Origin: Diplonema japonicum
Lineage: Eukaryota; Protista; Euglenozoa: Diplonemea
Assembly (NCBI GenBank): GCA_964019335.1
Contig: OZ025708.1
Location: 1-64,000 of the forward strand
Length of the DNA: 64,000 nucleotides
Direction of reading: 5' to 3'
Positions 1 to 64,000 of this stretch are shown here, piece by piece. The stretch's first letter is position 1. Each line of letters begins with the position of its first letter. The translations under genes were made by a program, and so were the position numbers. The notes under the pieces were generated by a model. It made no database searches. It saw only the letters and a list, made by a program, of their open reading frames with translations, and was not told the DNA's origin.

Positions 1-762
1 GTAACTGGACTGTGCTTCTGCCAGAGACGTCCTCTGTCTCTGCAGTTCCTCTCTCTGCGCGGTGATCTCCTGTCTCTGCGCCGAGAGTTCGGCCCTCTGC
101 GCCGCAACTTCTTGATGCAGATTCTGCATCTGGGCTACCATATCTGGCGAGATTGTTGCCTGTTGTTGCTGTTGTTGGGGGGGCTCCTGTGTGTTTTTTT
201 GGGGTGTGGCGGTCCTCTTCCTCCACTCTTCTACTGCCTTGCAGTAGAGCTGCCACCCTACCGACCGGCCGTAGAATTCCAGAAATTCTTCTGGGCTGTA
301 CCTGTCTTGGTGGACTTTTGTTCTTTTTTTTTTTTTCTTCCCCCTTCCTGACCACTTCTTCCCTCCTGCAGCCCTGGACTCCAGGGGGTCGGCCACCTTT
401 ATCGCCGGCAGGACTTCTGCCGTGGCGCCGTTCACCTTGATGCAGGTGTGGTGGGGGGGGGTGCGTGCGGTGTAGAGGAGGAAGGACGCGCCTTCCGTCG
501 TCAGGATGACGACCTTCTCGGTCTGCTCTGAGACCGTTGCTGCGAGAATCGCAGCTGCGCCCTTCTCCTCCACTCCCTTCGGCAGCGGACCGATGATCCA
601 GTTGCCCTTCCGCACCTCGTCCTTTTTCTCCTTCTTCTTCTCTTCTTCTTCTTCGAATACCAGATTTAACTCTGGCATCGCCGCGGCATCTTCGTCCACC
701 TGCATCTGCAGGCTGTCCAGTGGGGGCCTCGTGGAGGCGTCCGCGCTGGTCTGCTGATCCAT
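1..762 (-). CDS. ORF1 (5' part, runs off the window) of non-LTR retrotransposon family Z
   Basis: ATG at 762 (MDQQTSADASTRPPL, resembling family A ORF1 MSDKQKEAGTSTRSPL). Contains RYSPEEFLEFYGRSVGWQLYCKA. A coiled-coil-like Q/E-rich part follows a probable homopolymer frameshift near 195. Second partial copy at 52090-52472. Confidence 0.65.
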   Translation of the reverse strand, partial: MDQQTSADASTRPPLDSLQMQVDEDAAAMPELNLVFEEEEEKKKEKKDEVRKGNWIIGPLPKGVEEKGAAAILAATVSEQTEKVVILTTEGASFLLYTARTPPHHTCIKVNGATAEVLPAIKVADPLESRAAGGKKWSGRGKKKKKRTKVHQDRYSPEEFLEFYGRSVGWQLYCKAVEEWRKRTATPQKNTQEPPQQQQQQATISPDMVAQMQNLHQEVAAQRAELSAQRQEITAQREELQRQRTSLAEAQSSY

Positions 763-816
763 TTTTATAAATTTTTATTAAAATTTATTATGTGATAGTG
801 TATCAGACCCCCCACC

Positions 817-851
817 CAATAAAGTACAGAAACTGTAGCTTTAGAATCGTT

Positions 852-855
<4 letters not shown>
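817..855 (-). other. Retrocopied 39-nt spliced-leader (SL) exon, diplonemid type
   Basis: Minus strand reads AACCAACGATTCTAAAGCTACAGTTTCTGTACTTTATTG (39 nt). It has the euglenozoan SL core CAGTTTCTGTAC and is fused to the 5' UTR of element Z. Confidence 0.92.
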
Positions 856-889
<34 letters not shown>

Positions 890-1708
890 TTGTTCCACTG
901 CCAGTGGGGGAGACAAAAGGTGGAGAGAAGATAAAGAGGTTTGAAACATCAAAAGTCTGTGTTGCACAGGGTGACATAATTGTGCCTGGCAAATCACAGG
1001 GTGAAGCAAGACGGTATTCAGTAAGGGGAGTGTGTGTATACTTCCTTTCAGATATTCCATTGTTCCATTCTTTCTTGGTCAAAATCTTCTCCTTTTGTAT
1101 CGCCTATGGCGCAGTCAGTCTGCCTCTTGCCCCCCTAGTACATTCCTTCGACTGTCCTGCCCATGGCCACCTTTTTTCCTTTCCCCTGGTAGCGCATCCC
1201 CCTCAATAGGAAGGATCGTCTTAAGGATTTCGGGGCGACTCTTGCCTTCGACCGGCCCCGAGCCGTCCCCATGCCGGTTTTTGTTTGTCGTTGGGGCTTG
1301 AATAGTTTTTCTTTCTTTCTGTTGTTTATTTATATAGTTTTTTTTTCTTTTTTTTTTTTCTTTTTAATTTTTATTTTTTTTTTCTTTTCAATACACTGTA
1401 CCGTCTTAAAAGGAGGGAGGGGTTTTTTGGCAGGGAACGAAAATACACTAGGGGAGGGGAGTGAAGGGAGGATTGTTCGAAGCACTATTTATTCCTTTTT
1501 TTCTTTTTTCTTTTTTATTTTTTTTTTTTCTCTCATTCATTTCATTTCTTTTCTTTTTTCCTTACTCAACACCTTACTTGTCTCGCTCATGAGCCTAATG
1601 CTTTTAATAGAGGAAACTCTACCATCCCACGTAAATTAAAATTTATCTTTCAAAAAATGTTTTATAAAAATGTTTTAAAAATGTCTTAATTTATCTCATG
1701 GTCACCCC

Positions 1709-4700
1709 CTACAGCAAGCCAATCTCTTTCAAGAAAGACTCAACTCTAGGGGATTCATCGGTCAGGAGTTCGGTGATGGAGTGCGAACCCAGGTGCCTCG
1801 CCCTCTCCACCTCGGTCCCCCTGCACTCACTCAGAAGATGCGTGAGGTTTTGCACCTCTCCACAGAAAGTGCATTTCACGTCCACCTCCCTCGCCCCTTC
1901 GCGTCTCAGGTATCCCCTGGTGAGCTCGGACTGGCCAGCACGGAGCCTCATTACCTGTATCTCACCCCTTCTCGAGGCCAAGCCTCTCAAAGAGTGAAAT
2001 CGGCCTCCAGTACGTTCTCTGTATGCCTTGTCCTTCCCACTGTCCTCCCACAGTTCCCTCCACTCTTTGTAGATCATTCTCTTAACGTAGGACTTTGTTG
2101 TTCTGTAGTCCGTCAGAGAATAGTGAGTGCCAGCCGTTGTGTGTTCCTTAGCAGCCTTAGAAGCAGCCTCATCCGCTCTCTCGTTGCCCTCGACACCTAC
2201 GTGGGCAGGGATGTACTGTATCGTCACCGACAGATTTCTGTCATTCAGTATCCTGATATGCTGCCAGATGAATACCTCGTCACAGTAGGTTGCTGACTGA
2301 GGGCCTTTTTGTAGGCTCAGGATCAGTGATTGAGAATCAGTGAGCAGTATTAAAGGGATGGTCTTTTTCGTCCGGATGACTTTCTTCGTCGCCACTGCCG
2401 CACCTCTCAAGCCCAGCAGCAATGCTTTGGTTTCCGCTCTGAAAGAGCTGCAGTACTCACCTGCAGACCCCTTTACCACTTCCTCTTTTCCCCTCACCCT
2501 CATCACTGCTGCCGCTCCCCCTCTCCTGTTGTTGGGCGAGGAGCCGTCGGTGTAAATCCTCATGGAATCCTTCGGGAGTGCTGCGATCGTCCTCAGCGCC
2601 ACTTCTAGCCTTTTTTCCTTCGGGTCCGAGCGTCTGCTGTCTTCGATCAGATAGGGTCTCAGATCCAACATCAGGTCACGCCAGGGGGGGATCATGTGGT
2701 CTGCTTTAATGGGCGATGGGCCTACCGGGGTGCATTCCCTCTGCGGAGGGTCCAGGTTCTTTGCATCCCTCCTCATCCTCCCTGCCCAGGTGTCCTCGTC
2801 GAGCTCCTCAGCATGTGCAGCAACACACCCCACTGTGTTGGACTTCCGTATGCATTCCTCGTACAACAGCAGGGTGTCCGTCTTGACTACTGTGTCCAAT
2901 TGTTGTAGTCCTGCCTCTACCACTGCTATATGTTTGGAGATCTTCCCAGGGAGCCCTGTGATAAATCTCGCCGCCGTTTCATGTAGTTCGTTCAGGTCGT
3001 CAAAAAGGTCCTTCCGCAGCGACTTGCCGTAGACCCCCAGGCCGTATCTTGTCAGTGGGAACACGTACGTTAGGTAGATCGCTCTGAGCATGTCCCTTCT
3101 CAACCCACCCTTCTTGCTGGACAGTCTGTACAAGTATCCCAAGCGCCTACGCGTCTTGTTTTTGACTTCACCCACGTGAGCCTCGAAGGACGCGTTAGCG
3201 TCTAGCGTGACCCCCAGGTACTTCGCCTTGTCTACCTGTTTCAATCCTGTCCCGTCTCCGAAAGATACCTTCAGTTTCCTCGAGACTCCGTTGCAAAGGA
3301 TGTTCGATTTTTCGGGTGCCAGCTGCATCGACCACCTCTCAGCCCACTGTTCCACCAAGTCAACAATCAGTTGTGCCTTTTTCTCGACCTCCTTGTCCTT
3401 CTTGCCTTCGACCACGACCATGATGTCATCTGCATACGTGCAAGCACGAATGCCTCGTTCTTCTAGCACTCTGGTCAGGTCATCCACATAGATGGTAAAG
3501 AGTAGGGGTGCCAGGACAGTTCCTTGAGGGACTCCCCCCTTAAACTCCCTGGAGACCCCATGCGTGCCTTCCACCTCCACCGCCACTTTTCTCTTGCTGA
3601 GGTAGCTCTTTACCCATCTTGTGTATTCTTCGGGATATCCGTTATTCTCCATCTTTGCTATGAGTCCCTCATGCCACACCGTGTCGAAGGCCCCCTTAAG
3701 GTCCAGAAAGAGCAGACCTCCCCTTTTCCCCGTGTTGTTGTATTTGAAACCCTGTAGAGTTTTCGCAGCGAAGAGTATGTTCTCTGTGGTTGATCGGCCT
3801 CTCATGAAGCCGGATTGTGTCCAGTGTGGTGGGGTTACCTTCCTGGTCTCTTGAAGGTAGACCATCCTGCTTCTCACCACCCTCTCCATGGCTTTCGCGA
3901 TGTTGCTCGTCAGGGATATGGGCCTGTAGGAGTCGGCTCTGCTCGGGTCTTTGTTGGGTTTCCTGAGTGGTCTGATTGTTGTTCTCTTCCACTCCGACGG
4001 GACCTTCCCTTCCTTCCAAGAGAGATTGAAGAGATGTTTCAGAACTTCCACTCCTTTTGGCCCCATTTTTTTGAGATATTCGTTGTAGATGCCGTCGGGT
4101 CCCGGGGCTTTTCGTTTCTTTAGCTTCGCGATCTCGCCCAGCACCTCACTCGTCGTGACTGCTTCTGCTTGTTCTTGCTGGGTCTCTCTCTTCACCTCGT
4201 TTTTTAGGGATTCCAGAGCTTCTCTAGAGGATTGTCCTATTTTCGGTGTACATTTTGCTGCGTAGTGTTCGCACAAGGCTGTTGCTTTCGCCTTGTTACT
4301 TGCGTATCTTGTACCGTTCTCCCTGAGAACCGAGACTCCGGGTTTCGTTGCACTCCCGTCAAGCTGCCTTATGAAAGCGAAAGTGTCTTTGGACGTTTTC
4401 TTCCTTCCCAGTTCATCCAGGAAATCTTCGTCCCTCTTTTGTTTAGAGGCTTGTATTAACTCCCTTGTCTCTTTCTGGAGTAACCTCACCTCCGCTAAGG
4501 CAACCGGATCGTCCTCGCCCTTGCTTACGTACTCCCTTAGTTTGGTGTTCCTTTCCTTTACCTTGCTGTCTATCTCAGGAGTCCACCACGCCTTAGCAGG
4601 TTTCGGCCCTTTTCTAGGTATGCTCTCCCTAGAAGCTGCCATGAGCAGGTCGATGAGTCCCTTACTCACCACCTCCACGTCCTTGCTCTTTAGAAGGCAT

Positions 4701-6010
4701 GATGTCCTCTCTTCTACGATAGTCCTGAATTTGCCCCAGTCAGCTTTTTCCCATACCAGCTTCTGGGGCGGTTTTTTCCTTCCTTCCTTTTGTTGCTGTC
4801 CCACTTCCCATTCGTAGAACATGGGAAAGTGGTCGGAACCTATTGAGTCCAGTACCCTCCACGAGCCTGGGTCATACCCCGCGTCCGTTATCATTATGTC
4901 GGTCGTGGTGAAGGTTCCTCTCGTTGAGAAGTGTGTGGGGCACTTTGGTCTGTTGAGTGGCAGCATGTTCGTCCTGACCATCCATTTCTCCAGTTCACCG
5001 CCCTTCAGGTCACTGTTCTTAGCGGTACTGTCCCACATGTCAGAGTGCGCGTTGAAATCACCCGATATCAGCACATCCTGACCAGAAGGGAGATTGGAGA
5101 CTGCCAAGTCGCCTTTGACTTTCGTGGACGATGGGGGGCGGTAGATGTTGACCAAGAGCAGTTTTCTTGTTTCGGTGAGTTGTACGGATACGTCCAGTCT
5201 TTCCGTCCTGTCATCACGTTCTCCTATGAACGTCTGCTCAGCATCCAGGTCTCTCCTGACCGCCGTCACCAGACCACCTCCCCTCTTCACCTCCCCGTCC
5301 TCGTTTAGCACCACCCTGTCTCTCCTGAACAGGTTGAAGCCCGGTAGTTCGATTTCATCCTCGGTTCTTAGCCATGATTCCTGTATCATAACCACATCAA
5401 GCTCGAGTTCTTCTATACTTTTCTCGAGCTCCACCATTTTCCCTCTCACCGAGTGTGCATTCACCGACAACACTCTCAGCTTCGGGTTGCGTGGCTGATC
5501 AGTCTTTATTTTCATGTTAGGACCGGGGTTACTCTCGACGTCTCCGCAGCTTAGGATATCCATTCCATGTGGTCCTGTTCCTCCTCGTCGTCTGTTCGTG
5601 CTTTTGCTTGACTTACCGTATTGGTCACCCCCACACCCCGGGTTTCGGATGAAGGGTCGTACTACTTGGGGGGGGCCGGCCATAACTGACCTATCATCGC
5701 CGCCACTAACGCCTTGTCTCGCTTGGACACCCCCGTTCGGGGCCGGCCAGGATTTAGCCGCGTGTTGTAGCCAAGTAGTACCACGTCCTCGTCTTCGCTT
5801 TCTTCTTCCTTGCTTTCCGCCGTTGTTTTGTTCTCTTCGTTTATTGTTCACTCTTTTGTTTGTGGGGTTGCCTTTTCTTTTTCCCCTTTCTTGGGCTTTG
5901 GCTTTTTTTTTTTTTAAAATCTTTTTTTTGCCCTTTTCTTTTAAGTTCTTTTGGTTGATGCGACACTTTCTTTTTTTTTTAATCTTTTTATTTAGTTTTC
6001 TGACCTTCAC
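1709..6010 (-). CDS. Family A ORF2: 2A-like peptide, APE endonuclease, reverse transcriptase, RNase H, C-terminal Cys/His motif
   Basis: Motifs DVESNPGP, SGDFNAH, GSDHFP, LDLKGAFD, GVPQG, YADD, YLGV, YTDGS, TDSQS, GNERAD, CTFC..HLLSEC. The Lys-rich N-terminus is A-rich spacer; the real start is probably near 5563-5630. Confidence 0.93.
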   Translation of the reverse strand: MKVRKLNKKIKKKRKCRINQKNLKEKGKKKILKKKKAKAQERGKRKGNPTNKRVNNKRREQNNGGKQGRRKRRRGRGTTWLQHAAKSWPAPNGGVQARQGVSGGDDRSVMAGPPQVVRPFIRNPGCGGDQYGKSSKSTNRRRGGTGPHGMDILSCGDVESNPGPNMKIKTDQPRNPKLRVLSVNAHSVRGKMVELEKSIEELELDVVMIQESWLRTEDEIELPGFNLFRRDRVVLNEDGEVKRGGGLVTAVRRDLDAEQTFIGERDDRTERLDVSVQLTETRKLLLVNIYRPPSSTKVKGDLAVSNLPSGQDVLISGDFNAHSDMWDSTAKNSDLKGGELEKWMVRTNMLPLNRPKCPTHFSTRGTFTTTDIMITDAGYDPGSWRVLDSIGSDHFPMFYEWEVGQQQKEGRKKPPQKLVWEKADWGKFRTIVEERTSCLLKSKDVEVVSKGLIDLLMAASRESIPRKGPKPAKAWWTPEIDSKVKERNTKLREYVSKGEDDPVALAEVRLLQKETRELIQASKQKRDEDFLDELGRKKTSKDTFAFIRQLDGSATKPGVSVLRENGTRYASNKAKATALCEHYAAKCTPKIGQSSREALESLKNEVKRETQQEQAEAVTTSEVLGEIAKLKKRKAPGPDGIYNEYLKKMGPKGVEVLKHLFNLSWKEGKVPSEWKRTTIRPLRKPNKDPSRADSYRPISLTSNIAKAMERVVRSRMVYLQETRKVTPPHWTQSGFMRGRSTTENILFAAKTLQGFKYNNTGKRGGLLFLDLKGAFDTVWHEGLIAKMENNGYPEEYTRWVKSYLSKRKVAVEVEGTHGVSREFKGGVPQGTVLAPLLFTIYVDDLTRVLEERGIRACTYADDIMVVVEGKKDKEVEKKAQLIVDLVEQWAERWSMQLAPEKSNILCNGVSRKLKVSFGDGTGLKQVDKAKYLGVTLDANASFEAHVGEVKNKTRRRLGYLYRLSSKKGGLRRDMLRAIYLTYVFPLTRYGLGVYGKSLRKDLFDDLNELHETAARFITGLPGKISKHIAVVEAGLQQLDTVVKTDTLLLYEECIRKSNTVGCVAAHAEELDEDTWAGRMRRDAKNLDPPQRECTPVGPSPIKADHMIPPWRDLMLDLRPYLIEDSRRSDPKEKRLEVALRTIAALPKDSMRIYTDGSSPNNRRGGAAAVMRVRGKEEVVKGSAGEYCSSFRAETKALLLGLRGAAVATKKVIRTKKTIPLILLTDSQSLILSLQKGPQSATYCDEVFIWQHIRILNDRNLSVTIQYIPAHVGVEGNERADEAASKAAKEHTTAGTHYSLTDYRTTKSYVKRMIYKEWRELWEDSGKDKAYRERTGGRFHSLRGLASRRGEIQVMRLRAGQSELTRGYLRREGAREVDVKCTFCGEVQNLTHLLSECRGTEVERARHLGSHSITELLTDESPRVESFLKEIGLL
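5614..5781 (-). promoter_or_regulatory. Conserved structured RNA in the ORF1-ORF2 spacer (IRES-like candidate)
   Basis: Homologous to 49410-49581. Compensatory closing stem GTACTACTTGG/CCAAGTAGTAC versus GTACGACTTGG/CCAAGTCGTAC. Confidence 0.65.
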
Positions 6011-6027
6011 TAAAATCAGGTCTTTCG

Positions 6028-7122
6028 TTAATGAGAGACTTTCTTCTTGGCGTTCAGGGGGGCTGACGGGTTTGAATGAGAGGGAGTAGTGGCCATGGTG
6101 GCTTGGCGCGAGGTCGCGTTTCCCACCTTTCTCACAGGTGTGGAGGGGAGTTCAGTTTGGGTGGGTGAGTAGTCGATGCCGGACTGAGATTCGTCCGGTC
6201 TCTCGTGGCAGTGCGGTGGTGGCTCGGGGCTTGACTCTTCTTCTTCCTCCATCCTATTGCCTCCTGTTGTCAGGAGGAGGAGGATTTTATTATACTGGCT
6301 CGCACCAGTCTCCGTCAGCCTCCTCTCCATGGCCACCAGCCGCTCCGTCTGCACTGTCGCCATTCTCTCGATGGCTTGTGCCAGGTTACCAACCTGACCT
6401 TCGACCGCTTCCACCTTACCCTGTACCTTCCCCATCTCCTCTTCCTGGGTCTCCATTCTTGACTCCAGGTGCCTCAACATCATTTCCTCTTCCTCCCCCT
6501 TCTCTTCCTTCTCCGCTAGTTTCCTCTCCATCACCTCCAGTCTCTCCATCAGCGCCTTCAGCTGCTCCCCGCTTTCTCCGTCTGTCGCCTTTTTTTCTTC
6601 CTTATCCTTCTTTCTCTTTTCCTTTTTCTCTTCCTCTTTCTGTTTTATGTCCCTGTCCCTGACACCAGCCGCACACCACAGTTCCCACCAGACACTGTTT
6701 CCGAAGAACCTACGGAACTCTATCGCCGTAGCCTTCCTCTTTGTCTTGCCCCCCGGCAAGGACCTCCTGTAGTCCAGCAGACCCCCCGTTTGCACAAGGA
6801 GGTGCACAGTCTGCTCGATCTCACCCAGCTTCACTTCCAACTTCACAGAGGGGGGAGGGGCTTCAGCTCTGATGGCACCAATGGTGCCGTCAAACCTTAA
6901 AAGCTTCCCCCATCTGATCTCGCTGAGAATTGAAGCTAGCTGCGACCAGCTACAGGATGGGGACACAGCTACGTCTACATAGAGGCATTTAGTTCTTGTC
7001 GTTGGGGTCGGTGGCGTGGGGTCAAGTGTCAGGGTTATCGGGGGCTGGTCTTCGCCGGCGCCTTTCGCGCCGCCCAGTGGGGACCTCGTGGAGGTGCCAG
7101 CTTCCTTCTGCTTATCAGACAT
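6028..7122 (-). CDS. Family A ORF1 (coiled-coil, 364 aa)
   Basis: ATG-initiated ORF upstream of ORF2 with an E/K-rich heptad region and the motif EFRRFFGNSVWWELW. Confidence 0.8.
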   Translation of the reverse strand: MSDKQKEAGTSTRSPLGGAKGAGEDQPPITLTLDPTPPTPTTRTKCLYVDVAVSPSCSWSQLASILSEIRWGKLLRFDGTIGAIRAEAPPPSVKLEVKLGEIEQTVHLLVQTGGLLDYRRSLPGGKTKRKATAIEFRRFFGNSVWWELWCAAGVRDRDIKQKEEEKKEKRKKDKEEKKATDGESGEQLKALMERLEVMERKLAEKEEKGEEEEMMLRHLESRMETQEEEMGKVQGKVEAVEGQVGNLAQAIERMATVQTERLVAMERRLTETGASQYNKILLLLTTGGNRMEEEEESSPEPPPHCHERPDESQSGIDYSPTQTELPSTPVRKVGNATSRQATMATTPSHSNPSAPLNAKKKVSH

Positions 7123-7166
7123 TTCTTTTTTTTTTTTTTATTGTCGTGTAAGCGTTCCCACCTAAA

Positions 7167-9394
7167 TTTTTTTTTTTTTTTTTTTTTTTTTCAAAATACC
7201 AATGCAGGGCCGCCATGGAGAGCAACACCTGAGAAAAGGGAAAAAAGGTGAAGGGAAACCATGGGGAAATAGGGAGGGCAAAGGACCAGGCTTCTGCAAG
7301 CAGGAGGAGCCCTGGTCCCCCACCAACCCGTGCTCTGCTTTGGGACAGCCGAAGAGGGCTGAATTACATTATTCCCTCAGTCAAGTGAGAGAAAAACGGG
7401 GGCCTACCTTCCAGCTGGATGTCCTTCTTTGGCTGGAACCTCCGGCGGAAAGCCCCCCAGGGAGGTATTGCTCCTATTGAGCGAATCATTGGTGAGTGTG
7501 AAAAAAAGGGGAAATGGGAAACAGTGAGAGGAAGGGGAAGGAAGGGAAAGGAAAGTGGGAAACACAACATTTCATTTTACACACACACGCGGGGCGATCC
7601 CTTAGCGCAGCACGGGGGCCGCGGGACCGGCGTCAAGAGAGACCGGAGGAGGGGGCGGCACGTTTGAAGGTGCAGTGACGTCTGTAGACGCCAGGGATGA
7701 TGGCGAGGTGAACAGTCCGGAGCGTGACCAGGCGAGCAGGCCAGACTCAACAACGAGGTCGTAGATCTGGGTCACGCGTCTCGACAGGGAGAAGGCTAGG
7801 GAGGGAGTACCAGCAGGAGTGTCGATCGCCCCCCTCCCGATCACAGGGCACCCACCGACAACATGCTCCCTGGACATCGGTGCTGCGTGGCAGGCTGGGC
7901 ACCGGAGCACACCCTTGTGCTTCCTGTTCGGGCCAGCAGTCTGCAGGAAGCCGAAGAAGAGAGCCGAGTGACCAATCCGCAGCCGCGAGATGACCGTTTC
8001 AGCTTGTCTGGGGAAGCCAAGGGGGAAGTGCGCGGACCGAAGCTCGGTCGCCACCGCGTAGTTGTGGGCGAGGGATGTTATGAGCTCCGCGGACCTCCGC
8101 ACCACCCACCGTCGCACCAGGGCCCTCACTGATCGGTAGTCAAGGGAGGGCCTGTCCTGCTTCCGCTTCGTTCCCTCCACGGCCAGAGCGTCAGCCTTCT
8201 CGTTCCCGTCCACCCCACAGTGGGAGGGCACAAACTGGAGGACCACCGGTGTCCCCTGCGTGCGCGCCGCGGACACCAGCCGGCTCCACGTCTGGTGGTC
8301 GAGCTTCTCCCTCTGTCGCGTTGGGCCAGCTCGCAGCTGCTCGACGAGGGAGAGGGAGTCGGTGCAGATCGACAGCGGGGACTTCGCCAGCGAAGGGTGT
8401 GTTTTTCGGAGGGTAGCCACCATATCCAGCGCCGTTTTCACAGCCATGCCCTCTGCCCGAAAAGATGAACAGAAGTCGTTGACGCCATGGCACACAGACA
8501 CAGGGGTCAGGGGGGGAGGCAGCTGCAGATAAACCCCAGAGCCACCTTTCGCCTTCTGTCCGACCTGTACAACCGAGCCATCCGTGTAGGCATGGATGCC
8601 CGGGGGGAGAGCCGCAAGAGCAGCCTCGGCCGCCTTCCGCCTGTCCGCGTCTGGCGACGATCGCGTGACCCCGCCGGGGAGGTCAGTCCTGAAGTCGACC
8701 ATGCCTGTCTGCCACGGGGCCGCCAGGGGCGTAGCCGACGGGTACTCGAAGTGCACCTTTGGTTCCAACCCGCATCGACGCAGTGCTTGGTAGCCAGAGC
8801 GCAGCCACCCACACCCCAGCCTGTTCGCCTGCTTCAGCTTGACCGTCTCCCTGTGAACCGGGGAAGATTGCCAGCAGAAGGCCTTCGCCGTCATCGTCGC
8901 CGCAGCACCCTCCGCCATTCTTTCGAGGGGAAGCAGTCCTGCCTCAGCTAGGAGCTTGTACCCTCCGGAGCCACTCCAGCAGCCCGTGATCAGCACCGCC
9001 GCCTCCTGGTGAAGCCCAGCCAGGTCCTTCCTCCCGACATCATCGAGCCTGCTGTAGTAGACCCCCATGCAGTAGCGCAGCAGCGGGAGGATGTACGTAA
9101 CGTAGAGAGACCGCAGAGTGTCCCTCTTGCTGCCCCAGGACGTGCCAGACAAGAGCTTTAGCACCCTCAGCCTTTTGCTGGCCCGCCGTAGGATGTCCTG
9201 TGCGTGTTCACCGAACGTGAGCCCAGAGTCCACCGTAACCCCAAGGTACCTCGCGTGTTCAGACAGAGGCAGGGGACGGGCCGCAACGTAATACACGTCG
9301 GGCCGTCGCACGGCTGCATGCATGTCCCGCACGCAGCGGATCCGCACACCACCCGCCTCCACAACCTGAAGGCCCGCCAGCTCCTGGTCCCCGG
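7167..9394 (-). mobile_element. 5'-truncated family B LINE (RT end and RNase H in 7602-9394, 3' UTR, poly(A))
   Basis: Near-identical to the 3' part of the full-length copy at 19664-27293. Confidence 0.92.
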
Positions 9395-9422
9395 CTTAAG
9401 AGCTACGAGAGGCTTTCTTTCA

Positions 9423-9713
9423 TTTTTTTTTTTTAAATAATAATAATATATGTTCCGACTGCCAGATCGGGTGCACCAGAGAAGGTTTAAAAAGAAGGGT
9501 GCAAAAAGAAAGAGGGGAAGGGAAAGAAAATGCCAAAAGAGAGCCTTGAAAATCCGAGCTTGAGAAAAGTTGAAAAAATAAGTCCAAATCGCAAAAGTAA
9601 TCAAAGGTATCAAGCAGCCTTTCGCTACATGAAGATGACAAGAGAGCACCTTCATATATTTCCAATTCTCCTCTTCTTTCTCTTCTTCCTTTCTTCTTTC
9701 TCTTATAATCACC
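9423..9713 (-). mobile_element. 3' UTR-only LINE fragment, unit H
   Basis: Ends GGCAGTCGGAACA-(TAT)n-poly(A). Homologous to the plus-strand unit at 61796-62072. Confidence 0.65.
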
Positions 9714-9962
9714 TTTTTTTTTTTATTGAACACCGGTGGCAGCACGCAGTCTGGTTCTTGCCCCCTAATAAATTCCTTTGACTGGTGCTCCACGGCCTAC
9801 TCCGCACATTCCCCGCCAGCAGCGCTTCCCCCTCTATTGAGGGAACGTCCTATGGATTTCGGGGTGACCAAGACCGTACCAGCACGTGGCCATCCCCATA
9901 CTGGATTTGTTGGGTCGTGGGGCAGGAAAAAAAATATAAAAAAAAAGATTTTTTTTTTAAAA
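9714..9962 (-). mobile_element. 3' UTR-only LINE fragment, unit I (related to family A UTR)
   Basis: Poly(A) at 9714-9724. 9820-9923 aligns with the family A UTR at 1190-1297. Confidence 0.6.
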
Positions 9963-9964
9963 TA

Positions 9965-11143
9965 CTGTAAAACGAATAATGTCGGACGGAAAAATTCTCG
10001 GACAGAAAAACTCCCGGACGGAAAAACTCCCGGACACCAAAAAAACCCGGACATTTTTCCGTCCGGGAGTTTTTCTGGGAAGAAGTTTTTTACTTAAGGG
10101 GGGTAGCAGCTCCCACCACGTTTGCCTGGAAGGGCTTTATTCCTTGTGCAGAGCCAAAATGTCACCCTGCGTGGCAGTTTGAATTTTTCTTCCCCTTTCA
10201 ATGCACCAACAAACAGCACCCACGGGATCTTTAACTTCTCATAAACCCGTACTTCTTTCGTCAGATTGACCAGTTCGACTACCCAAGGCACGTTGAGCAG
10301 CTGGCTTGTGAGGGGCCCAACTTTGGTGCTGACACCCCCGGCCAGCTCACCCCCGAGATAAACTCCTTACACCGGGCCAGTACAAACCCCCGAAAGCAGC
10401 TTGGCGGCCTCTGCCTCGGTCAGAAGACGGCAGCAACAGGTTCAACAGAGCCCCCGGTTTCTTCCAGACGGAAATACTGGACGTTGCTATTCCACCCTAC
10501 CACACCCTGGCCGCCGCGACGCCGTGATAGCTGCGTATCGCCCAATACGGGATTTAGCATCCTTCGGGGGCTGAAAGATTTTTGCTTGAGTCGATAGGTA
10601 AACGGGCTTGGTGAGCCTATCCCAGCACAACAAATATGCACCTATGCAGAAGGGCTGCTGTGCGCCAATCCAGCCCGAAAGACAGACCTGGTAGACTTTG
10701 GTGGGGCACTGTCCTTTTCCACTGGCTTCTGCTGCTTGTCGGTGACCACAACTCTCATACGACCTATGCCTATGGGTTCGTAGAGTGGTTCGCAGGCGCA
10801 AACGTGCACATTGCTTTTGTCCCCCTGGGCTCACCTACATGGTTCAACCGATGGATATTGGGTTGAACGCAGCTGCAAAGCATCTATTAAGAAAGGTAGT
10901 AGGCCACACGAAGGCTCGACAAGCTGATTGCCTCAGGGCAGCAAGGGAGGACAAAGATGCAGAAAGGGAACCCTGGGGGTTTCTTCGCGCGGTTGCCGTT
11001 TGCAGCCCAGGCCAGATACATAGTAGGTGGTAGTGGACCAGGCCCCCTGACGGCCTTACCTAAAAAAAATTCCCGGACGGAAAAATTCCCGGACGCCAAA
11101 AAAACTCGGACATTTTTCCGTCCGGGAGTTTTTCGTTTTACAG
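9965..11143 (+). mobile_element. Decayed pogo/Tc1-mariner-superfamily DNA transposon
   Basis: Imperfect TIRs CTGTAAAACGAA...CGGACGGAAAAA, TA on both flanks, subterminal CCGGACGGAAAAA repeats and an internal DDE_1 remnant. Confidence 0.82.
10720..10895 (+). pseudogene. pogo-type (DDE_1) transposase remnant
   Basis: LLLLVGDHNSH, then after a frameshift PPGLTYMVQPMDIGLNAAAK. These match the pogo LLLDGHxSH and PxxTxxLQPLD motifs. Confidence 0.75.
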
Positions 11144-11145
11144 TA

Positions 11146-11688
11146 AAGTTTATAATATAATTTATAAAGGGGCTTATATCACACGGTGTCGGTCACAACA
11201 GGCCCTGCTGTTCCAGGAATTGAACGGTTTTCCCGGCGTCAGTTGTCAGCAGGGCCTTGAGCGAAGGAAGGGAGGAACCGAAGATCTGACTTCTCTGGTC
11301 AGCTCTACCATCGTCCTGGCATTCTTTCAGGAGGTGGCTCAGCGTCTGAGGCATCGAACAAAGGTGGCATGTGACCACATCGGCCGGGGGATTGAGTAGA
11401 TAGATACCCGCTTATGAGGGGGCTCTTCCCCACTCTCAGCCTCATGATCGCAACTTCTTGTTCCCTGTTTAGCTCTTCAAACTTCTCGAAATTCCCTGCG
11501 AAAAGCTCTCGGTATGTCTCCTTGACACCCGTTTTTTTCCAGAAGAGGAGGTGGCTCGCCAGTACCTTTTTTCTCACCAGTGACTTCACGATGTCTATGC
11601 TGGTCTTCTGTTCGTGGGCAACTGCCCGGCAGGTCTCCTTCGCCTTCTTGTCCGCCATCTCGTTCCATTCGAATCCGCAGTGACTTGG
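11146..11688 (-). pseudogene. Family E' ORF2 C-terminal fragment
   Basis: Matches about 54750-55290. Frameshift from a TAGA duplication near 11400. Confidence 0.85.
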
Positions 11689-11694
11689 TGGACT

Positions 11695-12397
11695 TGGAGG
11701 ACGGAGGTGGGGCCGGTACGTGGGCTCCAGTGTTCGCGACTTCGCCCACCTCCGTGACCCCGGCAGCTCTCCAGCCCGCTTCCCAAGCCAGCACCCTTCG
11801 GGCGAACCTCCGGGTTTTTGAGGAGTGGGGTACCTCGTCCGTGCTCGCCCTCACGAGCGGCACACTGGCACGGAGGCATCCCCTTCAGCCAGCTTAGTTG
11901 GGCGGCGGAACCTTAGAAAATTCAAAACAAAGGAAAATGATACGGGGGGATGTGTGTGAAGGGGCGGGGAAAGGTGAAGACAGAAGTTGGGGTGCACGAC
12001 AGGGTAATAATGGAAACACAGGGGACTAGCACTTTTTGGTTCACTTTTTTCTGTTCCTTTTTTTTTTTTTTTTTTCCCCTACGTCCTGCGATTGCGGTCA
12101 GCGGCTCGGCGGTCGTGAGAGTCTCAGATGAGGTCCATCCTCTTCAGGTAGGAGGCGGTTTCACTCACCCTCATTGTGAGCATCTCCTTCGTAGTCGTGG
12201 GGATGTCATCCCCGAAGATCTCTTCGCGGACCTTGTCTCCAGCTGGGCACCCGATCAGCAGATGGTGTCTGTCCTGGATCGAATGGCACGAGAGGCAACG
12301 TATGACATTCTGGACGGGTTTCGACAGGAAGCCGCAAGTCAGGTGGCTCCTGCCCGTTCGCAGTCTCGTTATCTGTACCTCATCGTGTCTGCAGAAC
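11695..12397 (-). mobile_element. Family G fragment (partial 3' UTR and ORF2 C-terminus)
   Basis: ITRLRTGRS..CLSC..HLLIGC C-terminus. Second copy at 36517-37419. Confidence 0.8.
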
Positions 12398-12888
12398 TTT
12401 TTTTTTTTTTGGGGACTAATGTTTCCAACCTCCCTGTGGTGGTTCCTGGTAATTGTGGTTTGGAGAAACACAAGCGAAAGGGAAACTCTCGTTCTAAAGC
12501 CGTACACGTGGGGAAACCTGGACGGGGGTGGAGAGCCCACCCTACGCGTGGCACCAGTTAGCATCGCCCTCAACGGAGAGTCCCTTATCCCATTACATCG
12601 AACAAGGAGGTGGCTTCACCAGGTCAGGCAAGTAGCCTCCCTGCGGCATCGTGCCAGTGAAGTAAGCCTCCCACAACTCTCCAGTTGGTGTTTAATTGCT
12701 TCTGTGGCCCCTCTCCCTATTTCAATTTCCAAGCTTTCTTTACTTCTCCACTTTTACTTTCTACGGGACCACAGGGGACTTGGGAGGGCAATAATAACCA
12801 CTGGGGGGTTTTTTGGGACAGCCGACTTGGCTGATTACATGTGGGGCGAACCCCTCGAGATTTAATGCAGGAGCGTCCTCGTCGGGGT

Positions 12889-12895
12889 AAAAAAA
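12889..12895 (-). terminator. Pol III T7 terminator
   Basis: TTTTTTT begins 1 nt after the tRNA discriminator base. Confidence 0.6.
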
Positions 12896-12896
12896 G

Positions 12897-12968
12897 CACC
12901 CACCGTGGGGATCGAACCCACGACCATTGGATTAAAGGTCCAACGCTCTACCGCTGAGCTAGGTGGGC
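12897..12968 (-). tRNA. tRNA-Lys(TTT)-like gene with atypical C33
   Basis: 72-nt cloverleaf: acceptor GCCCACC/GGTGGGT, D-arm GCTC..GAGC, anticodon stem TTGGA/TCCAA with loop CCTTTAA, T-loop GTTCGATC. Confidence 0.85.
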
Positions 12969-12973
12969 TCACA

Positions 12974-15417
12974 TTTTTTTTTTTTTTTTTTTTCAAAATA
13001 CCAATGCAGGGCCGCCATGGAGAGCAACACCTGAGAAAAGGGAAAATAAAAAGGTGAAGGGAAACCATGGGGAAATAGGGAGGGCAAAGGACCAGGCTTC
13101 TGCAAGCAGGAGGAGCCCTGGTCCCCCACCAACCCGTGCTCTGCTTTGGGACAGCCGAAGAGGGCTGAATTACATTATTCCCTCAGTCAAGTGAGAGAAA
13201 AACGGGGGCCTACCTTCCAGCTGGATGTCCTTCTTTGGCTGGAACCTCCGGCGGAAAGCCCCCCAGGGAGGTATTGCTCCTATTGAGCGAATCATTGGTG
13301 AGTGTGAAAATAAAAAAAAGGGGAAATGGGAAACAGTGAGAGGAAGGAGAAGGAAGGGAAAGGAAGGGAAGGGAAGGGAAAGGAAGGGAAGGGAAAGGAA
13401 AGTGGGAAACACAACATTCCATTTAACACACACACACGGGGCGATCCCTTAGCGCAGCACGGGGGCCGCGGGACCGGCGTCAAGAGAGACCGGAGGAGGA
13501 GGCGGCACGTTTGAAGGTGCAGTGACGTCTGTAGACGCCAGGGATGATGGCGAGGTGAACAGTCCGGAGCGTGACCAGGCGAGCAGGCCAGACTCAACAA
13601 TGAGGTCGTAGATCTGGGTCACGCGTCTCGACAGGGAGAACGCTAGGGAGGGAGTACCAGCAGGAGTGTCGATCGCCCCCCTCCCGATCACAGGGCACCC
13701 ACCGACAACATGCTCCCTGGACATCGGTGCTGCGTGGCAGGCTGGGCACCGGAGCACACCCTTGTGCTTCCTGTTCGGGCCAGCAGTCTGCAGGAAGCCG
13801 AAGAAGAGAGCCGAGTGACCAATCCGCAGCCGCGAGATGACCGTTTCAGCTTGTCTGGGGAAGCCAAGGGGGAAGTGCGCAGACCGAAGCTCGGTCGCCA
13901 CCGCGTAGTTGTGGGCGAGGGATGTTATGAGCTCCGTGGACCTCCGCACCACCCACCGTCGCACCAGGGCCCTCACTGATCGGTAGTCAAGGGAGGGCCT
14001 GTCCTGCTTCCGCTTCGTTCCCTCCCCGGCCAGAGCGTCAGCCTTCTCGTTCCCGTCCACCCCACAGTGGGAGGGCACAAACTGGAGGACCACCGGTGTC
14101 CCCTGCGTGCGCGCCGCGGTCACCAGCCGGCTCCACGTCTGGTGGTCGAGCTTCTCCCTCTGTCGCGTTGGGCCAGCTCGCAGCTGCTCGACGAGGGAGA
14201 GGGAGTCGGTGCAGATCGACAGCGGGGACTTCGCCAGCGAAGGGTGTGTTTTTCGGAGGGTAGCCACCATATCCAGCGCCGTTTTCACAGCCATGCCCTC
14301 TGCCCGAAAAGATGAACAGAAGTCGTTGACGCCATGGCACACAGACACAGGGGTCAGGGGGGGAGGCAGCTGTAGATAAACCCCAGAGCCACCTTTCGCC
14401 TTCTGTCCGACCTGTACAACCGAGCCATCCGTGTAGGCATGGATGCCCGGGGGGAGAGCCGCAAGAGCAGCCTCGGCCGCCTTCCGCCTGTCCGCGTCTG
14501 GCGACGATCGCGTGACCCCGCCGGGGAGGTCAGTCCTGAAGTCGACCATGCCTGTCTGCCACGGGGCCGCCAGGGGCGTAGCCGACAGGTACTCGAAGTG
14601 CACCTTTGGTTCCAACCCGCATCGACGCAGTGCTTGGTAGCCAGAGCGCAGCCACCCACACCCCAGCCTGTTCGCCTGCTTCAGCTTGACCGTCTCCCTG
14701 TGAACCGGGGAAGATTGCCAGCAGAAGGCCTTCGCCGTCATCGTCGCCGCAGCACCCTCCGCCATTCTTTCGAGGGGAAGCAGTCCTGCCTCAGCTAGGA
14801 GCTTGTACCCTCCGGAGCCACTCCAGCAGCCCGTGATCAGCACCGCCGCCTCCTGGTGAAGCCCAGCCAGGTCCTTCCTCCCGACATCATCGAGCCTGCT
14901 GTAGTAGACCCCCATGCAGTAGCGCAGCAGCGGGAGGATGTACGTAACGTAGAGAGACCGCAGAGTGTCCCTCTTGCTGCCCCAGGACGTGCCGGACAAG
15001 AGCTTCAGCACCCTCAGCCTTTTGCTGGCCCGCCGTAGGATGTCCTGTGCGTGTTCACCGAACGTGAGCCCAGAGTCCACCGTAACCCCAAGGTACCTCG
15101 CGTGTTCAGATCGAGGCTGGGGACGGGCCGCAACGTAATCCACGTCGGGCCGTCGCACGGCTGCATGCATGTCCCGCACGCAGCGGATCCGCACACCACC
15201 CGCCTCCACAACCTGAAGGCCCGCCAGCTCCTGGTCCCCGGAGATCGTGCCATCGGCGTTCACCCCCAGGCCGAAGAGTGGGTTCTGGAAGGCACCTGGC
15301 TGAAGGGGGACTCGTGACGAAGTGAAGTAGACCCCGAGACGTTTCTGGGGGGGGACGCAGACTGCCTGCGTCTTGGACGTGCTCAGCAGCATGTCACGCT
15401 CCCTGCACCAGTCCTCA
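12974..15417 (-). mobile_element. 5'-truncated family B LINE
   Basis: Poly(A), B 3' UTR and ORF2 3' part (13449-15417). Confidence 0.92.
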
Positions 15418-15419
<2 letters not shown>

Positions 15420-15449
<30 letters not shown>

Positions 15450-17909
15450 CAAAATACCAATGCAGGGCCGCCATGGAGAGCAACACCTGAGAAAAGGGAA
15501 AAAAAAAGGTGAAGGGAAACCATGGGGAAATAGGGAGGGCAAAGGACCAGGCTTCTGCAAGCAGGAGGAGCCCTGGTCCCCCACCAACCCGTGCTCTGCT
15601 TTGGGACAGCCGAAGAGGGCTGAATTACATTATTCCCTCAGTCAAGTGAGAGAAAAACGGGGGCCTACCTTCCAGCTGGATGTCCTTCTTTGGCTGGAAC
15701 CTCCGGCGGAAAGCCCCCCAGGGAGGTATTGCTCCTATTGAGCGAATCATTGGTGAGTGTGAAATAAAAGGGGAAATGGGAAACAGTGAGAGGAAGGAGA
15801 AGGAAGGGAAAGGAAAGTGGGAAACACAACATTCCATTTAACACACACACACGGGGCGATCCCTTAGCGCAGCACGGGGGCCGCGGGACCGGCGTCAAGA
15901 GAGACCGGAGGAGGAGGCGGCACGTTTGAAGGTGCAGTGACGTCTGTAGACGCCAGGGATGATGGCGAGGTGAACAGTCCGGAGCGTGACCAGGCGAGCA
16001 GGCCAGACTCAACAATGAGGTCGTAGATCTGGGTCACGCGTCTCGACAGGGAGAAGGCTAGGGAGGGAGTACCAGCAGGAGTGTCGATCGCCCCCCTCCC
16101 GATCACAGGGCACCCACCGACAACATGCTCCCTGGACATCGGTGCTGCGTGGCAGGCTGGGCACCGGAGCACACCCTTGTGCTTCCTGTTCGGGCCAGCA
16201 GTCTGCAGGAAGCCGAAGAAGAGAGCCGAGTGACCAATCCGCAGCCGCGAGATGACCGTTTCAGCTTGTCTGGGGAAGCCAAGGGGGAAGTGCGCAGACC
16301 GAAGCTCGGTCGCCACCGCGTAGTTGTGGGCGAGGGATGTTATGAGCTCCGCGGACCTCCGCACCACCCACCGTCGCACCAGGGCCCTCACTGATCGGTA
16401 GTCAAGGGAGGGCCTGTCCTGCTTCCGCTTCGTTCCCTCCACGGCCAGAGCGTCAGCCTTCTCGTTCCCGTCCACCCCACAGTGGGAGGGCACAAACTGG
16501 AGGACCACCGGTGTCCCCTGCGTGCGCGCCGCGGACACCAGCCGGCTCCACGTCTGGTGGTCGAGCTTCTCCCTCTGTCGCGTTGGGCCAGCTCGCAGCT
16601 GCTCGACGAGGGAGAGGGAGTCGGTGCAGATCGACAGCGGGGACTTCGCCAGCGAAGGGTGTGTTTTTCGGAGGGTAGCCACCATATCCAGCGCCGTTTT
16701 CACAGCCATGCCCTCTGCCCGAAAAGATGAACAGAAGTCGTTGACGCCATGGCACACAGACACAGGGGTCAGGGGGGGAGGCAGCTGCAGATAAACCCCA
16801 GAGCCACCTTTCGCCTTCTGTCCGACCTGTACAACCGAGCCATCCGTGTAGGCATGGATGCCCGGGGGGAGAGCCGCAAGAGCAGCCTCGGCCGCCTTCC
16901 GCCTGTCCGCGTCTGGCGACGATCGCGTGACCCCGCCGGGGAGGTCAGTCCTGAAGTCGACCATGCCTGTCTGCCACGGGGCCGCCAGGGGCGTAGCCGA
17001 CAGGTACTCGAAGTGCACCTTTGGTTCCAACCCGCATCGACGCAGTGCTTGGTAGCCAGAGCGCAGCCACCCACACCCCAGCCTGTTCGCCTGCTTCAGC
17101 TTGACCGTCTCCCTGTGAACCGGGGAAGACTGCCAGCAGAAGGCCTTCGCCGTCATCGTCGCCGCAGCACCCTCAGCCATTCTTTCGAGGGGAAGCAGTC
17201 CTGCCTCAGCTAGGAGCTTGTACCCTCCGGAGCCACTCCAGCAGCCCGTGATCAGCACCGCCGCCTCCTGGTGAAGCCCAGCCAGGTCCTTCCTCCCGAC
17301 ATCATCGAGCCTGCTGTAGTAGACCCCCATGCAGTAGCGCAGCAGCGGGAGGATGTACGTAACGTAGAGAGACCGCAGAGTGTCCCTCTTGCTGCCCCAG
17401 GACGTGCCGGACAAGAGCTTCAGCACCCTCAGCCTTTTGCTGGCCCGCCGTAGGATGTCCTGTGCGTGTTCACCGAACGTGAGCCCAGAGTCCACCGTTA
17501 CCCCAAGGTACCTCGCGTGTTCAGACAGAGGCAGGGGACGGGCCGCAACGTAGTCCACGTCGGGCCGTCGCACGGCTGCATGCATGTCCCGCACGCAGCG
17601 GATCCGCACACCACCCGCCTCCACAACCTGAAGGCCCGCCAGCTCCTGGTCCCCGGAGATCGTGCCATCGGCGTTCACCCCCAGGCCGAAGAGCGGGTTC
17701 TGGAAGGCACCTGGCTGAAGGGGGACTCGTGACGAAGTGAAGTAGACCCCGAGACGTTTCTGGGGGGGGACGCAGACTGCCTGCGTCTTGGACGTGCTCA
17801 GCAGCATGTCACGCTCCCTGCACCAGTCCTCAACCGCATCCACCACTGCCTGCGCCTTCCGCTCCAGCCCAGCCACGTCCCCTTGTCCAGAGGAGATCAC
17901 AACCGCCAC
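15420..17909 (-). mobile_element. 5'-truncated family B LINE
   Basis: Poly(A), B 3' UTR and ORF2 3' part (15864-17909), truncated just after YADD. Confidence 0.92.
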
Positions 17910-17910
17910 A

Positions 17911-18320
17911 TTTTTTTTTTTTTTTTTTCAAAATACCAATGCAGGGCCGCCATGGAGAGCAACACCTGAGAAAAGGGAAAAAAAGGTGAAGGGAAACCAT
18001 GGGGAAATAGGGAGGGCAATGGACCAGGCTTCTGCAAGCAGGAGGAGCCCTGGTCCCCCACCAACCCGTGCTCTGCTTTGGGACAGCCGAAGAGGGCTGA
18101 ATTACATTTTTCCCTCAGTCAAGTGAGAGAAAAACGGGGGCCTACCTTCCAGCTGGATGTCCTTCTTTGGCTGGAACCTCCGGCGGAAAGCCCCCCAGGG
18201 AGGTATTGCTCCTATTGAGCGAATCATTGGTGAGTGTGAAAATAAAAAAAAGGGGAAATGGGAAACAGTGAGAGGAAGGTGAAGGAAGGGAAAGGAAGGG
18301 AAAGGAAAGTGGAAAACACA
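17911..18320 (-). mobile_element. Family B 3' UTR-only copy
   Basis: Poly(A) plus B UTR. Confidence 0.88.
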
Positions 18321-19663
18321 ATAATAATAATAAATGTACCACTGTCGTGCGAAGCTAAAGGCTGGGGGGGAGGGATAGGTGCAGGAGGCCTGAAGGGCCT
18401 CCTGCAAGTGAAAGGGGGAACGAGAGGGGTTGACAAATTTTTTGTAAAAGTTTAAAGAAAACCCTCCCACAACTATCCATACGTACCGAGGCGGGAGGTG
18501 GGCAGGCCCGGGGGCTCCCAGCGTTCGCAACTGTGCCCACCTTCAACGTCCCTCGGCATCTCACCAGCCCGCATCGCACAACAGCACCCTTTGGCCGAAC
18601 CTCCGGGATTTCAAGGGGTGGGGTACCTCGTCAGTGCTCGTAGGCACACCGGCACGGAGGCATCCCCTTCAGCCGGTTTTGTTGGGCTGTGGAGCCTTTG
18701 GAAAATAAAATTGTAAGGAAAACATAACCAGAGAGGAAGAAAGAAGTTGGGGTGCACGACAGGGCAAAAAAAAGGGAAGACATGGGGGATGAGAGTACTA
18801 TTACTAAAAAAGTTTAAATCTACTTCTACTTCTTGCCGGCCCGGCACAGCACGCCTCGCACCCAGCAGCACACGCCACGCAGACAGACCAGCGCACCTCC
18901 ACCGCCACCAGTTCTCTTCCAGTGTCCCCGTGCACCCCACCGTCGATCCGTTTATCTGTACCCAGTTCGGCTACCGATCTGTCTGGCCTTCCAGTTGCGA
19001 CAGGGCGGTCATTGCCTGAAGGGCGCCGGGATCAACACTGTGGCCTCCACTCCGCGCGAGACCGGTCTCAGCCTCACGTCTCTCGGATGGGGTACGCTGG
19101 AACACTGGGCGACGCCGCCGCCCGCATCACACCACAACACAGCGGAACCAGCACAAACAAACCGTACGCCACTCACCAGCGACACCAGCCACAACTCACC
19201 GCTCCTGTTCATCCCACCGTTGTCCGAGTACCTGTACCCAGTTAGCCTGTGTCCTGACTGGCCTTTCAGTTGGGGTAGGACTGACAACGCTACAAGGGCG
19301 CCGGGAACAACCTGTGGCCTCCACTGTGCGCGAGATCGGTCTCAGCCTCTCGACGCTGGTGGAATGAACAGGAACGGTGGGTGTCGCCGCCGCACACAAC
19401 CACGCACACGCCGCGCGATGGGAGAGAATGCCTTTTGCTCAGACCGAGTCTGAGTGGTCTTACACCCCCGCTACCGGTGCCCCGATAGCGGCTTGTGCCA
19501 AACAGACCGTCTTCGTTCCGGCACACTCCCCGACACGCCTTCGCGCTTTCGCACCACAGCCCTCCCTGGCCTGCGGTCCCAGGGGCCACCACGAGGAGGA
19601 CAGCGCAGGATACTTCACACCATGTTGTTGTTCTTTTTTTTATGTGTACCCCAACCCCCTTGA
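18321..19663 (-). mobile_element. Non-autonomous unit F: G-like 3' UTR plus a non-coding body with a twin structured repeat
   Basis: (TTA)n tail, UTR homologous to family G, no RT coding. Duplicated at 50271-51625. Confidence 0.7.
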
Positions 19664-20104
19664 TTTTTTTTTTTTTTTTTTTTTTTTTCAAAATACCAAT
19701 GCAGGGCCGCCATGGAGAGCAACACCTGAGAAAAGGGAAAAAAAGGTGAAGGGAAACCATGGGGAAATAGGGAGGGCAATGGACCAGGCTTCTGCAAGCA
19801 GGAGGAGCCCTGGTCCCCCACCAACCCGTGCTCTGCTTTGGGACAGCCGAAGAGGGCTGAATTACATTATTCCCTCAGTCAAGTGAGAGAAAAACGGGGG
19901 CCTACCTTCCAGCTGGATGTCCTTCTTTGGCTGGAACCTCCGGCGGAAAGCCCCCCAGGGAGGTATTGCTCCTATTGAGCGAATCATTGGTGAGTGTGAA
20001 AATAAAATAAAAAGGGGAAATGGGAAACAGTGAGAGGAAGGTGAAGGAAGGGAAAGGAAAGTGGAAAACACAACATTTCACTTTACACACACGCGGGCGA
20101 TCCC

Positions 20105-23100
20105 TTAGCGCAGCACGGGGGCCGCGGGACCGGCGTCAAGAGAGACCGGAGGAGGGGGCGGCACGTTTGAAGGTGCAGTGACGTCTGTAGACGCCAGGGA
20201 TGATGGCGAGGTGAACAGTCCGGAGCGTGACCAGGCGAGCAGGCCAGACTCAACAATGAGGTCGTAGATCTGGGTCACGCGTCTCGACAGGGAGAACGCT
20301 AGGGAGGGAGTACCAGCAGGAGTGTCGATCGCCCCCCTCCCGATCACAGGGCACCCACCGACAACATGCTCCCTGGACATCGGTGCTGCGTGGCAGGCTG
20401 GGCACCGGAGCACACCCTTGTGCTTCCTGTTCGGGCCAGCAGTCTGCAGGAAGCCGAAGAAGAGAGCCGAGTGACCAATCCGCAGCCGCGAGATGACCGT
20501 TTCAGCTTGTCTGGGGAAGCCAAGGGGGAAGTGCGCAGACCGAAGCTCGGTCGCCACCGCGTAGTTGTGGGCGAGGGATGTTATGAGCTCCGCGGACCTC
20601 CGCACCACCCACCGTCGCACCAGGGCCCTCACTGATCGGTAGTCAAGGGAGGGCCTGTCCTGCTTCCGCTTCGTTCCCTCCACGGCCAGAGCGTCAGCCT
20701 TCTCGTTCCCGTCCACCCCACAGTGGGAGGGCACAAACTGGAGGACCACCGGTGTCCCCTGCGTGCGCGCCGCGGACACCAGCCGGCTCCACGTCTGGTG
20801 GTCGAGCTTCTCCCTCTGTCGCGTTGGGCCAGCTCGCAGCTGCTCGACGAGGGAGAGGGAGTCGGTGCAGATCGACAGCGGGGACTTCGCCAGCGAAGGG
20901 TGTGTTTTTCGGAGGGTAGCCACCATATCCAGCGCCGTTTTCACAGCCATGCCCTCTGCCCGAAAAGATGAACAGAAGTCGTTGACGCCATGGCACACAG
21001 ACACAGGGGTCAGGGGGGGAGGCAGCTGCAGATAAACCCCAGAGCCACCTTTCGCCTTCTGTCCGACCTGTACAACCGAGCCATCCGTGTAGGCATGGAT
21101 GCCCGGGGGGAGAGCCGCAAGAGCAGCCTCGGCCGCCTTCCGCCTGTCCGCGTCTGGCGACGATCGCGTGACCCCGCCGGGGAGGTCAGTCCTGAAGTCG
21201 ACCATGCCTGTCTGCCACGGGGCCGCCAGGGGCGTAGCCGACAGGTACTCGAAGTGCACCTTTGGTTCCAACCCGCATCGACGCAGTGCTTGGTAGCCAG
21301 AGCGCAGCCACCCACACCCCAGCCTGTTCGCCTGCTTCAGCTTGACCGTCTCCCTGTGAACCGGGGAAGACTGCCAGCAGAAGGCCTTCGCCGTCATCGT
21401 CGCCGCAGCACCCTCCGCCATTCTTTCGAGGGGAAGCAGTCCTGCCTCAGCTAGGAGCTTGTACCCTCCGGAGCCACTCCAGCAGCCCGTGATCAGCACC
21501 GCCGCCTCCTGGTGAAGCCCAGCCAGGTCCTTCCTCCCGACATCATCGAGCCTGCTGTAGTAGACCCCCATGCAGTAGCGCAGCAGCGGGAGGATGTACG
21601 TAACGTAGAGAGACCGCAGAGTGTCCCTCTTGCTGCCCCAGGACGTGCCGGACAAGAGCTTCAGCACCCTCAGCCTTTTGCTGGCCCGCCGTAGGATGTC
21701 CTGTGCGTGTTCACCGAACGTGAGCCCAGAGTCCACCGTAACCCCAAGGTACCTCGCGTGTTCAGATAGAGGCAGGGGACGGGCCGCAACGTAATCCACG
21801 TCGGGCCGTCGCACGGCTGCATGCATGTCCCGCACGCAGCGGATCCGCACACCACCCGCCTCCACAACCTGAAGGCCCGCCAGCTCCTGGTCCCCGGAGA
21901 TCGTGCCATCGGCGTTCACCCCCAGGCCGAAGAGTGGGTTCTGGAAGGCACCTGGCTGAAGGGGGACTCGTGACGAAGTGAAGTAGACCCCGAGACGTTT
22001 CTGGGGGGGGACGCAGACTGCCTGCGTCTTGGACGTGCTCAGCAGCATGTCACGCTCCCTGCACCAGTCCTCAACCGCTTCCACCACCGCCTGCGCCTTC
22101 CGCTCCAGCCCAGCCACGTCCCCTTGTCCAGAGGAGATCACAACCGCCACGTCGTCGGCGTAGAGCACCGAGACGTCCGCCAGTCCCTCCAGTCTCCTGG
22201 CGAGTTCGTCGACGTAGATGGTGTACAGGATGGGACCCAAGACAGAGCCCTGGGGGACACCCCGTCGCACCTTCGTCGTCGACCCCCTCGACCGTCCAAT
22301 CGTGACCGCAGCAGTACGGCCGCATAGAAAGGACCGCGTCCACTCCACGAAGGGTTCGGGGAGACCCTTCCCTCGCATCTTGTCCAGCAGGGCACCATGG
22401 GGCACCAGGTCGAAGGCAGAAGAGAAGTCGAACAGCAGAGCGGCCGAGAGACGTCGATCGTCTTTGTTCCTCGACATGCACTCAGTGAGGGTTGCCACCT
22501 GCTCCTCCGTGGAGCGGCCGCGTCTGAAACCAGCCTGGCTGTCGTGGAGTCCCTCGACTCCCGTCCCGTCCGCGTCAAGAAGAAACGTGAGCCTCTCCTC
22601 GATCATCCTCTCCAGCAGCTTGCAGAGGCAGCTGGTCAGGCAGATCGGCCGGTAGGAAGCCAAGAGAGTCGCATCTTTTCCAGGTTTCGGTACCGGGACG
22701 ATCACTCCCTTCTTCCAGGCACCGGGGACGACACCCATCAGCCAGGAGCGATTGAGGAGTAGAAGGAGGACACCGAGGGAGTCCGAGTTCAGGTGTAGGA
22801 GCATCTCCGAGAAGATTCCGTCTTCCCCGGCCGCGCTGCGCGTCTTCATCCTTCTCAGGCCGCGGGTGAGGTCGTCCACGGTGAACGCTTGACACCCGAG
22901 TCTGCTTGCAGAAGGAGCGGCGTCCTTCGAGTTCCCGTCACCACGCCTGCCGTAGAGCTTAGCGAAGTGCGCCCCCAGCCGGTCGGCCTTCGCCTTGTCC
23001 GACACAAATCTTCCCTCGAGTACAGGAAGGTGTGTCTTTCGGTGCCTGCCGTCCAGCTTCTTCACCGCTCTGAACGCAGCCCCGAGGTCCTTGCTCCGGC

Positions 23101-24253
23101 TGAGGTCGGCCGCCATCCTTCCCCATGCCTCACGCTTCGTCTCGTCAAGGAGTCGGTTGACTTCCTTCACCTTCGCCCTGTACTCCTCCACCACGTCCGC
23201 CTCTTGAAGCAGGAGTTCGCGCAGGGTGTTCCGCTCTTCGAAGGCGTCCTCGAGCTCAGCAGTCCACCAGGGGGTCGGGCCACGTCGCATCCCACAGAGG
23301 GGAATGTGGTCGTTCGCCGCAGTCAAAAGGGCTTGTGTAAACCCCTTCGTGACAGAGTCAATCGGAGCCGCCGTGTCAACACCAGCAAGCAGGCGGGCAA
23401 CAGCAGCAGTGTAGTCATCCCATCTGGCTTTTTTGAAATTCCAGGTGGGGAAGGGGCGCTCCGAACGGTAGACGTCCTCAAGAGGCAGGTGAAAGGATAC
23501 GGGACTATGATCGGAGCCCCACGTGCCCAGCGTCTTCGGCTCAAGCTTCGCGCAGCGCCCCACAACCAGGTCCAGAACGTGTCGTGACGAGTCCCTCGTC
23601 GGTTCGTTGCGGTCGTTGTAGACGGAGTACCCGTGGGTGTCCAGCCAGTCCCTGACCACGTTCCCCCTCTCGTTCGGCGTCGTCACCGTGGCGTCCCAGG
23701 AGCTGTGGTGAGCATTGAAGTCACCCGCTATGACTGTGTTCTTCCCCATGGGAAGGCTGCCAGGCCGCAGGTACTCAGGGTCCCTCGTGCCTCTGCTCGC
23801 GCTTACCGGTGTAAGGTAAACGTTGGAGAGAGTGATCGGCTCACGCTTCTCGCAGGAGATCCTCACATCCAGTCTCTCAGTGACACAGTCCCCAGCCGGG
23901 AGTACGTGCGGAACCTCCTCCGAGGCAAGATCGTCGCGGACATACGTGACAATACCACCACCCCTCGTCGCAGTGCCGTCAGTCACCGGTGTCAACCGAT
24001 CCCTCCTGTATGACCTGTACCCAGGCAGGTGTGGCGTGTCGTGCCCTTCCCTCAGGTGCGTCTCCTGTATCATGATGATGTCCAGCGACAAGAAGTCAGC
24101 ATGGCGAGATACGACGGTCCATTTCGCAACGAGGCCGTTGCAGTTCCACGAGACAACCTTGAGACCCTTAGGCGACGGGGGCGGCAGCTTCTTGGGTGGG
24201 CCAGGGTTTGTTTCGACCAGCCCAAGCAGCCCCAGCAGGTCCCTGACGGACAT
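20105..24253 (-). CDS. Family B ORF2: 2A-like peptide, APE, RT, RNase H, Cys/His motif
   Basis: Motifs LVETNPGP, WNCNG, GDFNAH, GSDH, FDFSSAFD, GVPQG, YADD, YTDGS, GNEKAD, CPAC..H...C. Confidence 0.94.
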   Translation of the reverse strand: MSVRDLLGLLGLVETNPGPPKKLPPPSPKGLKVVSWNCNGLVAKWTVVSRHADFLSLDIIMIQETHLREGHDTPHLPGYRSYRRDRLTPVTDGTATRGGGIVTYVRDDLASEEVPHVLPAGDCVTERLDVRISCEKREPITLSNVYLTPVSASRGTRDPEYLRPGSLPMGKNTVIAGDFNAHHSSWDATVTTPNERGNVVRDWLDTHGYSVYNDRNEPTRDSSRHVLDLVVGRCAKLEPKTLGTWGSDHSPVSFHLPLEDVYRSERPFPTWNFKKARWDDYTAAVARLLAGVDTAAPIDSVTKGFTQALLTAANDHIPLCGMRRGPTPWWTAELEDAFEERNTLRELLLQEADVVEEYRAKVKEVNRLLDETKREAWGRMAADLSRSKDLGAAFRAVKKLDGRHRKTHLPVLEGRFVSDKAKADRLGAHFAKLYGRRGDGNSKDAAPSASRLGCQAFTVDDLTRGLRRMKTRSAAGEDGIFSEMLLHLNSDSLGVLLLLLNRSWLMGVVPGAWKKGVIVPVPKPGKDATLLASYRPICLTSCLCKLLERMIEERLTFLLDADGTGVEGLHDSQAGFRRGRSTEEQVATLTECMSRNKDDRRLSAALLFDFSSAFDLVPHGALLDKMRGKGLPEPFVEWTRSFLCGRTAAVTIGRSRGSTTKVRRGVPQGSVLGPILYTIYVDELARRLEGLADVSVLYADDVAVVISSGQGDVAGLERKAQAVVEAVEDWCRERDMLLSTSKTQAVCVPPQKRLGVYFTSSRVPLQPGAFQNPLFGLGVNADGTISGDQELAGLQVVEAGGVRIRCVRDMHAAVRRPDVDYVAARPLPLSEHARYLGVTVDSGLTFGEHAQDILRRASKRLRVLKLLSGTSWGSKRDTLRSLYVTYILPLLRYCMGVYYSRLDDVGRKDLAGLHQEAAVLITGCWSGSGGYKLLAEAGLLPLERMAEGAAATMTAKAFCWQSSPVHRETVKLKQANRLGCGWLRSGYQALRRCGLEPKVHFEYLSATPLAAPWQTGMVDFRTDLPGGVTRSSPDADRRKAAEAALAALPPGIHAYTDGSVVQVGQKAKGGSGVYLQLPPPLTPVSVCHGVNDFCSSFRAEGMAVKTALDMVATLRKTHPSLAKSPLSICTDSLSLVEQLRAGPTRQREKLDHQTWSRLVSAARTQGTPVVLQFVPSHCGVDGNEKADALAVEGTKRKQDRPSLDYRSVRALVRRWVVRRSAELITSLAHNYAVATELRSAHFPLGFPRQAETVISRLRIGHSALFFGFLQTAGPNRKHKGVLRCPACHAAPMSREHVVGGCPVIGRGAIDTPAGTPSLAFSLSRRVTQIYDLIVESGLLAWSRSGLFTSPSSLASTDVTAPSNVPPPPPVSLDAGPAAPVLR

Positions 24254-24394
24254 CCTCCCGAGTAGGGTGGGGATCAGTGCAGAAAAGTCGGTGAAGAAAC
24301 AGAGAGGTAGGAGTCTCCTGGGGAGGATGCGAGGGAGACTAGGAGAGGGAGCATGGTCGTAGATCTGCTGCTCCCCCTGTTCTGCGGGGCCCCT

Positions 24395-27235
24395 TCAATT
24401 GGATGGACCCATGGAGGCAGAGCGCCCCTTGACCCCATTGGTGAAGAGATCTTTGGTCTCCGCGAACGACCTGGCCCGCCCCCTCGTACCCAGGTTCGTC
24501 ACCGCAGCCTCAGAGGTCGTAGCGAGAGGAGGAGCCCCCTTCTTCCCCTTCCCCTTCCCTTTCCAGACACTGTCGTGTGTCGTCGTCGCCCCCGGTGTAG
24601 GGTCCCGCGGCACTGCCGTTCCCGTCGTCAGCGTGGCCGCCTGCGGCAGGAGGAGGCGGAGCGTCGTCCGCAGATCGGAGATCATCTCCTGCTGAGAGTC
24701 GATCGTCCTCTGCAGCCCGACGATCGACTCCTTCAGCGTGGCGACGAGCTCAGTGAGAGCGGCGACCTCAGGCGACCCGGAAGGGACTCCCTCCTTGTTT
24801 CCCGCAGACACGTTGCGGGGCGGTGTAGGGGACGTCACAGTGTCGAGCTGGGGGGGAGCCACCGAGCTCGGTATGGACGCCCACGGGCTGGTGGGAGGAA
24901 GCCCAGTTGCTTTCACCGCAGGGCCAGTCTCCGAGGGTGTCGACGCCGATACAGGTGCCGGGTCAGGTACAGGTGTAGTAGGCGCAGGTGCAGGTACATG
25001 AGAAGATGTGGGTGCCGGGGTCGAGGACGTTGCAAGCGCAGGTGCAGATGCAGGTGTCGTCCTGTTGATGAGAGGGGGCGGCTTGACGGTCGGGTGGTCG
25101 TCCGCATCACGGAGACAGACAAGGCGCCCCCCAAGGAGCCACGTCCTGGACTTCGGGGGCGGGCTGTCGACGACGATGAAGAACACGAGTTGCCTCGTGC
25201 CCTGGAACATCGTCTGCGTGCGTCGCAGGACGGAGGATGGTTTCCAACCGATGTGGTCCATCACTTCGTCGAAGGCCGCCCTGGTGATGGACGGCGGGGC
25301 CCCGGTGAGCAAAAACTTGCGCTTCGTACGCAGTTTTGCGAGGGTTTCCCGGAGCCGCTGTTCCGTCTCCGGTAGGCACCGCACAGTCCATCCCTTACGG
25401 TGCGCCACCCCGAGAGACAACCCACCCAGCGTCCCCGCAATCCGAAAGGCATCCGCCCTCCCTTCCGCCACGATGGGTACATAAGCGTACCCCCCGCGTC
25501 TCTCCGTCGTCCGCATTAAGCACCCGTCCCCGGACCGGCGCAGGACGGCGTGGACGTGTGCTGCTTGCAGGCGCAGTCCCACCTCGTGGGTCCAGTGCCT
25601 CGCCCGCGGTTCCTCCTCACCGAACTTCCTTGGGCGGAAGACCGCACGATCCTCCATCACCGCGCCCTGAGCCTTGGCGAGCTCCAGGACCCTGGCCTTC
25701 GCCTCCTTCAGGCTGTCTGCACTGACACAGACGTAGACGACCTCCGATCCGCTGTTGAAGGTGGAAGGCGGGGTGTAGGTGGGGGGGTCCAGCCCGAACG
25801 TGGAGACGTGGACCCTCCTGTTCACTGCGCGCGACCCAGAGACCATGACAATCTCGCTGGGGGTGGTGACACCGGGGACCTCTGTCATAAGGACAAAGGT
25901 GATGGATGCCGTAGGTAACGCGGAGCACACGACCCCCATTCCGGAGGGATCGTCGAGCGCAATGACAGCGCGGGATGTTTCCGTCGGGGGGGACACGTTG
26001 GTGTAGATCGGGGCGTCCCATGTGTCTGGCACCAGGTCCCATCGCGGGGTTGTGGAAGGGGCAGGGGCAGGGTCGTCCTCCATCTCCTCAGGGCCAGAGC
26101 TGGTGTCAGAGTCTGAGCTGAGGAGGAGCGTGCCTTGGTCTGTTGACGCGTTGGCGGAAGCGTTCGCGACTGCTTCGTCCTCGACCTTCTGGGCATCTGC
26201 CTTCTTGGCGGCCGCCAACCTCAAAGCTTCCTCCTTTTTGGCAGCGGCTGCGGCGGCTTCCTTTTCGGCGGCGGCGGTGGCTGCGACCTTCTTCTTCTCC
26301 TCGGCGGCGGCGGCTGCGGCTGCGGTCTCCTTCTCGGCGGCGGCGGCTGCAGCTTGCTTCCTGGCGGCGTCGGCTGCGGCCTTCCTCTCGGCGGCGGCGG
26401 CGGCAGCGGCTTTCTTCTCGGCGGCGGCGGCGGCGGCTGCTGCTTTCTTCTCGGCGGCGGCGGCGGCTGCGGCTTTCTTCTTCTCGGCTGCAGCGGCTGC
26501 GGCTGTAGCCTTCTTCTCCTCGGCTGCTTTCATCTCGGCCGCAGCACGCGCAGCCTCCTTCTCCTCTGCCGCAAGTCGTGCAGTAGACCGCTCGCGCAGA
26601 GCCTTCTCCTCAGCCTCGACTGCTCTGCGAGCAGCCTCCACACCAGCCACGCGTGCAGCTTCCGTCTCGGCTGCCATTTTGACAACAGCAGCATCAGCCA
26701 CCTCCTGCGCAGCCTTCATCTTAGCAGCTATTTCTGCAGCTACCACGTCGGCCGACTCGCGTGCAGCTTCCAAATCAGCAGCGATTCCCGCGAGTTCGAC
26801 GTCGGCCGCAGTGCGTGCGGCTTCGAGGGGGTGTGTGGCGTCAGCTATGTGTGCGGCTTCGGCGGCAGCGTCAGCGCGCGCGGCTCTGGCGGCCTTCCTC
26901 CTAGCTTTTTTGCTGGAGGTCGGGGTGGCGACGCTGGCGTCAGGCGAAACCGGCCTTTTGACGGAGCCGGTCGGGGTGGAGGCGACAGGTGTCGCTGGGC
27001 CGGCTGTAGCGGCGGCGGCGTCGGGCGTGAGGAGGTCAATTACGGTGACCACCCCCGTCATCTTCTCCCGGTGCTCCGGCGTCAGGAGCTGCCCCAGCTC
27101 CCCGGCTGCTCCAGCGCTGCGGAGCATCCTCTCCACCCGCCGCTCCTCCCTGGCCTTGGACTGGGCCAGCTGCGTGCTGGCCCCGTTCCCTTCCGGCTTT
27201 GCCTTCTCCTTGTGCTTGTCTTTCTTCTTGCCCAT
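24395..27235 (-). CDS. Family B ORF1 (946 aa; Ala/Lys/Glu repeat plus core shared with family C)
   Basis: Real start MGKKKDKHKEK at 27235, confirmed by the plus-strand copy starting at 62101. Core WDLVPDTWDAPIYTN..RARHWxHEVGLRL is shared with family C ORF1. Confidence 0.87.
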   Translation of the reverse strand: MGKKKDKHKEKAKPEGNGASTQLAQSKAREERRVERMLRSAGAAGELGQLLTPEHREKMTGVVTVIDLLTPDAAAATAGPATPVASTPTGSVKRPVSPDASVATPTSSKKARRKAARAARADAAAEAAHIADATHPLEAARTAADVELAGIAADLEAARESADVVAAEIAAKMKAAQEVADAAVVKMAAETEAARVAGVEAARRAVEAEEKALRERSTARLAAEEKEAARAAAEMKAAEEKKATAAAAAAEKKKAAAAAAAEKKAAAAAAAAEKKAAAAAAAERKAAADAARKQAAAAAAEKETAAAAAAAEEKKKVAATAAAEKEAAAAAAKKEEALRLAAAKKADAQKVEDEAVANASANASTDQGTLLLSSDSDTSSGPEEMEDDPAPAPSTTPRWDLVPDTWDAPIYTNVSPPTETSRAVIALDDPSGMGVVCSALPTASITFVLMTEVPGVTTPSEIVMVSGSRAVNRRVHVSTFGLDPPTYTPPSTFNSGSEVVYVCVSADSLKEAKARVLELAKAQGAVMEDRAVFRPRKFGEEEPRARHWTHEVGLRLQAAHVHAVLRRSGDGCLMRTTERRGGYAYVPIVAEGRADAFRIAGTLGGLSLGVAHRKGWTVRCLPETEQRLRETLAKLRTKRKFLLTGAPPSITRAAFDEVMDHIGWKPSSVLRRTQTMFQGTRQLVFFIVVDSPPPKSRTWLLGGRLVCLRDADDHPTVKPPPLINRTTPASAPALATSSTPAPTSSHVPAPAPTTPVPDPAPVSASTPSETGPAVKATGLPPTSPWASIPSSVAPPQLDTVTSPTPPRNVSAGNKEGVPSGSPEVAALTELVATLKESIVGLQRTIDSQQEMISDLRTTLRLLLPQAATLTTGTAVPRDPTPGATTTHDSVWKGKGKGKKGAPPLATTSEAAVTNLGTRGRARSFAETKDLFTNGVKGRSASMGPSN
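26200..26600 (-). repeat. Coding low-complexity repeat (AAAAAEKK)n
   Basis: GCC/GAG/AAG tandem units whose number differs from the copy at 62780-63140. Confidence 0.8.
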
Positions 27236-27293
27236 TTTTCTTTTCTTTTCTTTTCTTTTCTTTTCTTTCCTTCCCTTCCTTTCCTTTCCGATA

Positions 27294-27736
27294 TTTTTTT
27301 TTTTAATAATAATAATAAATATTCCACTACCAGGCGGGAGGATCGAAGGGGAGTAGAGAAAACCATTCAAGGGAAAGGGAAAGGGACATCACTTCAAACC
27401 AAGAGAGGTGTTTGAAAGTGATTCGTGAAAAGCAGTCTCTGTTACTGAGCCATTGGTCGAGGGGTCCTGGTCCGCTGCTCCCTGTAGTAAATTACTTGGA
27501 CCCCCTCACCACGCTCTTTTCATAATAAAATAAAACCGATCCCACCCACCAGGCAGCACCTGGGTCTCGAGGCATTAGCCGCCTCTAGTAACAAGAGACG
27601 ACCTCCCAGATTTTAAGAACTTTGGAGGAGTTTCAATTGTGAAAAATTAACCAGCTGACTGTGAAACTCCACCGTCTGCTGGACTTGTTGGGCTTTCGGG
27701 AGCCAATAAATTCAATTCAATTAAGTTTCGTTCTTC

Positions 27737-27767
<31 letters not shown>

Positions 27768-29260
27768 CTCAAAATAAAGGAATTCAAATCAAGCTCGATT
27801 GTGTACACCGAAGCTTGAATCATCTGTCCTTCTTTTTTTTCTTTTTTTTTTTTTCTTTTTTCTTTCTATATGAAAGGTGAGTGAAAAATTTGAATAACAC
27901 TGGGGGCGGGGGACAGGGGCCTGGTAATGGAAAATAAGGGAAGACACTGGGGAGGGAGGTGAAAAGAAAGGATAGGAGTGAAGCCAGAGTCGAGAGATTG
28001 AGTTAGAAACAATTGCTGTCTGAAGTCGTTTAACAACTTCAGACCTCAATGTTTGGAGAGTATAACATATTATAATTTATAAGTTTTTTCACAATGTTCC
28101 CTGCCGCTCCAAGAGCTGGGCGGTCTTACAGGCGTCGGTGGACAGGAGGACTTTGAGGGAAGGAAGGGAGCTACCGAAGATCTGACTCCTTTGGTCGATC
28201 CTCTTTCCGTCTTGGCATTCCCGTAGGAGGTGGCTTAGAGTCTGGGGTTGCGAACATAGATGGCACGGGACCTCCTCGACTGGGGGTATGAGTAGGTATC
28301 CGCAAGTGAGTGGGCTCTTCCCCACCCTCAGCCTCATGATCGCCACTTCTTTCTTTCTGTCCAGCTCCTCGAACTTCTCGTAACTTCCGGCAAACTGCTC
28401 CCTGTACGTCTTTGTGACGCCAGTATCCTTCCATAGGCGGAGGTGGCTTCTGATGACATGCTTCCTCACCAGAGTTTTAACCACCTCAATGTCTGTCTCA
28501 CGGGTGTGGGCCAGTCTTTCGCTCGCCTCTTTTGCCTTCTGGTCCGCCTTCTCGTTCCACTTGTACCCGCAGTGACTCGGGACGTATTGAACGATTAGCT
28601 TGTGGCCTCTGCCTGTCAAGCTCGCGACCTCCTGCCAGAGTTCGAAGTCATCTTTGGAGGCTGCCGACATGTGTCCCTGGCACATCTTCCGTATCACCGA
28701 CTGCGAATCTGTGCATATCAGAACCATCCCTTGGCTTGCAAGCTTCCTCTCTGAGAGTCTTGTCGCCAGTCGGATCCCTAGCCTCAGGGCCCTGAGTTCG
28801 CATTTGTAGGATGTCGAATACAGTCCACCGCTGATCCCGTAGGCAGCATCGGACCCGTTGTGCAGCAGGATGGCGGCCGAGCCTCCGTTTTTCCCATCCT
28901 TTACGGACCCGTCTGTGAACACCATGCAGAATGCCCGGCCGTGTTTCTCGCATAACCTGTTCAGGGTGTTCGTTGTTGCCTCTTTCCTGACCTCTTTTGG
29001 GTCCGTCCTTTTCACCTGCGTGTCTAGGAAGGGGGAGAGCACGAGTTGCCCCTCGAATCTTTGCCAGGGTGCAACCGCGAGTCTCCTCATGAAGACGGCG
29101 CCCGAGTGAGGTGTGCCCGTCCTCTCTGGGAGTTTGTAGGCTTTCGATGCCTCTCTCTGTTTGTCAGACCAAGTCCTCCTTGGTAGGAGCTTCTCGTACC
29201 TGGTCAGATCCTCCAGAGGCTGAGTCGCCTGGTATGCGGCGGTGTCCACTTTTCTCATCA
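27294..29260 (-). mobile_element. 5'-truncated family E LINE (RNase H part 28089-29260)
   Basis: (TTA)n-poly(A) tail and UTR. Coding part matches 45421-46592. Confidence 0.9.
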
Positions 29261-29985
29261 TTTTTTTTTTTTTCAAAATACCAATAGGTGCCACCATGGG
29301 GGAGCAACACCTGGGAAGGGGAAAGGTGAAGGGAAGCATGGAAATATTACAGGGAGGGCGAAGACCAGTTCTTCTGCAATCAGATGGAGCTGTGGACTCC
29401 GCCAACCCGTGCACCTGTTTGGAACAGCCGAAGAGGGCTGAATTACTTTAATTCCAAGCCGCGTAGACCTACGTGACTCGGACGGGGACCTTGACCCCAG
29501 TTCGTCGTTTTTCTCAACTGGGACCTCTGGTGACCGGAACTGGCCCCGGTCGCCCCCTCGAGAGGGATTTGCTCCATTGAGCGAAACATGAAAGGGTGAG
29601 AGTAAAATCTCTCAAAATCAAAAGGGGAAGCGAGTGTGCGTGTGCGCATGGGGATGATAGGGGAAGCATTTGCTCTCCCCGCTGCACTCCGGCTGGCGGG
29701 GGGAGGGGATGGCCGTACCACACTCGTTCGTGCGAAGATGAGAGGACTCATCTGGGCAACTTCAGAGTAGGCCGGGCCATCCGTTTTTGACTACAATGTC
29801 AGGGCACACGATAACAAGAGGATGTTAATTTTAAAAATTTAAAAGTTTAAAAGGGGACGGGCATACTGGTAAGAGAAAGGCCAGACGCCGGATGATGATA
29901 AAGAAAAGGATGAGAGGGAGTGGAAGAGAGGGGAAGGGAACGTAAGCACTAAAAGAATTGAAATGTTGATCTCACCCTACTCACT

Positions 29986-32900
29986 TCAGCGCAACACGGG
30001 GGCCGCAGGGCCGGCGTCAAGGGAGACAGCCGGCGGGATGAACGAAGGGGCAGCGGTACCTGCCGTTGCCGCAGACGGCGACGTGAAGACCCCGGATCTG
30101 GCCCAGTCAAGCAAGCCAGAGTCGGCGATGAGGGTGAATACCTGCGTCACGCGTTTTGACAGGCACTCCACCAGCGAGGGGCGTCCATTGGGAGCGTCGA
30201 GCGAACCCCGTCCAACCACAGCGCACCCCCCAACAACGTGCTCCCTGGACATCTTTGCTCCACACGCTGGGCAGCTGAGCTCAGCCTTCTTCCTGTTCGG
30301 TCCAGCCGCCTGCAGGAAGCCGAAGAAGAGAGCGGAGTGCCCTACCCTCAGCCGCGAGATGACCGTCTCCGCTAGCCTGGGGAGGGACTGGGGGAAGCAC
30401 GCCGCTCGGAGCCCCGTGGCCCTCGCGTATCTCGGGGCCACCTCCCCGACAATGACCGCAGACCTCTGCTGAATCTGGCGACGGACCAGGGCCCTGACCG
30501 ACCTGTAGTCGAGAGAGGGGCGAGTCAGCTCGCGCTTCGTGCCCTCCCCGGCCAGCCTGTCTGCCGCCTCGTTGCCAGGAACCCCGCAGTGGGACGGCAC
30601 AAACTGGAGAATGACTGGTGCACCTTGTGCACGTGCCGCGGCCACCAGCAGTTCCCAGGTCTCGTGGTCGAGCCTCTCCCTCTGCCGCGAAGGACCTGCC
30701 CTCAGCTGATCAAGGAGAGAGAGCGAGTCGGTACAGATCGACAGCCGGCTGTCTGCCAACGTGGGGTGCTCGCTCCGGAGCGCGGCCACCATGTCCAGAG
30801 CCACCTTGACAGCCAGACCCTCCGCCCGAAAGGAAGAGCAGAAATTGCTGACGCCGAAGCTCTCGGACACGGGTTCGTGGGGGCGGGGGAGCTGCAAGTA
30901 GACCCCGGCGCCGCCCCTCCACCTCTGGCGGTCCCGTACGACAGAACCATCCGTATAGGCATGGATACCCGGTGGAAGGGCAGCCAGAGCCTCCACGGCC
31001 GCCTTCCGCTTATCCACGTCCGGCGACGAACGCGTGACCCTGCCGGGAAGGGCAGTTCTGAACTCCACCAGGAACGCGTGCCACGGTGCTACTTTGGGCG
31101 AGGCAGTCAGTAGCTCGAAGGTGTCGTACTTCCTGAAGCCTTCCTGCGTCGTCCACCCCTGCAGTCCGCAGCGTCGTAGCGCAAGGATACCCGCACGCAG
31201 CCACCCATTGCCCATACCGGTCATCCGCTTCTGCTCAAGGACCTCGCGGTGAACCGGGGAGGTCCTCCAGCAGAACGACTTCGCCGTCAACACCGCCGCA
31301 GCTCCCTCAGCCATCTGTCGGAGGGGTAGCAGACCTGCCTCAGCAACAACCTTCGCCGTGCCCGAGCCGTGCCAACAACCCGAGATCAGCACCGCCGCTC
31401 TCTGGTGGAGCCCAACAAGCTCCTCCACCCTGCTGTCCCTGAGCCTGGCAAAGTAAACACCCATGCAGTACCGGAGTAGCGGGAGAACGTACGTGAGGTA
31501 CAGAGATCGGAGCGTGGCCTTCTTGCACCCCCAGGTCGTGCCCGACAGGAGCCTTAGTACCCTCAGCCTCTTGTCAGCGCTCCTCAGGACATCCCCCGCA
31601 TGCTCGTCAAACGTGAGCCCAGAGTCTACAGTGACCCCAAGATACTTCGCCGACCCACATAGAGGCAAGGGGCGAGCCGCCATGTAACCAATGTCGGACC
31701 TCCGGATGGCGGCGGGAATGTCGAAGGACCGTTTGCCACCCGCCTCCACGACCCGAAAGCCAGACAGCTCACGGACGCCAGACAAGGTCCCACAGACCCC
31801 AACCCCAAGATTAAGGACAGGGTCCTGGAAGGCCCCCGGGCAAAGCGGGACACGCGACGAAGAGAAGTAGACATTAAGCCGCTTCTGATAGGGAACGCAC
31901 ACTGCCTGCGACTTGCTGGAGCTCAGCAGCATGCCCCGTCTCCCACACCAGCCCTCAACCGCGTCCATCACAGCCTGGGCCCCTCGCTCAAGACCAGCCA
32001 GGTCGCCCTGCCCGGCTGAGACCACCACCGCAACATCGTCGGCATAAAGAACCGACAGGTCCGCCATCCCAACCAGCAACCTGGCTAGCTCGTCGACGTA
32101 GATGGTGTAAAGGACGGGTCCCAGCACAGACCCTTGGGGCACCCCTCTCCTCACCTTCGTCGTCGACCCTCGCGAACGACCCACCGTGACCGCCGCCGTA
32201 CGACCGCAGAGGAAGGAGCGCGTCCATTCGACGAAGGGCTCAGGGATCCCTTTCCTCCGCATCATGCCCAAGAGAGCTTCGTGCTGAACCAGGTCAAACG
32301 CAGATGAGAAGTCAAACAGCAGGGCAGCCGACAGACGCCGACTGTCTTTGTTCCTCGACAGGCACCCGGTCAGGGACGCCACCTGCTCCTCCGTGGAGCG
32401 GCCCCTCCTGAAGCCAGCCTGGCTGTCGTGGAGACTCTCAACGCCCGACGCGCTAGAGTCTAGGAGAAAGGTAAGCCTCTCCTCTATCATCCTCTCAAGC
32501 AGCTTACAAAGACAGCTAGTGAGACATATGGGACGGTACGATGCAAGCAACGTGGCGTCCTTCCCTGCCTTCGCCACTGGAACAATCACCCCCTTCTTCC
32601 AGGCACCCGGCACGATCCCCGCCTGCCATGAGCGATTGAGGAGCAGAAGTAGAACCCCGAGCGAGGGTTGGTCGAGGTGGAGAAGCATCTCCGCGAAGAT
32701 GCCATCATCACCCGCTGCACTGCGTGTCTTCATCCTTCCCAGACCGCGGGTGAGATCATACACCGTAAAGGCGTGGCACCCAAGCACGTTCGTCGAAGGA
32801 GCTACGTCCACCGCGTCCCCATCACCACCCTGGCCGTAGAGCTTGCCGAAGTGAGCCCCCAGGCGGTCGGCTTTCGCCTTGTCCGTCACGAACCTCCCCT

Positions 32901-34150
32901 CGAGAATGGGAAGGTGCGGTCTGCGGTGTCTGCCGTCCAGCTTCTTCACCGCCCTAAACGCAGACCCGAGGTCCTTGCTCCGACTGAGGTCAGCCGCCAT
33001 CTCACCCCAGGCCGCGCGCTTCGACTCGGTCATGAGTTGGTTTACCTCCTTGACCTTCGCCTTGTAGACCGCCGCCACGCTGTCGTCCTCAGTCTCAGCC
33101 GACTTGAGGAAGCGATCCCGCAGGGCGTTCCGTTCTTCGAAGGCGTCTTCGAGTTCGGCCGTCCACCAGGGGGTCGGGCCTCGTCGCACTCCGCAAAGCG
33201 GAATGTGGTCGTCAGCTGCATGCAGAAGAGCCTCTGTAACCTCCTTCGTGAAGGAGTCAATGTGGGCCTTCGTGTCGATCTTGGTCAGAAGGGCAGCGGC
33301 GGCCGCGGTGAAGTCGTCCCACCTGGCCTTTTTGAAGTTCCAGGTAGGGCAGGGTCGCTCCGAGCAGTAGGCGTCCTCAAGCGGCAGGCGGAAGGAAACC
33401 GGGCTGTGATCAGAGCCCCACGTCCCCAACGTCCTCGGCTCCAGTTCCGCACAACGTCCCACCACCAGGTCCAGAACGCGTGGCGGTGAGTCCCGCGTCG
33501 GCTCGTCTCGGTTGTTGTAGACGGTGTAGCCGTGGGTGTCAAGCCAGTCCCTGACCACGTTCCCCCTTTCGTTGGGCGTTGTCACCTTGGCATCCCAAGA
33601 GCTGTGGTGTGCGTTGAAGTCGCCAGCAACGATCGTGTTCTTCCCCACAGGTAGGCTGCCCGGCCGTAGGTACTCGGGGTCCCTTGTTCCTCTGCTTATA
33701 CTCACAGGCGTGAGGTACACGTTGGAGAGGGTGACCGGGACGCGCTTCACACAGGAGATCCTCACGTCTAATCGCTCAGTGACACTGTCACCTTCAGGGA
33801 GTACGAAAGGAGCTTCCTCCGAGGCAAGGCAGTCACGGACATACGTGATGACACCACCGCCTCTCGTCGCAGAGCCGTCCGTCACCGGTGTTGTGCGGTC
33901 CCTCCTGTAGGACGTGTATCCAGGCAGGTATGGTGTCTCATGCCCCTCCCTAAGGTGTCTCCTGGATCATAATGATATCCAGCGTCAGTAGGACAGCGTG
34001 GTAGGACACGGTTGACCACTTGGCGGCAAGACCGTTGCAGTTCCAGGACAGGACCCTGAGTCCCTTCGGCTTCGGGGGTGGGAGCTTCTTAGGTGGACCG
34101 GGGTTCGTCTCAACCAGCCCAAGCAGCCCCAGCAGGTCCCTGGCCGACAT
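29986..34150 (-). pseudogene. Family C ORF2 (2A-APE-RT-RNase H) with one frameshift
   Basis: QETH is broken near 33955 by an apparent 2-nt loss relative to B. 29986-33885 is open, with YADD and YTDGS. Confidence 0.87.
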
Positions 34151-34291
34151 CCGTTCAAGTAAGGAAGGGATCAAGGAAGGGAGGACGTCGTACAAGTGAT
34201 GTGGAAGGTGTCTCCTCGGCTGTATGCGCGGGAGACCAGGAGAGGGGGCGTGGTCGTCGATCTGACGCCCCCCCTGCTCAGCGGGACCCCT

Positions 34292-36490
34292 TCAATTGGC
34301 AGGGGCGGGGGCCGGGCCCACAGAGGCTGCCCGTCCACGGCCGGCCCCGTTGGGGGAAGCAGAGTCGCCAGCCAGCGACTGGGCGCGTCCCCTTCCGCCC
34401 CCTTGCTCCGTCGATGTCGGGTAGGGGCCTGGCGTGCTTACGCCCTGCGCCTGGTGCCCCTTCGTCCCTGCCTTGGACCCAGCCTTGCCGCCCTTGCCCT
34501 TCCCAGCCACTGCCGTCCGCCCAGCTCCGTCTGCAGATGACGCCGGCGCGCCAAGTGACGCTGCCATCCTCTCCTGGAGGTCGCGGACCGTCGCCTGCAG
34601 ACCGTCGATGGTCGCCTGCATCGACTGGATCAGCGCGAGGAGCGCCGGGACCTCTGGTTCCGGTGCGGGATTCTTCTTCTGGGAGTCACGGGGAGGTGTC
34701 GTGGTCGGGGAAGCCGCAGAGGAGACCGGAGTCACAGTGCCAAGTGGCGGAGGGGCAACCGAGCTCGGTGGAGATGACCACGGATTGGTGCTCGGCAGCC
34801 CTGTGGACTGCACCGTGGGGCCAGGGGCCGGCGTCGGCGTCTGGGCCGTGGTTGCCGCAACCGGCGTCCGAGCCGCGGGTGGAGCCTTCTTGTTGGTGCG
34901 GGGCGGGAGCGTGACGCTCGGGTGGTCTTCCGCGTCGTGCAGTCGAACGAGACGAGAGCCGAAGAGCCATGTCCTGGCCTTGGGGGGCGGGGCGTCGGCG
35001 ACGATGAAGAACACGAGTTGCCTCGTGCCCTGGAACGCCGTGTCAGAGCGTCGGATGATGGACGACGGCTTCCAACCGATGTGGTCCATCATCCCGTCGA
35101 AGGCTGCCCTGGTAACAGACAGCGGGGCTCCGGTGAGCAGGTACCGACGCTTTGTCCTCTGCTTGGCGAGGGCCTCCCTCAGACGCTGCTCCGTCTCCGG
35201 CAGGCACCTCACGGTCCAACCCTTGCGATGGGCCACCCCCAGGGACAACCCGCCCAGTGCCTTCGCCAGCTGGAAGGCCTCCGCCCTCCCCTCCGCTACG
35301 ATGGGCACGTAGGTGTACCCCCCGCGCCGCTCGGTCGTCCTGACCATGCAGCCGTCGCCCGAGGCCCGGAGTACCGCATGGACGGATGCCGCCGGGAGCC
35401 GCAGGCCCACCTCGTGGCTCCAGTGCCGCGCCCGCGGCTCGTTCCCGTCGATCTTCTTCGGGCGGAAGATCGCCTGCTCCTCCACCGCCACGCCCTGGGT
35501 CGCGACGAGGTCCCGAACCCTGGCCTTCGCCGCGTTCACGCTGTCAGCTTTCACGCTGACGTACACTACCTCAGTGCCGCCATCAAAAGAAGCGAGTGGG
35601 GTGTAGGAGGGGGGGTTCGACCCGACCGAGAAGGTGTGCACGGCCTTGTGCACGACACGCTGGCCGGCGAGTACGATGACGGTGCATGGGGTGGTCGAAC
35701 CGGCAACCTCCGTCAAGAGGACGAAGGTCAGGGAGGCCGTGGGCCTCGCAGTGCGAATCGCGTCCACCTGCTGGAGGTCGTCGAGAGCGACGACGGCGCG
35801 GGGCACCTCCTCAGGGGGAGCAGTGTTGGTGTAGATGGGGGCGTCCCACGTGTCGGGGACCAGATCCCAGTGAGGCTCCGGGGCCGGTGCGGGAGCGGGG
35901 GCCGTGTCCTTCTCGTCGGTGTCAGAGTCCGACATGGGGAGGGCGGTGTCGCAGGCAGCGGCAGTGAGGACGGCAGTAGACCACACGGCAGCAGTAGAGG
36001 CTGGAGCAGGCGCAGGAGCAGGGGAGTCGGCAGCAGCAGGCGCAGGAGCAGTGGTGTCGGCAGCAGCAGGTGCAGGAGCAGTGGTGTTGGCAGCAGCAGG
36101 TGCAGGAGCAGTGGCAGTGGTGTCGGCGGCAGCAGTCCTCATCCTCGCCCTCCTGACCTCTGGCGTGTCGACCGTGAACGAGGTGACAACGCCCGGCGAC
36201 TCGCTAATTAAGACGACAGAGTCGTCGGAGCCCGAAGCGGCGGCGGTGGCAGCGTCAGCAGCTGCTGCCTTCTGTCTGGCCCTTCTGGCCGCCTTCTTCC
36301 CTTGCCCGGGGGAGGGTGTCACCACCGGCGTGACCCCCTCTGCGCGCTTCCTCTCCACCTCCTCGCGCGTGCGCTTCGCCCTGGCGGCGGCGTTGTCCTT
36401 TACCCGCTCACCGCGGGCTTTCTCCAGGATTTCTTCCGTCCTGGACTTGTGGTGAGCGGGCCTCTTTTTCTTCTTGTTGGAGGTCGACAT
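34292..36490 (-). CDS. Family C ORF1 (732 aa)
   Basis: Homologous to B ORF1. Carries (TTAPAPAAAD)n repeats near 35990-36130. Confidence 0.87.
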   Translation of the reverse strand: MSTSNKKKKRPAHHKSRTEEILEKARGERVKDNAAARAKRTREEVERKRAEGVTPVVTPSPGQGKKAARRARQKAAAADAATAAASGSDDSVVLISESPGVVTSFTVDTPEVRRARMRTAAADTTATAPAPAAANTTAPAPAAADTTAPAPAAADSPAPAPAPASTAAVWSTAVLTAAACDTALPMSDSDTDEKDTAPAPAPAPEPHWDLVPDTWDAPIYTNTAPPEEVPRAVVALDDLQQVDAIRTARPTASLTFVLLTEVAGSTTPCTVIVLAGQRVVHKAVHTFSVGSNPPSYTPLASFDGGTEVVYVSVKADSVNAAKARVRDLVATQGVAVEEQAIFRPKKIDGNEPRARHWSHEVGLRLPAASVHAVLRASGDGCMVRTTERRGGYTYVPIVAEGRAEAFQLAKALGGLSLGVAHRKGWTVRCLPETEQRLREALAKQRTKRRYLLTGAPLSVTRAAFDGMMDHIGWKPSSIIRRSDTAFQGTRQLVFFIVADAPPPKARTWLFGSRLVRLHDAEDHPSVTLPPRTNKKAPPAARTPVAATTAQTPTPAPGPTVQSTGLPSTNPWSSPPSSVAPPPLGTVTPVSSAASPTTTPPRDSQKKNPAPEPEVPALLALIQSMQATIDGLQATVRDLQERMAASLGAPASSADGAGRTAVAGKGKGGKAGSKAGTKGHQAQGVSTPGPYPTSTEQGGGRGRAQSLAGDSASPNGAGRGRAASVGPAPAPAN

Positions 36491-36516
36491 GATTCTTTTC
36501 TTTTCTTTTCTTTATA

Positions 36517-37044
36517 TTTTTTTTTTTTAATAATAAATGAACCACTGACGTGCGAAGCAAAGGCTGGGGGGGGGGACAGAACAGGTGGACCAAGGGTCTC
36601 CCTGTATCTAACGAAAGGGGGAAAGGAATGTGATAACCTTGAAACTTCCGCTAAACTATCCATACGTACCGAGGACGGAGGTGGGGCCGGTTCGTGGGCT
36701 CCAGTGTTCGCGACTTCGCCCACCTCCGTGACCCCGGCAGCTCTCCAGCCCGCTTCCCAAGCCAGCACCCTTCGGGCGAACCTCCGGGTTTTTGAGGAGT
36801 GGGGTACCTCGTCCGTGCTCGCCCTCACGAGCGGCACACTGGCACGGAGGCATCCCCTTCAGCCAGCTTTGTTGGGCGGCGGAGCCTTAGAAAATTCAAA
36901 ACAAAGGGAAATGATACGGGGGGATGTGTGAAGGGGCGGGGAAAGGTGAAGACAGAAGTTGGGGTGCACGACAGGGTAATAATGGGAAACACAGGGGGAG
37001 GGGGAGAGGGTTCACTAGTACTTTTTGGTTCACTTTTTTCTGTT

Positions 37045-37082
<38 letters not shown>

Positions 37083-37419
37083 CTACGTCCTGCGATTGCG
37101 GTCAGCGGCTCGGCGGTCGTGAGAGTCTCAGATGAGGTCCATCCTCTTCAGGTAGGAGGCGGTTTCACTCACCCTCATTGTGAGCATCTCCTTCGTGGTC
37201 GTGGGGATGTCATCCCCGAAGATCTCTTCGCGGACCTTGTCTCCAGCTGGGCACCCGATCAGCAGATGGTGTCTGTCCTGGATCGAATGGCACGAGAGGC
37301 AACGTAAGTCATTCTGGACGGGTTTCGACAGGAAACCGCAAGTCAGGTGGCTCCTGCCCGTTCGCAGTCTCGTTATCTGTACCTCATCGTGTCTGCAGGA
37401 CAGTTCCTTCAAGGGGAGA
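36517..37419 (-). mobile_element. 5'-truncated family G LINE
   Basis: Tail, complete 3' UTR and ORF2 C-terminus (37128-37419). Confidence 0.83.
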
Positions 37420-38218
37420 TTTTTTTTTTTAATAATAATAATAAATATTCCACTACCAGGCGGGAGGATCGAAGGGGAGTAGAGAAAACCATTCAAGGGG
37501 AAGGGAAAGGGACATCACTTCAAACCAAGAGAGGTGTTTGAAAGTGATTCGTGAAAAGCAGTCTCTGTTACTGAGCCATTGGTCGAGGGGTCCTGGTCCG
37601 CTGCTCCCTGTTGTAAATTACTTGGACCCCCTCACCACGCTCTTTTCATAATAAAATAAAACCGATCCCACCCACCAGGCAGCACCTGGGTCTCGAGGCA
37701 TTAGCCGCCTCTAGTAACAAGAGACGACCTCCCAGATTTTAAGAACTTTGGAGGAGTTTCAATTGTGAAAAATTAACCAGCTGACTGTGAAACTCCACCG
37801 TCTGCTGGACTTGTTGGGCTTTCGGGAGCCAATAAATTCAATTCAATTAAGTTTCGTTCTACAGTTTTTTTTTTTTTTTTTATATATATTCTTCTTTTTT
37901 TTTTTTTTTCTTTTTTTTTTTTTTTCTCAAAAATAAAGGAATTCAAATCAAGCTCGATCGTGTACACCGAAGCTTGAATCATCTGTCCTTCTTTTTTTCT
38001 TTTTTTTTTTCTTTTTTCTTTCTATATGAAAGGTGAGTGAAAATTTTGAATAACACTGGGGGCGGGGGTCAGGGGCCTGGTAATGGAAAATAAGGGAAGA
38101 CACTGGGGAGGGAGGTGAAAAGAAAGGATAGGAGTGAAGCCAGAGTCGAGAGATTGAGTTAGAAACAATTGCTGTCTGAAGTCGTATAACAACAGTACAG
38201 CTTCAAACTCAGGATAAT
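37420..38218 (-). mobile_element. Family E' 3' UTR-only copy
   Basis: Matches about 53936-54728. Confidence 0.85.
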
Positions 38219-38220
38219 TA

Positions 38221-38772
38221 AAAGCCCCCCAGGGAGGTATTGCTCCTATTGAGCGAATCATTGGTGAGTGTGAAAATAAAAAAAAGGGGAAATGGGAAAC
38301 AGTGAGAGGAAGGTGAAGGAAGGGAAAGGAAGGGAAAGGAAAGTGGAAAACACAACATTTCACTTTACACACACGCGGGCGATCCCTTAGCGCAGCACGG
38401 GGGCCGCGGGACCGGCGTCAAGAGAGACCGGAGGAGGGGGCGGCACGTTTGAAGGTGCAGTGACGTCTGTAGACGCCAGGGATGATGGCGAGGTGAACAG
38501 TCCGGAGCGTGACCAGGCGAGCAGGCCAGACTCAACAATGAGGTCGTAGATCTGGGTCACGCGTCTCGACAGGGAGAAGGCTAGGGAGGGAGTACCAGCA
38601 GGAGTGTCGACGATTTTCTGGCGGGGGGAGGGGATGGCCGTACCACACTCGTTCGTGCGAAGATGAGAGGACTCATCTGGGCAACTTCAGAGTAGGCCGG
38701 GCCATCCGTTTTTGACTACAATGTCAGGGCACACGATAACAAGAGGATGTTAATTTTAAAAATTTAAAAGTT
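38221..38772 (-). mobile_element. Chimeric tail-less fragments: B UTR/ORF2 end (38221-38610) and C UTR piece (38618-38772)
   Basis: Direct matches to B and to about 29693-29848. Confidence 0.8.
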
Positions 38773-39369
38773 GTTTTTTTTTTTTAATAATAATAAATAT
38801 TCCACTACCAGGCCGGAGGATCGAAGGGGAGTAGAGAAAACCATTCAAGGGAAAGGGAAAGGGACATCACTTCAAACCAAGAGAGGTGTTTGAAAGTGAT
38901 TCGTGAAAAGCAGTCTCTGTTACTGAGCCATTGGTCGAGGGGTCCTGGTCCGCTGCTCCCTGTTGTAAATTACTTGGACCCCCTCACCACGCTCTTTTCA
39001 TAATAAAATAAAACCGATCCCACCCACCAGGCAGCACCTGGGTCTCGAGGCATTAGCCGCCTCTAGTAACAAGAGACGACCTCCCAGATTTTAAGAACTT
39101 TGGAGGAGTTTCAATTGTGAAAAATTAACCAGCTGACTGTGAAACTCCACCGTCTGCTGGACTTGTTGGGCTTTCGGGAGCCAATAAATTCAATTCAATT
39201 AAGTTTCGTTCTACAGTTTTTTTTTTTTTTTTTTTTTTTTATATATTCTTCTTTTTTTTTTTTTTTTTTTTTTTTTTTTCTCAAAAATAAAGGAATTCAA
39301 ATCAAGCTCGATCGTGTACACCGAAGCTTGAATCACCTGTCCTTCTTTTTTTTTTTTTTTTTTTTCTTT

Positions 39370-40818
39370 ACGAACGAGACGGTGAAGGCACTCAAGGCGC
39401 TGGGAGTCACCCTGCGGGGGATCTCAGAGCCAAGAGGCGAGGCCTGGAAGGGACAGCTGACCAAGCTGGACCTCCTGGTCTACGTGGCGGCCAACGAAGA
39501 AGGGAAGGCGAAGCAGGCTGGTGCGGGGGGCTTGTTCGTAGAGGACCGCAGGAGGAAGCGAGAGAAGCAGCCACCACTATGGCTGAGGACGTGGGACGTG
39601 GCGGCGGCGCGGGGGATCGGAGGACCTACGGCCACCCTCACAAGCAACGGGAGGGGTCTCGGTTTGGTGCAAGACGGGAACCTGGACAGCGACGACGCCA
39701 GACACAAAGCACAGGAGGCCGGCTTGCTGGTGGGAACAGGGGCCGGACGAAAGTTCGACCTCCACAGTGTGCCACGCGGGATCACGGGCGAGCAGGTGCA
39801 GGGCTTGCTACGGAACAACGGGTGGAAGGACGCGACGGTCATTCGCGTCATCCCGAAGAAGGGGCGGCAACTGGCGGTGGTCCAGTCGGCAGGGCAGCCC
39901 CCGTTCGGCGAGGTGCAGGTGGGGGAGCACCGGATGGCGCTGACGGCGGCGTGGAAGCAGCAACCACTGCAAATGGTGGTGGCGAAAGGGGAAACGAGGA
40001 AGGACCCCAACGAAAACTGCGACACACGATACTCCAAGCCCGAGTTCCTCTGTTTTTACGGCAAGAACAAGGGCGAGGAGTACTGGGCGGCCGCCGACCC
40101 CGAGAAGCTGCAGGAACGGGAGCAGAAGGACGCGACCGCGGACACGACCACAGAACAGAAGAAGAAGAAGACAAAGAAGCCGCAGAAGCAAGAACAACAA
40201 CAACAACAACAACAGCAACAGAAGGACACCACGATCAACGCAACAGAGCTAGAGCAATACAAAATGCTCGTCACGAAGTTGCAGAGCGAAGTCGACCGCC
40301 TCAAAGATGCGCTAAGGAAGGTGGCACGCAGGGCGATGGAGAACAGGGCCGCGACGACCCCAGCAGCCACGACAAGCGCTGCATCCCCGAAGCGGCAGAG
40401 GAGCGGCACTCCGGAACAGAACACGGAGACGCCGACGGCGAAGAAGAAGCCTGCGACGGCGGCGGCGGCAGGTGCAGTGTCCCCGAAAAAGACAAGCACG
40501 AACACGAACACGAACAAGGCAGCGTCACCGAAGCGACAGAGGAGCCAGACTCCCTCACCCTCCCCGTCGCCGAAGAAGCCCGACCCCAGCAGCCCCGGCC
40601 ACAGGAAGCCAACAACCTCGTCGGAAGGGAAGCTGCAAGGCAAGGAGAAGAAGAAGCAGAAGGTGCATGTCCATGCTTGGTCTGCGACCTACCAAGCCTC
40701 ACAGGGTCAATGCGGGTCATGTCATGGCCAGCTGAAAGGCAGGAGGGCGAGGGTGTGCGCCATGGAGAACTGCAGGCGGGAACAATGCGTGAGCTGCATT
40801 GGAAACCTCCCCAACTGA
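39370..40818 (+). CDS. Family D ORF1 (5'-truncated) with a C-terminal His/Cys-rich finger
   Basis: Frame of track ORF 39139-40818. Has RYSKPEFLCFYG..W, polyQ, coiled coil and HVHAW..CGSC..C..C..CVSC. Confidence 0.75.
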   Translation, partial: TNETVKALKALGVTLRGISEPRGEAWKGQLTKLDLLVYVAANEEGKAKQAGAGGLFVEDRRRKREKQPPLWLRTWDVAAARGIGGPTATLTSNGRGLGLVQDGNLDSDDARHKAQEAGLLVGTGAGRKFDLHSVPRGITGEQVQGLLRNNGWKDATVIRVIPKKGRQLAVVQSAGQPPFGEVQVGEHRMALTAAWKQQPLQMVVAKGETRKDPNENCDTRYSKPEFLCFYGKNKGEEYWAAADPEKLQEREQKDATADTTTEQKKKKTKKPQKQEQQQQQQQQQKDTTINATELEQYKMLVTKLQSEVDRLKDALRKVARRAMENRAATTPAATTSAASPKRQRSGTPEQNTETPTAKKKPATAAAAGAVSPKKTSTNTNTNKAASPKRQRSQTPSPSPSPKKPDPSSPGHRKPTTSSEGKLQGKEKKKQKVHVHAWSATYQASQGQCGSCHGQLKGRRARVCAMENCRREQCVSCIGNLPN

Positions 40819-43800
40819 AAACGGGGAGGCGGAAACCGGGGTCAGAGGAGGAAGAGGACTTCGCGAGGCTCACGGCGCAGGGGATACATCCGAACCCTGG
40901 GCCCAACATGTACGTGTCGACAGTGAACGTGGCCTCCCTACGCAACCAAATAGAGGAGGTTACGACGAAGCTGGACGTCGACGTGATCTGCACGCAGGAG
41001 ACGGCGCTGACCTTAGCTGGGCAGCAGGAGATGGAGCGGGAGCTCGGGAAGAAGACGAAGAAGAAGTGGAAGCCGATGTGGGGACCGCCGCAGCCGGGAA
41101 GGAAGGTGGAGGGAATCGCTTCGAACTGGGTAGCTCAGAGGGGAGGACTGGCAACCCTAATCCGAGAACCCAGGACAGCATTGCCAGGTTCTCTGGACAC
41201 CAACGACCAATCTGAAGAACAACGCAGGAGGTGGCTGCACACTCAGGTCGCAATCGATGGCAAACGCAGATGGCTACATATCATATCGATATACTGCCCG
41301 GCAGGAACAGGACGTGAAGAGACCGCAAAGAGGGAGACCCTCCTCCACTACATCCTGCGGAAGAAGGCGAAGGAGCTCGGCAATGTGCCAATACTCGTCG
41401 TTGGCGACTTCAACACCGACGAGGCAAGATCCCCGGAACTGCGGAAGGCACTGCAGGCAGGATGGGCGGACACAGCGGACCTATGCGCAAAATGGAGAGG
41501 GAAACAACCTGATCCAACGTTTGTACGGGAGAACTGCGCCACGCGGATCGACAGGATACTGGCAAGTCCGGAGGCAGTACCGGCCATCACCGGATGCCAA
41601 GTGAACCAAGCGATCAAGGGGACGGATCACCGGACACTGACGGTTGCACTTGAGCTCGACAGATTCAGGATGACGGTACAACGATACATGCTGCCGAGGG
41701 GTCTGGAGACGGCAGATGAGCCAACGGAAGAACAAGGAGCCGAAGCAGTGGAAGCAGCCGGATTCCGACAGTACCTGCACGAAGGAAATATAACAAAAGC
41801 CTTCGAGACCCTCTCCCGGTGCACCGAAGACCTCCTCATAGACCAACCAGTGGGGACGCCGGGGAGGGCAGCGTACGTCGGAAGAGGCAAACACACCAGC
41901 ACAAAGGAGAAGGAAGTGTGTGCACCAACGACGACGGGAACGGTGGGTGCAGCTACAACATGGCAAGCGCGACTGGAAAAGCTGAAGCTCAAGACGCGGA
42001 CACTGCAACAACAGCTCGAGCAAGCAGTTGAGGACAAGGGGCTAAGCAAGCCGACCCTGAACACGATAAGAAACGTGAACAGGGAAGCAAAGGCTCTGGC
42101 AGTACCAGCTGAACCGGTGCCGCACGACGCTGTTCTCATAGAGGACATGCTGGCAGCAGCGCTGAACATGGAAGACGCAATTGCAGCTGAGGAACGGAAG
42201 AAAAGGACCGAGGCGAACACGTCACGGAGACGAGAATACCTGGCCGAGGTTGCAGCAGGACGCGAGACAACAAGACTGGTAAAAGTCGCGAAAGGCAAAC
42301 GTCAAAGCGACGGAACCAGGGCGGTCAAGGAAGGGATGGTGCTCTTTGCGTCCCCCGGACTGATCGACAGCGTCATGCGCAAGGCGTGGAAGACCGTCTT
42401 TGCGAAATACGAGTCCCGACCGGAGCCCCTCTATGCCCCCTTCAAGGCAAAGTACAGCAAGTTCGTGCAACGGCATGAGATGGAGAGGACACAACTGACG
42501 GGAGCAAGGCTGAGGGAAGTGCTCAGAAAGAAAAGCAAGAAAAGCGCGGCAGGCATCGACGGGTGGAGGATGCTAGAGCTACGGAAACTACCAGAGTCAG
42601 TACTAGACGCCTGGGCGATGCTCTTCCATGCGATCGAAGCAACGGGGAGGTGGCCGGAAGCCATGAAAACGGCACTGGTTACCCTCGTACCGAAGTGCGA
42701 CGATGCGGGACCACTGGAGCACAGGCCTATCACAGTCACATCTGCGGTGTACAGACTCTGGGCATGCGCGCGACTGTCTGATATCCTCATCTGGCAGGAG
42801 AAATGGATACACGACAAGCAATACGGATTCCGCACGGGTTTCGGGACAGAGGACGCACTTTTGGACCTCGCCCTTGACATCGAAGAATCCATTCTGGAGG
42901 GGAAACCGCTAGTCGGGGTGGCACTCGACTTTGCGAAATGCTTTGACAGTGTACCGCAACAGCTGGTTCTGGAGCTGGTGGAGGACATGGGCATGGACAC
43001 AGGCATCCTCAGGGCACTGAAAGGAATGTACGCAGGCATGCGAAGACGGTTCAGGTACGCAGCAGGCGTGGGGGAGGAGTTCCACACAACCAATGGAATC
43101 CTTCAGGGATGCCCGATTTCAGTGGTACTCATCAACGCGCTGTTGGCGGTACTAATGAAGCAGGTGGAGAACGACACAGGGGTCCGCTCGCTGTCTTACG
43201 CGGACGATGCATATCTCTTGGCACGGCTCGGTGCGGCGTTGCAGGAAGGCGTAGACGCAGTGGAAGCCTTCTGCAAACAGGTGGGGATGAAGCTCAACAC
43301 CAGGAAGACGAAGACCTTTGCAGTGAACAGGAAGACACCGGAGGTGAAGGTGAAAGGCGAGGAACTGCAGCCGACACGGACTGTAGGAGTACTGGGAGCC
43401 AAGCTGCGGACAGACGGCAGGCCGCAAACCAACGGCGACAGGACGGCGGAGGCACTCGGGACGCTGAGCAGGCTGGGAGCAACGCCGTTGTCCTTTCAGC
43501 AGAAGGCGAAGATCATCAGCAGCACGATCCTACCGAGCTGCCTCTACGACTGCCCATTCTCACCGCCGAAAACGGGACAAATGGCCACGCTGGTGAAGGA
43601 GACCACGTACGCGCTCTGGGGGCAGAAGTACTGCACCAGGAACCCAGGCACAGTACTATCCGTGACACTGCCGGGACACACGAGCCACCCACAGATGACA
43701 GCCGCATACAGAGCACTTATGCTCCTATACAGAGCCTGCAAGAAGGACGACAAGCTGTGGACACGCTGCGACGCCATTGCCAAACGGTACAGCGGGAAGA

Positions 43801-45134
43801 AGATACCGGTGGGACCGGTGGGCATCATGATGGAAAGGTGGCTGCCTCAGATCAAGTTAAGCTGGGCACAGCTGAAGGACACCCACGCACTGGAAAAGGA
43901 GCCCTACAAGCACTACATCAGGGACCGACTCAGGCGGGCGGAAGCACAGGAAATCATGAGCAAACGGAGCACCATGGGGGGCATGGAAGCTGCGGCAGCA
44001 GCGGAGACCAACGCGCTGTGGAGGAAGCTGGTGGTGACGGACCCGATTGCAGCAAGGGACGTGCGAAGGATCATCTCGGGGGCAGTGTTCTACATCAACC
44101 CACGGGGATGGCGCACGGACACGGTGGAGCACATCCCGATGGCGGAAGGAGAAGAAGACGAGGATGAAGACGAGGCTGAAGATGAACAAGAAGAAGAAGA
44201 AGAGGAAGGACAGGACACCGAAAAGTGGCTGATTGCGGAGGCGAGGAAGCAAGAAGCTAAGCAGGCCGAACCCACGACGGCACACTGCGACATCTGCGGT
44301 CAGGAGCAACAGCTGCCCAACATGCTGGAGCACGCACTGTGGGAGTGCGAAAAGGCCAAGGAAGTGCAACAGCGGGAAGAACACGAAGGCATGACGCGCA
44401 GGGGGCTGGAACCGTGTACGAAGCTGCATGGCATCCTGCCAAGGGGAGCAGGGAAGGATGTCAGGGAAAGGCTCGAAGGAACGCAGAGGTACCTGCTGGC
44501 GGTGGTGGGGGAGCGGGACGCAGCCCTACAAGCGAAGAGGCAGGAGGTGTACCACACACACCAGTGGCTGGAGATCACACAAGGTCAAGAACACCCAGTA
44601 CCGTCGGACAAGGACTTCGGCAAGCTACCGGCAGGGGATGTCCTACGGGAGTACACGAAGGAGGTGCTGAGGTGGATGCGGCAACTGCGCTGGTATGCAG
44701 GCAGCAGAAACACGTCAGTGTCGACGGTGGAGCTGGCACTGGATTTCGAGAACGTGACCGGGAAGACCCTTGGAGGGAAGCTGGGGGATCTCGCAGAAGT
44801 ACAGCAGAAAGCGAGGAGATTGCATGGACTGATGAAGAAGATCTGGCACACATGGGAGCTAGGGAGGGTACTGAAGAAGGTGAAAGGAAGGAGGGCCTTC
44901 CCAGCTGAGCCGAGCACAAGGGTGCACACACTACGATCCATCGGGAGGACAAAGGCGGTGATCGGATGGAACAGGAGGGCGATATTTGCATCACCGAAGA
45001 CCAAGCATGACCTAGAGGCATTGAAAGGACAATGGGCGAGAGAACGAAGAGAAAGAGCGGCCAGGCTGGGGAGAAGGCCGGCAAGACCACCAAAGGAGGA
45101 GAACCCGCTGCTGAAAGGGGATAGGTGCAGGTAG
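39579..45134 (+). CDS. Family D ORF2: 2A-like GIHPNPGP, APE, RT, Cys/His motif
   Basis: Motifs VGDFN, TRID, TDH, LDFAKCFD, GILQGCPIS, YADD, CDIC..HALWEC. The functional start is probably near 40800-40908; the upstream part overlaps ORF1. Confidence 0.9.
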   Translation: MAEDVGRGGGAGDRRTYGHPHKQREGSRFGARREPGQRRRQTQSTGGRLAGGNRGRTKVRPPQCATRDHGRAGAGLATEQRVEGRDGHSRHPEEGAATGGGPVGRAAPVRRGAGGGAPDGADGGVEAATTANGGGERGNEEGPQRKLRHTILQARVPLFLRQEQGRGVLGGRRPREAAGTGAEGRDRGHDHRTEEEEDKEAAEARTTTTTTTATEGHHDQRNRARAIQNARHEVAERSRPPQRCAKEGGTQGDGEQGRDDPSSHDKRCIPEAAEERHSGTEHGDADGEEEACDGGGGRCSVPEKDKHEHEHEQGSVTEATEEPDSLTLPVAEEARPQQPRPQEANNLVGREAARQGEEEAEGACPCLVCDLPSLTGSMRVMSWPAERQEGEGVRHGELQAGTMRELHWKPPQLKTGRRKPGSEEEEDFARLTAQGIHPNPGPNMYVSTVNVASLRNQIEEVTTKLDVDVICTQETALTLAGQQEMERELGKKTKKKWKPMWGPPQPGRKVEGIASNWVAQRGGLATLIREPRTALPGSLDTNDQSEEQRRRWLHTQVAIDGKRRWLHIISIYCPAGTGREETAKRETLLHYILRKKAKELGNVPILVVGDFNTDEARSPELRKALQAGWADTADLCAKWRGKQPDPTFVRENCATRIDRILASPEAVPAITGCQVNQAIKGTDHRTLTVALELDRFRMTVQRYMLPRGLETADEPTEEQGAEAVEAAGFRQYLHEGNITKAFETLSRCTEDLLIDQPVGTPGRAAYVGRGKHTSTKEKEVCAPTTTGTVGAATTWQARLEKLKLKTRTLQQQLEQAVEDKGLSKPTLNTIRNVNREAKALAVPAEPVPHDAVLIEDMLAAALNMEDAIAAEERKKRTEANTSRRREYLAEVAAGRETTRLVKVAKGKRQSDGTRAVKEGMVLFASPGLIDSVMRKAWKTVFAKYESRPEPLYAPFKAKYSKFVQRHEMERTQLTGARLREVLRKKSKKSAAGIDGWRMLELRKLPESVLDAWAMLFHAIEATGRWPEAMKTALVTLVPKCDDAGPLEHRPITVTSAVYRLWACARLSDILIWQEKWIHDKQYGFRTGFGTEDALLDLALDIEESILEGKPLVGVALDFAKCFDSVPQQLVLELVEDMGMDTGILRALKGMYAGMRRRFRYAAGVGEEFHTTNGILQGCPISVVLINALLAVLMKQVENDTGVRSLSYADDAYLLARLGAALQEGVDAVEAFCKQVGMKLNTRKTKTFAVNRKTPEVKVKGEELQPTRTVGVLGAKLRTDGRPQTNGDRTAEALGTLSRLGATPLSFQQKAKIISSTILPSCLYDCPFSPPKTGQMATLVKETTYALWGQKYCTRNPGTVLSVTLPGHTSHPQMTAAYRALMLLYRACKKDDKLWTRCDAIAKRYSGKKIPVGPVGIMMERWLPQIKLSWAQLKDTHALEKEPYKHYIRDRLRRAEAQEIMSKRSTMGGMEAAAAAETNALWRKLVVTDPIAARDVRRIISGAVFYINPRGWRTDTVEHIPMAEGEEDEDEDEAEDEQEEEEEEGQDTEKWLIAEARKQEAKQAEPTTAHCDICGQEQQLPNMLEHALWECEKAKEVQQREEHEGMTRRGLEPCTKLHGILPRGAGKDVRERLEGTQRYLLAVVGERDAALQAKRQEVYHTHQWLEITQGQEHPVPSDKDFGKLPAGDVLREYTKEVLRWMRQLRWYAGSRNTSVSTVELALDFENVTGKTLGGKLGDLAEVQQKARRLHGLMKKIWHTWELGRVLKKVKGRRAFPAEPSTRVHTLRSIGRTKAVIGWNRRAIFASPKTKHDLEALKGQWARERRERAARLGRRPARPPKEENPLLKGDRCR

Positions 45135-45420
45135 AAGATGAGAACAAGGGGGCGTCTCACAAAGACTTCCTTTAACTCATATATTTCTTTTTTCTTTCTA
45201 TATGAAAGGTGAGTGGAAAATTTGAATAACACTGGGGGCGGGGGACAGGGGCCTGGTAATGGAAAATAAGGGAAGACACTGGGGAGGGTGGTGAAAAGAA
45301 AGGATAGGAGTGAAGCCAGAGTCGAGAGATTGAGTTAGAAACAATTGCTGTCTGAAGTCGTTTAACAACTTCAGACCTCAATGTTTGGAGAGTATAATAT
45401 ATTATAATTTATAAGTTTTT

Positions 45421-48400
45421 TCACAATGTTCCCTGCCGCTCCAAGAGCTGGGCGGTCTTACAGGCGTCGGTGGACAGGAGGACTTTGAGGGAAGGAAGGG
45501 AGCTACCGAAGATCTGACTCCTTTGGTCGATCCTCTTTCCGTCTTGGCATTCCCGTAGGAGGTGGCTTAGAGTCTGGGGTTGCGAACATAGATGGCACGG
45601 GACCTCCTCGACTGGGGGTATGAGTAGGTATCCGCAAGTGAGTGGGCTCTTCCCCACCCTCAGCCTCATGATCGCCACTTCTTTCTTTCTGTCCAGCTCC
45701 TCGAACTTCTCGTAACTTCCGGCAAACTGCTCCCTGTACGTCTTTGTGACGCCAGTATCCTTCCATAGGCGGAGGTGGCTTCTGATGACATGCTTCCTCA
45801 CCAGAGTTTTAACCACCTCAATGTCTGTCTCACGGGTGTGGGCCAGTCTTTCGCTCGCCTCTTTTGCCTTCTGGTCCGCCTTCTCGTTCCACTTGTACCC
45901 GCAGTGACTCGGGACGTATTGAACGATTAGCTTGTGGCCTCTGCCTGTCAAGCTCGCGACCTCCTGCCAGAGTTCGAAGTCATCTTTGGAGGCTGCCGAC
46001 ATGTGTCCCTGGCACATCTTCCGTATCACCGACTGCGAATCTGTGCATATCAGAACCATCCCTTGGCTTGCAAGCTTCCTCTCTGAGAGTCTTGTCGCCA
46101 GTCGGATCCCTAGCCTCAGGGCCCTGAGTTCGCATTTGTAGGATGTCGAATACAGTCCACCGCTGATCCCGTAGGCAGCATCGGACCCGTTGTGCAGCAG
46201 GATGGCGGCCGAGCCTCCGTTTTTCCCATCCTTTACGGACCCGTCTGTGAACACCATGCAGAATGCCCGGCCGTGTTTCTCGCATAACCTGTTCAGGGTG
46301 TTCGTTGTTGCCTCTTTCCTGACCTCTTTTGGGTCCGTCCTTTTCACCTGCGTGTCTAGGAAGGGGGAGAGCACGAGTTGCCCCTCGAATCTTTGCCAGG
46401 GTGCAACCGCGAGTCTCCTCATGAAGACGGCGCCCGAGTGAGGTGTGCCCGTCCTCTCTGGGAGTTTGTAGGCTTTCGATGCCTCTCTCTGTTTGTCAGA
46501 CCAAGTCCTCCTTGGTAGGAGCTTCTCGTACCTGGTCAGATCCTCCAGAGGCTGAGTCGCCTGGTATGCGGCGGTGTCCACTTTTCTCATCAGTGACTCG
46601 TAGAGCAACAGGCTGTCGTGTTCGATCAGCGCATCCAGGGTCCACAGCCCCGCTTCGTTCAGTGTCGCGAATGTCTCTGATGACGCGATGCAGCCTGTGA
46701 TCTTCACCGCTGCCCTGTATTGAAGCTTCTTGATGCCTTCGTGGGGCGTGTTCCTCCCGCTCGGGAGAAATGACCCGTACACGCCCAAGCAGTATCTGAA
46801 GACTGGTTGCACATATGTGAGGTATAGAGCCCTCAACACCACCTAACCCCATCTCGTTCCCGCAAGGCAGCTCAGCAGCCTGACCCTGCTTTCACCTCTT
46901 TCCAAGACGTCTCTGGAGTGTTCGGAGAAAAGCATGTCCTCCTCGAAGGTGACTCCGAGCAGCTTTGTTTTTTCGACCACCTCGAGTTCTTCGCCGGTCT
47001 TGAAAGTTGCTCTGATCTTCCCCTTCAGTGTTCTCTGCGGATAGGAGATGCCAGCAACGGGAAGGAACTCTGTCTTTCCCTTGGAGATCACCATCGAGTT
47101 TCTCGAGCACCAGCTCTCCACAACCCTCAGGATCTTCATCAGTTTTCCATTCAAGCTGTCCAGGTCTTTTTCGTGCAGCACCACCGCAATGTCGTCTGCG
47201 TACATCACGGCATCAATGCCCTCCTTTTCGAACGTCTCTGAGAGGTCGTCCATGTAGATCGAGAAGAGGGTTGGGGCAAGGATGGTTCCCTGTGGAACCC
47301 CACCCGTTATGTGTTCGTGCTTCCCTGTTTCGCCACTCACCTTGACGGCAGCGATCCTCTGGTCTAGGAAAGCGGCCACCCAGTCCGTAATTCTTTGCGG
47401 GTAGCCATTACTCCTCATTTTCGCATTTAGACCCTTGTGCCACACTGTGTCGAAGGCTCCTTTCAGGTCGAAGAGCAAAAGTCCGCCGCAGAACTCATCG
47501 TCTCTGATGCGGTTCAGTTTCGTGGTCACTTGCAGGACGTTCTCTTCTGTGGAGCGCCCTTTCCTGAAACCTGACTGCATTTTGTGCACCCTCTTCACAT
47601 CTCCCACGTCTTGGTGGTAGTCGACCCTTATCTTTACTATCCTCTCCATTGTCTTTGAAATGTTGGAGGTTAGCGATATCGGTCTGTACGATGCCGGATC
47701 ACTTCTTGACTTGCCCTTTCCTTTGTAAAGTGGGATTATGTGCGTGAACCTCCAGTCTGATGGTACCACTCCCTTCTCCCATGACATATTGAACAGATGG
47801 AGTAATGTGTCCAAGGCCGTCCCCCCCAGGTGTTTCAGCATCTCGTTGTAGACACCGTCTGGGCCCGGGGATTTCCCCTTCTTCAACTGCCTCAGCGCGT
47901 GCTTCAGTTCCTCCATGCTTATCCCTGGGCAAGTGACCCTGTCCCTCAAGTCCTTGATCACTTTGGACTTCCTGTTTTCACCGTCCAGCATCTTCTTTGT
48001 GTCTTTGTTAAGGTGGGGTGCAAAAGCCTTTGCGTAGTGCTCCACAAGGACGTCTGCTTTTTGCTTCGCCGATGTGTGTAGCTTGCCGCCTGCCATTAGT
48101 GGTGCTACTGGATCTTTGTCCTTCCTGCCATCGAGCGTTTTTATCGTCCTGAAAGCGTGTCCCAAGTCCTTTTTCTGAGACAGCTCCTTCATGTAGTCGG
48201 CCCACGCTCTTTTCTTCCCTTCATCGATCTGTTTCTGCACTTGCCTGCTGATTTCACCAAGCCTCTCGCATTGTTCTATCGATGGGATGCCGATGTCCGA
48301 CATAATCTCCTTCTTCAGAGCGTTTCTTCTTCCAACCAGTTGCGTCAGCTCTTCAGTCCACCACGCTTTCCCGCCTCTCGCTCCCCCTCTTGGGATGAAG

Positions 48401-49407
48401 AGCCTGGCGGCCTCCTTGACGGCTTCAGTGAACTGCTTGTTTAGCCTGACCGGGTCTCCTGTTCTCTGCAGGTGCCTCAGGGTGTACTCCAGATGATTCC
48501 TGTACCCCTCCCAGTCAGCTTTTTTGAAGCTGAATTTCTTAATGGTTGGTCCGGTTTCGTATTTCGTTCTTATCCGGATGGACATGGGTATGTGGTCAGA
48601 CCCCCATGAATCGAGGGTTGTCCAGGATCTAGAGTCCATGTCTGGCCCGCTTATCACCAGGTCCGGTGATGATAAGGAACCTCTTGTGTTCAATAGTGTC
48701 GGTGTGGCTTTGTCATTCCAGGGTCGCATCCCTTTCTCGATCATCCACTTTGCGACTTTGTCACCTATGAGGTCCTCTTTCTTTCTTCTCCCGTCCCACA
48801 GAGGGTGGTGGGCGTTGAAATCCCCCATGATTAAGGTTCTGTCCCCTGTCGGGAGTGTGTTCGGGTTGAAGTAGGTGTCGATGCTCGGTCTGTCATCGCT
48901 CGGATCTGACGGCGATGTTGGTGGAAGGTAGATGTTCACCAGGAGGATCTCCTTTTGACCTGGCGGGTATATTTTGACGTCCAGTCTTTCCGTCACGTCA
49001 TTTTTCTTCTCCTTCCTTTCGACACCGCTAGCGTTGATGCCTTCTTTCACGAGAGTCAGTAAGCCGCCCCCTTTTATGGGGAAATTCCTCCTTCTCGGTC
49101 GCGTCCTGTCTCTTCGGAAAGCTCTGTACCCTTCGAACCAGCCGTGGATCGCATCGTCTGATGTTAGGTGTGTCTCTTGGAGACACAGGATGTCCGGCGC
49201 TGTTTCTTCGATAGCCTTCTCGATTTCGGCCTTCCTAGCTCTGAGGGACCTCACGTTCAGCGAGACTATCTTCAGCCATCCGTCTTTCGCGGCTGGCCCC
49301 GGGTTCTGCTCGACGTCACCGCACGCCAAGATGTCCATATCATGTGGTCCGCAACCTTTGCGCATCTTTCTCGGTGTGGTCGAGGGTCGTTTCAGCATGT
49401 ATGTCAC
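45421..49407 (-). pseudogene. Family E ORF2 (2A-APE-RT-RNase H) with one in-frame TAG
   Basis: DVEQNPGP, YADD, FTDGS. WG*VVLRAL here versus WGCKKVVMRAL in E' suggests a 6-nt deletion created the stop at 46843-46845. Confidence 0.87.
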
Positions 49408-49409
49408 TC

Positions 49410-49581
49410 TGCCTTTGTGGTCACCCCTACCTTCAGGTCTTCGAAGATAGGGTTGTACGACTTGGGGGGGGCCGGCCCTAACAGACCTTACGTCGCCACC
49501 ACTAACGCCTTGTCCCGTTTGGACACCCCTATACGTGCGGGGCCGGCCAGGATTTAGCCGCGAGTTGTAGCCAAGTCGTAC
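49410..49581 (-). promoter_or_regulatory. Conserved structured RNA in the ORF1-ORF2 spacer (IRES-like candidate)
   Basis: Homolog of 5614-5781 with compensatory changes. Confidence 0.65.
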
Positions 49582-49644
49582 GAGCTTCCTTCGCGCAGAG
49601 AGATGACATTGCTGTGACCCGTTGTCGTCGTCGTCGTCGTCGTC

Positions 49645-49830
49645 GTGTATTATTTTTTTTTTATTTTTATTTTTTTTTTTTGTTGTTTTTTTTTTTTTTC
49701 TCTTGTTCTTTTATTTTCTTTATGTTTTTTTTTTTTTTTTTGTTATTTTTTTTTTGTTTTTGTTTTTTTTTTTATGGTTTTTTTTTTTTTTTTTTTTTTA
49801 ATTTTTTTATTATTTTTTTTTTTTGTAGAC
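49645..49830. repeat. Long interrupted poly(T) tract (A-rich spacer of element E)
   Basis: Seen directly. Confidence 0.85.
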
Positions 49831-50270
49831 GAATTGGGGGGTTGGGGGCTTAATAGGGAAACACTTTCTTTTTTCTTTTTTTTTTCTTTCTTATCTATTA
49901 TGGTAAAATGGAAAAAACTTATCACCTTTTTCACCTCTTCTTTGATTTTCCGCCTTTCCCGGACTTCTTCGCTGTGTCCGGTGTGCTCGGTGTCGGCGAT
50001 GTCGAGGTGGAGGAGGAGGTTGTCCCCTTCGAACCCTTCGAGCCCCCTGGTGCGTAGGGCGCTGCCTTCAGCGACACCTTTGCAGAGGCCCATTCCTGGC
50101 CCCTGCGCCTTCCTGGTTTTGCTCCGGCGGGAGTGTCTTCCAACTCCGTTTCCGAGCCCGAGGATGGCTGGTGTTGCTGTGGGGTGTTCGGTTCCAGCTC
50201 CGGTCCGATGAATTTGGACGGTGTCGGGGCTGTGGGTGTGGCGGTGGTTTGGGCCTTTTTGGCCTTTTGA

Positions 50271-52085
50271 TTTTTTTTAATAATAATAATAATAAATGTA
50301 CCACTGTCGTGCGAAGCTAAAGGCTGGGGGGGAGGGATAGGTGCAGGAGGCCTGAAGGGCCTCCTGCAAGTGAAAGGGGGAACGAGAGGGGTTGACAAAT
50401 TTTTTGTAAAAGTTTAAAGAAAACCCTCCCACAACTATCCATACGTACCGAGGCGGGAGGTGGGCAGGCCCGGGGGCTCCCAGCGTTCGCAACTGTGCCC
50501 ACCTTCAACGTCCCTCGGCATCTCACCAGCCCGCATCGCACAACAGCACCCTTTGGCCGAACCTCCGGGATTTCAAGGGGTGGGGTACCTCGTCAGTGCT
50601 CGTAGGCACACCGGCACGGAGGCATCCCCTTCAGCCGGTTTTGTTGGGCTGTGGAGCCTTTGGAAAATAAAATTGTAAGGAAAACATAACCAGAGAGGAA
50701 GAAAGAAGTTGGGGTGCACGACAGGGCAAAAAAAAGGGAAGACATGGGGGATGAGAGTACTATTACTAAAAAAGTTTAAATCTACTTCTACTTCTTGCCG
50801 GCCCGGCACAGCACGCCTCGCACCCAGCAGCACACGCCACGCAGACAGACCAGCGCACCTCCACCGCCACCAGTTCTCTTCCAGTGTCCCCGTGCACCCC
50901 ACCGTCGATCCGTTTATCTGTACCCAGTTCGGCTACCGATCTGTCTGGCCTTCCAGTTGCGACAGGGCGGTCATTGCCTGAAGGGCGCCGGGATCAACAC
51001 TGTGGCCTCCACTCCGCGCGAGACCGGTCTCAGCCTCACGTCTCTCGGATGGGGTACGCTGGAACACTGGGCGACGCCGCCGCCCGCATCACACCACAAC
51101 ACAGCGGAACCAGCACAAACAAACCGTACGCCACTCACCAGCGACACCAGCCACAACTCACCGCTCCTGTTCATCCCACCGTTGTCCGAGTACCTGTACC
51201 CAGTTAGCCTGTGTCCTGACTGGCCTTTCAGTTGGGGTAGGACTGACAACGCTACAAGGGCGCCGGGAACAACCTGTGGCCTCCACTGTGCGCGAGATCG
51301 GTCTCAGCCTCTCGACGCTGGTGGAATGAACAGGAACGGTGGGTGTCGCCGCCGCACACAACCACGCACACGCCGCGCGATGGGAGAGAATGCCTTTTGC
51401 TCAGACCGAGTCTGAGTGGTCTTACACCCCCGCTACCGGTGCCCCGATAGCGGCTTGTGCCAAACAGACCGTCTTCGTTCCGGCACACTCCCCGACACGC
51501 CTTCGCGCTTTCGCACCACAGCCCTCCCTGGCCTGCGGTCCCAGGGGCCACCACGAGGAGGACAGCGCAGGATACTTCACACCATGTTGTTGTTCTTTTT
51601 TTTATGTGTACCCCAACCCCCTTGATTTTTTTTTTTTTTTTTTTTTTTTTCAAAATACCAATGCAGGGCCGCCATGGAGAGCAACACCTGAGAAAAGGGA
51701 AAAAAAGGTGAAGGGAAACCATGGGGAAATAGGGAGGGCAATGGACCAGGCTTCTGCAAGCAGGAGGAGCCCTGGTCCCCCACCAACCCGTGCTCTGCTT
51801 TGGGACAGCCGAAGAGGGCTGAATTACATTATTCCCTCAGTCAAGTGAGAGAAAAACGGGGGCCTACCTTCCAGCTGGATGTCCTTCTTTGGCTGGAACC
51901 TCCGGCGGAAAGCCCCCCAGGGAGGTATTGCTCCTATTGAGCGAATCATTGGTGAGTGTGAAAATAAAATAAAAAGGGGAAATGGGAAACAGTGAGAGGA
52001 AGGTGAAGGAAGGGAAAGGAAAGTGGAAAACACAACATTTCACTTTACACACACGCGGGCGATCCCTTAGCGCAGCACGGGGGCC
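50271..52085 (-). mobile_element. Duplicate of composite unit F plus B 3' end
   Basis: Matches 18321-20123, including the identical F/B junction ccccttga|T-run. Confidence 0.87.
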
Positions 52086-52089
52086 GGCC

Positions 52090-52576
52090 TCCAGGGGGTC
52101 GGCCACCTTTATCGCCGGCAGGACTTCTGCCGTGGCGCCGTTCACCTTGATGCAGGTGTGGTGGGGGGGGGTGCGTGCGGTGTAGAGGAGGAAGGACGCG
52201 CCTTCCGTCGTCAGGATGACGACCTTCTCGGTCTGCTCTGAGACCGTTGCTGCGAGAATCGCAGCTGCGCCCTTCTCCTCCACTCCCTTCGGCAGCGGAC
52301 CGATGATCCAGTTGCCCTTCCGCACCTCGTCCTTTTTCTCCTTCTTCTTCTCTTCTTCTTCTTCGAATACCAGATTTAACTCTGGCATCGCCGCGGCATC
52401 TTCGTCCACCTGCATCTGCAGGCTGTCCAGTGGGGGCCTCGTGGAGGCGTCCGCGCTGGTCTGCTGATCCATTTTTATAAATTTTTATTAAAATTTATTA
52501 TGTGATAGTGTATCAGACCCCCCACCTTTTTGAGGATACAGCACCAGGGCTTCCCACGTGATCACTCACCGCAGTA
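52090..52576 (-). mobile_element. Family Z 5' fragment with an SL-free 5' end
   Basis: Matches about 380-816, then continues with about 50 nt of different upstream sequence. Confidence 0.8.
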
Positions 52577-53930
52577 TTTTTTTTTTTTTTTTTTTTCAAA
52601 ATACCAATAGGTGCCACCATGGGGGAGCAACACCTGGGAAGGGGAAAGGTGAAGGGAAGCATGGAAATATTACAGGGAGGGCGAAGACCAGTTCTTCTGC
52701 AATCAGATGGAGCTGTGGACTCCGCCAACCCGTGCACCTGTTTGGAACAGCCGAAGAGGGCTGAATTACTTTAATTCCAAGCCGCGTAGACCTACGTGAC
52801 TCGGACGGGGACCTTGACCCCAGTTCGTCGTTTTTCTCAACTGGGACCTCTGGTGACCGGAACTGGCCCCGGTCGCCCCCTCGAGAGGGATTTGCTCCAT
52901 TGAGCGAAACATGAAAGGGTGAGAGTAAAATCTCTCAAAATCAAAAGGGGAAGCGAGTGTGCGTGTGCGCATGGGGATGATAGGGGAAGCATTTGCTCTC
53001 CCCGCTGCACTCCGGCTGGCGGGGGGAGGGGATGGCCGTACCACACTCGTTCGTGCGAAGATGAGAGGACTCATCTGGGCAACTTCAGAGTAGGCCGGGC
53101 CATCCGTTTTTGACTACAATGTCAGGGCACACGATAACAAGAGGATGTTAATTTTAAAAATTTAAAAGTTTAAAAGGGGACGGGCATACTGGTAAGAGAA
53201 AGGCCAGACGCCGGATGATGATAAAGAAAAGGATGAGAGGGAGTGGAAGAGAGGGGAAGGGAACGTAAGCACTAAAAGAATTGAAATGTTGATCTCACCC
53301 TACTCACTTCAGCGCAACACGGGGGCCGCAGGGCCGGCGTCAAGGGAGACAGCCGGCGGGATGAACGAAGGGGCAGCGGTACCTGCCGTTGCCGCAGACG
53401 GCGACGTGAAGACCCCGGATCTGGCCCAGTCAAGCAAGCCAGAGTCGGCGATGAGGGTGAATACCTGCGTCACGCGTTTTGACAGGCACTCCACCAGCGA
53501 GGGGCGTCCATTGGGAGCGTCGAGCGAACCCCGTCCAACCACAGCGCACCCCCCAACAACGTGCTCCCTGGACATCTTTGCTCCACACGCTGGGCAGCTG
53601 AGCTCAGCCTTCTTCCTGTTCGGTCCAGCCGCCTGCAGGAAGCCGAAGAAGAGAGCGGAGTGCCCTACCCTCAGCCGCGAGATGACCGTCTCCGCTAGCC
53701 TGGGGAGGGACTGGGGGAAGCACGCCGCTCGGAGCCCCGTGGCCCTCGCGTATCTCGGGGCCACCTCCCCGACAATGACCGCAGACCTCTGCTGAATCTG
53801 GCGACGGACCAGGGCCCTGACCGACCTGTAGTCGAGAGAGGGGCGAGTCAGCTCGCGCTTCGTGCCCTCCCCGGCCAGCCTGTCTGCCGCCTCGTTGCCA
53901 GGAACCCCGCAGTGGGACGGCACAAACTGG
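52577..53930 (-). mobile_element. 5'-truncated family C LINE
   Basis: Poly(A), UTR and ORF2 end (53309-53930). Confidence 0.9.
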
Positions 53931-53935
53931 ATAGA

Positions 53936-56706
53936 TTTTTTTTTAATAATAATAATAATAAATATTCCACTACCAGGCGGGAGGATCGAAGGGGAGTAGA
54001 GAAAACCAAAGGGAATGGGACATCACTTCAAACCAAGAGAGGTGTTTGAAAGTGATTCGTGAAAAGCAGTCTCTGTTACTGAGCCATTGGTCGAGGGGTC
54101 CTGGTCCGCTGCTCCCTGTTGTAAATTACTTGGACCCCCTCACCACGCTCTTTTCATAATAAAATAAAACCGATCCCACCCACCAGGCAGCACCTGGGTC
54201 TCGAGGCATTAGCCGCCTCTAGTAACAAGAGACGACCTCCCAGATTTTAAGAACTTTGGAGGAGTTTCAATTGTGAAAAATTAACCAGCTGACTGTGAAA
54301 CTCCACCGTCTGCTGGACTTGTTGGGCTTTCGGGAGCCAATAAATTCAATTCAATTAAGTTTCGTTCTACAGTTTTTTTTTTTTTTTTTATATATATTCT
54401 TCTTTTTTTTTTTTTTTCTTTTTTTTTTTTTTTCTCAAAAATAAAGGAATTCAAATCAAGCTCGATCGTGTACACCGAAGCTTGAATCATCTGTCCTTCT
54501 TTTTTTCTTTTTTTTTTTCTTTTTTCTTTCTATATGAAAGGTGAGTGAAAATTTTGAATAACACTGGGGGCGGGGGTCAGGGGCCTGGTAATGGAAAATA
54601 AGGGAAGACACTGGGGAGGGAGGTGAAAAGAAAGGATAGGAGTGAAGCCAGAGTCGAGAGATTGAGTTAGAAACAATTGCTGTCTGAAGTCGTATAACAA
54701 CAGTACAGCTTCAAACTCAGGATAATTTGAGAGAAAAGTATATAAGTAAAGTTTAGTTTATAATATAATTTATAAAGGGGATTATATCTCACGGTCGGTC
54801 ACAACAGGCCCCGCTGTTCCAGGAATTGTACGGTTTTCCCGGCGTCAGTTGACAGTAGGGCCTTGAGCGAAGGAAGGGAGGAACCGAAGATCTGACTTCT
54901 CTGGTCAGCTCTACCATCGTCCTGGCATTCTTTCAGGAGGTGGCTCAGCGTCTGAGGCATCGAACAAAGGTGGCATGTGACCACATCGGCCGGGGGATTG
55001 AGTAGATACCCGCTTATGAGGGGGCTCTTCCCCACTCTCAGCCTCATGATCGCAACTTCTTGTTCCCTGTTTAGCTCTTCAAACTTCTCGAAATTCCCTG
55101 CGAAAAGCTCTCGGTATGTCTCCTTGACACCCGTTTTTTTCCAGAAGAGGAGGTGGCTCGCCAGTACCTTTTTTCTCACCAGTGACTTCACGATGTCTAT
55201 GCTGGTCTTCTGTTCGTGGGCAACTGCCCGGCAGGTCTCCTTCGCCTTCTTGTCCGCCATCTCGTTCCATTTGAATCCGCAGTGACTTGGTACGTACTGT
55301 ATGACCACTTTGTGGCCTCTCTTTACAAGTCCCGCTACCTCGTGCCACAGTTTGTACTCGTCTGCAGAGACAGCGGACAGGTGCCCCTGGCACATCCTCC
55401 TTATTACCGACTGCGAATCAGTGCAAATAAGGACCATCTCTTGGCTCGTGCCCACTCTCTTCGAGAGGTTTGTCGCGAGGTGCAGCCCCAGCTCTATGGC
55501 CCTTTGCTCGCACCTGTAGGATGACGTATAGGATCCACCGCTGACCCCATACGAAGCTTTTCTCTCCCCTCGCAACAGTATCGCAGCAGCTCCTCCGTTC
55601 CTGCCGTCCTTCAATGACCCGTCTGTGAAGATCATGCAGAAGGCTTTTCCGTGCTTCTCGATAAGCCGGTTCAGAGTGTCCTCTGTTGCTTTCCTTCTGA
55701 CTTCACTGGTGTCCGATCTCTTCACATGTATGTCGAGGAAGGGGGCCAGTATCAGTTTACCCTCGAATCTCTGCCAAGGTGTAACTCTGTACTTCTTCTC
55801 AAAGGCATAACCTGAGAATGGTGTTGCCGCTCTCTCTGGGAGCTTGTAGGCCCTGGCTGCTTCCCTTTGTCGATCTGACCATGTTTTCTTCGGGAACAGT
55901 ACCTCGTATCTGGTCAGATCCTTCAGGGGTTGTGTAGCTTGAAAGGCAGCTGTGTTCTCCTTCCTAATGATGGACTCGTACAGCAGTAAACTGTCGTGTT
56001 CGATCAGCGCATCGAGTGTCCACAAGCCAGCCTCGTTTAGTGTAGCGAATGTCTCTGATGTCGCTACACATCCTGTGATCGTTAAAGCTGCCCGGTACTG
56101 CAGCTTCTGGATTCCTTCGTGGTACGTGCCCCTCCCGCCTATCACGAAAGGTCCGTACGCCCCCAGACAGTAACGGAAAACTGGCTGTACGTACGTGAGG
56201 TAGAGTGCCCTCATTACCACTTTCTTGCAACCCCACTTCGTCCCTGCCAGTCTTCTCAGTAGCCTGACTCTGCTTTCCGCCCTTCTCAAGACGTCTGCCG
56301 TATGTGCGGCGAAAAACATGTCTTCCTCAAACGTGACTCCGAGCAGCTTTGTTTTTTCAACTACCCTGAGCTCTTCCCCCCCCGCAAAGGTTGCCGATAT
56401 CTTCCCTTTTAGGGTCCTTTGGGGATATGAGATGCCCGCTACTGGCAAGAACTCTGTCTTGTCTTTTGATATCACCATCGAGTTCCAGGAACACCAAGTC
56501 TCCACGATCCTCAGGACCCTCGACAGCTTCTCGTTCAGTTTCTCAACATCTTTCTCATGAACCACCACCGCGATGTCGTCTGCGTACATCACAGCGTCAA
56601 TTCCCTCCTTTGCGAAAATCGCTGACAGGTCGTCCATATATAATGAGAAGAGGGTCGGAGCCAGGATCGTCCCCTGTGGAACCCCTCCTTTTATCTGCCT
56701 TTGTGA
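53936..56706 (-). mobile_element. 5'-truncated family E' LINE (RT end and RNase H, ORF 54799-56637)
   Basis: YADD, FTDGS, CHLC..HLLKEC. UTR near-identical to family E. Confidence 0.9.
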
Positions 56707-59700
56707 TTTTTTTTTATAATAATAATAATAATAATATTTGTTCCACTGCCAGTGGGGGAGACAAAAGGTGGAGAGAAGATAAAGAGGTTTGAAACATCAA
56801 AAGTCTGTGTTGCACAGGGTGACATAATTGTGCCTGGCAAATCACAGGGTGAAGCAAGACGGTATTCAGTAAGGGGAGTGTGTGTATACTTCCTTTCAGA
56901 TATTCCATTGTTCCATTCTTTCCTGGTCAAAATCTTCTCCTTTTGTATCGCCTATGGCGCAGTCAGTCTGCCTCTTGGCCCCCTTGTACATTCCTTCGAC
57001 TGTCCTGCCCATGGCCACCTTTTTTCCTTTCCCCTGGTAGCGCATCCCCCTCAATAGGAAGGATCGTCTTAAGGATTTCGGGGCGACTCTTGCCTTCGAC
57101 CGGCCCCGAGCCGTCCCCATGCCGGTTTTTGTTTGTCGTTGGGGCTTGAATGGTTTTTCTTTCTTTCTGTTGTTTATTTATATAGTTTTTTTTTCTTTCT
57201 TTTTTATTTTTTTTTTCTTTTTTTTTTTTTTAATTTTTTATTTTTTTTTTCTTTTCAATACACTGTACCGTCTTAAAAGGAGGGAGGGGTTTTTTGGCAG
57301 GGAACGAAAATACACTAGGGGAGGGGAGTGAAGGGAGGATTGTTCGAAGCACTATTTATTCCTTTTTTTCGGTCGACCTCGCGATCACGCTAGAAGACCT
57401 GCGAAGAGTGCTGAGTAAGAAGGAGAAACAGGAATGCGCTGGGATTGATGGATGGAGGCTCTGCGAACTCGCCCACTTACCAGATGCCCTGCTAGAGGGA
57501 TTCATCTTCCTATACAACTGGATTGAGGATGAGGGACGATGGCCAAAGGCAGTCCTGACCGCGCTTGTTACGATGATCCCGAAAGGAGAATCCGAAGAGC
57601 CGCTAGATCACAGACCTATTACTGTATCGAGCGCATTCTATCGGCTCTGGGCTGGCGCACGACTACCAGCCATCCTCGAATGGCAAGAGGAGTGGATTAC
57701 TCCGCTCCAATTCGGCTTCAGACCGGAACACAGCACAGATGACCTCCTCGCGAAGGTCTGCACCAGTGTGGAGTTGGCAAAAGTATCTGGCAACCACCTT
57801 TGGGGTCTCTCGGTCGACTTCAAGAAATGCTTTGACTCTGTCCCCCACGCACTCACGTTCGAACTGGTCGATCGGTTAGGCCTAAGCCAGCTCATCCTGA
57901 GACCGATCAAGGCCATCTACTCTGACCTAATCCGCCGCCTACGTTTCCCCGTGGGAGTAGGTGCTCCATTCCGAACCACGAATGGAATACTCCAGGGATG
58001 CCCGATCTCGCCCGTTTTCATCAACGCAATCCTTGCCATCTTCACCAAGAAATGTACGGCAAATCCAAGAAACGCACACCCAGTGTCATATGCAGACGAC
58101 CTTAACTTCACGTCAATTACCTCGGAGGCCGCGGTTCAGCGTTCCGTAAATCTACTAGGCAGCCTTTGCAAGCTCACGGGGATGACCGTACACCCGAAGA
58201 AGACCAGGTCATTTGGAACGAAACCCAAATACCGGGGGAATGTGAAGTTGAACGGAGAGACCTTTGCCACGACCAGTAGTCTGCAAATCTTAGGGGTACA
58301 AATCTACTTCCAGCCGAGCAGGAGGGATAACTCGAGGGTCCACAAAGCCCTGGCCGAAATAGAACGCCTCGCCTCAACTAGGCTATACCACGATCGCAAG
58401 GTACGGATCATCGCAGAGAACATCCTGCCATCCGCCTTCTACGGCATCCTGTTCGACCCGATCCCGGACTCTTGGCTGGAGAAATTGAAGAAGCGGATCA
58501 CTCTTTGCGTCTGGGGTGCCCGCAACCCAATGCGCTCCTCCAGCGCCCTGCTGGGAATTGCCCATAAGGGACACACCCTGGACCCGTACTCTACTGCGAT
58601 CTACAAGGCCATCTCTACTCTGGGACGACTTTGCACACGACATTCGAACAAGTCCCTTTTCATATCATGCTGGGAAGCGTACAGGAGAGCAAGGGATCAA
58701 GGCTCTCCATCATTTCCGATGGGACCATTTGCCAATGCAGACCTATGGCTCCGAGAAATAGGGTCAAGGTGGAAGGACTTCCAGACGAAGATACTACCGC
58801 AAGGCAAACAGCTCCTGAAACACGAGATCAGGACGCTGCTGAAAGCCAAACTACGTGAGGATCTGGCCGAAGAGCGAGACACCTACCAGGGGGTCGAAAC
58901 AGGCATTGACGAGGAGAAAACGAACTTCCTCCACAACGAGGTGACGACCACCAACCCACAGAAAGCAAGGAGGATACTTTGTGCCATTGCGGGCGCGATG
59001 CTTCCCCTACACCCCAGAGCTTACGGCGACATGAACGGCTCACATACGAAATGCCTGGGGTGTGGCACACCATATAACATTGGGAACGGGACCAGCTCCC
59101 TACTACAACATACGATCTGGCAATGCCCAGCGCACGCCGACTGCAGAACGACCAACACTGACCGCATTCGGCTGGTGCAAGACCACGTCAGCTGGCCAAG
59201 CTGCGCCCGACTACACGGCATTATTACCTCTGATATGGACATAAGCCTGACAAGTGTCAAGGAACTACACCTGATGTTTGCGGAAATTGCGGGGAAACTC
59301 GAGAGCCTGCACACCGAGAAGCAGGTCAGATACGACAATCTGCACTTCTGGAAAAGACCATTCCAACCGGGAAACCTATTAGAACCGAAACCCCTCATTT
59401 GGTATCACAAGCACGGGCTGGGGAAGAAGTACTTCCCGGGGCTGATCCCGTTTGTCCTCAAATGGCTGAGTGCCCTGAAATGGGGCAAGGATGGAGGGCA
59501 AGTGTCCAAGGCGGAGCTTGCTGTCGACTTCATAGCAACGGAGAGAATCCACATGGGTGGTGAAGACCTGGCATGCTGGGCTAGGAAAATCGGAAGAATC
59601 CTCAACGTCCTGGACAGGGCACACAGAACAGGAACGGGGAATCACCTGATTCCAGCAGAAACTAAGAAGTCAGTACACTCACTGCGTACCCTGGGGCTCC

Positions 59701-61070
59701 ACAGCCATTCCATCATTGGATACTCCACTCGTCCGGTCTTCGCGTCCCCGAAGGCAACCCACCCGATCCTAGAGGAGCAACTGCGAACGCATTGCATCCT
59801 CAACAACTCGCTAGTCGGTTTCACGCCCAAGCTGCTGATGAGATACTACGACGGGCCTAAGGCACTACCACGACAGAAGGGATCAAACACTAGATGAGTT
59901 GATTGTCGTTAGGCGATCCTGTCACATACTGCAGGTTCCCTTCAAAGACACCTTTTTTTCTTTTTTCTTTTTTTTTTTTTTTTCTTTTTTCTCTCTCATT
60001 CATTTCATTTCTTTTCTTTTTTCCCTACTCAACACCTTACTTGTCTCGCTCATGAGCCTAATGCTTTTAATAGAGGAAACTCTACCATCCCACGTAAAAT
60101 AAATTTATCTTTCAAAAAATGTTTTATAAAAATGTTTTAAAAATGTCTTAATTTATCTCATGGTCACCCCCTACAGCAAGCCAATCTCTTTCAAGAAAGA
60201 CTCAACTCTAGGGGATTCATCGGTCAGGAGTTCGGTGATGGAGTGCGAACCCAGGTGCCTCGCCCTCTCCACCTCGGTCCCCCTGCACTCACTCAGAAGA
60301 TGCGTGAGGTTTTGCACCTCTCCACAGAAAGTGCATTTCACGTCCACCTCCCTCGCCCCTTCGCGTCTCAGGTATCCCCTGGTGAGCTCGGACTGGCCAG
60401 CACGGAGCCTCATTACCTGTATCTCACCCCTTCTCGAGGCCAGGCCTCTCAAAGAGTGAAATCGGCCTCCAGTACGTTCTCTGTATGCCTTGTCCTTCCC
60501 ACTGTCCTCCCACAGTTCCCTCCACTCTTTGTAGATCATTCTTTTAACGTAGGACTTTGTTGTTCTGTAGTCCGTCAGAGAATAGTGAGTGCCAGCCGTT
60601 GTGTGTTCCTTAGCAGCCTTAGAAGCAGCCTCATCCGCTCTCTCGTTGCCCTCGACACCTACGTGGGCAGGGATGTACTGTATCGTCACCGACAGATTTC
60701 TGTCATTCAGTATCCTGATATGCTGCCAGATGAATACCTCGTCACAATAGGTTGCTGACTGAGGGCCTTTTTGTAGGCTCAGGATCAGTGATTGAGAATC
60801 AGTGAGCAGTATTAAAGGGATGGTCTTTTTCGTCCGGATGACTTTCTTCGTCGCCACTGCCGCACCTCTCAAGCCCAGCAGCAATGCTTTGGTTTCCGCT
60901 CTGAAAGAGCTGCAGTACTCACCTGCAGACCCCTTCACCACTTCCTCTTTCCCCCTCACCCTCATCACTGCTGCCGCTCCCCCTCTCCTGTTGTTGGGCG
61001 AGGAGCCGTCGGTGTAAATCCTCATGGAATCCTTCGGGAGTGCTGCGATCGTCCTCAGCGCCCAAAACGA
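56707..61070 (-). mobile_element. 5'-truncated family A LINE (RNase H 60171-61062), interrupted by D2
   Basis: A UTR 56707-57370 resumes at 59951. Confidence 0.87.
57371..59950 (+). mobile_element. 5'-truncated D-clade LINE (D2), RT ORF ending at 59897, nested antisense
   Basis: GIDGWR, VDFKKCFD, GILQGCPIS, YADD, CLGC..HTIWQC. Direct repeat cctttttttc at 57361-57370 and 59951-59960. Confidence 0.88.
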
Positions 61071-61795
61071 TTTTTTTTTTTTTTTTTTTTTTTTTCAAAA
61101 TACCAATGCAGGGCCGCCATGGAGAGCAACACCTGAGAAAAGGGGAAAAAAAAAGGTGAAGGGAAACCATGGGGAAATAGGGAGGGCAAAGGACCAGGCT
61201 TCTGCAAGCAGGAGGAGCCCTGGTCCCCCACCAACCCGTGCTCTGCTTTGGGACAGCCGAAGAGGGCTGAATTACATTATTCCCTCAGTCAAGTGAGAGA
61301 AAAACGGGGGCCTACCTTCCAGCTGGATGTCCTTCTTTGGCTGGAACCTCCGGCGGAAAGCCCCCCAGGGAGGTATTGCTCCTATTGAGCGAATCATTGG
61401 TGAGTGTGAAAATAAAAAAGGGGAAATGGGAAACAGTGAGAGGAAGGGGAAGGAAGGGAAAGGAAAGTGGGAAACACAACATTCCATTTTACACACACAC
61501 GCGGGGCGATCCCTTAGCGCAGCACGGGGGCCGCGGGACCGGCGTCAAGAGAGACCGGAGGAGGGGGCGGCACGTTTGAAGGTGCAGTGACGTCTGTAGA
61601 CGCCAGGGATGATGGCGAGGTGAACAGTCCGGAGCGTGACCAGGCGAGCAGGCCAGACTCAACAATGAGGTCGTAGATCTGGGTCACGCGTCTCGACAGG
61701 GAGAACGCTAGGGAGGGAGTACCAGCAGGAGTGTCGATCGCCCCCCTCCCGATCACAGGGCACCCACCGACAACATGCTCCCTGGACATCGGTGC
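61071..61795 (-). mobile_element. 5'-truncated family B LINE
   Basis: Poly(A), UTR and ORF2 end. Confidence 0.9.
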
Positions 61796-62072
61796 AAAAA
61801 AAGACACAAAAAAAGACACAAAAAAGACCAGAAGGAGGGAGTGCTAAACCCCCCTACCTATGGTGCTGTTTGTTCTCTTCTTGGGCGAAAGGCTCATGAT
61901 ACCTTCACTTTGATTTTTGATTTCTCGAGCTCTGCTTTTCAACTCAGCTTTGTTGATTTTTTCTTCCTTTCCCCATTTTCCTTTTATCCTTTTCAAACCT
62001 TCTCTGATGCTCCCGACCCGGCAGTGGAACAGATATTATTATTATTATTATTATTATTATTTAAAAAAAAAA
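61796..62072 (+). mobile_element. 3' UTR-only unit J (H-related), plus strand
   Basis: Ends GGCAGTGGAACA-GA-(TAT)n-poly(A). Confidence 0.65.
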
Positions 62073-62100
62073 GAACATATTATCATCGCGAAAAAAGTAC

Positions 62101-64000
62101 ATGGGCAAGAAGAAAGACAAGCACAAGGAGAAGGCAAAGCCGGAAGGGAACGGGGCCAGCACGCAGCTGGCCCAGTCCAAGGCCAGGGAGGAGCGGCGGG
62201 TGGAGAGGATGCTCCGCAGCGCGGGAGCAGCCGGGGAGCTGGGGCAGCTCCTGACGCCGGAGCACCGGGAGAAGATGACGGGGGTGGTCACCGTAATTGA
62301 CCTCCTCACGCCCGACGCCGCCGCCGCTACAGCCGGCCCAGCGACACCTGTCGCCTCCACCCCGACCGGCTCCGTCAAAAGGCCGGTTTCGCCTGACGCC
62401 AGCGTCGCCACCCCGACCTCCAGCAAGAAAGCTAGGAGGAAGGCCGCCAGAGCCGCGCGCGCTGACGCTGCCGCCGAAGCCGCACACATAGCTGACGCCA
62501 CACACCCCCTCGAAGCCGCACGCACTGCGGCCGACGTCGAACTCGCGGGAATCGCTGCTGATTTGGAAGCCGACGTGGTAGCTGCAGAAATAGCAGCTAA
62601 GATGAAGGCTGCGCAGGAGGTGGCTGATGCTGCGGTTGTCAAAATGGCAGCCGAGACGGAAGCTGCTCGCGTGGCTGGTGTGGAGGCTGCTCGCAGAGCA
62701 GTCGAGGCTGAGGAGAAGGCTCTGCGCGAGCGGTCTACTGCACGACTTGCGGCAGAGGAGAAGGAGGCTGCGCGTGCTGCGGCCGAGATGAAAGCAGCCG
62801 AGGAGAAGAAGGCTACAGCCGCAGCCGCTGCAGCCGAGAAGAAGAAAGCCGCAGCCGCCGCCGCCGCCGAGAAGAAAGCAGCAGCCGCCGCCGCCGCCGC
62901 CGAGGAGAAGGCCGCCGCCGAGAAGAAAGCAGCAGCCGCCGCCGCCGCCGCCGAGAGGAAGGCCGCAGCCGACGCCGCCAGGAAGAAAGCTGCAGCCGCC
63001 GCCGCCGCCGCCGAGAAGGAGACCGCAGCCGCAGCCGCCGCCGCCGAGGAGAAGAAGAAGGTCGCAGCCACCGCCGCCGCCGAAAAGGAAGCCGCCGCAG
63101 CCGCTGCCAAAAAGGAGGAAGCTTTGAGGTTGGCGGCCGCCAAGAAGGCAGATGCCCAGAAGGTCGAGGACGAAGCAGTCGCGAACGCTTCCGCCAACGC
63201 GTCAACAGACCAAGGCACGCTCCTCCTCAGCTCAGACTCTGACACCAGCTCTGGCCCTGAGGAGATGGAGGACGACCCTGCCCCTGCCCCTTCCACAACC
63301 CCGCGATGGGACCTGGTGCCAGACACATGGGACGCCCCGATCTACACCAACGTGTCCCCCCCGACGGAAACATCCCGCGCTGTCATTGCGCTCGACGATC
63401 CCTCCGGAATGGGGGTCGTGTGCTCCGCGTTACCTACGGCATCCATCACCTTTGTCCTTATGACAGAGGTCCCCGGTGTCACCACCCCCAGCGAGATTGT
63501 CATGGTCTCTGGGTCGCGCGCAGTGAACAGGAGGGTCCACGTCTCCACGTTCGGGCTGGACCCCCCCACCTACACCCCGCCTTCCACCTTCAACAGCGGA
63601 TCGGAGGTCGTCTACGTCTGTGTCAGTGCAGACAGCCTGAAGGAGGCGAAGGCCAGGGTCCTGGAGCTCGCCAAGGCTCAGGGCGCGGTGATGGAGGATC
63701 GTGCGGTCTTCCGCCCAAGGAAGTTCGGTGAGGAGGAACCGCGGGCGAGGCACTGGACCCACGAGGTGGGACTGCGCCTGCAAGCAGCACACGTCCACGC
63801 CGTCCTGCGCCGGTCCGGGGACGGGTGCTTAATGCGGACGACGGAGAGACGCGGGGGGTACGCTTATGTACCCATCGTGGCGGAAGGGAGGGCGGATGCC
63901 TTTCGGATTGCGGGGACGCTGGGTGGGTTGTCTCTCGGGGTGGCGCACCGTAAGGGATGGACTGTGCGGTGCCTACCGGAGACGGAACAGCGGCTCCGGG
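62101..64000 (+). CDS. Family B ORF1 (partial, runs off the window), plus-strand copy
   Basis: ATG GGC AAG AAG..., matching the minus-strand ORF1 from 27235 downward with small in-frame indels. Confidence 0.87.
   Translation, partial: MGKKKDKHKEKAKPEGNGASTQLAQSKAREERRVERMLRSAGAAGELGQLLTPEHREKMTGVVTVIDLLTPDAAAATAGPATPVASTPTGSVKRPVSPDASVATPTSSKKARRKAARAARADAAAEAAHIADATHPLEAARTAADVELAGIAADLEADVVAAEIAAKMKAAQEVADAAVVKMAAETEAARVAGVEAARRAVEAEEKALRERSTARLAAEEKEAARAAAEMKAAEEKKATAAAAAAEKKKAAAAAAAEKKAAAAAAAAEEKAAAEKKAAAAAAAAERKAAADAARKKAAAAAAAAEKETAAAAAAAEEKKKVAATAAAEKEAAAAAAKKEEALRLAAAKKADAQKVEDEAVANASANASTDQGTLLLSSDSDTSSGPEEMEDDPAPAPSTTPRWDLVPDTWDAPIYTNVSPPTETSRAVIALDDPSGMGVVCSALPTASITFVLMTEVPGVTTPSEIVMVSGSRAVNRRVHVSTFGLDPPTYTPPSTFNSGSEVVYVCVSADSLKEAKARVLELAKAQGAVMEDRAVFRPRKFGEEEPRARHWTHEVGLRLQAAHVHAVLRRSGDGCLMRTTERRGGYAYVPIVAEGRADAFRIAGTLGGLSLGVAHRKGWTVRCLPETEQRLR

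What the first reader, a model, noticed from the sequence alone, without database searches (positions are those of the whole stretch)
5614..5781. Covarying ~170-nt RNA structure before ORF2 in families A and E: IRES-like candidate
Seen: two families with diverged proteins share this block (also 49410-49581) after a long A-rich spacer. It has an 11-bp closing stem with a compensatory change, an inner GGCCGGCC pairing and small hairpins. A 3' hairpin (CCCTTCATCC/GGGTGTGGGG versus CCCTATCTTC/GAAGGTAGGG) has an 8-nt loop ending CCG or CCT, which could pair with CGG or AGG at the same distance downstream. A 4-nt loop indel between the families argues that the 5' part is not conserved as protein. 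The 3' end (GGT GAC CAx) is in the ORF2 frame in both, leading to GPHxMDILxCGDVExNPGP. Inference: an intergenic IRES, possibly non-AUG like dicistrovirus IGR IRESs, with 2A trimming the leader. A ribozyme or processing signal is an alternative.
Basis: partly seen in the sequence, partly recalled or inferred. Interest (0 to 1): 0.82.

Follow-up and report, generated by a model that had tools for sequence, protein, structure and literature searches.

The report
Conserved pseudoknotted RNA before retrotransposon ORF2
A 170-base folded RNA with a pseudoknot sits just before the reverse-transcriptase gene in several unrelated jumping-gene families of one marine protist, and may be how ribosomes start that gene without an ordinary start codon.

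Summary
Window 5614-5781 and 49410-49581 (minus strand) are two copies of one structured RNA, internal to bicistronic LINEs. Block identity between families A and E is 86-87%; the flanks are at most 61%.

Covariance-model searches of this genome found it in at least nine sequence types:
- LINEs with ORF1, A-rich spacer, block and 2A
- LINEs with the block in frame between an OTU protease and the endonuclease
- a GIY-YIG, Penelope-like element
- a family carrying only the 3' module, twice

It has two domains. Domain 1 is a multi-helix junction closed by a 10-11 bp stem, with 10 of 11 pairs compensated.

No Rfam family matches.

Function is inferred. ORF2 has no frameshift, readthrough or conserved-AUG route in families A, F and I, so a ribosome-recruiting, frame-setting element is my best reading (about 0.4). 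It fails the dicistrovirus IGR membership tests. Processing, exonuclease-blocking and protein-binding roles remain open.

The parts
6028..7122 (-). ORF1 of the family A LINE (364 aa, coiled-coil-like); TAA stop at 6030-6028
   Evidence: Copies stay homologous from the block up through the spacer into ORF1.
5782..6027 (-). A-rich spacer: 246 nt, 56% A, no ATG in any frame
   Evidence: The ORF2 frame opens only after the TAG at 6013-6011, downstream of the ORF1 stop.
5659..5781 (-). Domain 1 of the block (family A): closing stem Pa 5781-5771 with 5669-5659, and hairpins Px 5760-5744, Pc 5742-5730, Pd 5729-5715, Pe 5691-5678
   Evidence: Pa has 10 of 11 pairs compensated across families.
5616..5656 (-). 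Domain 2 (family A), an H-type pseudoknot: S1 5656-5647 with 5638-5629; loop 5646-5642; S2 CCG 5641-5639 with CGG 5618-5616; linker GUGACCAAUA 5628-5619
5576..5614 (-). Leader codons between the pseudoknot and the conserved 2A tract, in the ORF2 frame
   Evidence: 31 codons from the codon after CGG-U to the 2A glycine.
5519..5575 (-). 2A / StopGo coding tract GPHGMDILSCGDVESNPG|P
   Evidence: The motif D(V/I)ExNPGP is as described in PMC3708506 (passages read).
1709..5518 (-). ORF2: AP endonuclease, reverse transcriptase, RNase H; TAG stop at 1711-1709
   Evidence: Exo_endo_phos 6.5e-11, RVT_1 7.4e-41, RNase_H 2e-13.
49455..49581 (-). Domain 1 of the family E copy, with 4 extra bases in the Pc loop
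49412..49452 (-). Domain 2 of the family E copy: S1 49452-49443 with 49434-49425; S2 CCU 49437-49435 with AGG 49414-49412
49294..49350 (-). 2A coding tract of the family E copy (GPHDMDILACGDVEQNPG|P)
49582..49900 (-). A-rich spacer of the family E copy (about 320 nt in a full copy, 60% A, A runs up to 24, one ATG)
   Evidence: The upper bound in the window is approximate.

Best explanation
The block is a cis-acting RNA of the retroelement transcript. I propose it engages a host machine, most likely the ribosome, just 5' of the enzyme ORF. In this reading domain 1 (a five-helix junction) is the docking part. Domain 2 (an H-type pseudoknot with a 3-bp, codon-anticodon-sized second stem) fixes the position and reading frame at which translation of ORF2 begins, without a conserved AUG. 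In families A, E, F and I the first 29-38 residues would be a throw-away leader that gives the 2A peptide the upstream tract it needs, and 2A then releases ORF2p with a defined N-terminus. In H and J the same point lies 12 residues before the endonuclease domain.

Shown: the structure, its covariation, its spread across element classes, its fixed register with the ORF, and the lack of a conventional route to ORF2 in A, F and I.

Inferred: ribosome binding, non-AUG initiation and the role of the A-rich spacer.
For: 1. Position. In 7 of 8 sequence types (A, E, F, I, H, J, K; not G) an ORF runs on from the pseudoknot in the same register, NGG-Y then codons.

2. No other route.
- In A the ORF2 frame opens after a TAG that lies downstream of the ORF1 stop, so frameshift or readthrough from ORF1 is impossible.
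- In F the ORF2 frame has stops inside the spacer.
- ORF1 to ORF2 frame offsets differ: -1 in A and E, +1 in F and I.
- I has 0 in-frame ATGs in the 140 open codons before the 2A proline. The only ATG shared by A, E and F is 14 codons before that proline. PMC3708506 states that the bare motif is inactive without a suitable upstream tract (passage).

3. Coding downstream. Distances from the pseudoknot to the 2A proline are 93, 114, 114 and 87 nt, all multiples of 3. The stretch is therefore read as codons from the pseudoknot or above.

4. No spliced-leader route. The 16-nt SL 3' core was found 0 times in any of the 73 loci then held, including up to 1.5 kb (less where the contig ends) upstream of all 28 A/E/F copies. 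The genome holds 214 SL copies.

5. Host partner implied. The block is far more conserved than the reverse transcriptase. It is also shared by APE LINEs and a GIY-YIG element with only a weak RVT_1 match.

6. Precedent as an idea only. PMC3894237 (passages) asks whether IGR-type IRESs exist in non-LTR elements and reports none.
Against: - H and J carry the block in frame inside one ORF reachable by UGA readthrough from ORF1, so no internal entry is needed there.
- In G two UGA stops follow 6 codons after the pseudoknot, although a 108-aa and a 211-aa ORF further down are in the same frame.
- The triplet directly 3' of the pseudoknot is UAA in A. The ORF register is offset by one base from the dicistrovirus rule, and no fourth pair explains the offset.
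- No stretch of 8 or more bases complementary to 18S rRNA recurs across families or exceeds shuffles.
- No near-cognate start codon is conserved after the pseudoknot.
- Folding energies are unremarkable.
- All evidence comes from one genome.
Confidence: 0.4

Rival explanations
1. RNA-processing site. The block is a new self-cleaving ribozyme, or the target of a host endonuclease. It would cut the transcript at its 5' edge, leaving ORF1 RNA with a genome-encoded A-rich tail and a separate ORF2 RNA. The cut might be coupled to translation, as reported for HDV-like and hammerhead ribozymes.
For: - Long A-rich tracts lie directly upstream in A, E and F (56-71% A, A runs up to 24).
- Both element classes that carry the block are known ribozyme hosts. 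Passages and reference list of PMC13725137 cite Ruminski 2011 and Cervera and de la Pena 2014.
- The same paper reports ribozymes in a short intergenic UTR 7 nt before an ORF2 start, and cleavage-dependent translation.
- The unpaired nucleotides of the block are highly conserved.
Against: - No Rfam ribozyme family matches at E up to 10 (family A) or up to 5 (five other types).
- The topology does not fit the HDV fold: the 3' tail pairs with the apical loop of the last hairpin (manual reading).
- 0 of 28 A/E/F copies and 0 of 4 extra J copies start at the block's 5' edge. One F copy starts inside Px and one J copy inside domain 1.
- 12 of 12 family E ORF1 3' ends (99-100% identity) are followed by the block, so there are no ORF1-only copies.
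- In H and J a cut would sever one ORF.
Confidence: 0.15
2. Exoribonuclease-resistant RNA. The hairpin-plus-tail pseudoknot would form a ring that stalls 5'-to-3' decay and leave a stable RNA that begins at the block and carries the enzyme ORF.
For: - The topology is an apical loop pairing with sequence 3' of the hairpin. An invariant A lies just 5' of the stem, and the linker GUGA(A/C)C is conserved.
- The module works as a unit, since family I keeps domain 2 alone, twice.
- A purely structural function needs no element-specific partner, which fits sharing between LINEs and a Penelope-like element.
- The comparison with plant-virus and flavivirus xrRNAs is recalled, not tested.
Against: - There is no pile-up of copies beginning at the block.
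- Nothing in Rfam matches.
- It would not by itself explain the fixed register with the ORF or how the uncapped product is translated.
Confidence: 0.1
3. RNP-assembly or protein-binding site for the element's own proteins, like the 5' protein-binding RNA of R2 that overlaps the start of its ORF.
For: - It lies at the start of the enzyme ORF and overlaps coding sequence in H and J.
- These elements also carry a separate shared 3'-UTR pseudoknot (window 1225-1297).
- The R2 precedent is recalled, not read.
Against: - The RNA is 86-87% identical between A and E while their ORF2 DNA is 30-61% identical.
- E and F share it with unrelated ORF1s.
- It also occurs in an element with a different endonuclease and a very distant reverse transcriptase.
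- An element-specific partner should co-diverge.
Confidence: 0.12
4. A roadblock inside translated sequence: a pause site, or a stimulator of frameshifting or readthrough.
For: - The frame stays open through the block in all six LINE families.
- H and J certainly allow translation through it.
- H-type pseudoknots are classic recoding stimulators (recalled).
- Other LINE families here use an in-frame UGA plus 2A (notes s1-864454 and s1-860112; UGA seen in J).
Against: - No in-frame stop lies just 5' of domain 2 in the ORF frame in A, E, F, H or J, and no slippery heptamer sits 5-9 nt upstream.
- In A and F nothing can be translating in that frame from upstream.
Confidence: 0.1

Closest known systems
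Dicistrovirus intergenic-region (IGR) IRES
   Same: It is a compact RNA of about 170-190 nt between two ORFs with two folding units, the 3' one a pseudoknot next to the first codons. No AUG is required. PMC3894237 (passages) raised the possibility for non-LTR elements.
   Different: - Only one pseudoknot was found here, against three.
- The second stem is 3 bp.
- The adjacent triplet is UAA in family A, and the ORF is one base out of the IGR register.
- There is no Rfam match.
- In H and J it lies inside an ORF.
HDV-like ribozymes at the 5' end of LINEs (R2, RTE, L1Tc) and the Pr77/2A layout of L1Tc
   Same: A structured RNA sits directly upstream of a retrotransposon enzyme ORF that lacks a clear start. 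L1Tc, from the sister group of diplonemids, also starts its ORF with a 2A. Sources: PMC3708506 passages; PMC1874656 search listing only; the ribozyme papers appear only as references in PMC13725137.
   Different: Here the RNA is internal, 1.4-1.8 kb from the spliced-leader head. It is about twice as long and does not fit the nested double-pseudoknot topology. No cleavage footprint is seen in the copies.
HCV-type (type IV) IRES
   Same: It combines a multi-helix junction with a pseudoknot that places the start region on the ribosome (recalled).
   Different: It has no AUG at a fixed distance, no Rfam match, and no loop complementary to 18S rRNA above chance.
SART1 termination-reinitiation signal and calicivirus TURBS
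   Same: An RNA structure near the ORF1/ORF2 junction of a LINE controls ORF2 translation (PMC3708506 passage).
   Different: Here the ORF1 stop is 112-320 nt upstream. No stop-start overlap exists, and no 18S-complementary motif was found.
Plant-virus and flavivirus exoribonuclease-resistant RNAs
   Same: A hairpin whose apical loop pairs with the 3' flank (recalled).
   Different: Sequence motifs were not compared, resistance was not tested, and domain 1 has no counterpart.

Membership tests
Dicistrovirus IGR IRES | Match to the Rfam IGR IRES models | tested here: not met
   No IRES family was reported on the block at E up to 10 (family A) or up to 5 (types G, H, J, I, K).
Dicistrovirus IGR IRES | Three pseudoknots (PKI-III) | tested here: inconclusive
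   One pseudoknot is supported. A hand search for further loop-loop pairings found none that hold across families. No pseudoknot-aware predictor was available.
Dicistrovirus IGR IRES | First decoded codon directly 3' of the codon-like strand of PKI | tested here: not met
   That triplet is UAA in A and CAG or CAA elsewhere. It is out of the ORF2 frame by one base in the seven types with an ORF downstream.
Dicistrovirus IGR IRES | Factor-independent 80S binding and non-AUG initiation | not testable with these tools
   Needs toeprinting or reconstitution.
HDV-like ribozyme | Nested double pseudoknot with the 3' end pairing to a strand just after P1 | tested here: not met
   The 3' tail pairs with the apical loop of the last hairpin. 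There is no Rfam hit. The topology was judged by hand.
HDV-like ribozyme | Self-cleavage at the 5' edge | not testable with these tools
   Indirect only: 0 of 32 examined copies begin at the 5' edge.
Hammerhead, twister, pistol, hatchet and hairpin ribozymes | Conserved catalytic cores as modelled in Rfam | tested here: not met
   No hit on the block.
Readthrough-stimulating pseudoknot (MuLV type) | In-frame stop codon about 8 nt 5' of the pseudoknot | tested here: not met
   There is no stop in the ORF2 frame before domain 2 in A, E, F, H or J. In I a UGA lies 8 nt before the first domain 2, but not in the ORF1 or ORF2 frame.
-1 frameshift signal | Slippery heptamer 5-9 nt 5' of the pseudoknot | tested here: not met
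   None was seen in the printed sequences.
2A / StopGo peptide (the downstream partner) | D(V/I)ExNPGP with a conserved upstream tract, at the N-terminus of ORF2p | tested here: met
   The motif GPHxMDILxCGDVExNPGP is present in A, E and F, and GPHGKHLLSCGDIEANPGP in I. Activity was not tested.
Exoribonuclease-resistant RNA | Blocks Xrn1 through a ring around the 5' end | not testable with these tools
   Only the loop-to-3'-flank pairing is shared.

The most novel reading that the evidence does not exclude
A cellular-genome counterpart of the viral 'structure-only' IRESs. A 170-nt two-domain RNA would load ribosomes internally and set the reading frame with a 3-bp codon-anticodon-like pseudoknot, so that retrotransposon ORF2 starts at no AUG and a 2A peptide then trims the leader. 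The module would be mobile between LINEs and Penelope-like elements. It would also be a way round the spliced-leader cap requirement of euglenozoan translation.
Probability: 0.2. Interest if true: 0.9.

Novelty: new variant of a known kind. Interest (0 to 1): 0.68.

Why it matters
How the second ORF of LINEs is translated is a long-standing open question (PMC3708506 and PMC3894237, passages read). Here one genome offers several natural variants of a single covariation-supported RNA placed exactly at that step:
- the full block
- the 3' module alone
- the block with a 2A downstream
- the block with an OTU protease upstream
- the block in another element class

This gives ready-made mutants for reporter, toeprint and end-mapping experiments. 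If it is an entry site, it would be the first structured, frame-setting IRES described in a retrotransposon, and in an organism where every mRNA normally needs a trans-spliced cap. If it is a ribozyme or a nuclease block, it would be a new class. Either way it is an RNA family absent from Rfam.

Tried and rejected
- Rfam, whole window at gathering score: only a tRNA at 12897-12968.
- Rfam at E up to 10 on 5450-6100: only a chance snoRNA hit. At E up to 5 on five loci of other types there was nothing on the block.
- Single-sequence folding: not more stable than shuffles.
- A local hairpin ACC/GG as an alternative to the pseudoknot: one of its central pairs is unpaired in 7 of 15 rows (helix 10). 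The pseudoknot is paired in 36 of 36 cells.
- Protein-level conservation: of 17 A-versus-E codon differences I counted by eye in the 3' part, about 6 are synonymous. The peptide is unconserved where stems covary.
- Frameshift or readthrough from ORF1: excluded in A and F.
- Spliced-leader addition near the block: 0 SL cores in the 73 loci then held.
- Copies starting at the block, and ORF1-only copies: none.
- 18S rRNA complementarity of 8 nt or more: 1-8 hits per type against 3.6-4.4 in shuffles (H2, at 8, the only type well above that mean), none shared across families.
- Relatives elsewhere: one metagenome pattern scan gave 7 stretches. The model scored only one of them, at 8.7 bits (E 0.42), so none is a relative. 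Other diplonemid genomes could not be reached, so absence elsewhere is not shown.
- MAFFT of whole domain 1 across families misaligned the 3' strands. Px, Pc, Pd and Pe therefore rest on my hand definition and not on the counting tool.
- Loci L083 and L084 added nothing: a 3'-cut K-like relic and a 180-nt ORF1 fragment.
- Literature: searches found no description of this RNA or of diplonemid LINE expression. For PMC10161547 I saw the search listing only, and its supplements (closed) may list these elements.
Full report
**What is at the coordinates.**
The family A copy reads as follows:
- ORF1, 7122-6028
- a 246-nt spacer, 56% A, with no ATG
- the block, 5781-5614
- a short leader
- the 2A tract GPHGMDILSCGDVESNPG|P, 5575-5519
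- ORF2 down to 1709, with AP-endonuclease, RVT_1 and RNase H domains

The block is internal to the element. Copies of each family remain homologous from the block up through the spacer into ORF1, and they stop at scattered 5' truncation points.

**Is it more than chance?**
A 201-nt query found 28 places in the 62.5-Mb genome. Five belong to family A, sixteen to E and seven to a third family F, giving 13 distinct sequences. Between A and E the first two 60-nt windows of the block are 86-87% identical. Every other 60-nt window over 1.4 kb on each side is 9-61% identical, ORF2 included. E and F share ORF2 (63-91%) but not ORF1. The block is therefore an island held at the nucleotide level, or exchanged between families.

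**More distant copies.**
A covariance model of A/E/F (R1) run on the genome gave 81 matches at E up to 1. Only 150 of about 4,700 candidates were scored. A model of the 3' module (R2) gave 87 matches at E up to 0.1, with 150 of about 23,000 candidates scored. They sort as follows:

| Type | Copies | Context |
|---|---|---|
| A | 5 | ORF1, A-rich spacer, block, leader, 2A, ORF2 |
| E | 16 | same layout as A |
| F | 7 | same layout as A, with an ORF1 unrelated to E's |
| I | 15 first and 15 second modules | only the 3' module, twice, 147 nt apart, then leader and 2A |
| H | 3 | ORF1-UGA, then in one frame WRGG, an OTU protease (residues 35-134), the whole block (about 179-232) and the endonuclease (from 245) |
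| J | 17 | same layout as H |
| G | 7 | a different class of element (see below) |
| K | 1 | unclear context |
| K-like relic | 1 | 3'-truncated |

In type G the block lies in non-coding sequence about 285 nt after a 415-nt repeat unit that occurs twice in one copy (L071). It is followed by a 211-aa ORF, a GIY-YIG ORF and a 1,061-aa ORF with a weak RVT_1 match. This is a Penelope-like layout.

**The structure.**
Domain 1 (123 nt in A) is a junction closed by stem Pa. The Pa strands have entirely different sequences in A/E/F, in G and in H/J, yet pair over 10-11 bp. On the model-fitted alignment, 10 of 11 pairs change on both sides and 91.8% of cells are paired. For the whole structure, 91.1% of cells are paired, against 74.6% in shuffles and 33-49% when the partner is slid. 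That alignment leans towards the model.

Inside the junction, by my own hand definition, are four hairpins:
- Px, which covaries in F, G, H2, J and K
- Pc
- Pd, with an invariant GUCC/GGAC core
- Pe, which covaries in G, H and J

Domain 2 is a 9-10 bp hairpin, S1. Seven of its 10 pairs are compensatory. For the whole domain-2 structure (13 pairs, pseudoknot included), 92.3% of cells are paired against 21-60% when slid (12 sequences). The last three loop bases, CCN, pair with NGG ten bases downstream, across the conserved linker GUGA(A/C)CNNNN. All 36 cells are paired. The variable pair is U-A in nine rows, G-C in family A and C-G in K. These are two independent double changes. The support is moderate rather than overwhelming, because it rests on one position.

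G-U pairs place the RNA on the element's sense strand.

No Rfam family matches any type. Folding energy alone is unremarkable.

**Coding or RNA?**
In the ORF2 frame the 3' two-thirds of the block is open in A, E and F. The 4-nt loop insertion of E shifts the frame of the 5' part. The encoded residues are conserved only where the RNA fixes them. Examples are Pro from CCC and CCN, and Gly-Asp/Glu from GGUGAM. They vary freely where stems covary. The constraint is therefore on the RNA, while the frame is kept open.

**How ORF2 could be reached.**
- In A the ORF1 stop (6030-6028) precedes the last stop of the ORF2 frame (TAG, 6013-6011). No frameshift or readthrough can link them.
- In F the ORF2 frame has stops in the spacer.
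- The ORF1-to-ORF2 frame offset is -1 in A and E, and +1 in F and I.
- Family I has no in-frame ATG in the 140 open codons before the 2A proline. The only ATG shared by A, E and F lies 14 codons before it. The 2A literature says the bare motif needs an upstream tract (PMC3708506, passage).
- The distance from the pseudoknot to the 2A proline is 93, 114, 114 and 87 nt in A, E, F and I. All are multiples of three, giving leaders of 31, 38, 38 and 29 residues.
- In J the codon after the pseudoknot is 12 residues before the endonuclease match.
- The spliced leader (window 856-817, minus strand; 214 copies in the genome) heads full-length elements 1.4-1.8 kb upstream of the block. It was never found within the stored flanks of any block copy (0 hits in 73 loci).

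Together these points make an internal, structure-guided start the simplest account for A, F and I.

**What speaks against it.**
- H and J do not need it, because the block sits inside an ORF that UGA readthrough can reach.
- In G two UGA codons follow six codons after the pseudoknot. A 108-aa and a 211-aa ORF further on share that frame.
- The dicistrovirus rule fails. The adjacent triplet is UAA in A, and the ORF register is one base further on in the seven types with an ORF downstream (all but G), with no extra pair to explain it.
- No conserved near-cognate start and no 18S-complementary loop was found.

**Rivals.**
- A processing site or new ribozyme fits the A-rich tracts, which would become an encoded tail, and fits the known ribozyme habit of LINEs and Penelope-like elements (PMC13725137, passages). 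No copy starts at the block's edge (0 of 32), no ORF1-only copies exist (12 of 12), and no ribozyme model matches.
- An exonuclease-blocking fold shares the loop-to-flank topology. It is untestable here.
- A binding site for the element's own proteins is hard to square with sharing across unrelated ORF1s and very different reverse transcriptases.
- Pausing or recoding lacks a stop or slippery site in place.

**Novelty and limits.**
Searches of the paper library found no description of this RNA. One review (PMC3894237, passages) only asks whether IGR-type IRESs might exist in non-LTR elements. All evidence comes from one genome, which another agent's note calls Diplonema japonicum; I did not check that. 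The single metagenome scan found no relatives. Supplements were closed.

**Verdict.**
The RNA is real, structured, modular and new to Rfam. It is best read as a device for starting ORF2 translation (confidence about 0.4). It is not a member of the dicistrovirus IGR family. Its function remains to be shown at the bench.

Noticed in passing
L081 (G000:C3:788200-790400), nt 121-2201: In a full-length family E copy the ORF2 frame has no stop from nt 121, just before the ORF1 ATG at 143, to the end of the locus. It thus overlaps all 461 ORF1 codons in the -1 frame. Observed stops are 0 against 6.8 in codon shuffles (0 of 2,000 shuffles as low). Family J ORF1 is also depleted (6 against 14), so junction dinucleotide bias may explain part of it. 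A and I show no depletion.
   Followed up: partly
window 1700-1711 (minus strand): The family A ORF2 stop, TAG, is followed at once by GGGGTGACC. This is the same 9-mer as the 3' end of S1 plus the linker of the pseudoknot module. It could well be chance, at about 0.5 expected per window.
   Followed up: no
window 817-856 (minus strand): A complete spliced-leader sequence lies directly after the poly(A) of the family A copy and heads the next element. The genome holds 214 exact copies of its 23-nt 3' part.
   Followed up: partly
These short words also occur in the Px loop and after the pseudoknot of the block. No homology was shown.
   Followed up: partly
window 18915-19390: The twice-repeated structured motif of 'unit F' contains GGGATCAACAC, like the strand after Pa in family H. 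Neither covariance model hits it.
   Followed up: no
L070/L072 (G000:C96:145000-158500, minus strand): This is a seven-copy element with a 415-nt repeat unit that occurs twice upstream of the block in one copy (L071). The block is followed by a polypyrimidine tract with AG, then a 211-aa ORF, a GIY-YIG ORF (421 aa) and a 1,061-aa ORF with a weak RVT_1 match. It is probably a Penelope-like element with an N-terminal or separate GIY-YIG.
   Followed up: partly
L082 (G000:C17:633300-635300), nt 1483-1740: In family I an ATG 8 nt before the first pseudoknot opens an 85-codon ORF in another frame. It runs through both modules and ends inside the 2A-coding tract.
   Followed up: no
L060 132-324: A U2 snRNA gene (138.8 bits) lies about 2.2 kb upstream of a family H block.
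   Followed up: no
window 12897-12968 (minus strand): A tRNA gene (67.6 bits) is the only Rfam hit in the window at gathering score.
   Followed up: no
L089 (G000:C119), 3' end of 18S rRNA: The last hairpin of 18S rRNA reads ...GTAGGTGAACCTGC..., which contains the same GGTGAAC as the pseudoknot linker of types G, H and J. This is same sense, not complementary. A 7-mer match in 2 kb is not significant.
   Followed up: no

Follow-up and report, generated by a model that had tools for sequence, protein, structure and literature searches.

The junction between ORF1 and ORF2 in two families of non-LTR retrotransposons of Diplonema japonicum, referred to here as B and C, bears a coding and a structural signal that are real and well-supported. 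ORF1 ends at a UGA, the frame stays open through a spacer into ORF2 and, as substitution tests support, the spacer evolves as protein in the ORF1/ORF2 frame only. Programmed read-through at the ORF1 UGA is the best reading of this arrangement and is probably the correct one. A 2A-like motif would then free the ORF2 enzyme by StopGo. Since this motif has leucine in place of the canonical aspartate, StopGo is held with less assurance than read-through, and the two events taken together are plausible but fall short of probable.

Organization of families B and C

The window (the whole stretch of 64,000 nucleotides that was analysed) is filled by a nest of non-LTR retrotransposons. ORF2 of families B and C encodes APE, RT and RNase H domains, in this order (PF03372/PF14529, PF00078 and PF00075, all above the Pfam cut-offs), and the two families are non-LTR retrotransposons of the APE type that carry RNase H. 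Their features are as follows.

24395..27235, minus strand: family B ORF1, 946 amino acids, from the ATG at 27235 to a TGA; Ala/Lys/Glu-rich N-terminal part, globular core, disordered tail
24395..24397, minus strand: family B ORF1 stop, TGA within CC-AAT-TGA-AGG-GG, a candidate read-through codon (from sequence)
24254..24394, minus strand: family B in-frame spacer, 47 codons, under coding-type selection that is strongest in codons 1-27 (substitution tests)
24344..24378, minus strand: family B stem 1, 10 bp (24378-24369 with 24353-24344), 15-nt loop, two compensated pairs, 16 nt past the stop (folding and B/C comparison)
24313..24339, minus strand: family B stem 2, 6 invariant bp (folding and B/C comparison)
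24197..24253, minus strand: family B ATG (24253) and 2A-like peptide ending GLVETNPG/P, with the predicted skip between 24200 and 24199 (sequence; dN/dS 0.05)
20105..24196, minus strand: family B ORF2 body with APE endonuclease, reverse transcriptase and RNase H; intact, TAA end (Pfam; P0001)
34292..36490, minus strand: family C ORF1, 732 amino acids, TGA at 34294-34292 (sequence)
34151..34291, minus strand: family C spacer, 47 codons, with stem 1 at 34275-34241 and stem 2 at 34236-34210 (sequence and folding)
34094..34150, minus strand: family C ATG (34150) and 2A-like peptide ending GLVETNPG/P (sequence)
29986..34093, minus strand: family C ORF2 (APE-RT-RNase H), TGA end, with a frame break in the window copy near 33960 (Pfam and sequence)

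Family B ORF2 is 99% identical to P0001, a EukProt transcript protein of D. japonicum. The frame break in the family C copy lies downstream of the ORF1/ORF2 junction. The closest APE relative is a Diplonema ambulator protein, P0004 (42%), which carries a variant motif, GDVHRHPGP, ahead of its APE domain. A single ORF without ORF1 is a criterion of the Ingi/L1Tc clade, and Ingi-clade elements are described as lacking ORF1, at least in the available parts of the sources; in B and C an ORF1 of 732-946 amino acids lies upstream of ORF2.

ORF1 of B and C gave no Pfam match and could be assigned to no family with confidence. A structure model of ORF1 has a pLDDT of 38.8; its residues 97-186 resemble ferredoxin-like ACT/RRM folds at Z 6-8, which is a common level, and Atlas matches of 0.75-0.80 provide a lead only. 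The model thus hints, at low confidence, at a ferredoxin-like/RRM-type domain, and its quality is too poor for the fold to be named.

At least seven partial copies of family B, 96-99% identical, have a common 3' end and differing 5' break points, and runs of T are found at the 3' ends on the plus strand. These are dispersed, 5'-truncated copies with an A-tailed common 3' end. A second copy of family B ORF1 (97%; 62065-63999, plus strand) ends at the edge of the window, before its junction.

The ORF1 stop and the in-frame spacer

The codon table confirms what the initial annotation had described: ORF1 of B and C ends AAT-TGA (24397-24395 and 34294-34292), and the same frame is open, without any gap, for 47 sense codons. 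Both spacer peptides and the synonymous changes GGC/GGT, GCA/GCT, GAA/GAG and CCT/CCG are as claimed, and so is the common stop context, CCAATTGAAGGGG, 13 identical bases around the stop. The statement that no AUG occurs until shortly ahead of LGLVETNPGP holds for the reading frame, in which the first is the ATG at 24253 (34150 in C), but B has an out-of-frame ATG at 24354. Upstream of the stop, the last ~100 codons of ORF1 align poorly between B and C (dN/dS 0.73-0.87, with indels). Pyrimidines make up 72% of spacer codons 28-47, compared with 47-49% of the ORFs.

In these elements TGA otherwise serves as an ordinary stop, since it terminates family C ORF2 and other ORFs, and since tryptophan is encoded by TGG (22 and 21 codons in the B and C ORF2 frames) with no internal TGA. 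In EukProt, the transcript-derived ORF1 proteins P0002 and P0003 both have as their last residue the one encoded just ahead of the TGA.

Copies in public sequencing runs

Contigs from 7 of 23 runs (X2, X6, X7, X11, X14, X18 and X19) were compared with the window. No run is on record as RNA and, the kinds of run not being on record, the contigs are not taken as evidence of expression. One contig of X6 (depth 1758) crosses the B junction (24216-24704) with no difference, and a 3220-nt contig of X2 does likewise across the C junction. In X7, overlapping contigs of depth 1650-2140 span the C junction without any difference, and B-type contigs run on into the B spacer. X11 and X14 have the B sequence unchanged at a depth of 2-5, and X18 has no contig matching the window. 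A further contig has a foreign flank, lacks 6 nt of stem 1 without loss of frame, and ends before it reaches the stop from upstream; since its depth is only 113, the form with the TGA very likely predominates among many copies, depth itself being no copy number. Neither a spliced nor an edited nor a fused form of the junction is found among the contigs examined. In X6, X2, X7 and X19 there is no joint across either junction and no short loose end, the loose ends at or near the junctions being longer than 99 letters.

Run X19, which bears another organism label, holds a third variant that is C-like in ORF1 and the spacer and B-like in APE (24077-24403; 34073-34344). Of its 32 differences, 20 are listed, the remainder lying near the ends of the aligned piece, and the codons were read by hand. 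Relative to C, no listed change falls at 34278-34299, the region of the TGA, and the spacer has no indel. All five changes in codons 1-27 are synonymous and at third positions; three are not shared with B, and one turns a G-C pair of stem 1 into G-U. Codons 28-47 have eight changes, two synonymous and six non-synonymous. The switch point of this mosaic is located around the 2A motif, which may point to module swapping at 2A.

Coding-type selection on the spacer

Between B and C, dN/dS is 0.21 over the 47 spacer codons and 0.16 over codons 1-27, as compared with 0.195 for the ORF2 body (1311 aligned codons). The other two sense frames of the spacer give 1.33 and 1.42. When the 41 observed substitutions were placed at random (20000 permutations each way), 22-23 identical residues were expected, whereas 30 of 47 are observed (p 0.0006 and 0.0025). 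The proposal that the spacer is conserved as protein from the first codon after the stop is borne out by these values, and synonymous changes occur from codon 2 on. The permutation signal sits in codons 1-27 (p 0.001-0.006); codons 28-47 taken alone have no significant excess of B/C identity (p about 0.2). The open frame by itself is weak evidence because 38-44% of the permutations likewise remained free of stops.

Since codons 1-27 overlap both hairpins, the unpaired positions were tested alone. Between B and C, third positions vary at 8 of 16 and the others at 2 of 33 (p 0.0009); with X19 included the counts are 9 of 16 and 2 of 33 (p 0.0002), in a comparison of only three sequences of which the third is a B/C mosaic. 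This third-position bias outside the stems indicates that the signal is codon-shaped and not structural alone. Spacer dS (1.07) is no lower than that of ORF2 (0.87), which indicates that the stop is old and has been kept by both active lineages, and argues against recent conversion or homogenization.

A conserved antisense ORF was also considered and was rejected, as the long plus-strand ORFs over the two junctions lie in different frames and the antisense frames contain stops.

No relative carrying the spacer was found. Candidates were 4 of 511 in a metagenome scan, all of them distant APE sequences at 23-27%, and 0 of 99 in IMG/VR. Protein searches (1 of 1196, 1 of 7986 and 8 of 7985 candidates) yielded no fused ORF1-ORF2 relative within the length limits, which is weak evidence. 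All the matches listed in the representative protein search start at query residue 46 or later.

RNA structure downstream of the stop

Stem 1 begins 16 nt after the stop and carries two A-U/G-C double changes, and stem 2, with its 6 invariant bp, follows; both had been correctly recognized at the outset. The B/C alignment of ~6.2 kb has 43 shared sense-strand helices of at least 7 bp. Two of these reach 10 bp and two carry two double changes, stem 1 being the only one that has both 10 bp and double changes. The compensated pairs of stem 1 account for two of the amino-acid replacements in codons 1-27. Folding energies at the junction are unremarkable (z +0.12 to -1.70), and a two-sequence covariation control (B/C) was not significant, the level being reached in 115 of 500 shuffles.

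According to the available part of one account (PMC13517186), the ribosome's mRNA channel covers roughly 11-12 nt. The 16 nt that separate stem 1 from the stop exceed this length, a point against hairpin-aided read-through. A pseudoknot formed by the stem 1 loop with the following bases was rejected by inspection, since it is mismatched in B and the loop is too short. An Rfam search at E up to 1 gave 11 matches, none of them to a SECIS or a ribozyme family; a 5' Pr77/HDV-like ribozyme is among the criteria of the Ingi/L1Tc clade. Over the 2A codons there is a weak match to DUF3800-XI that stays far under its threshold, and none of the matches at the junction is credible.

A proposed leaky UGA followed by StopGo

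According to the reading favoured here, most ribosomes would stop at the UGA and yield ORF1p, while a few would insert an amino acid there, presumably by way of a near-cognate tRNA, and go on to translate the spacer. This low, programmed rate would probably be aided by the stop context and perhaps by the hairpin that begins 16 nt further on. At 66 codons past the UGA, the 2A-like peptide would next set the APE-RT-RNase H enzyme free from the extended ORF1 protein. The predicted products are an abundant ORF1p, a minor ORF1p with a tail of ~66 amino acids ending NPG, and a free ORF2p starting with Pro, presumably at a low ORF2:ORF1 ratio.

That read-through sets the dose of ORF2, as was first suggested, stands in part: translation of the spacer is backed by the codon-type selection, and read-through is favoured because it is the simplest route to a translated spacer, but a stop followed by restart on AGG would leave the same signature. 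The UGA-AGG context resembles the UGAAGA and UGAAGU of retroviruses. UGA-A is not the leakiest stop context. Also to be counted against read-through coupled to StopGo is the loose constraint on codons 28-47, apparent in both the B/C permutations and the X19 changes.

A more far-reaching version can be advanced only tentatively. It assumes two recoding events in series within 200 nt, in which a hairpin-assisted UGA would set the dose of RT and a new, Leu-type StopGo would free the enzyme. The 27-residue tail would be a functional module of the minor ORF1 isoform, and 2A might serve as a general adaptor that lets LINE families of this genome swap the mode of ribosome entry into ORF2. The notion of an adaptor arises because the ORF1 of a further family, D, also ends Asn-UGA-A before a 2A-like motif.

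Family D is a third 2A-bearing LINE (39121-45134, plus strand; junction 40810-40905) and has APE-RT without an RNase H match. Its ORF1 is weakly similar to that of B/C (E 0.002, 54 columns), and ~25 codons separate its Asn-TGA-A from GIHPNPGP. The ORF2 of the copy in the window lies in the -1 frame, and a run of A stands right after the stop without a standard slippery heptamer. The junction may work by frameshifting, or it may be one of read-through at which this particular copy has slipped by one base.

The 2A-like motif

The 2A-like motif of B and C is located directly ahead of APE, with a dN/dS of 0.05. Its core is L-V-E-T-NPGP, with leucine where aspartate is canonical, and thus departs from the Class A core, (D/G/C/N)(V/I)ExNPGP, as a single-position variant (Class X). 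The Leu-rich upstream segment is present (RDLLGLLG, three Leu at -13 to -10). B, C and X19 all retain the ATG ahead of the motif, from which an 18-residue 2A would be read in the ordinary AUG-2A-APE layout, a point against read-through coupled to StopGo. An NPGP-type motif near the N-terminus, ahead of APE, occurs in 46 of 150 distant relatives, as counted by eye with P0001 and two matches of internal similarity only left out.

The available portion of one survey (PMC12846837) names D, G, C and N, and rarely T or V, as functional residues at the variant position of the core, Leu not being among those named there. In the same portion, the natural variants tested are about 90% active, and Val at the Asp position was active. 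A screen, as far as its accessible text goes, found 139 of 1969 single-position variants to be highly active (10.64898/2026.09.24.754024). On balance, skipping by the B/C motif is more probable than not, and if read-through takes place StopGo would probably follow. The proposal that StopGo frees the enzyme from ORF1 is supported in part by the conserved NPGP-type motif ahead of APE, but it is the weaker half of the scheme, and weaker than claimed, given the absence of Leu from the listed functional residues.

The alternative that survives best, although improbable, accepts read-through and assumes that the Leu motif does not skip or only stalls. A Gag-Pol-like ORF1-ORF2 fusion would then be made, or the motif would lower ORF2 output. 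The Leu-for-Asp core lies outside the functional variants listed in the portion of the survey cited above, most single-position variants in the screen were inactive, and Leu-rich eukaryotic 2A-like peptides often cut protein abundance instead of skipping. Against it stand the low dN/dS of the motif, its intact ETNPGP and its placement exactly as in LINE 2As, as well as the tolerance for a hydrophobic Val at the very same core position.

Another element of the window is mentioned here on account of its position. A 160-nt block, 83% identical, is common to two otherwise divergent LINE families (5622-5781; 49418-49581, minus strand), where it follows a long A-rich spacer and lies upstream of a canonical GDVExNPGP. 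It has no Rfam match, and its fold z-scores are +1.1 and -1.1. A 4-nt indel suggests that the block is conserved as RNA, and an IRES or a ribozyme is possible.

Other routes to ORF2

Improbable as well is an ORF2 start at the ATG at 24253, reached either by reinitiation or by internal entry in the manner put forward for mammalian L1. In that case the spacer would be conserved as RNA, be a relic, or be read only for a minor ORF1 isoform. The conservation of this ATG in all three sequences fits such a start, and so does the transcript ORF, which is called from it; the strongest conservation coincides with the two hairpins, where two of the amino-acid replacements of codons 1-27 fall on compensated pairs. 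However, the third-position bias persists in the unpaired positions, the 141-nt gap is more than twice the 63 nt of L1, and the out-of-frame ATG at 24354 in B would intercept scanning.

Distinctly improbable is a stop at the UGA with immediate in-frame restart on the near-cognate AGG, for which the hairpins further on would provide the help that structure gives in SART1; the spacer would be an ORF2 leader trimmed by 2A. Such a restart predicts the same coding signal from codon 2, and B, C and X19 all have an unchanged AGG directly 3' of the TGA. As a start codon, however, AGG is very poor. Moreover, no TGGGA is found in the 120 nt before either stop, TGGG words occur at unlike distances, and the overlapping near-cognate TTG and ATT feed the other two frames. 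To go by the parts of the sources at hand, SART1 depends on structure that lies downstream of its stop-start, and in caliciviruses reinitiation can also use codons other than AUG; both facts would suit restart on AGG.

Removal of the stop by RNA processing is very improbable. It could proceed by cis-splicing to the AG after the TGA, by trans-splicing near the pyrimidine-rich codons 28-47, or by A-to-I editing of the UGA to a Trp codon. TGA-AG/G supplies an AG, in B another AG stands just before the ATG, and the 72% pyrimidine content of codons 28-47 is suggestive. However, C and X19 lack an AG before the ATG, transcript-derived ORF1 ends at the stop, and no joint crosses the junction in X6, X2, X7 or X19, in contigs of a kind that drops rare variants. 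ORF2p acts preferentially in cis. On this basis, processed RNA would be expected to have been copied back as fused or TGG copies, and none is seen. Finally, the AG in question is GAAG, whereas Diplonemidae introns end CAG, according to the portion available of PMC12621601.

That the TGA results from misassembly or from a mutation that disabled a former single ORF, or that it is a reassigned or selenocysteine codon, is largely refuted. Single ORFs with 2A between ORF1-like and ORF2-like parts do exist, to judge from a source available in part, and long homopolymer tracts occur in the window, as does a broken copy of C. But the same TGA recurs in three diverged variants and in high-depth contigs, both ORF2s have been under purifying selection since the split, TGA is otherwise an ordinary stop that is absent from the interior of the ORF2 frames, and the 11 Rfam matches include no SECIS. 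Even when taken together, splicing, editing and artefact are unlikely.

Relation to known systems

Each half of the favoured reading, the leaky UGA and the StopGo, has a precedent, in a read-through proposal for a LINE and in LINE 2As, respectively; their pairing was not found in print. Read-through has been put forward for LINEs before, from consensus sequences of the Paramecium group 3 non-LTR retrotransposons (PMC5405496, available in part). These are likewise APE-RT LINEs with ORF1 and ORF2 in the same frame and an in-frame stop between them. They differ in host and clade, and the text available reports neither a test of read-through nor a stimulatory structure or 2A, and lists no RNase H.

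The 2A-bearing APE LINEs (L1Tc, Ingi, CR1, L2, Rex1 and Crack) resemble B and C in that their ORF2 has a 2A-like peptide N-terminally, immediately ahead of APE (PMC3708506, PMC3894237). Most of them lack ORF1, whereas B and C have a long ORF1 in frame behind a stop, and Leu for Asp in the core. In the accessible portions of the same two papers, a 2A at the start of ORF2 correlates with loss of ORF1, with few exceptions, and it is argued that 2A replaces ORF1-based down-regulation. Cordylochernes elements also have a 2A-like peptide between ORF1-like and ORF2-like domains, but within single predicted proteins, and no intervening stop is described in the part available (bioRxiv 10.64898/2026.06.17.732966).

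Gammaretroviral and epsilon-like gag-pol junctions share with B and C a stop between structural and enzyme ORFs and a 3' structure (PMC13517186, in part). MuLV has UAG, an 8-nt spacer, a pseudoknot and protease processing, whereas B and C combine UGA with tandem hairpins after a spacer of 16 nt and with a 2A-like motif; a Pfam search found no protease domain in B/C. The same source lists UGAAGA and UGAAGU for fish and frog retroviruses and states that epsilonretroviral read-through is not experimentally verified.

Reinitiation has been described for SART1 and L1 (PMC5972666, PMC10275272, PMC2881922, PMC5009743, each available in part). These are bicistronic LINE RNAs too, and SART1 needs RNA structure past the ORF1 stop (PMC5972666, PMC10275272, PMC3708506). 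SART1 has an overlapping UAAUG and L1 a 63-nt spacer, whereas the 141-nt spacer of B/C evolves as protein in frame with both ORFs.

Many LINE ORFs of D. papillatum are described as unanalysed in the available part of PMC10161547. The literature searched, which lacked most subscription papers and Repbase, yielded no description of a LINE that pairs read-through with 2A in tandem, nor of these diplonemid elements.

How bicistronic LINEs make their second protein is a long-open question, and the worked cases use reinitiation. The B/C junction offers a compact 200-nt cassette in which a retrovirus-like solution in a LINE is directly testable. If the favoured reading is true, it would be a counter-example to the replacement of ORF1-based control by 2A, would widen the StopGo core by one residue and would provide a signal for read-through in Euglenozoa.

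Other features of the window

Several elements begin or end at a ATTTATTATTATTAAAA-type site within the 3' ends of other elements (27290-27312, 36520-36545, 37425-37448 and 50275-50298), and these shared sites suggest targeted nested insertion. Two long repeats of 100% identity extend across element boundaries (18320-20124 = 50282-52086 and 29261-30608 = 52584-53931) and represent recent segmental duplication or assembly redundancy. A tRNA gene lies inside the LINE nest (12897-12968, minus strand; Rfam RF00005, 67.6 bits).
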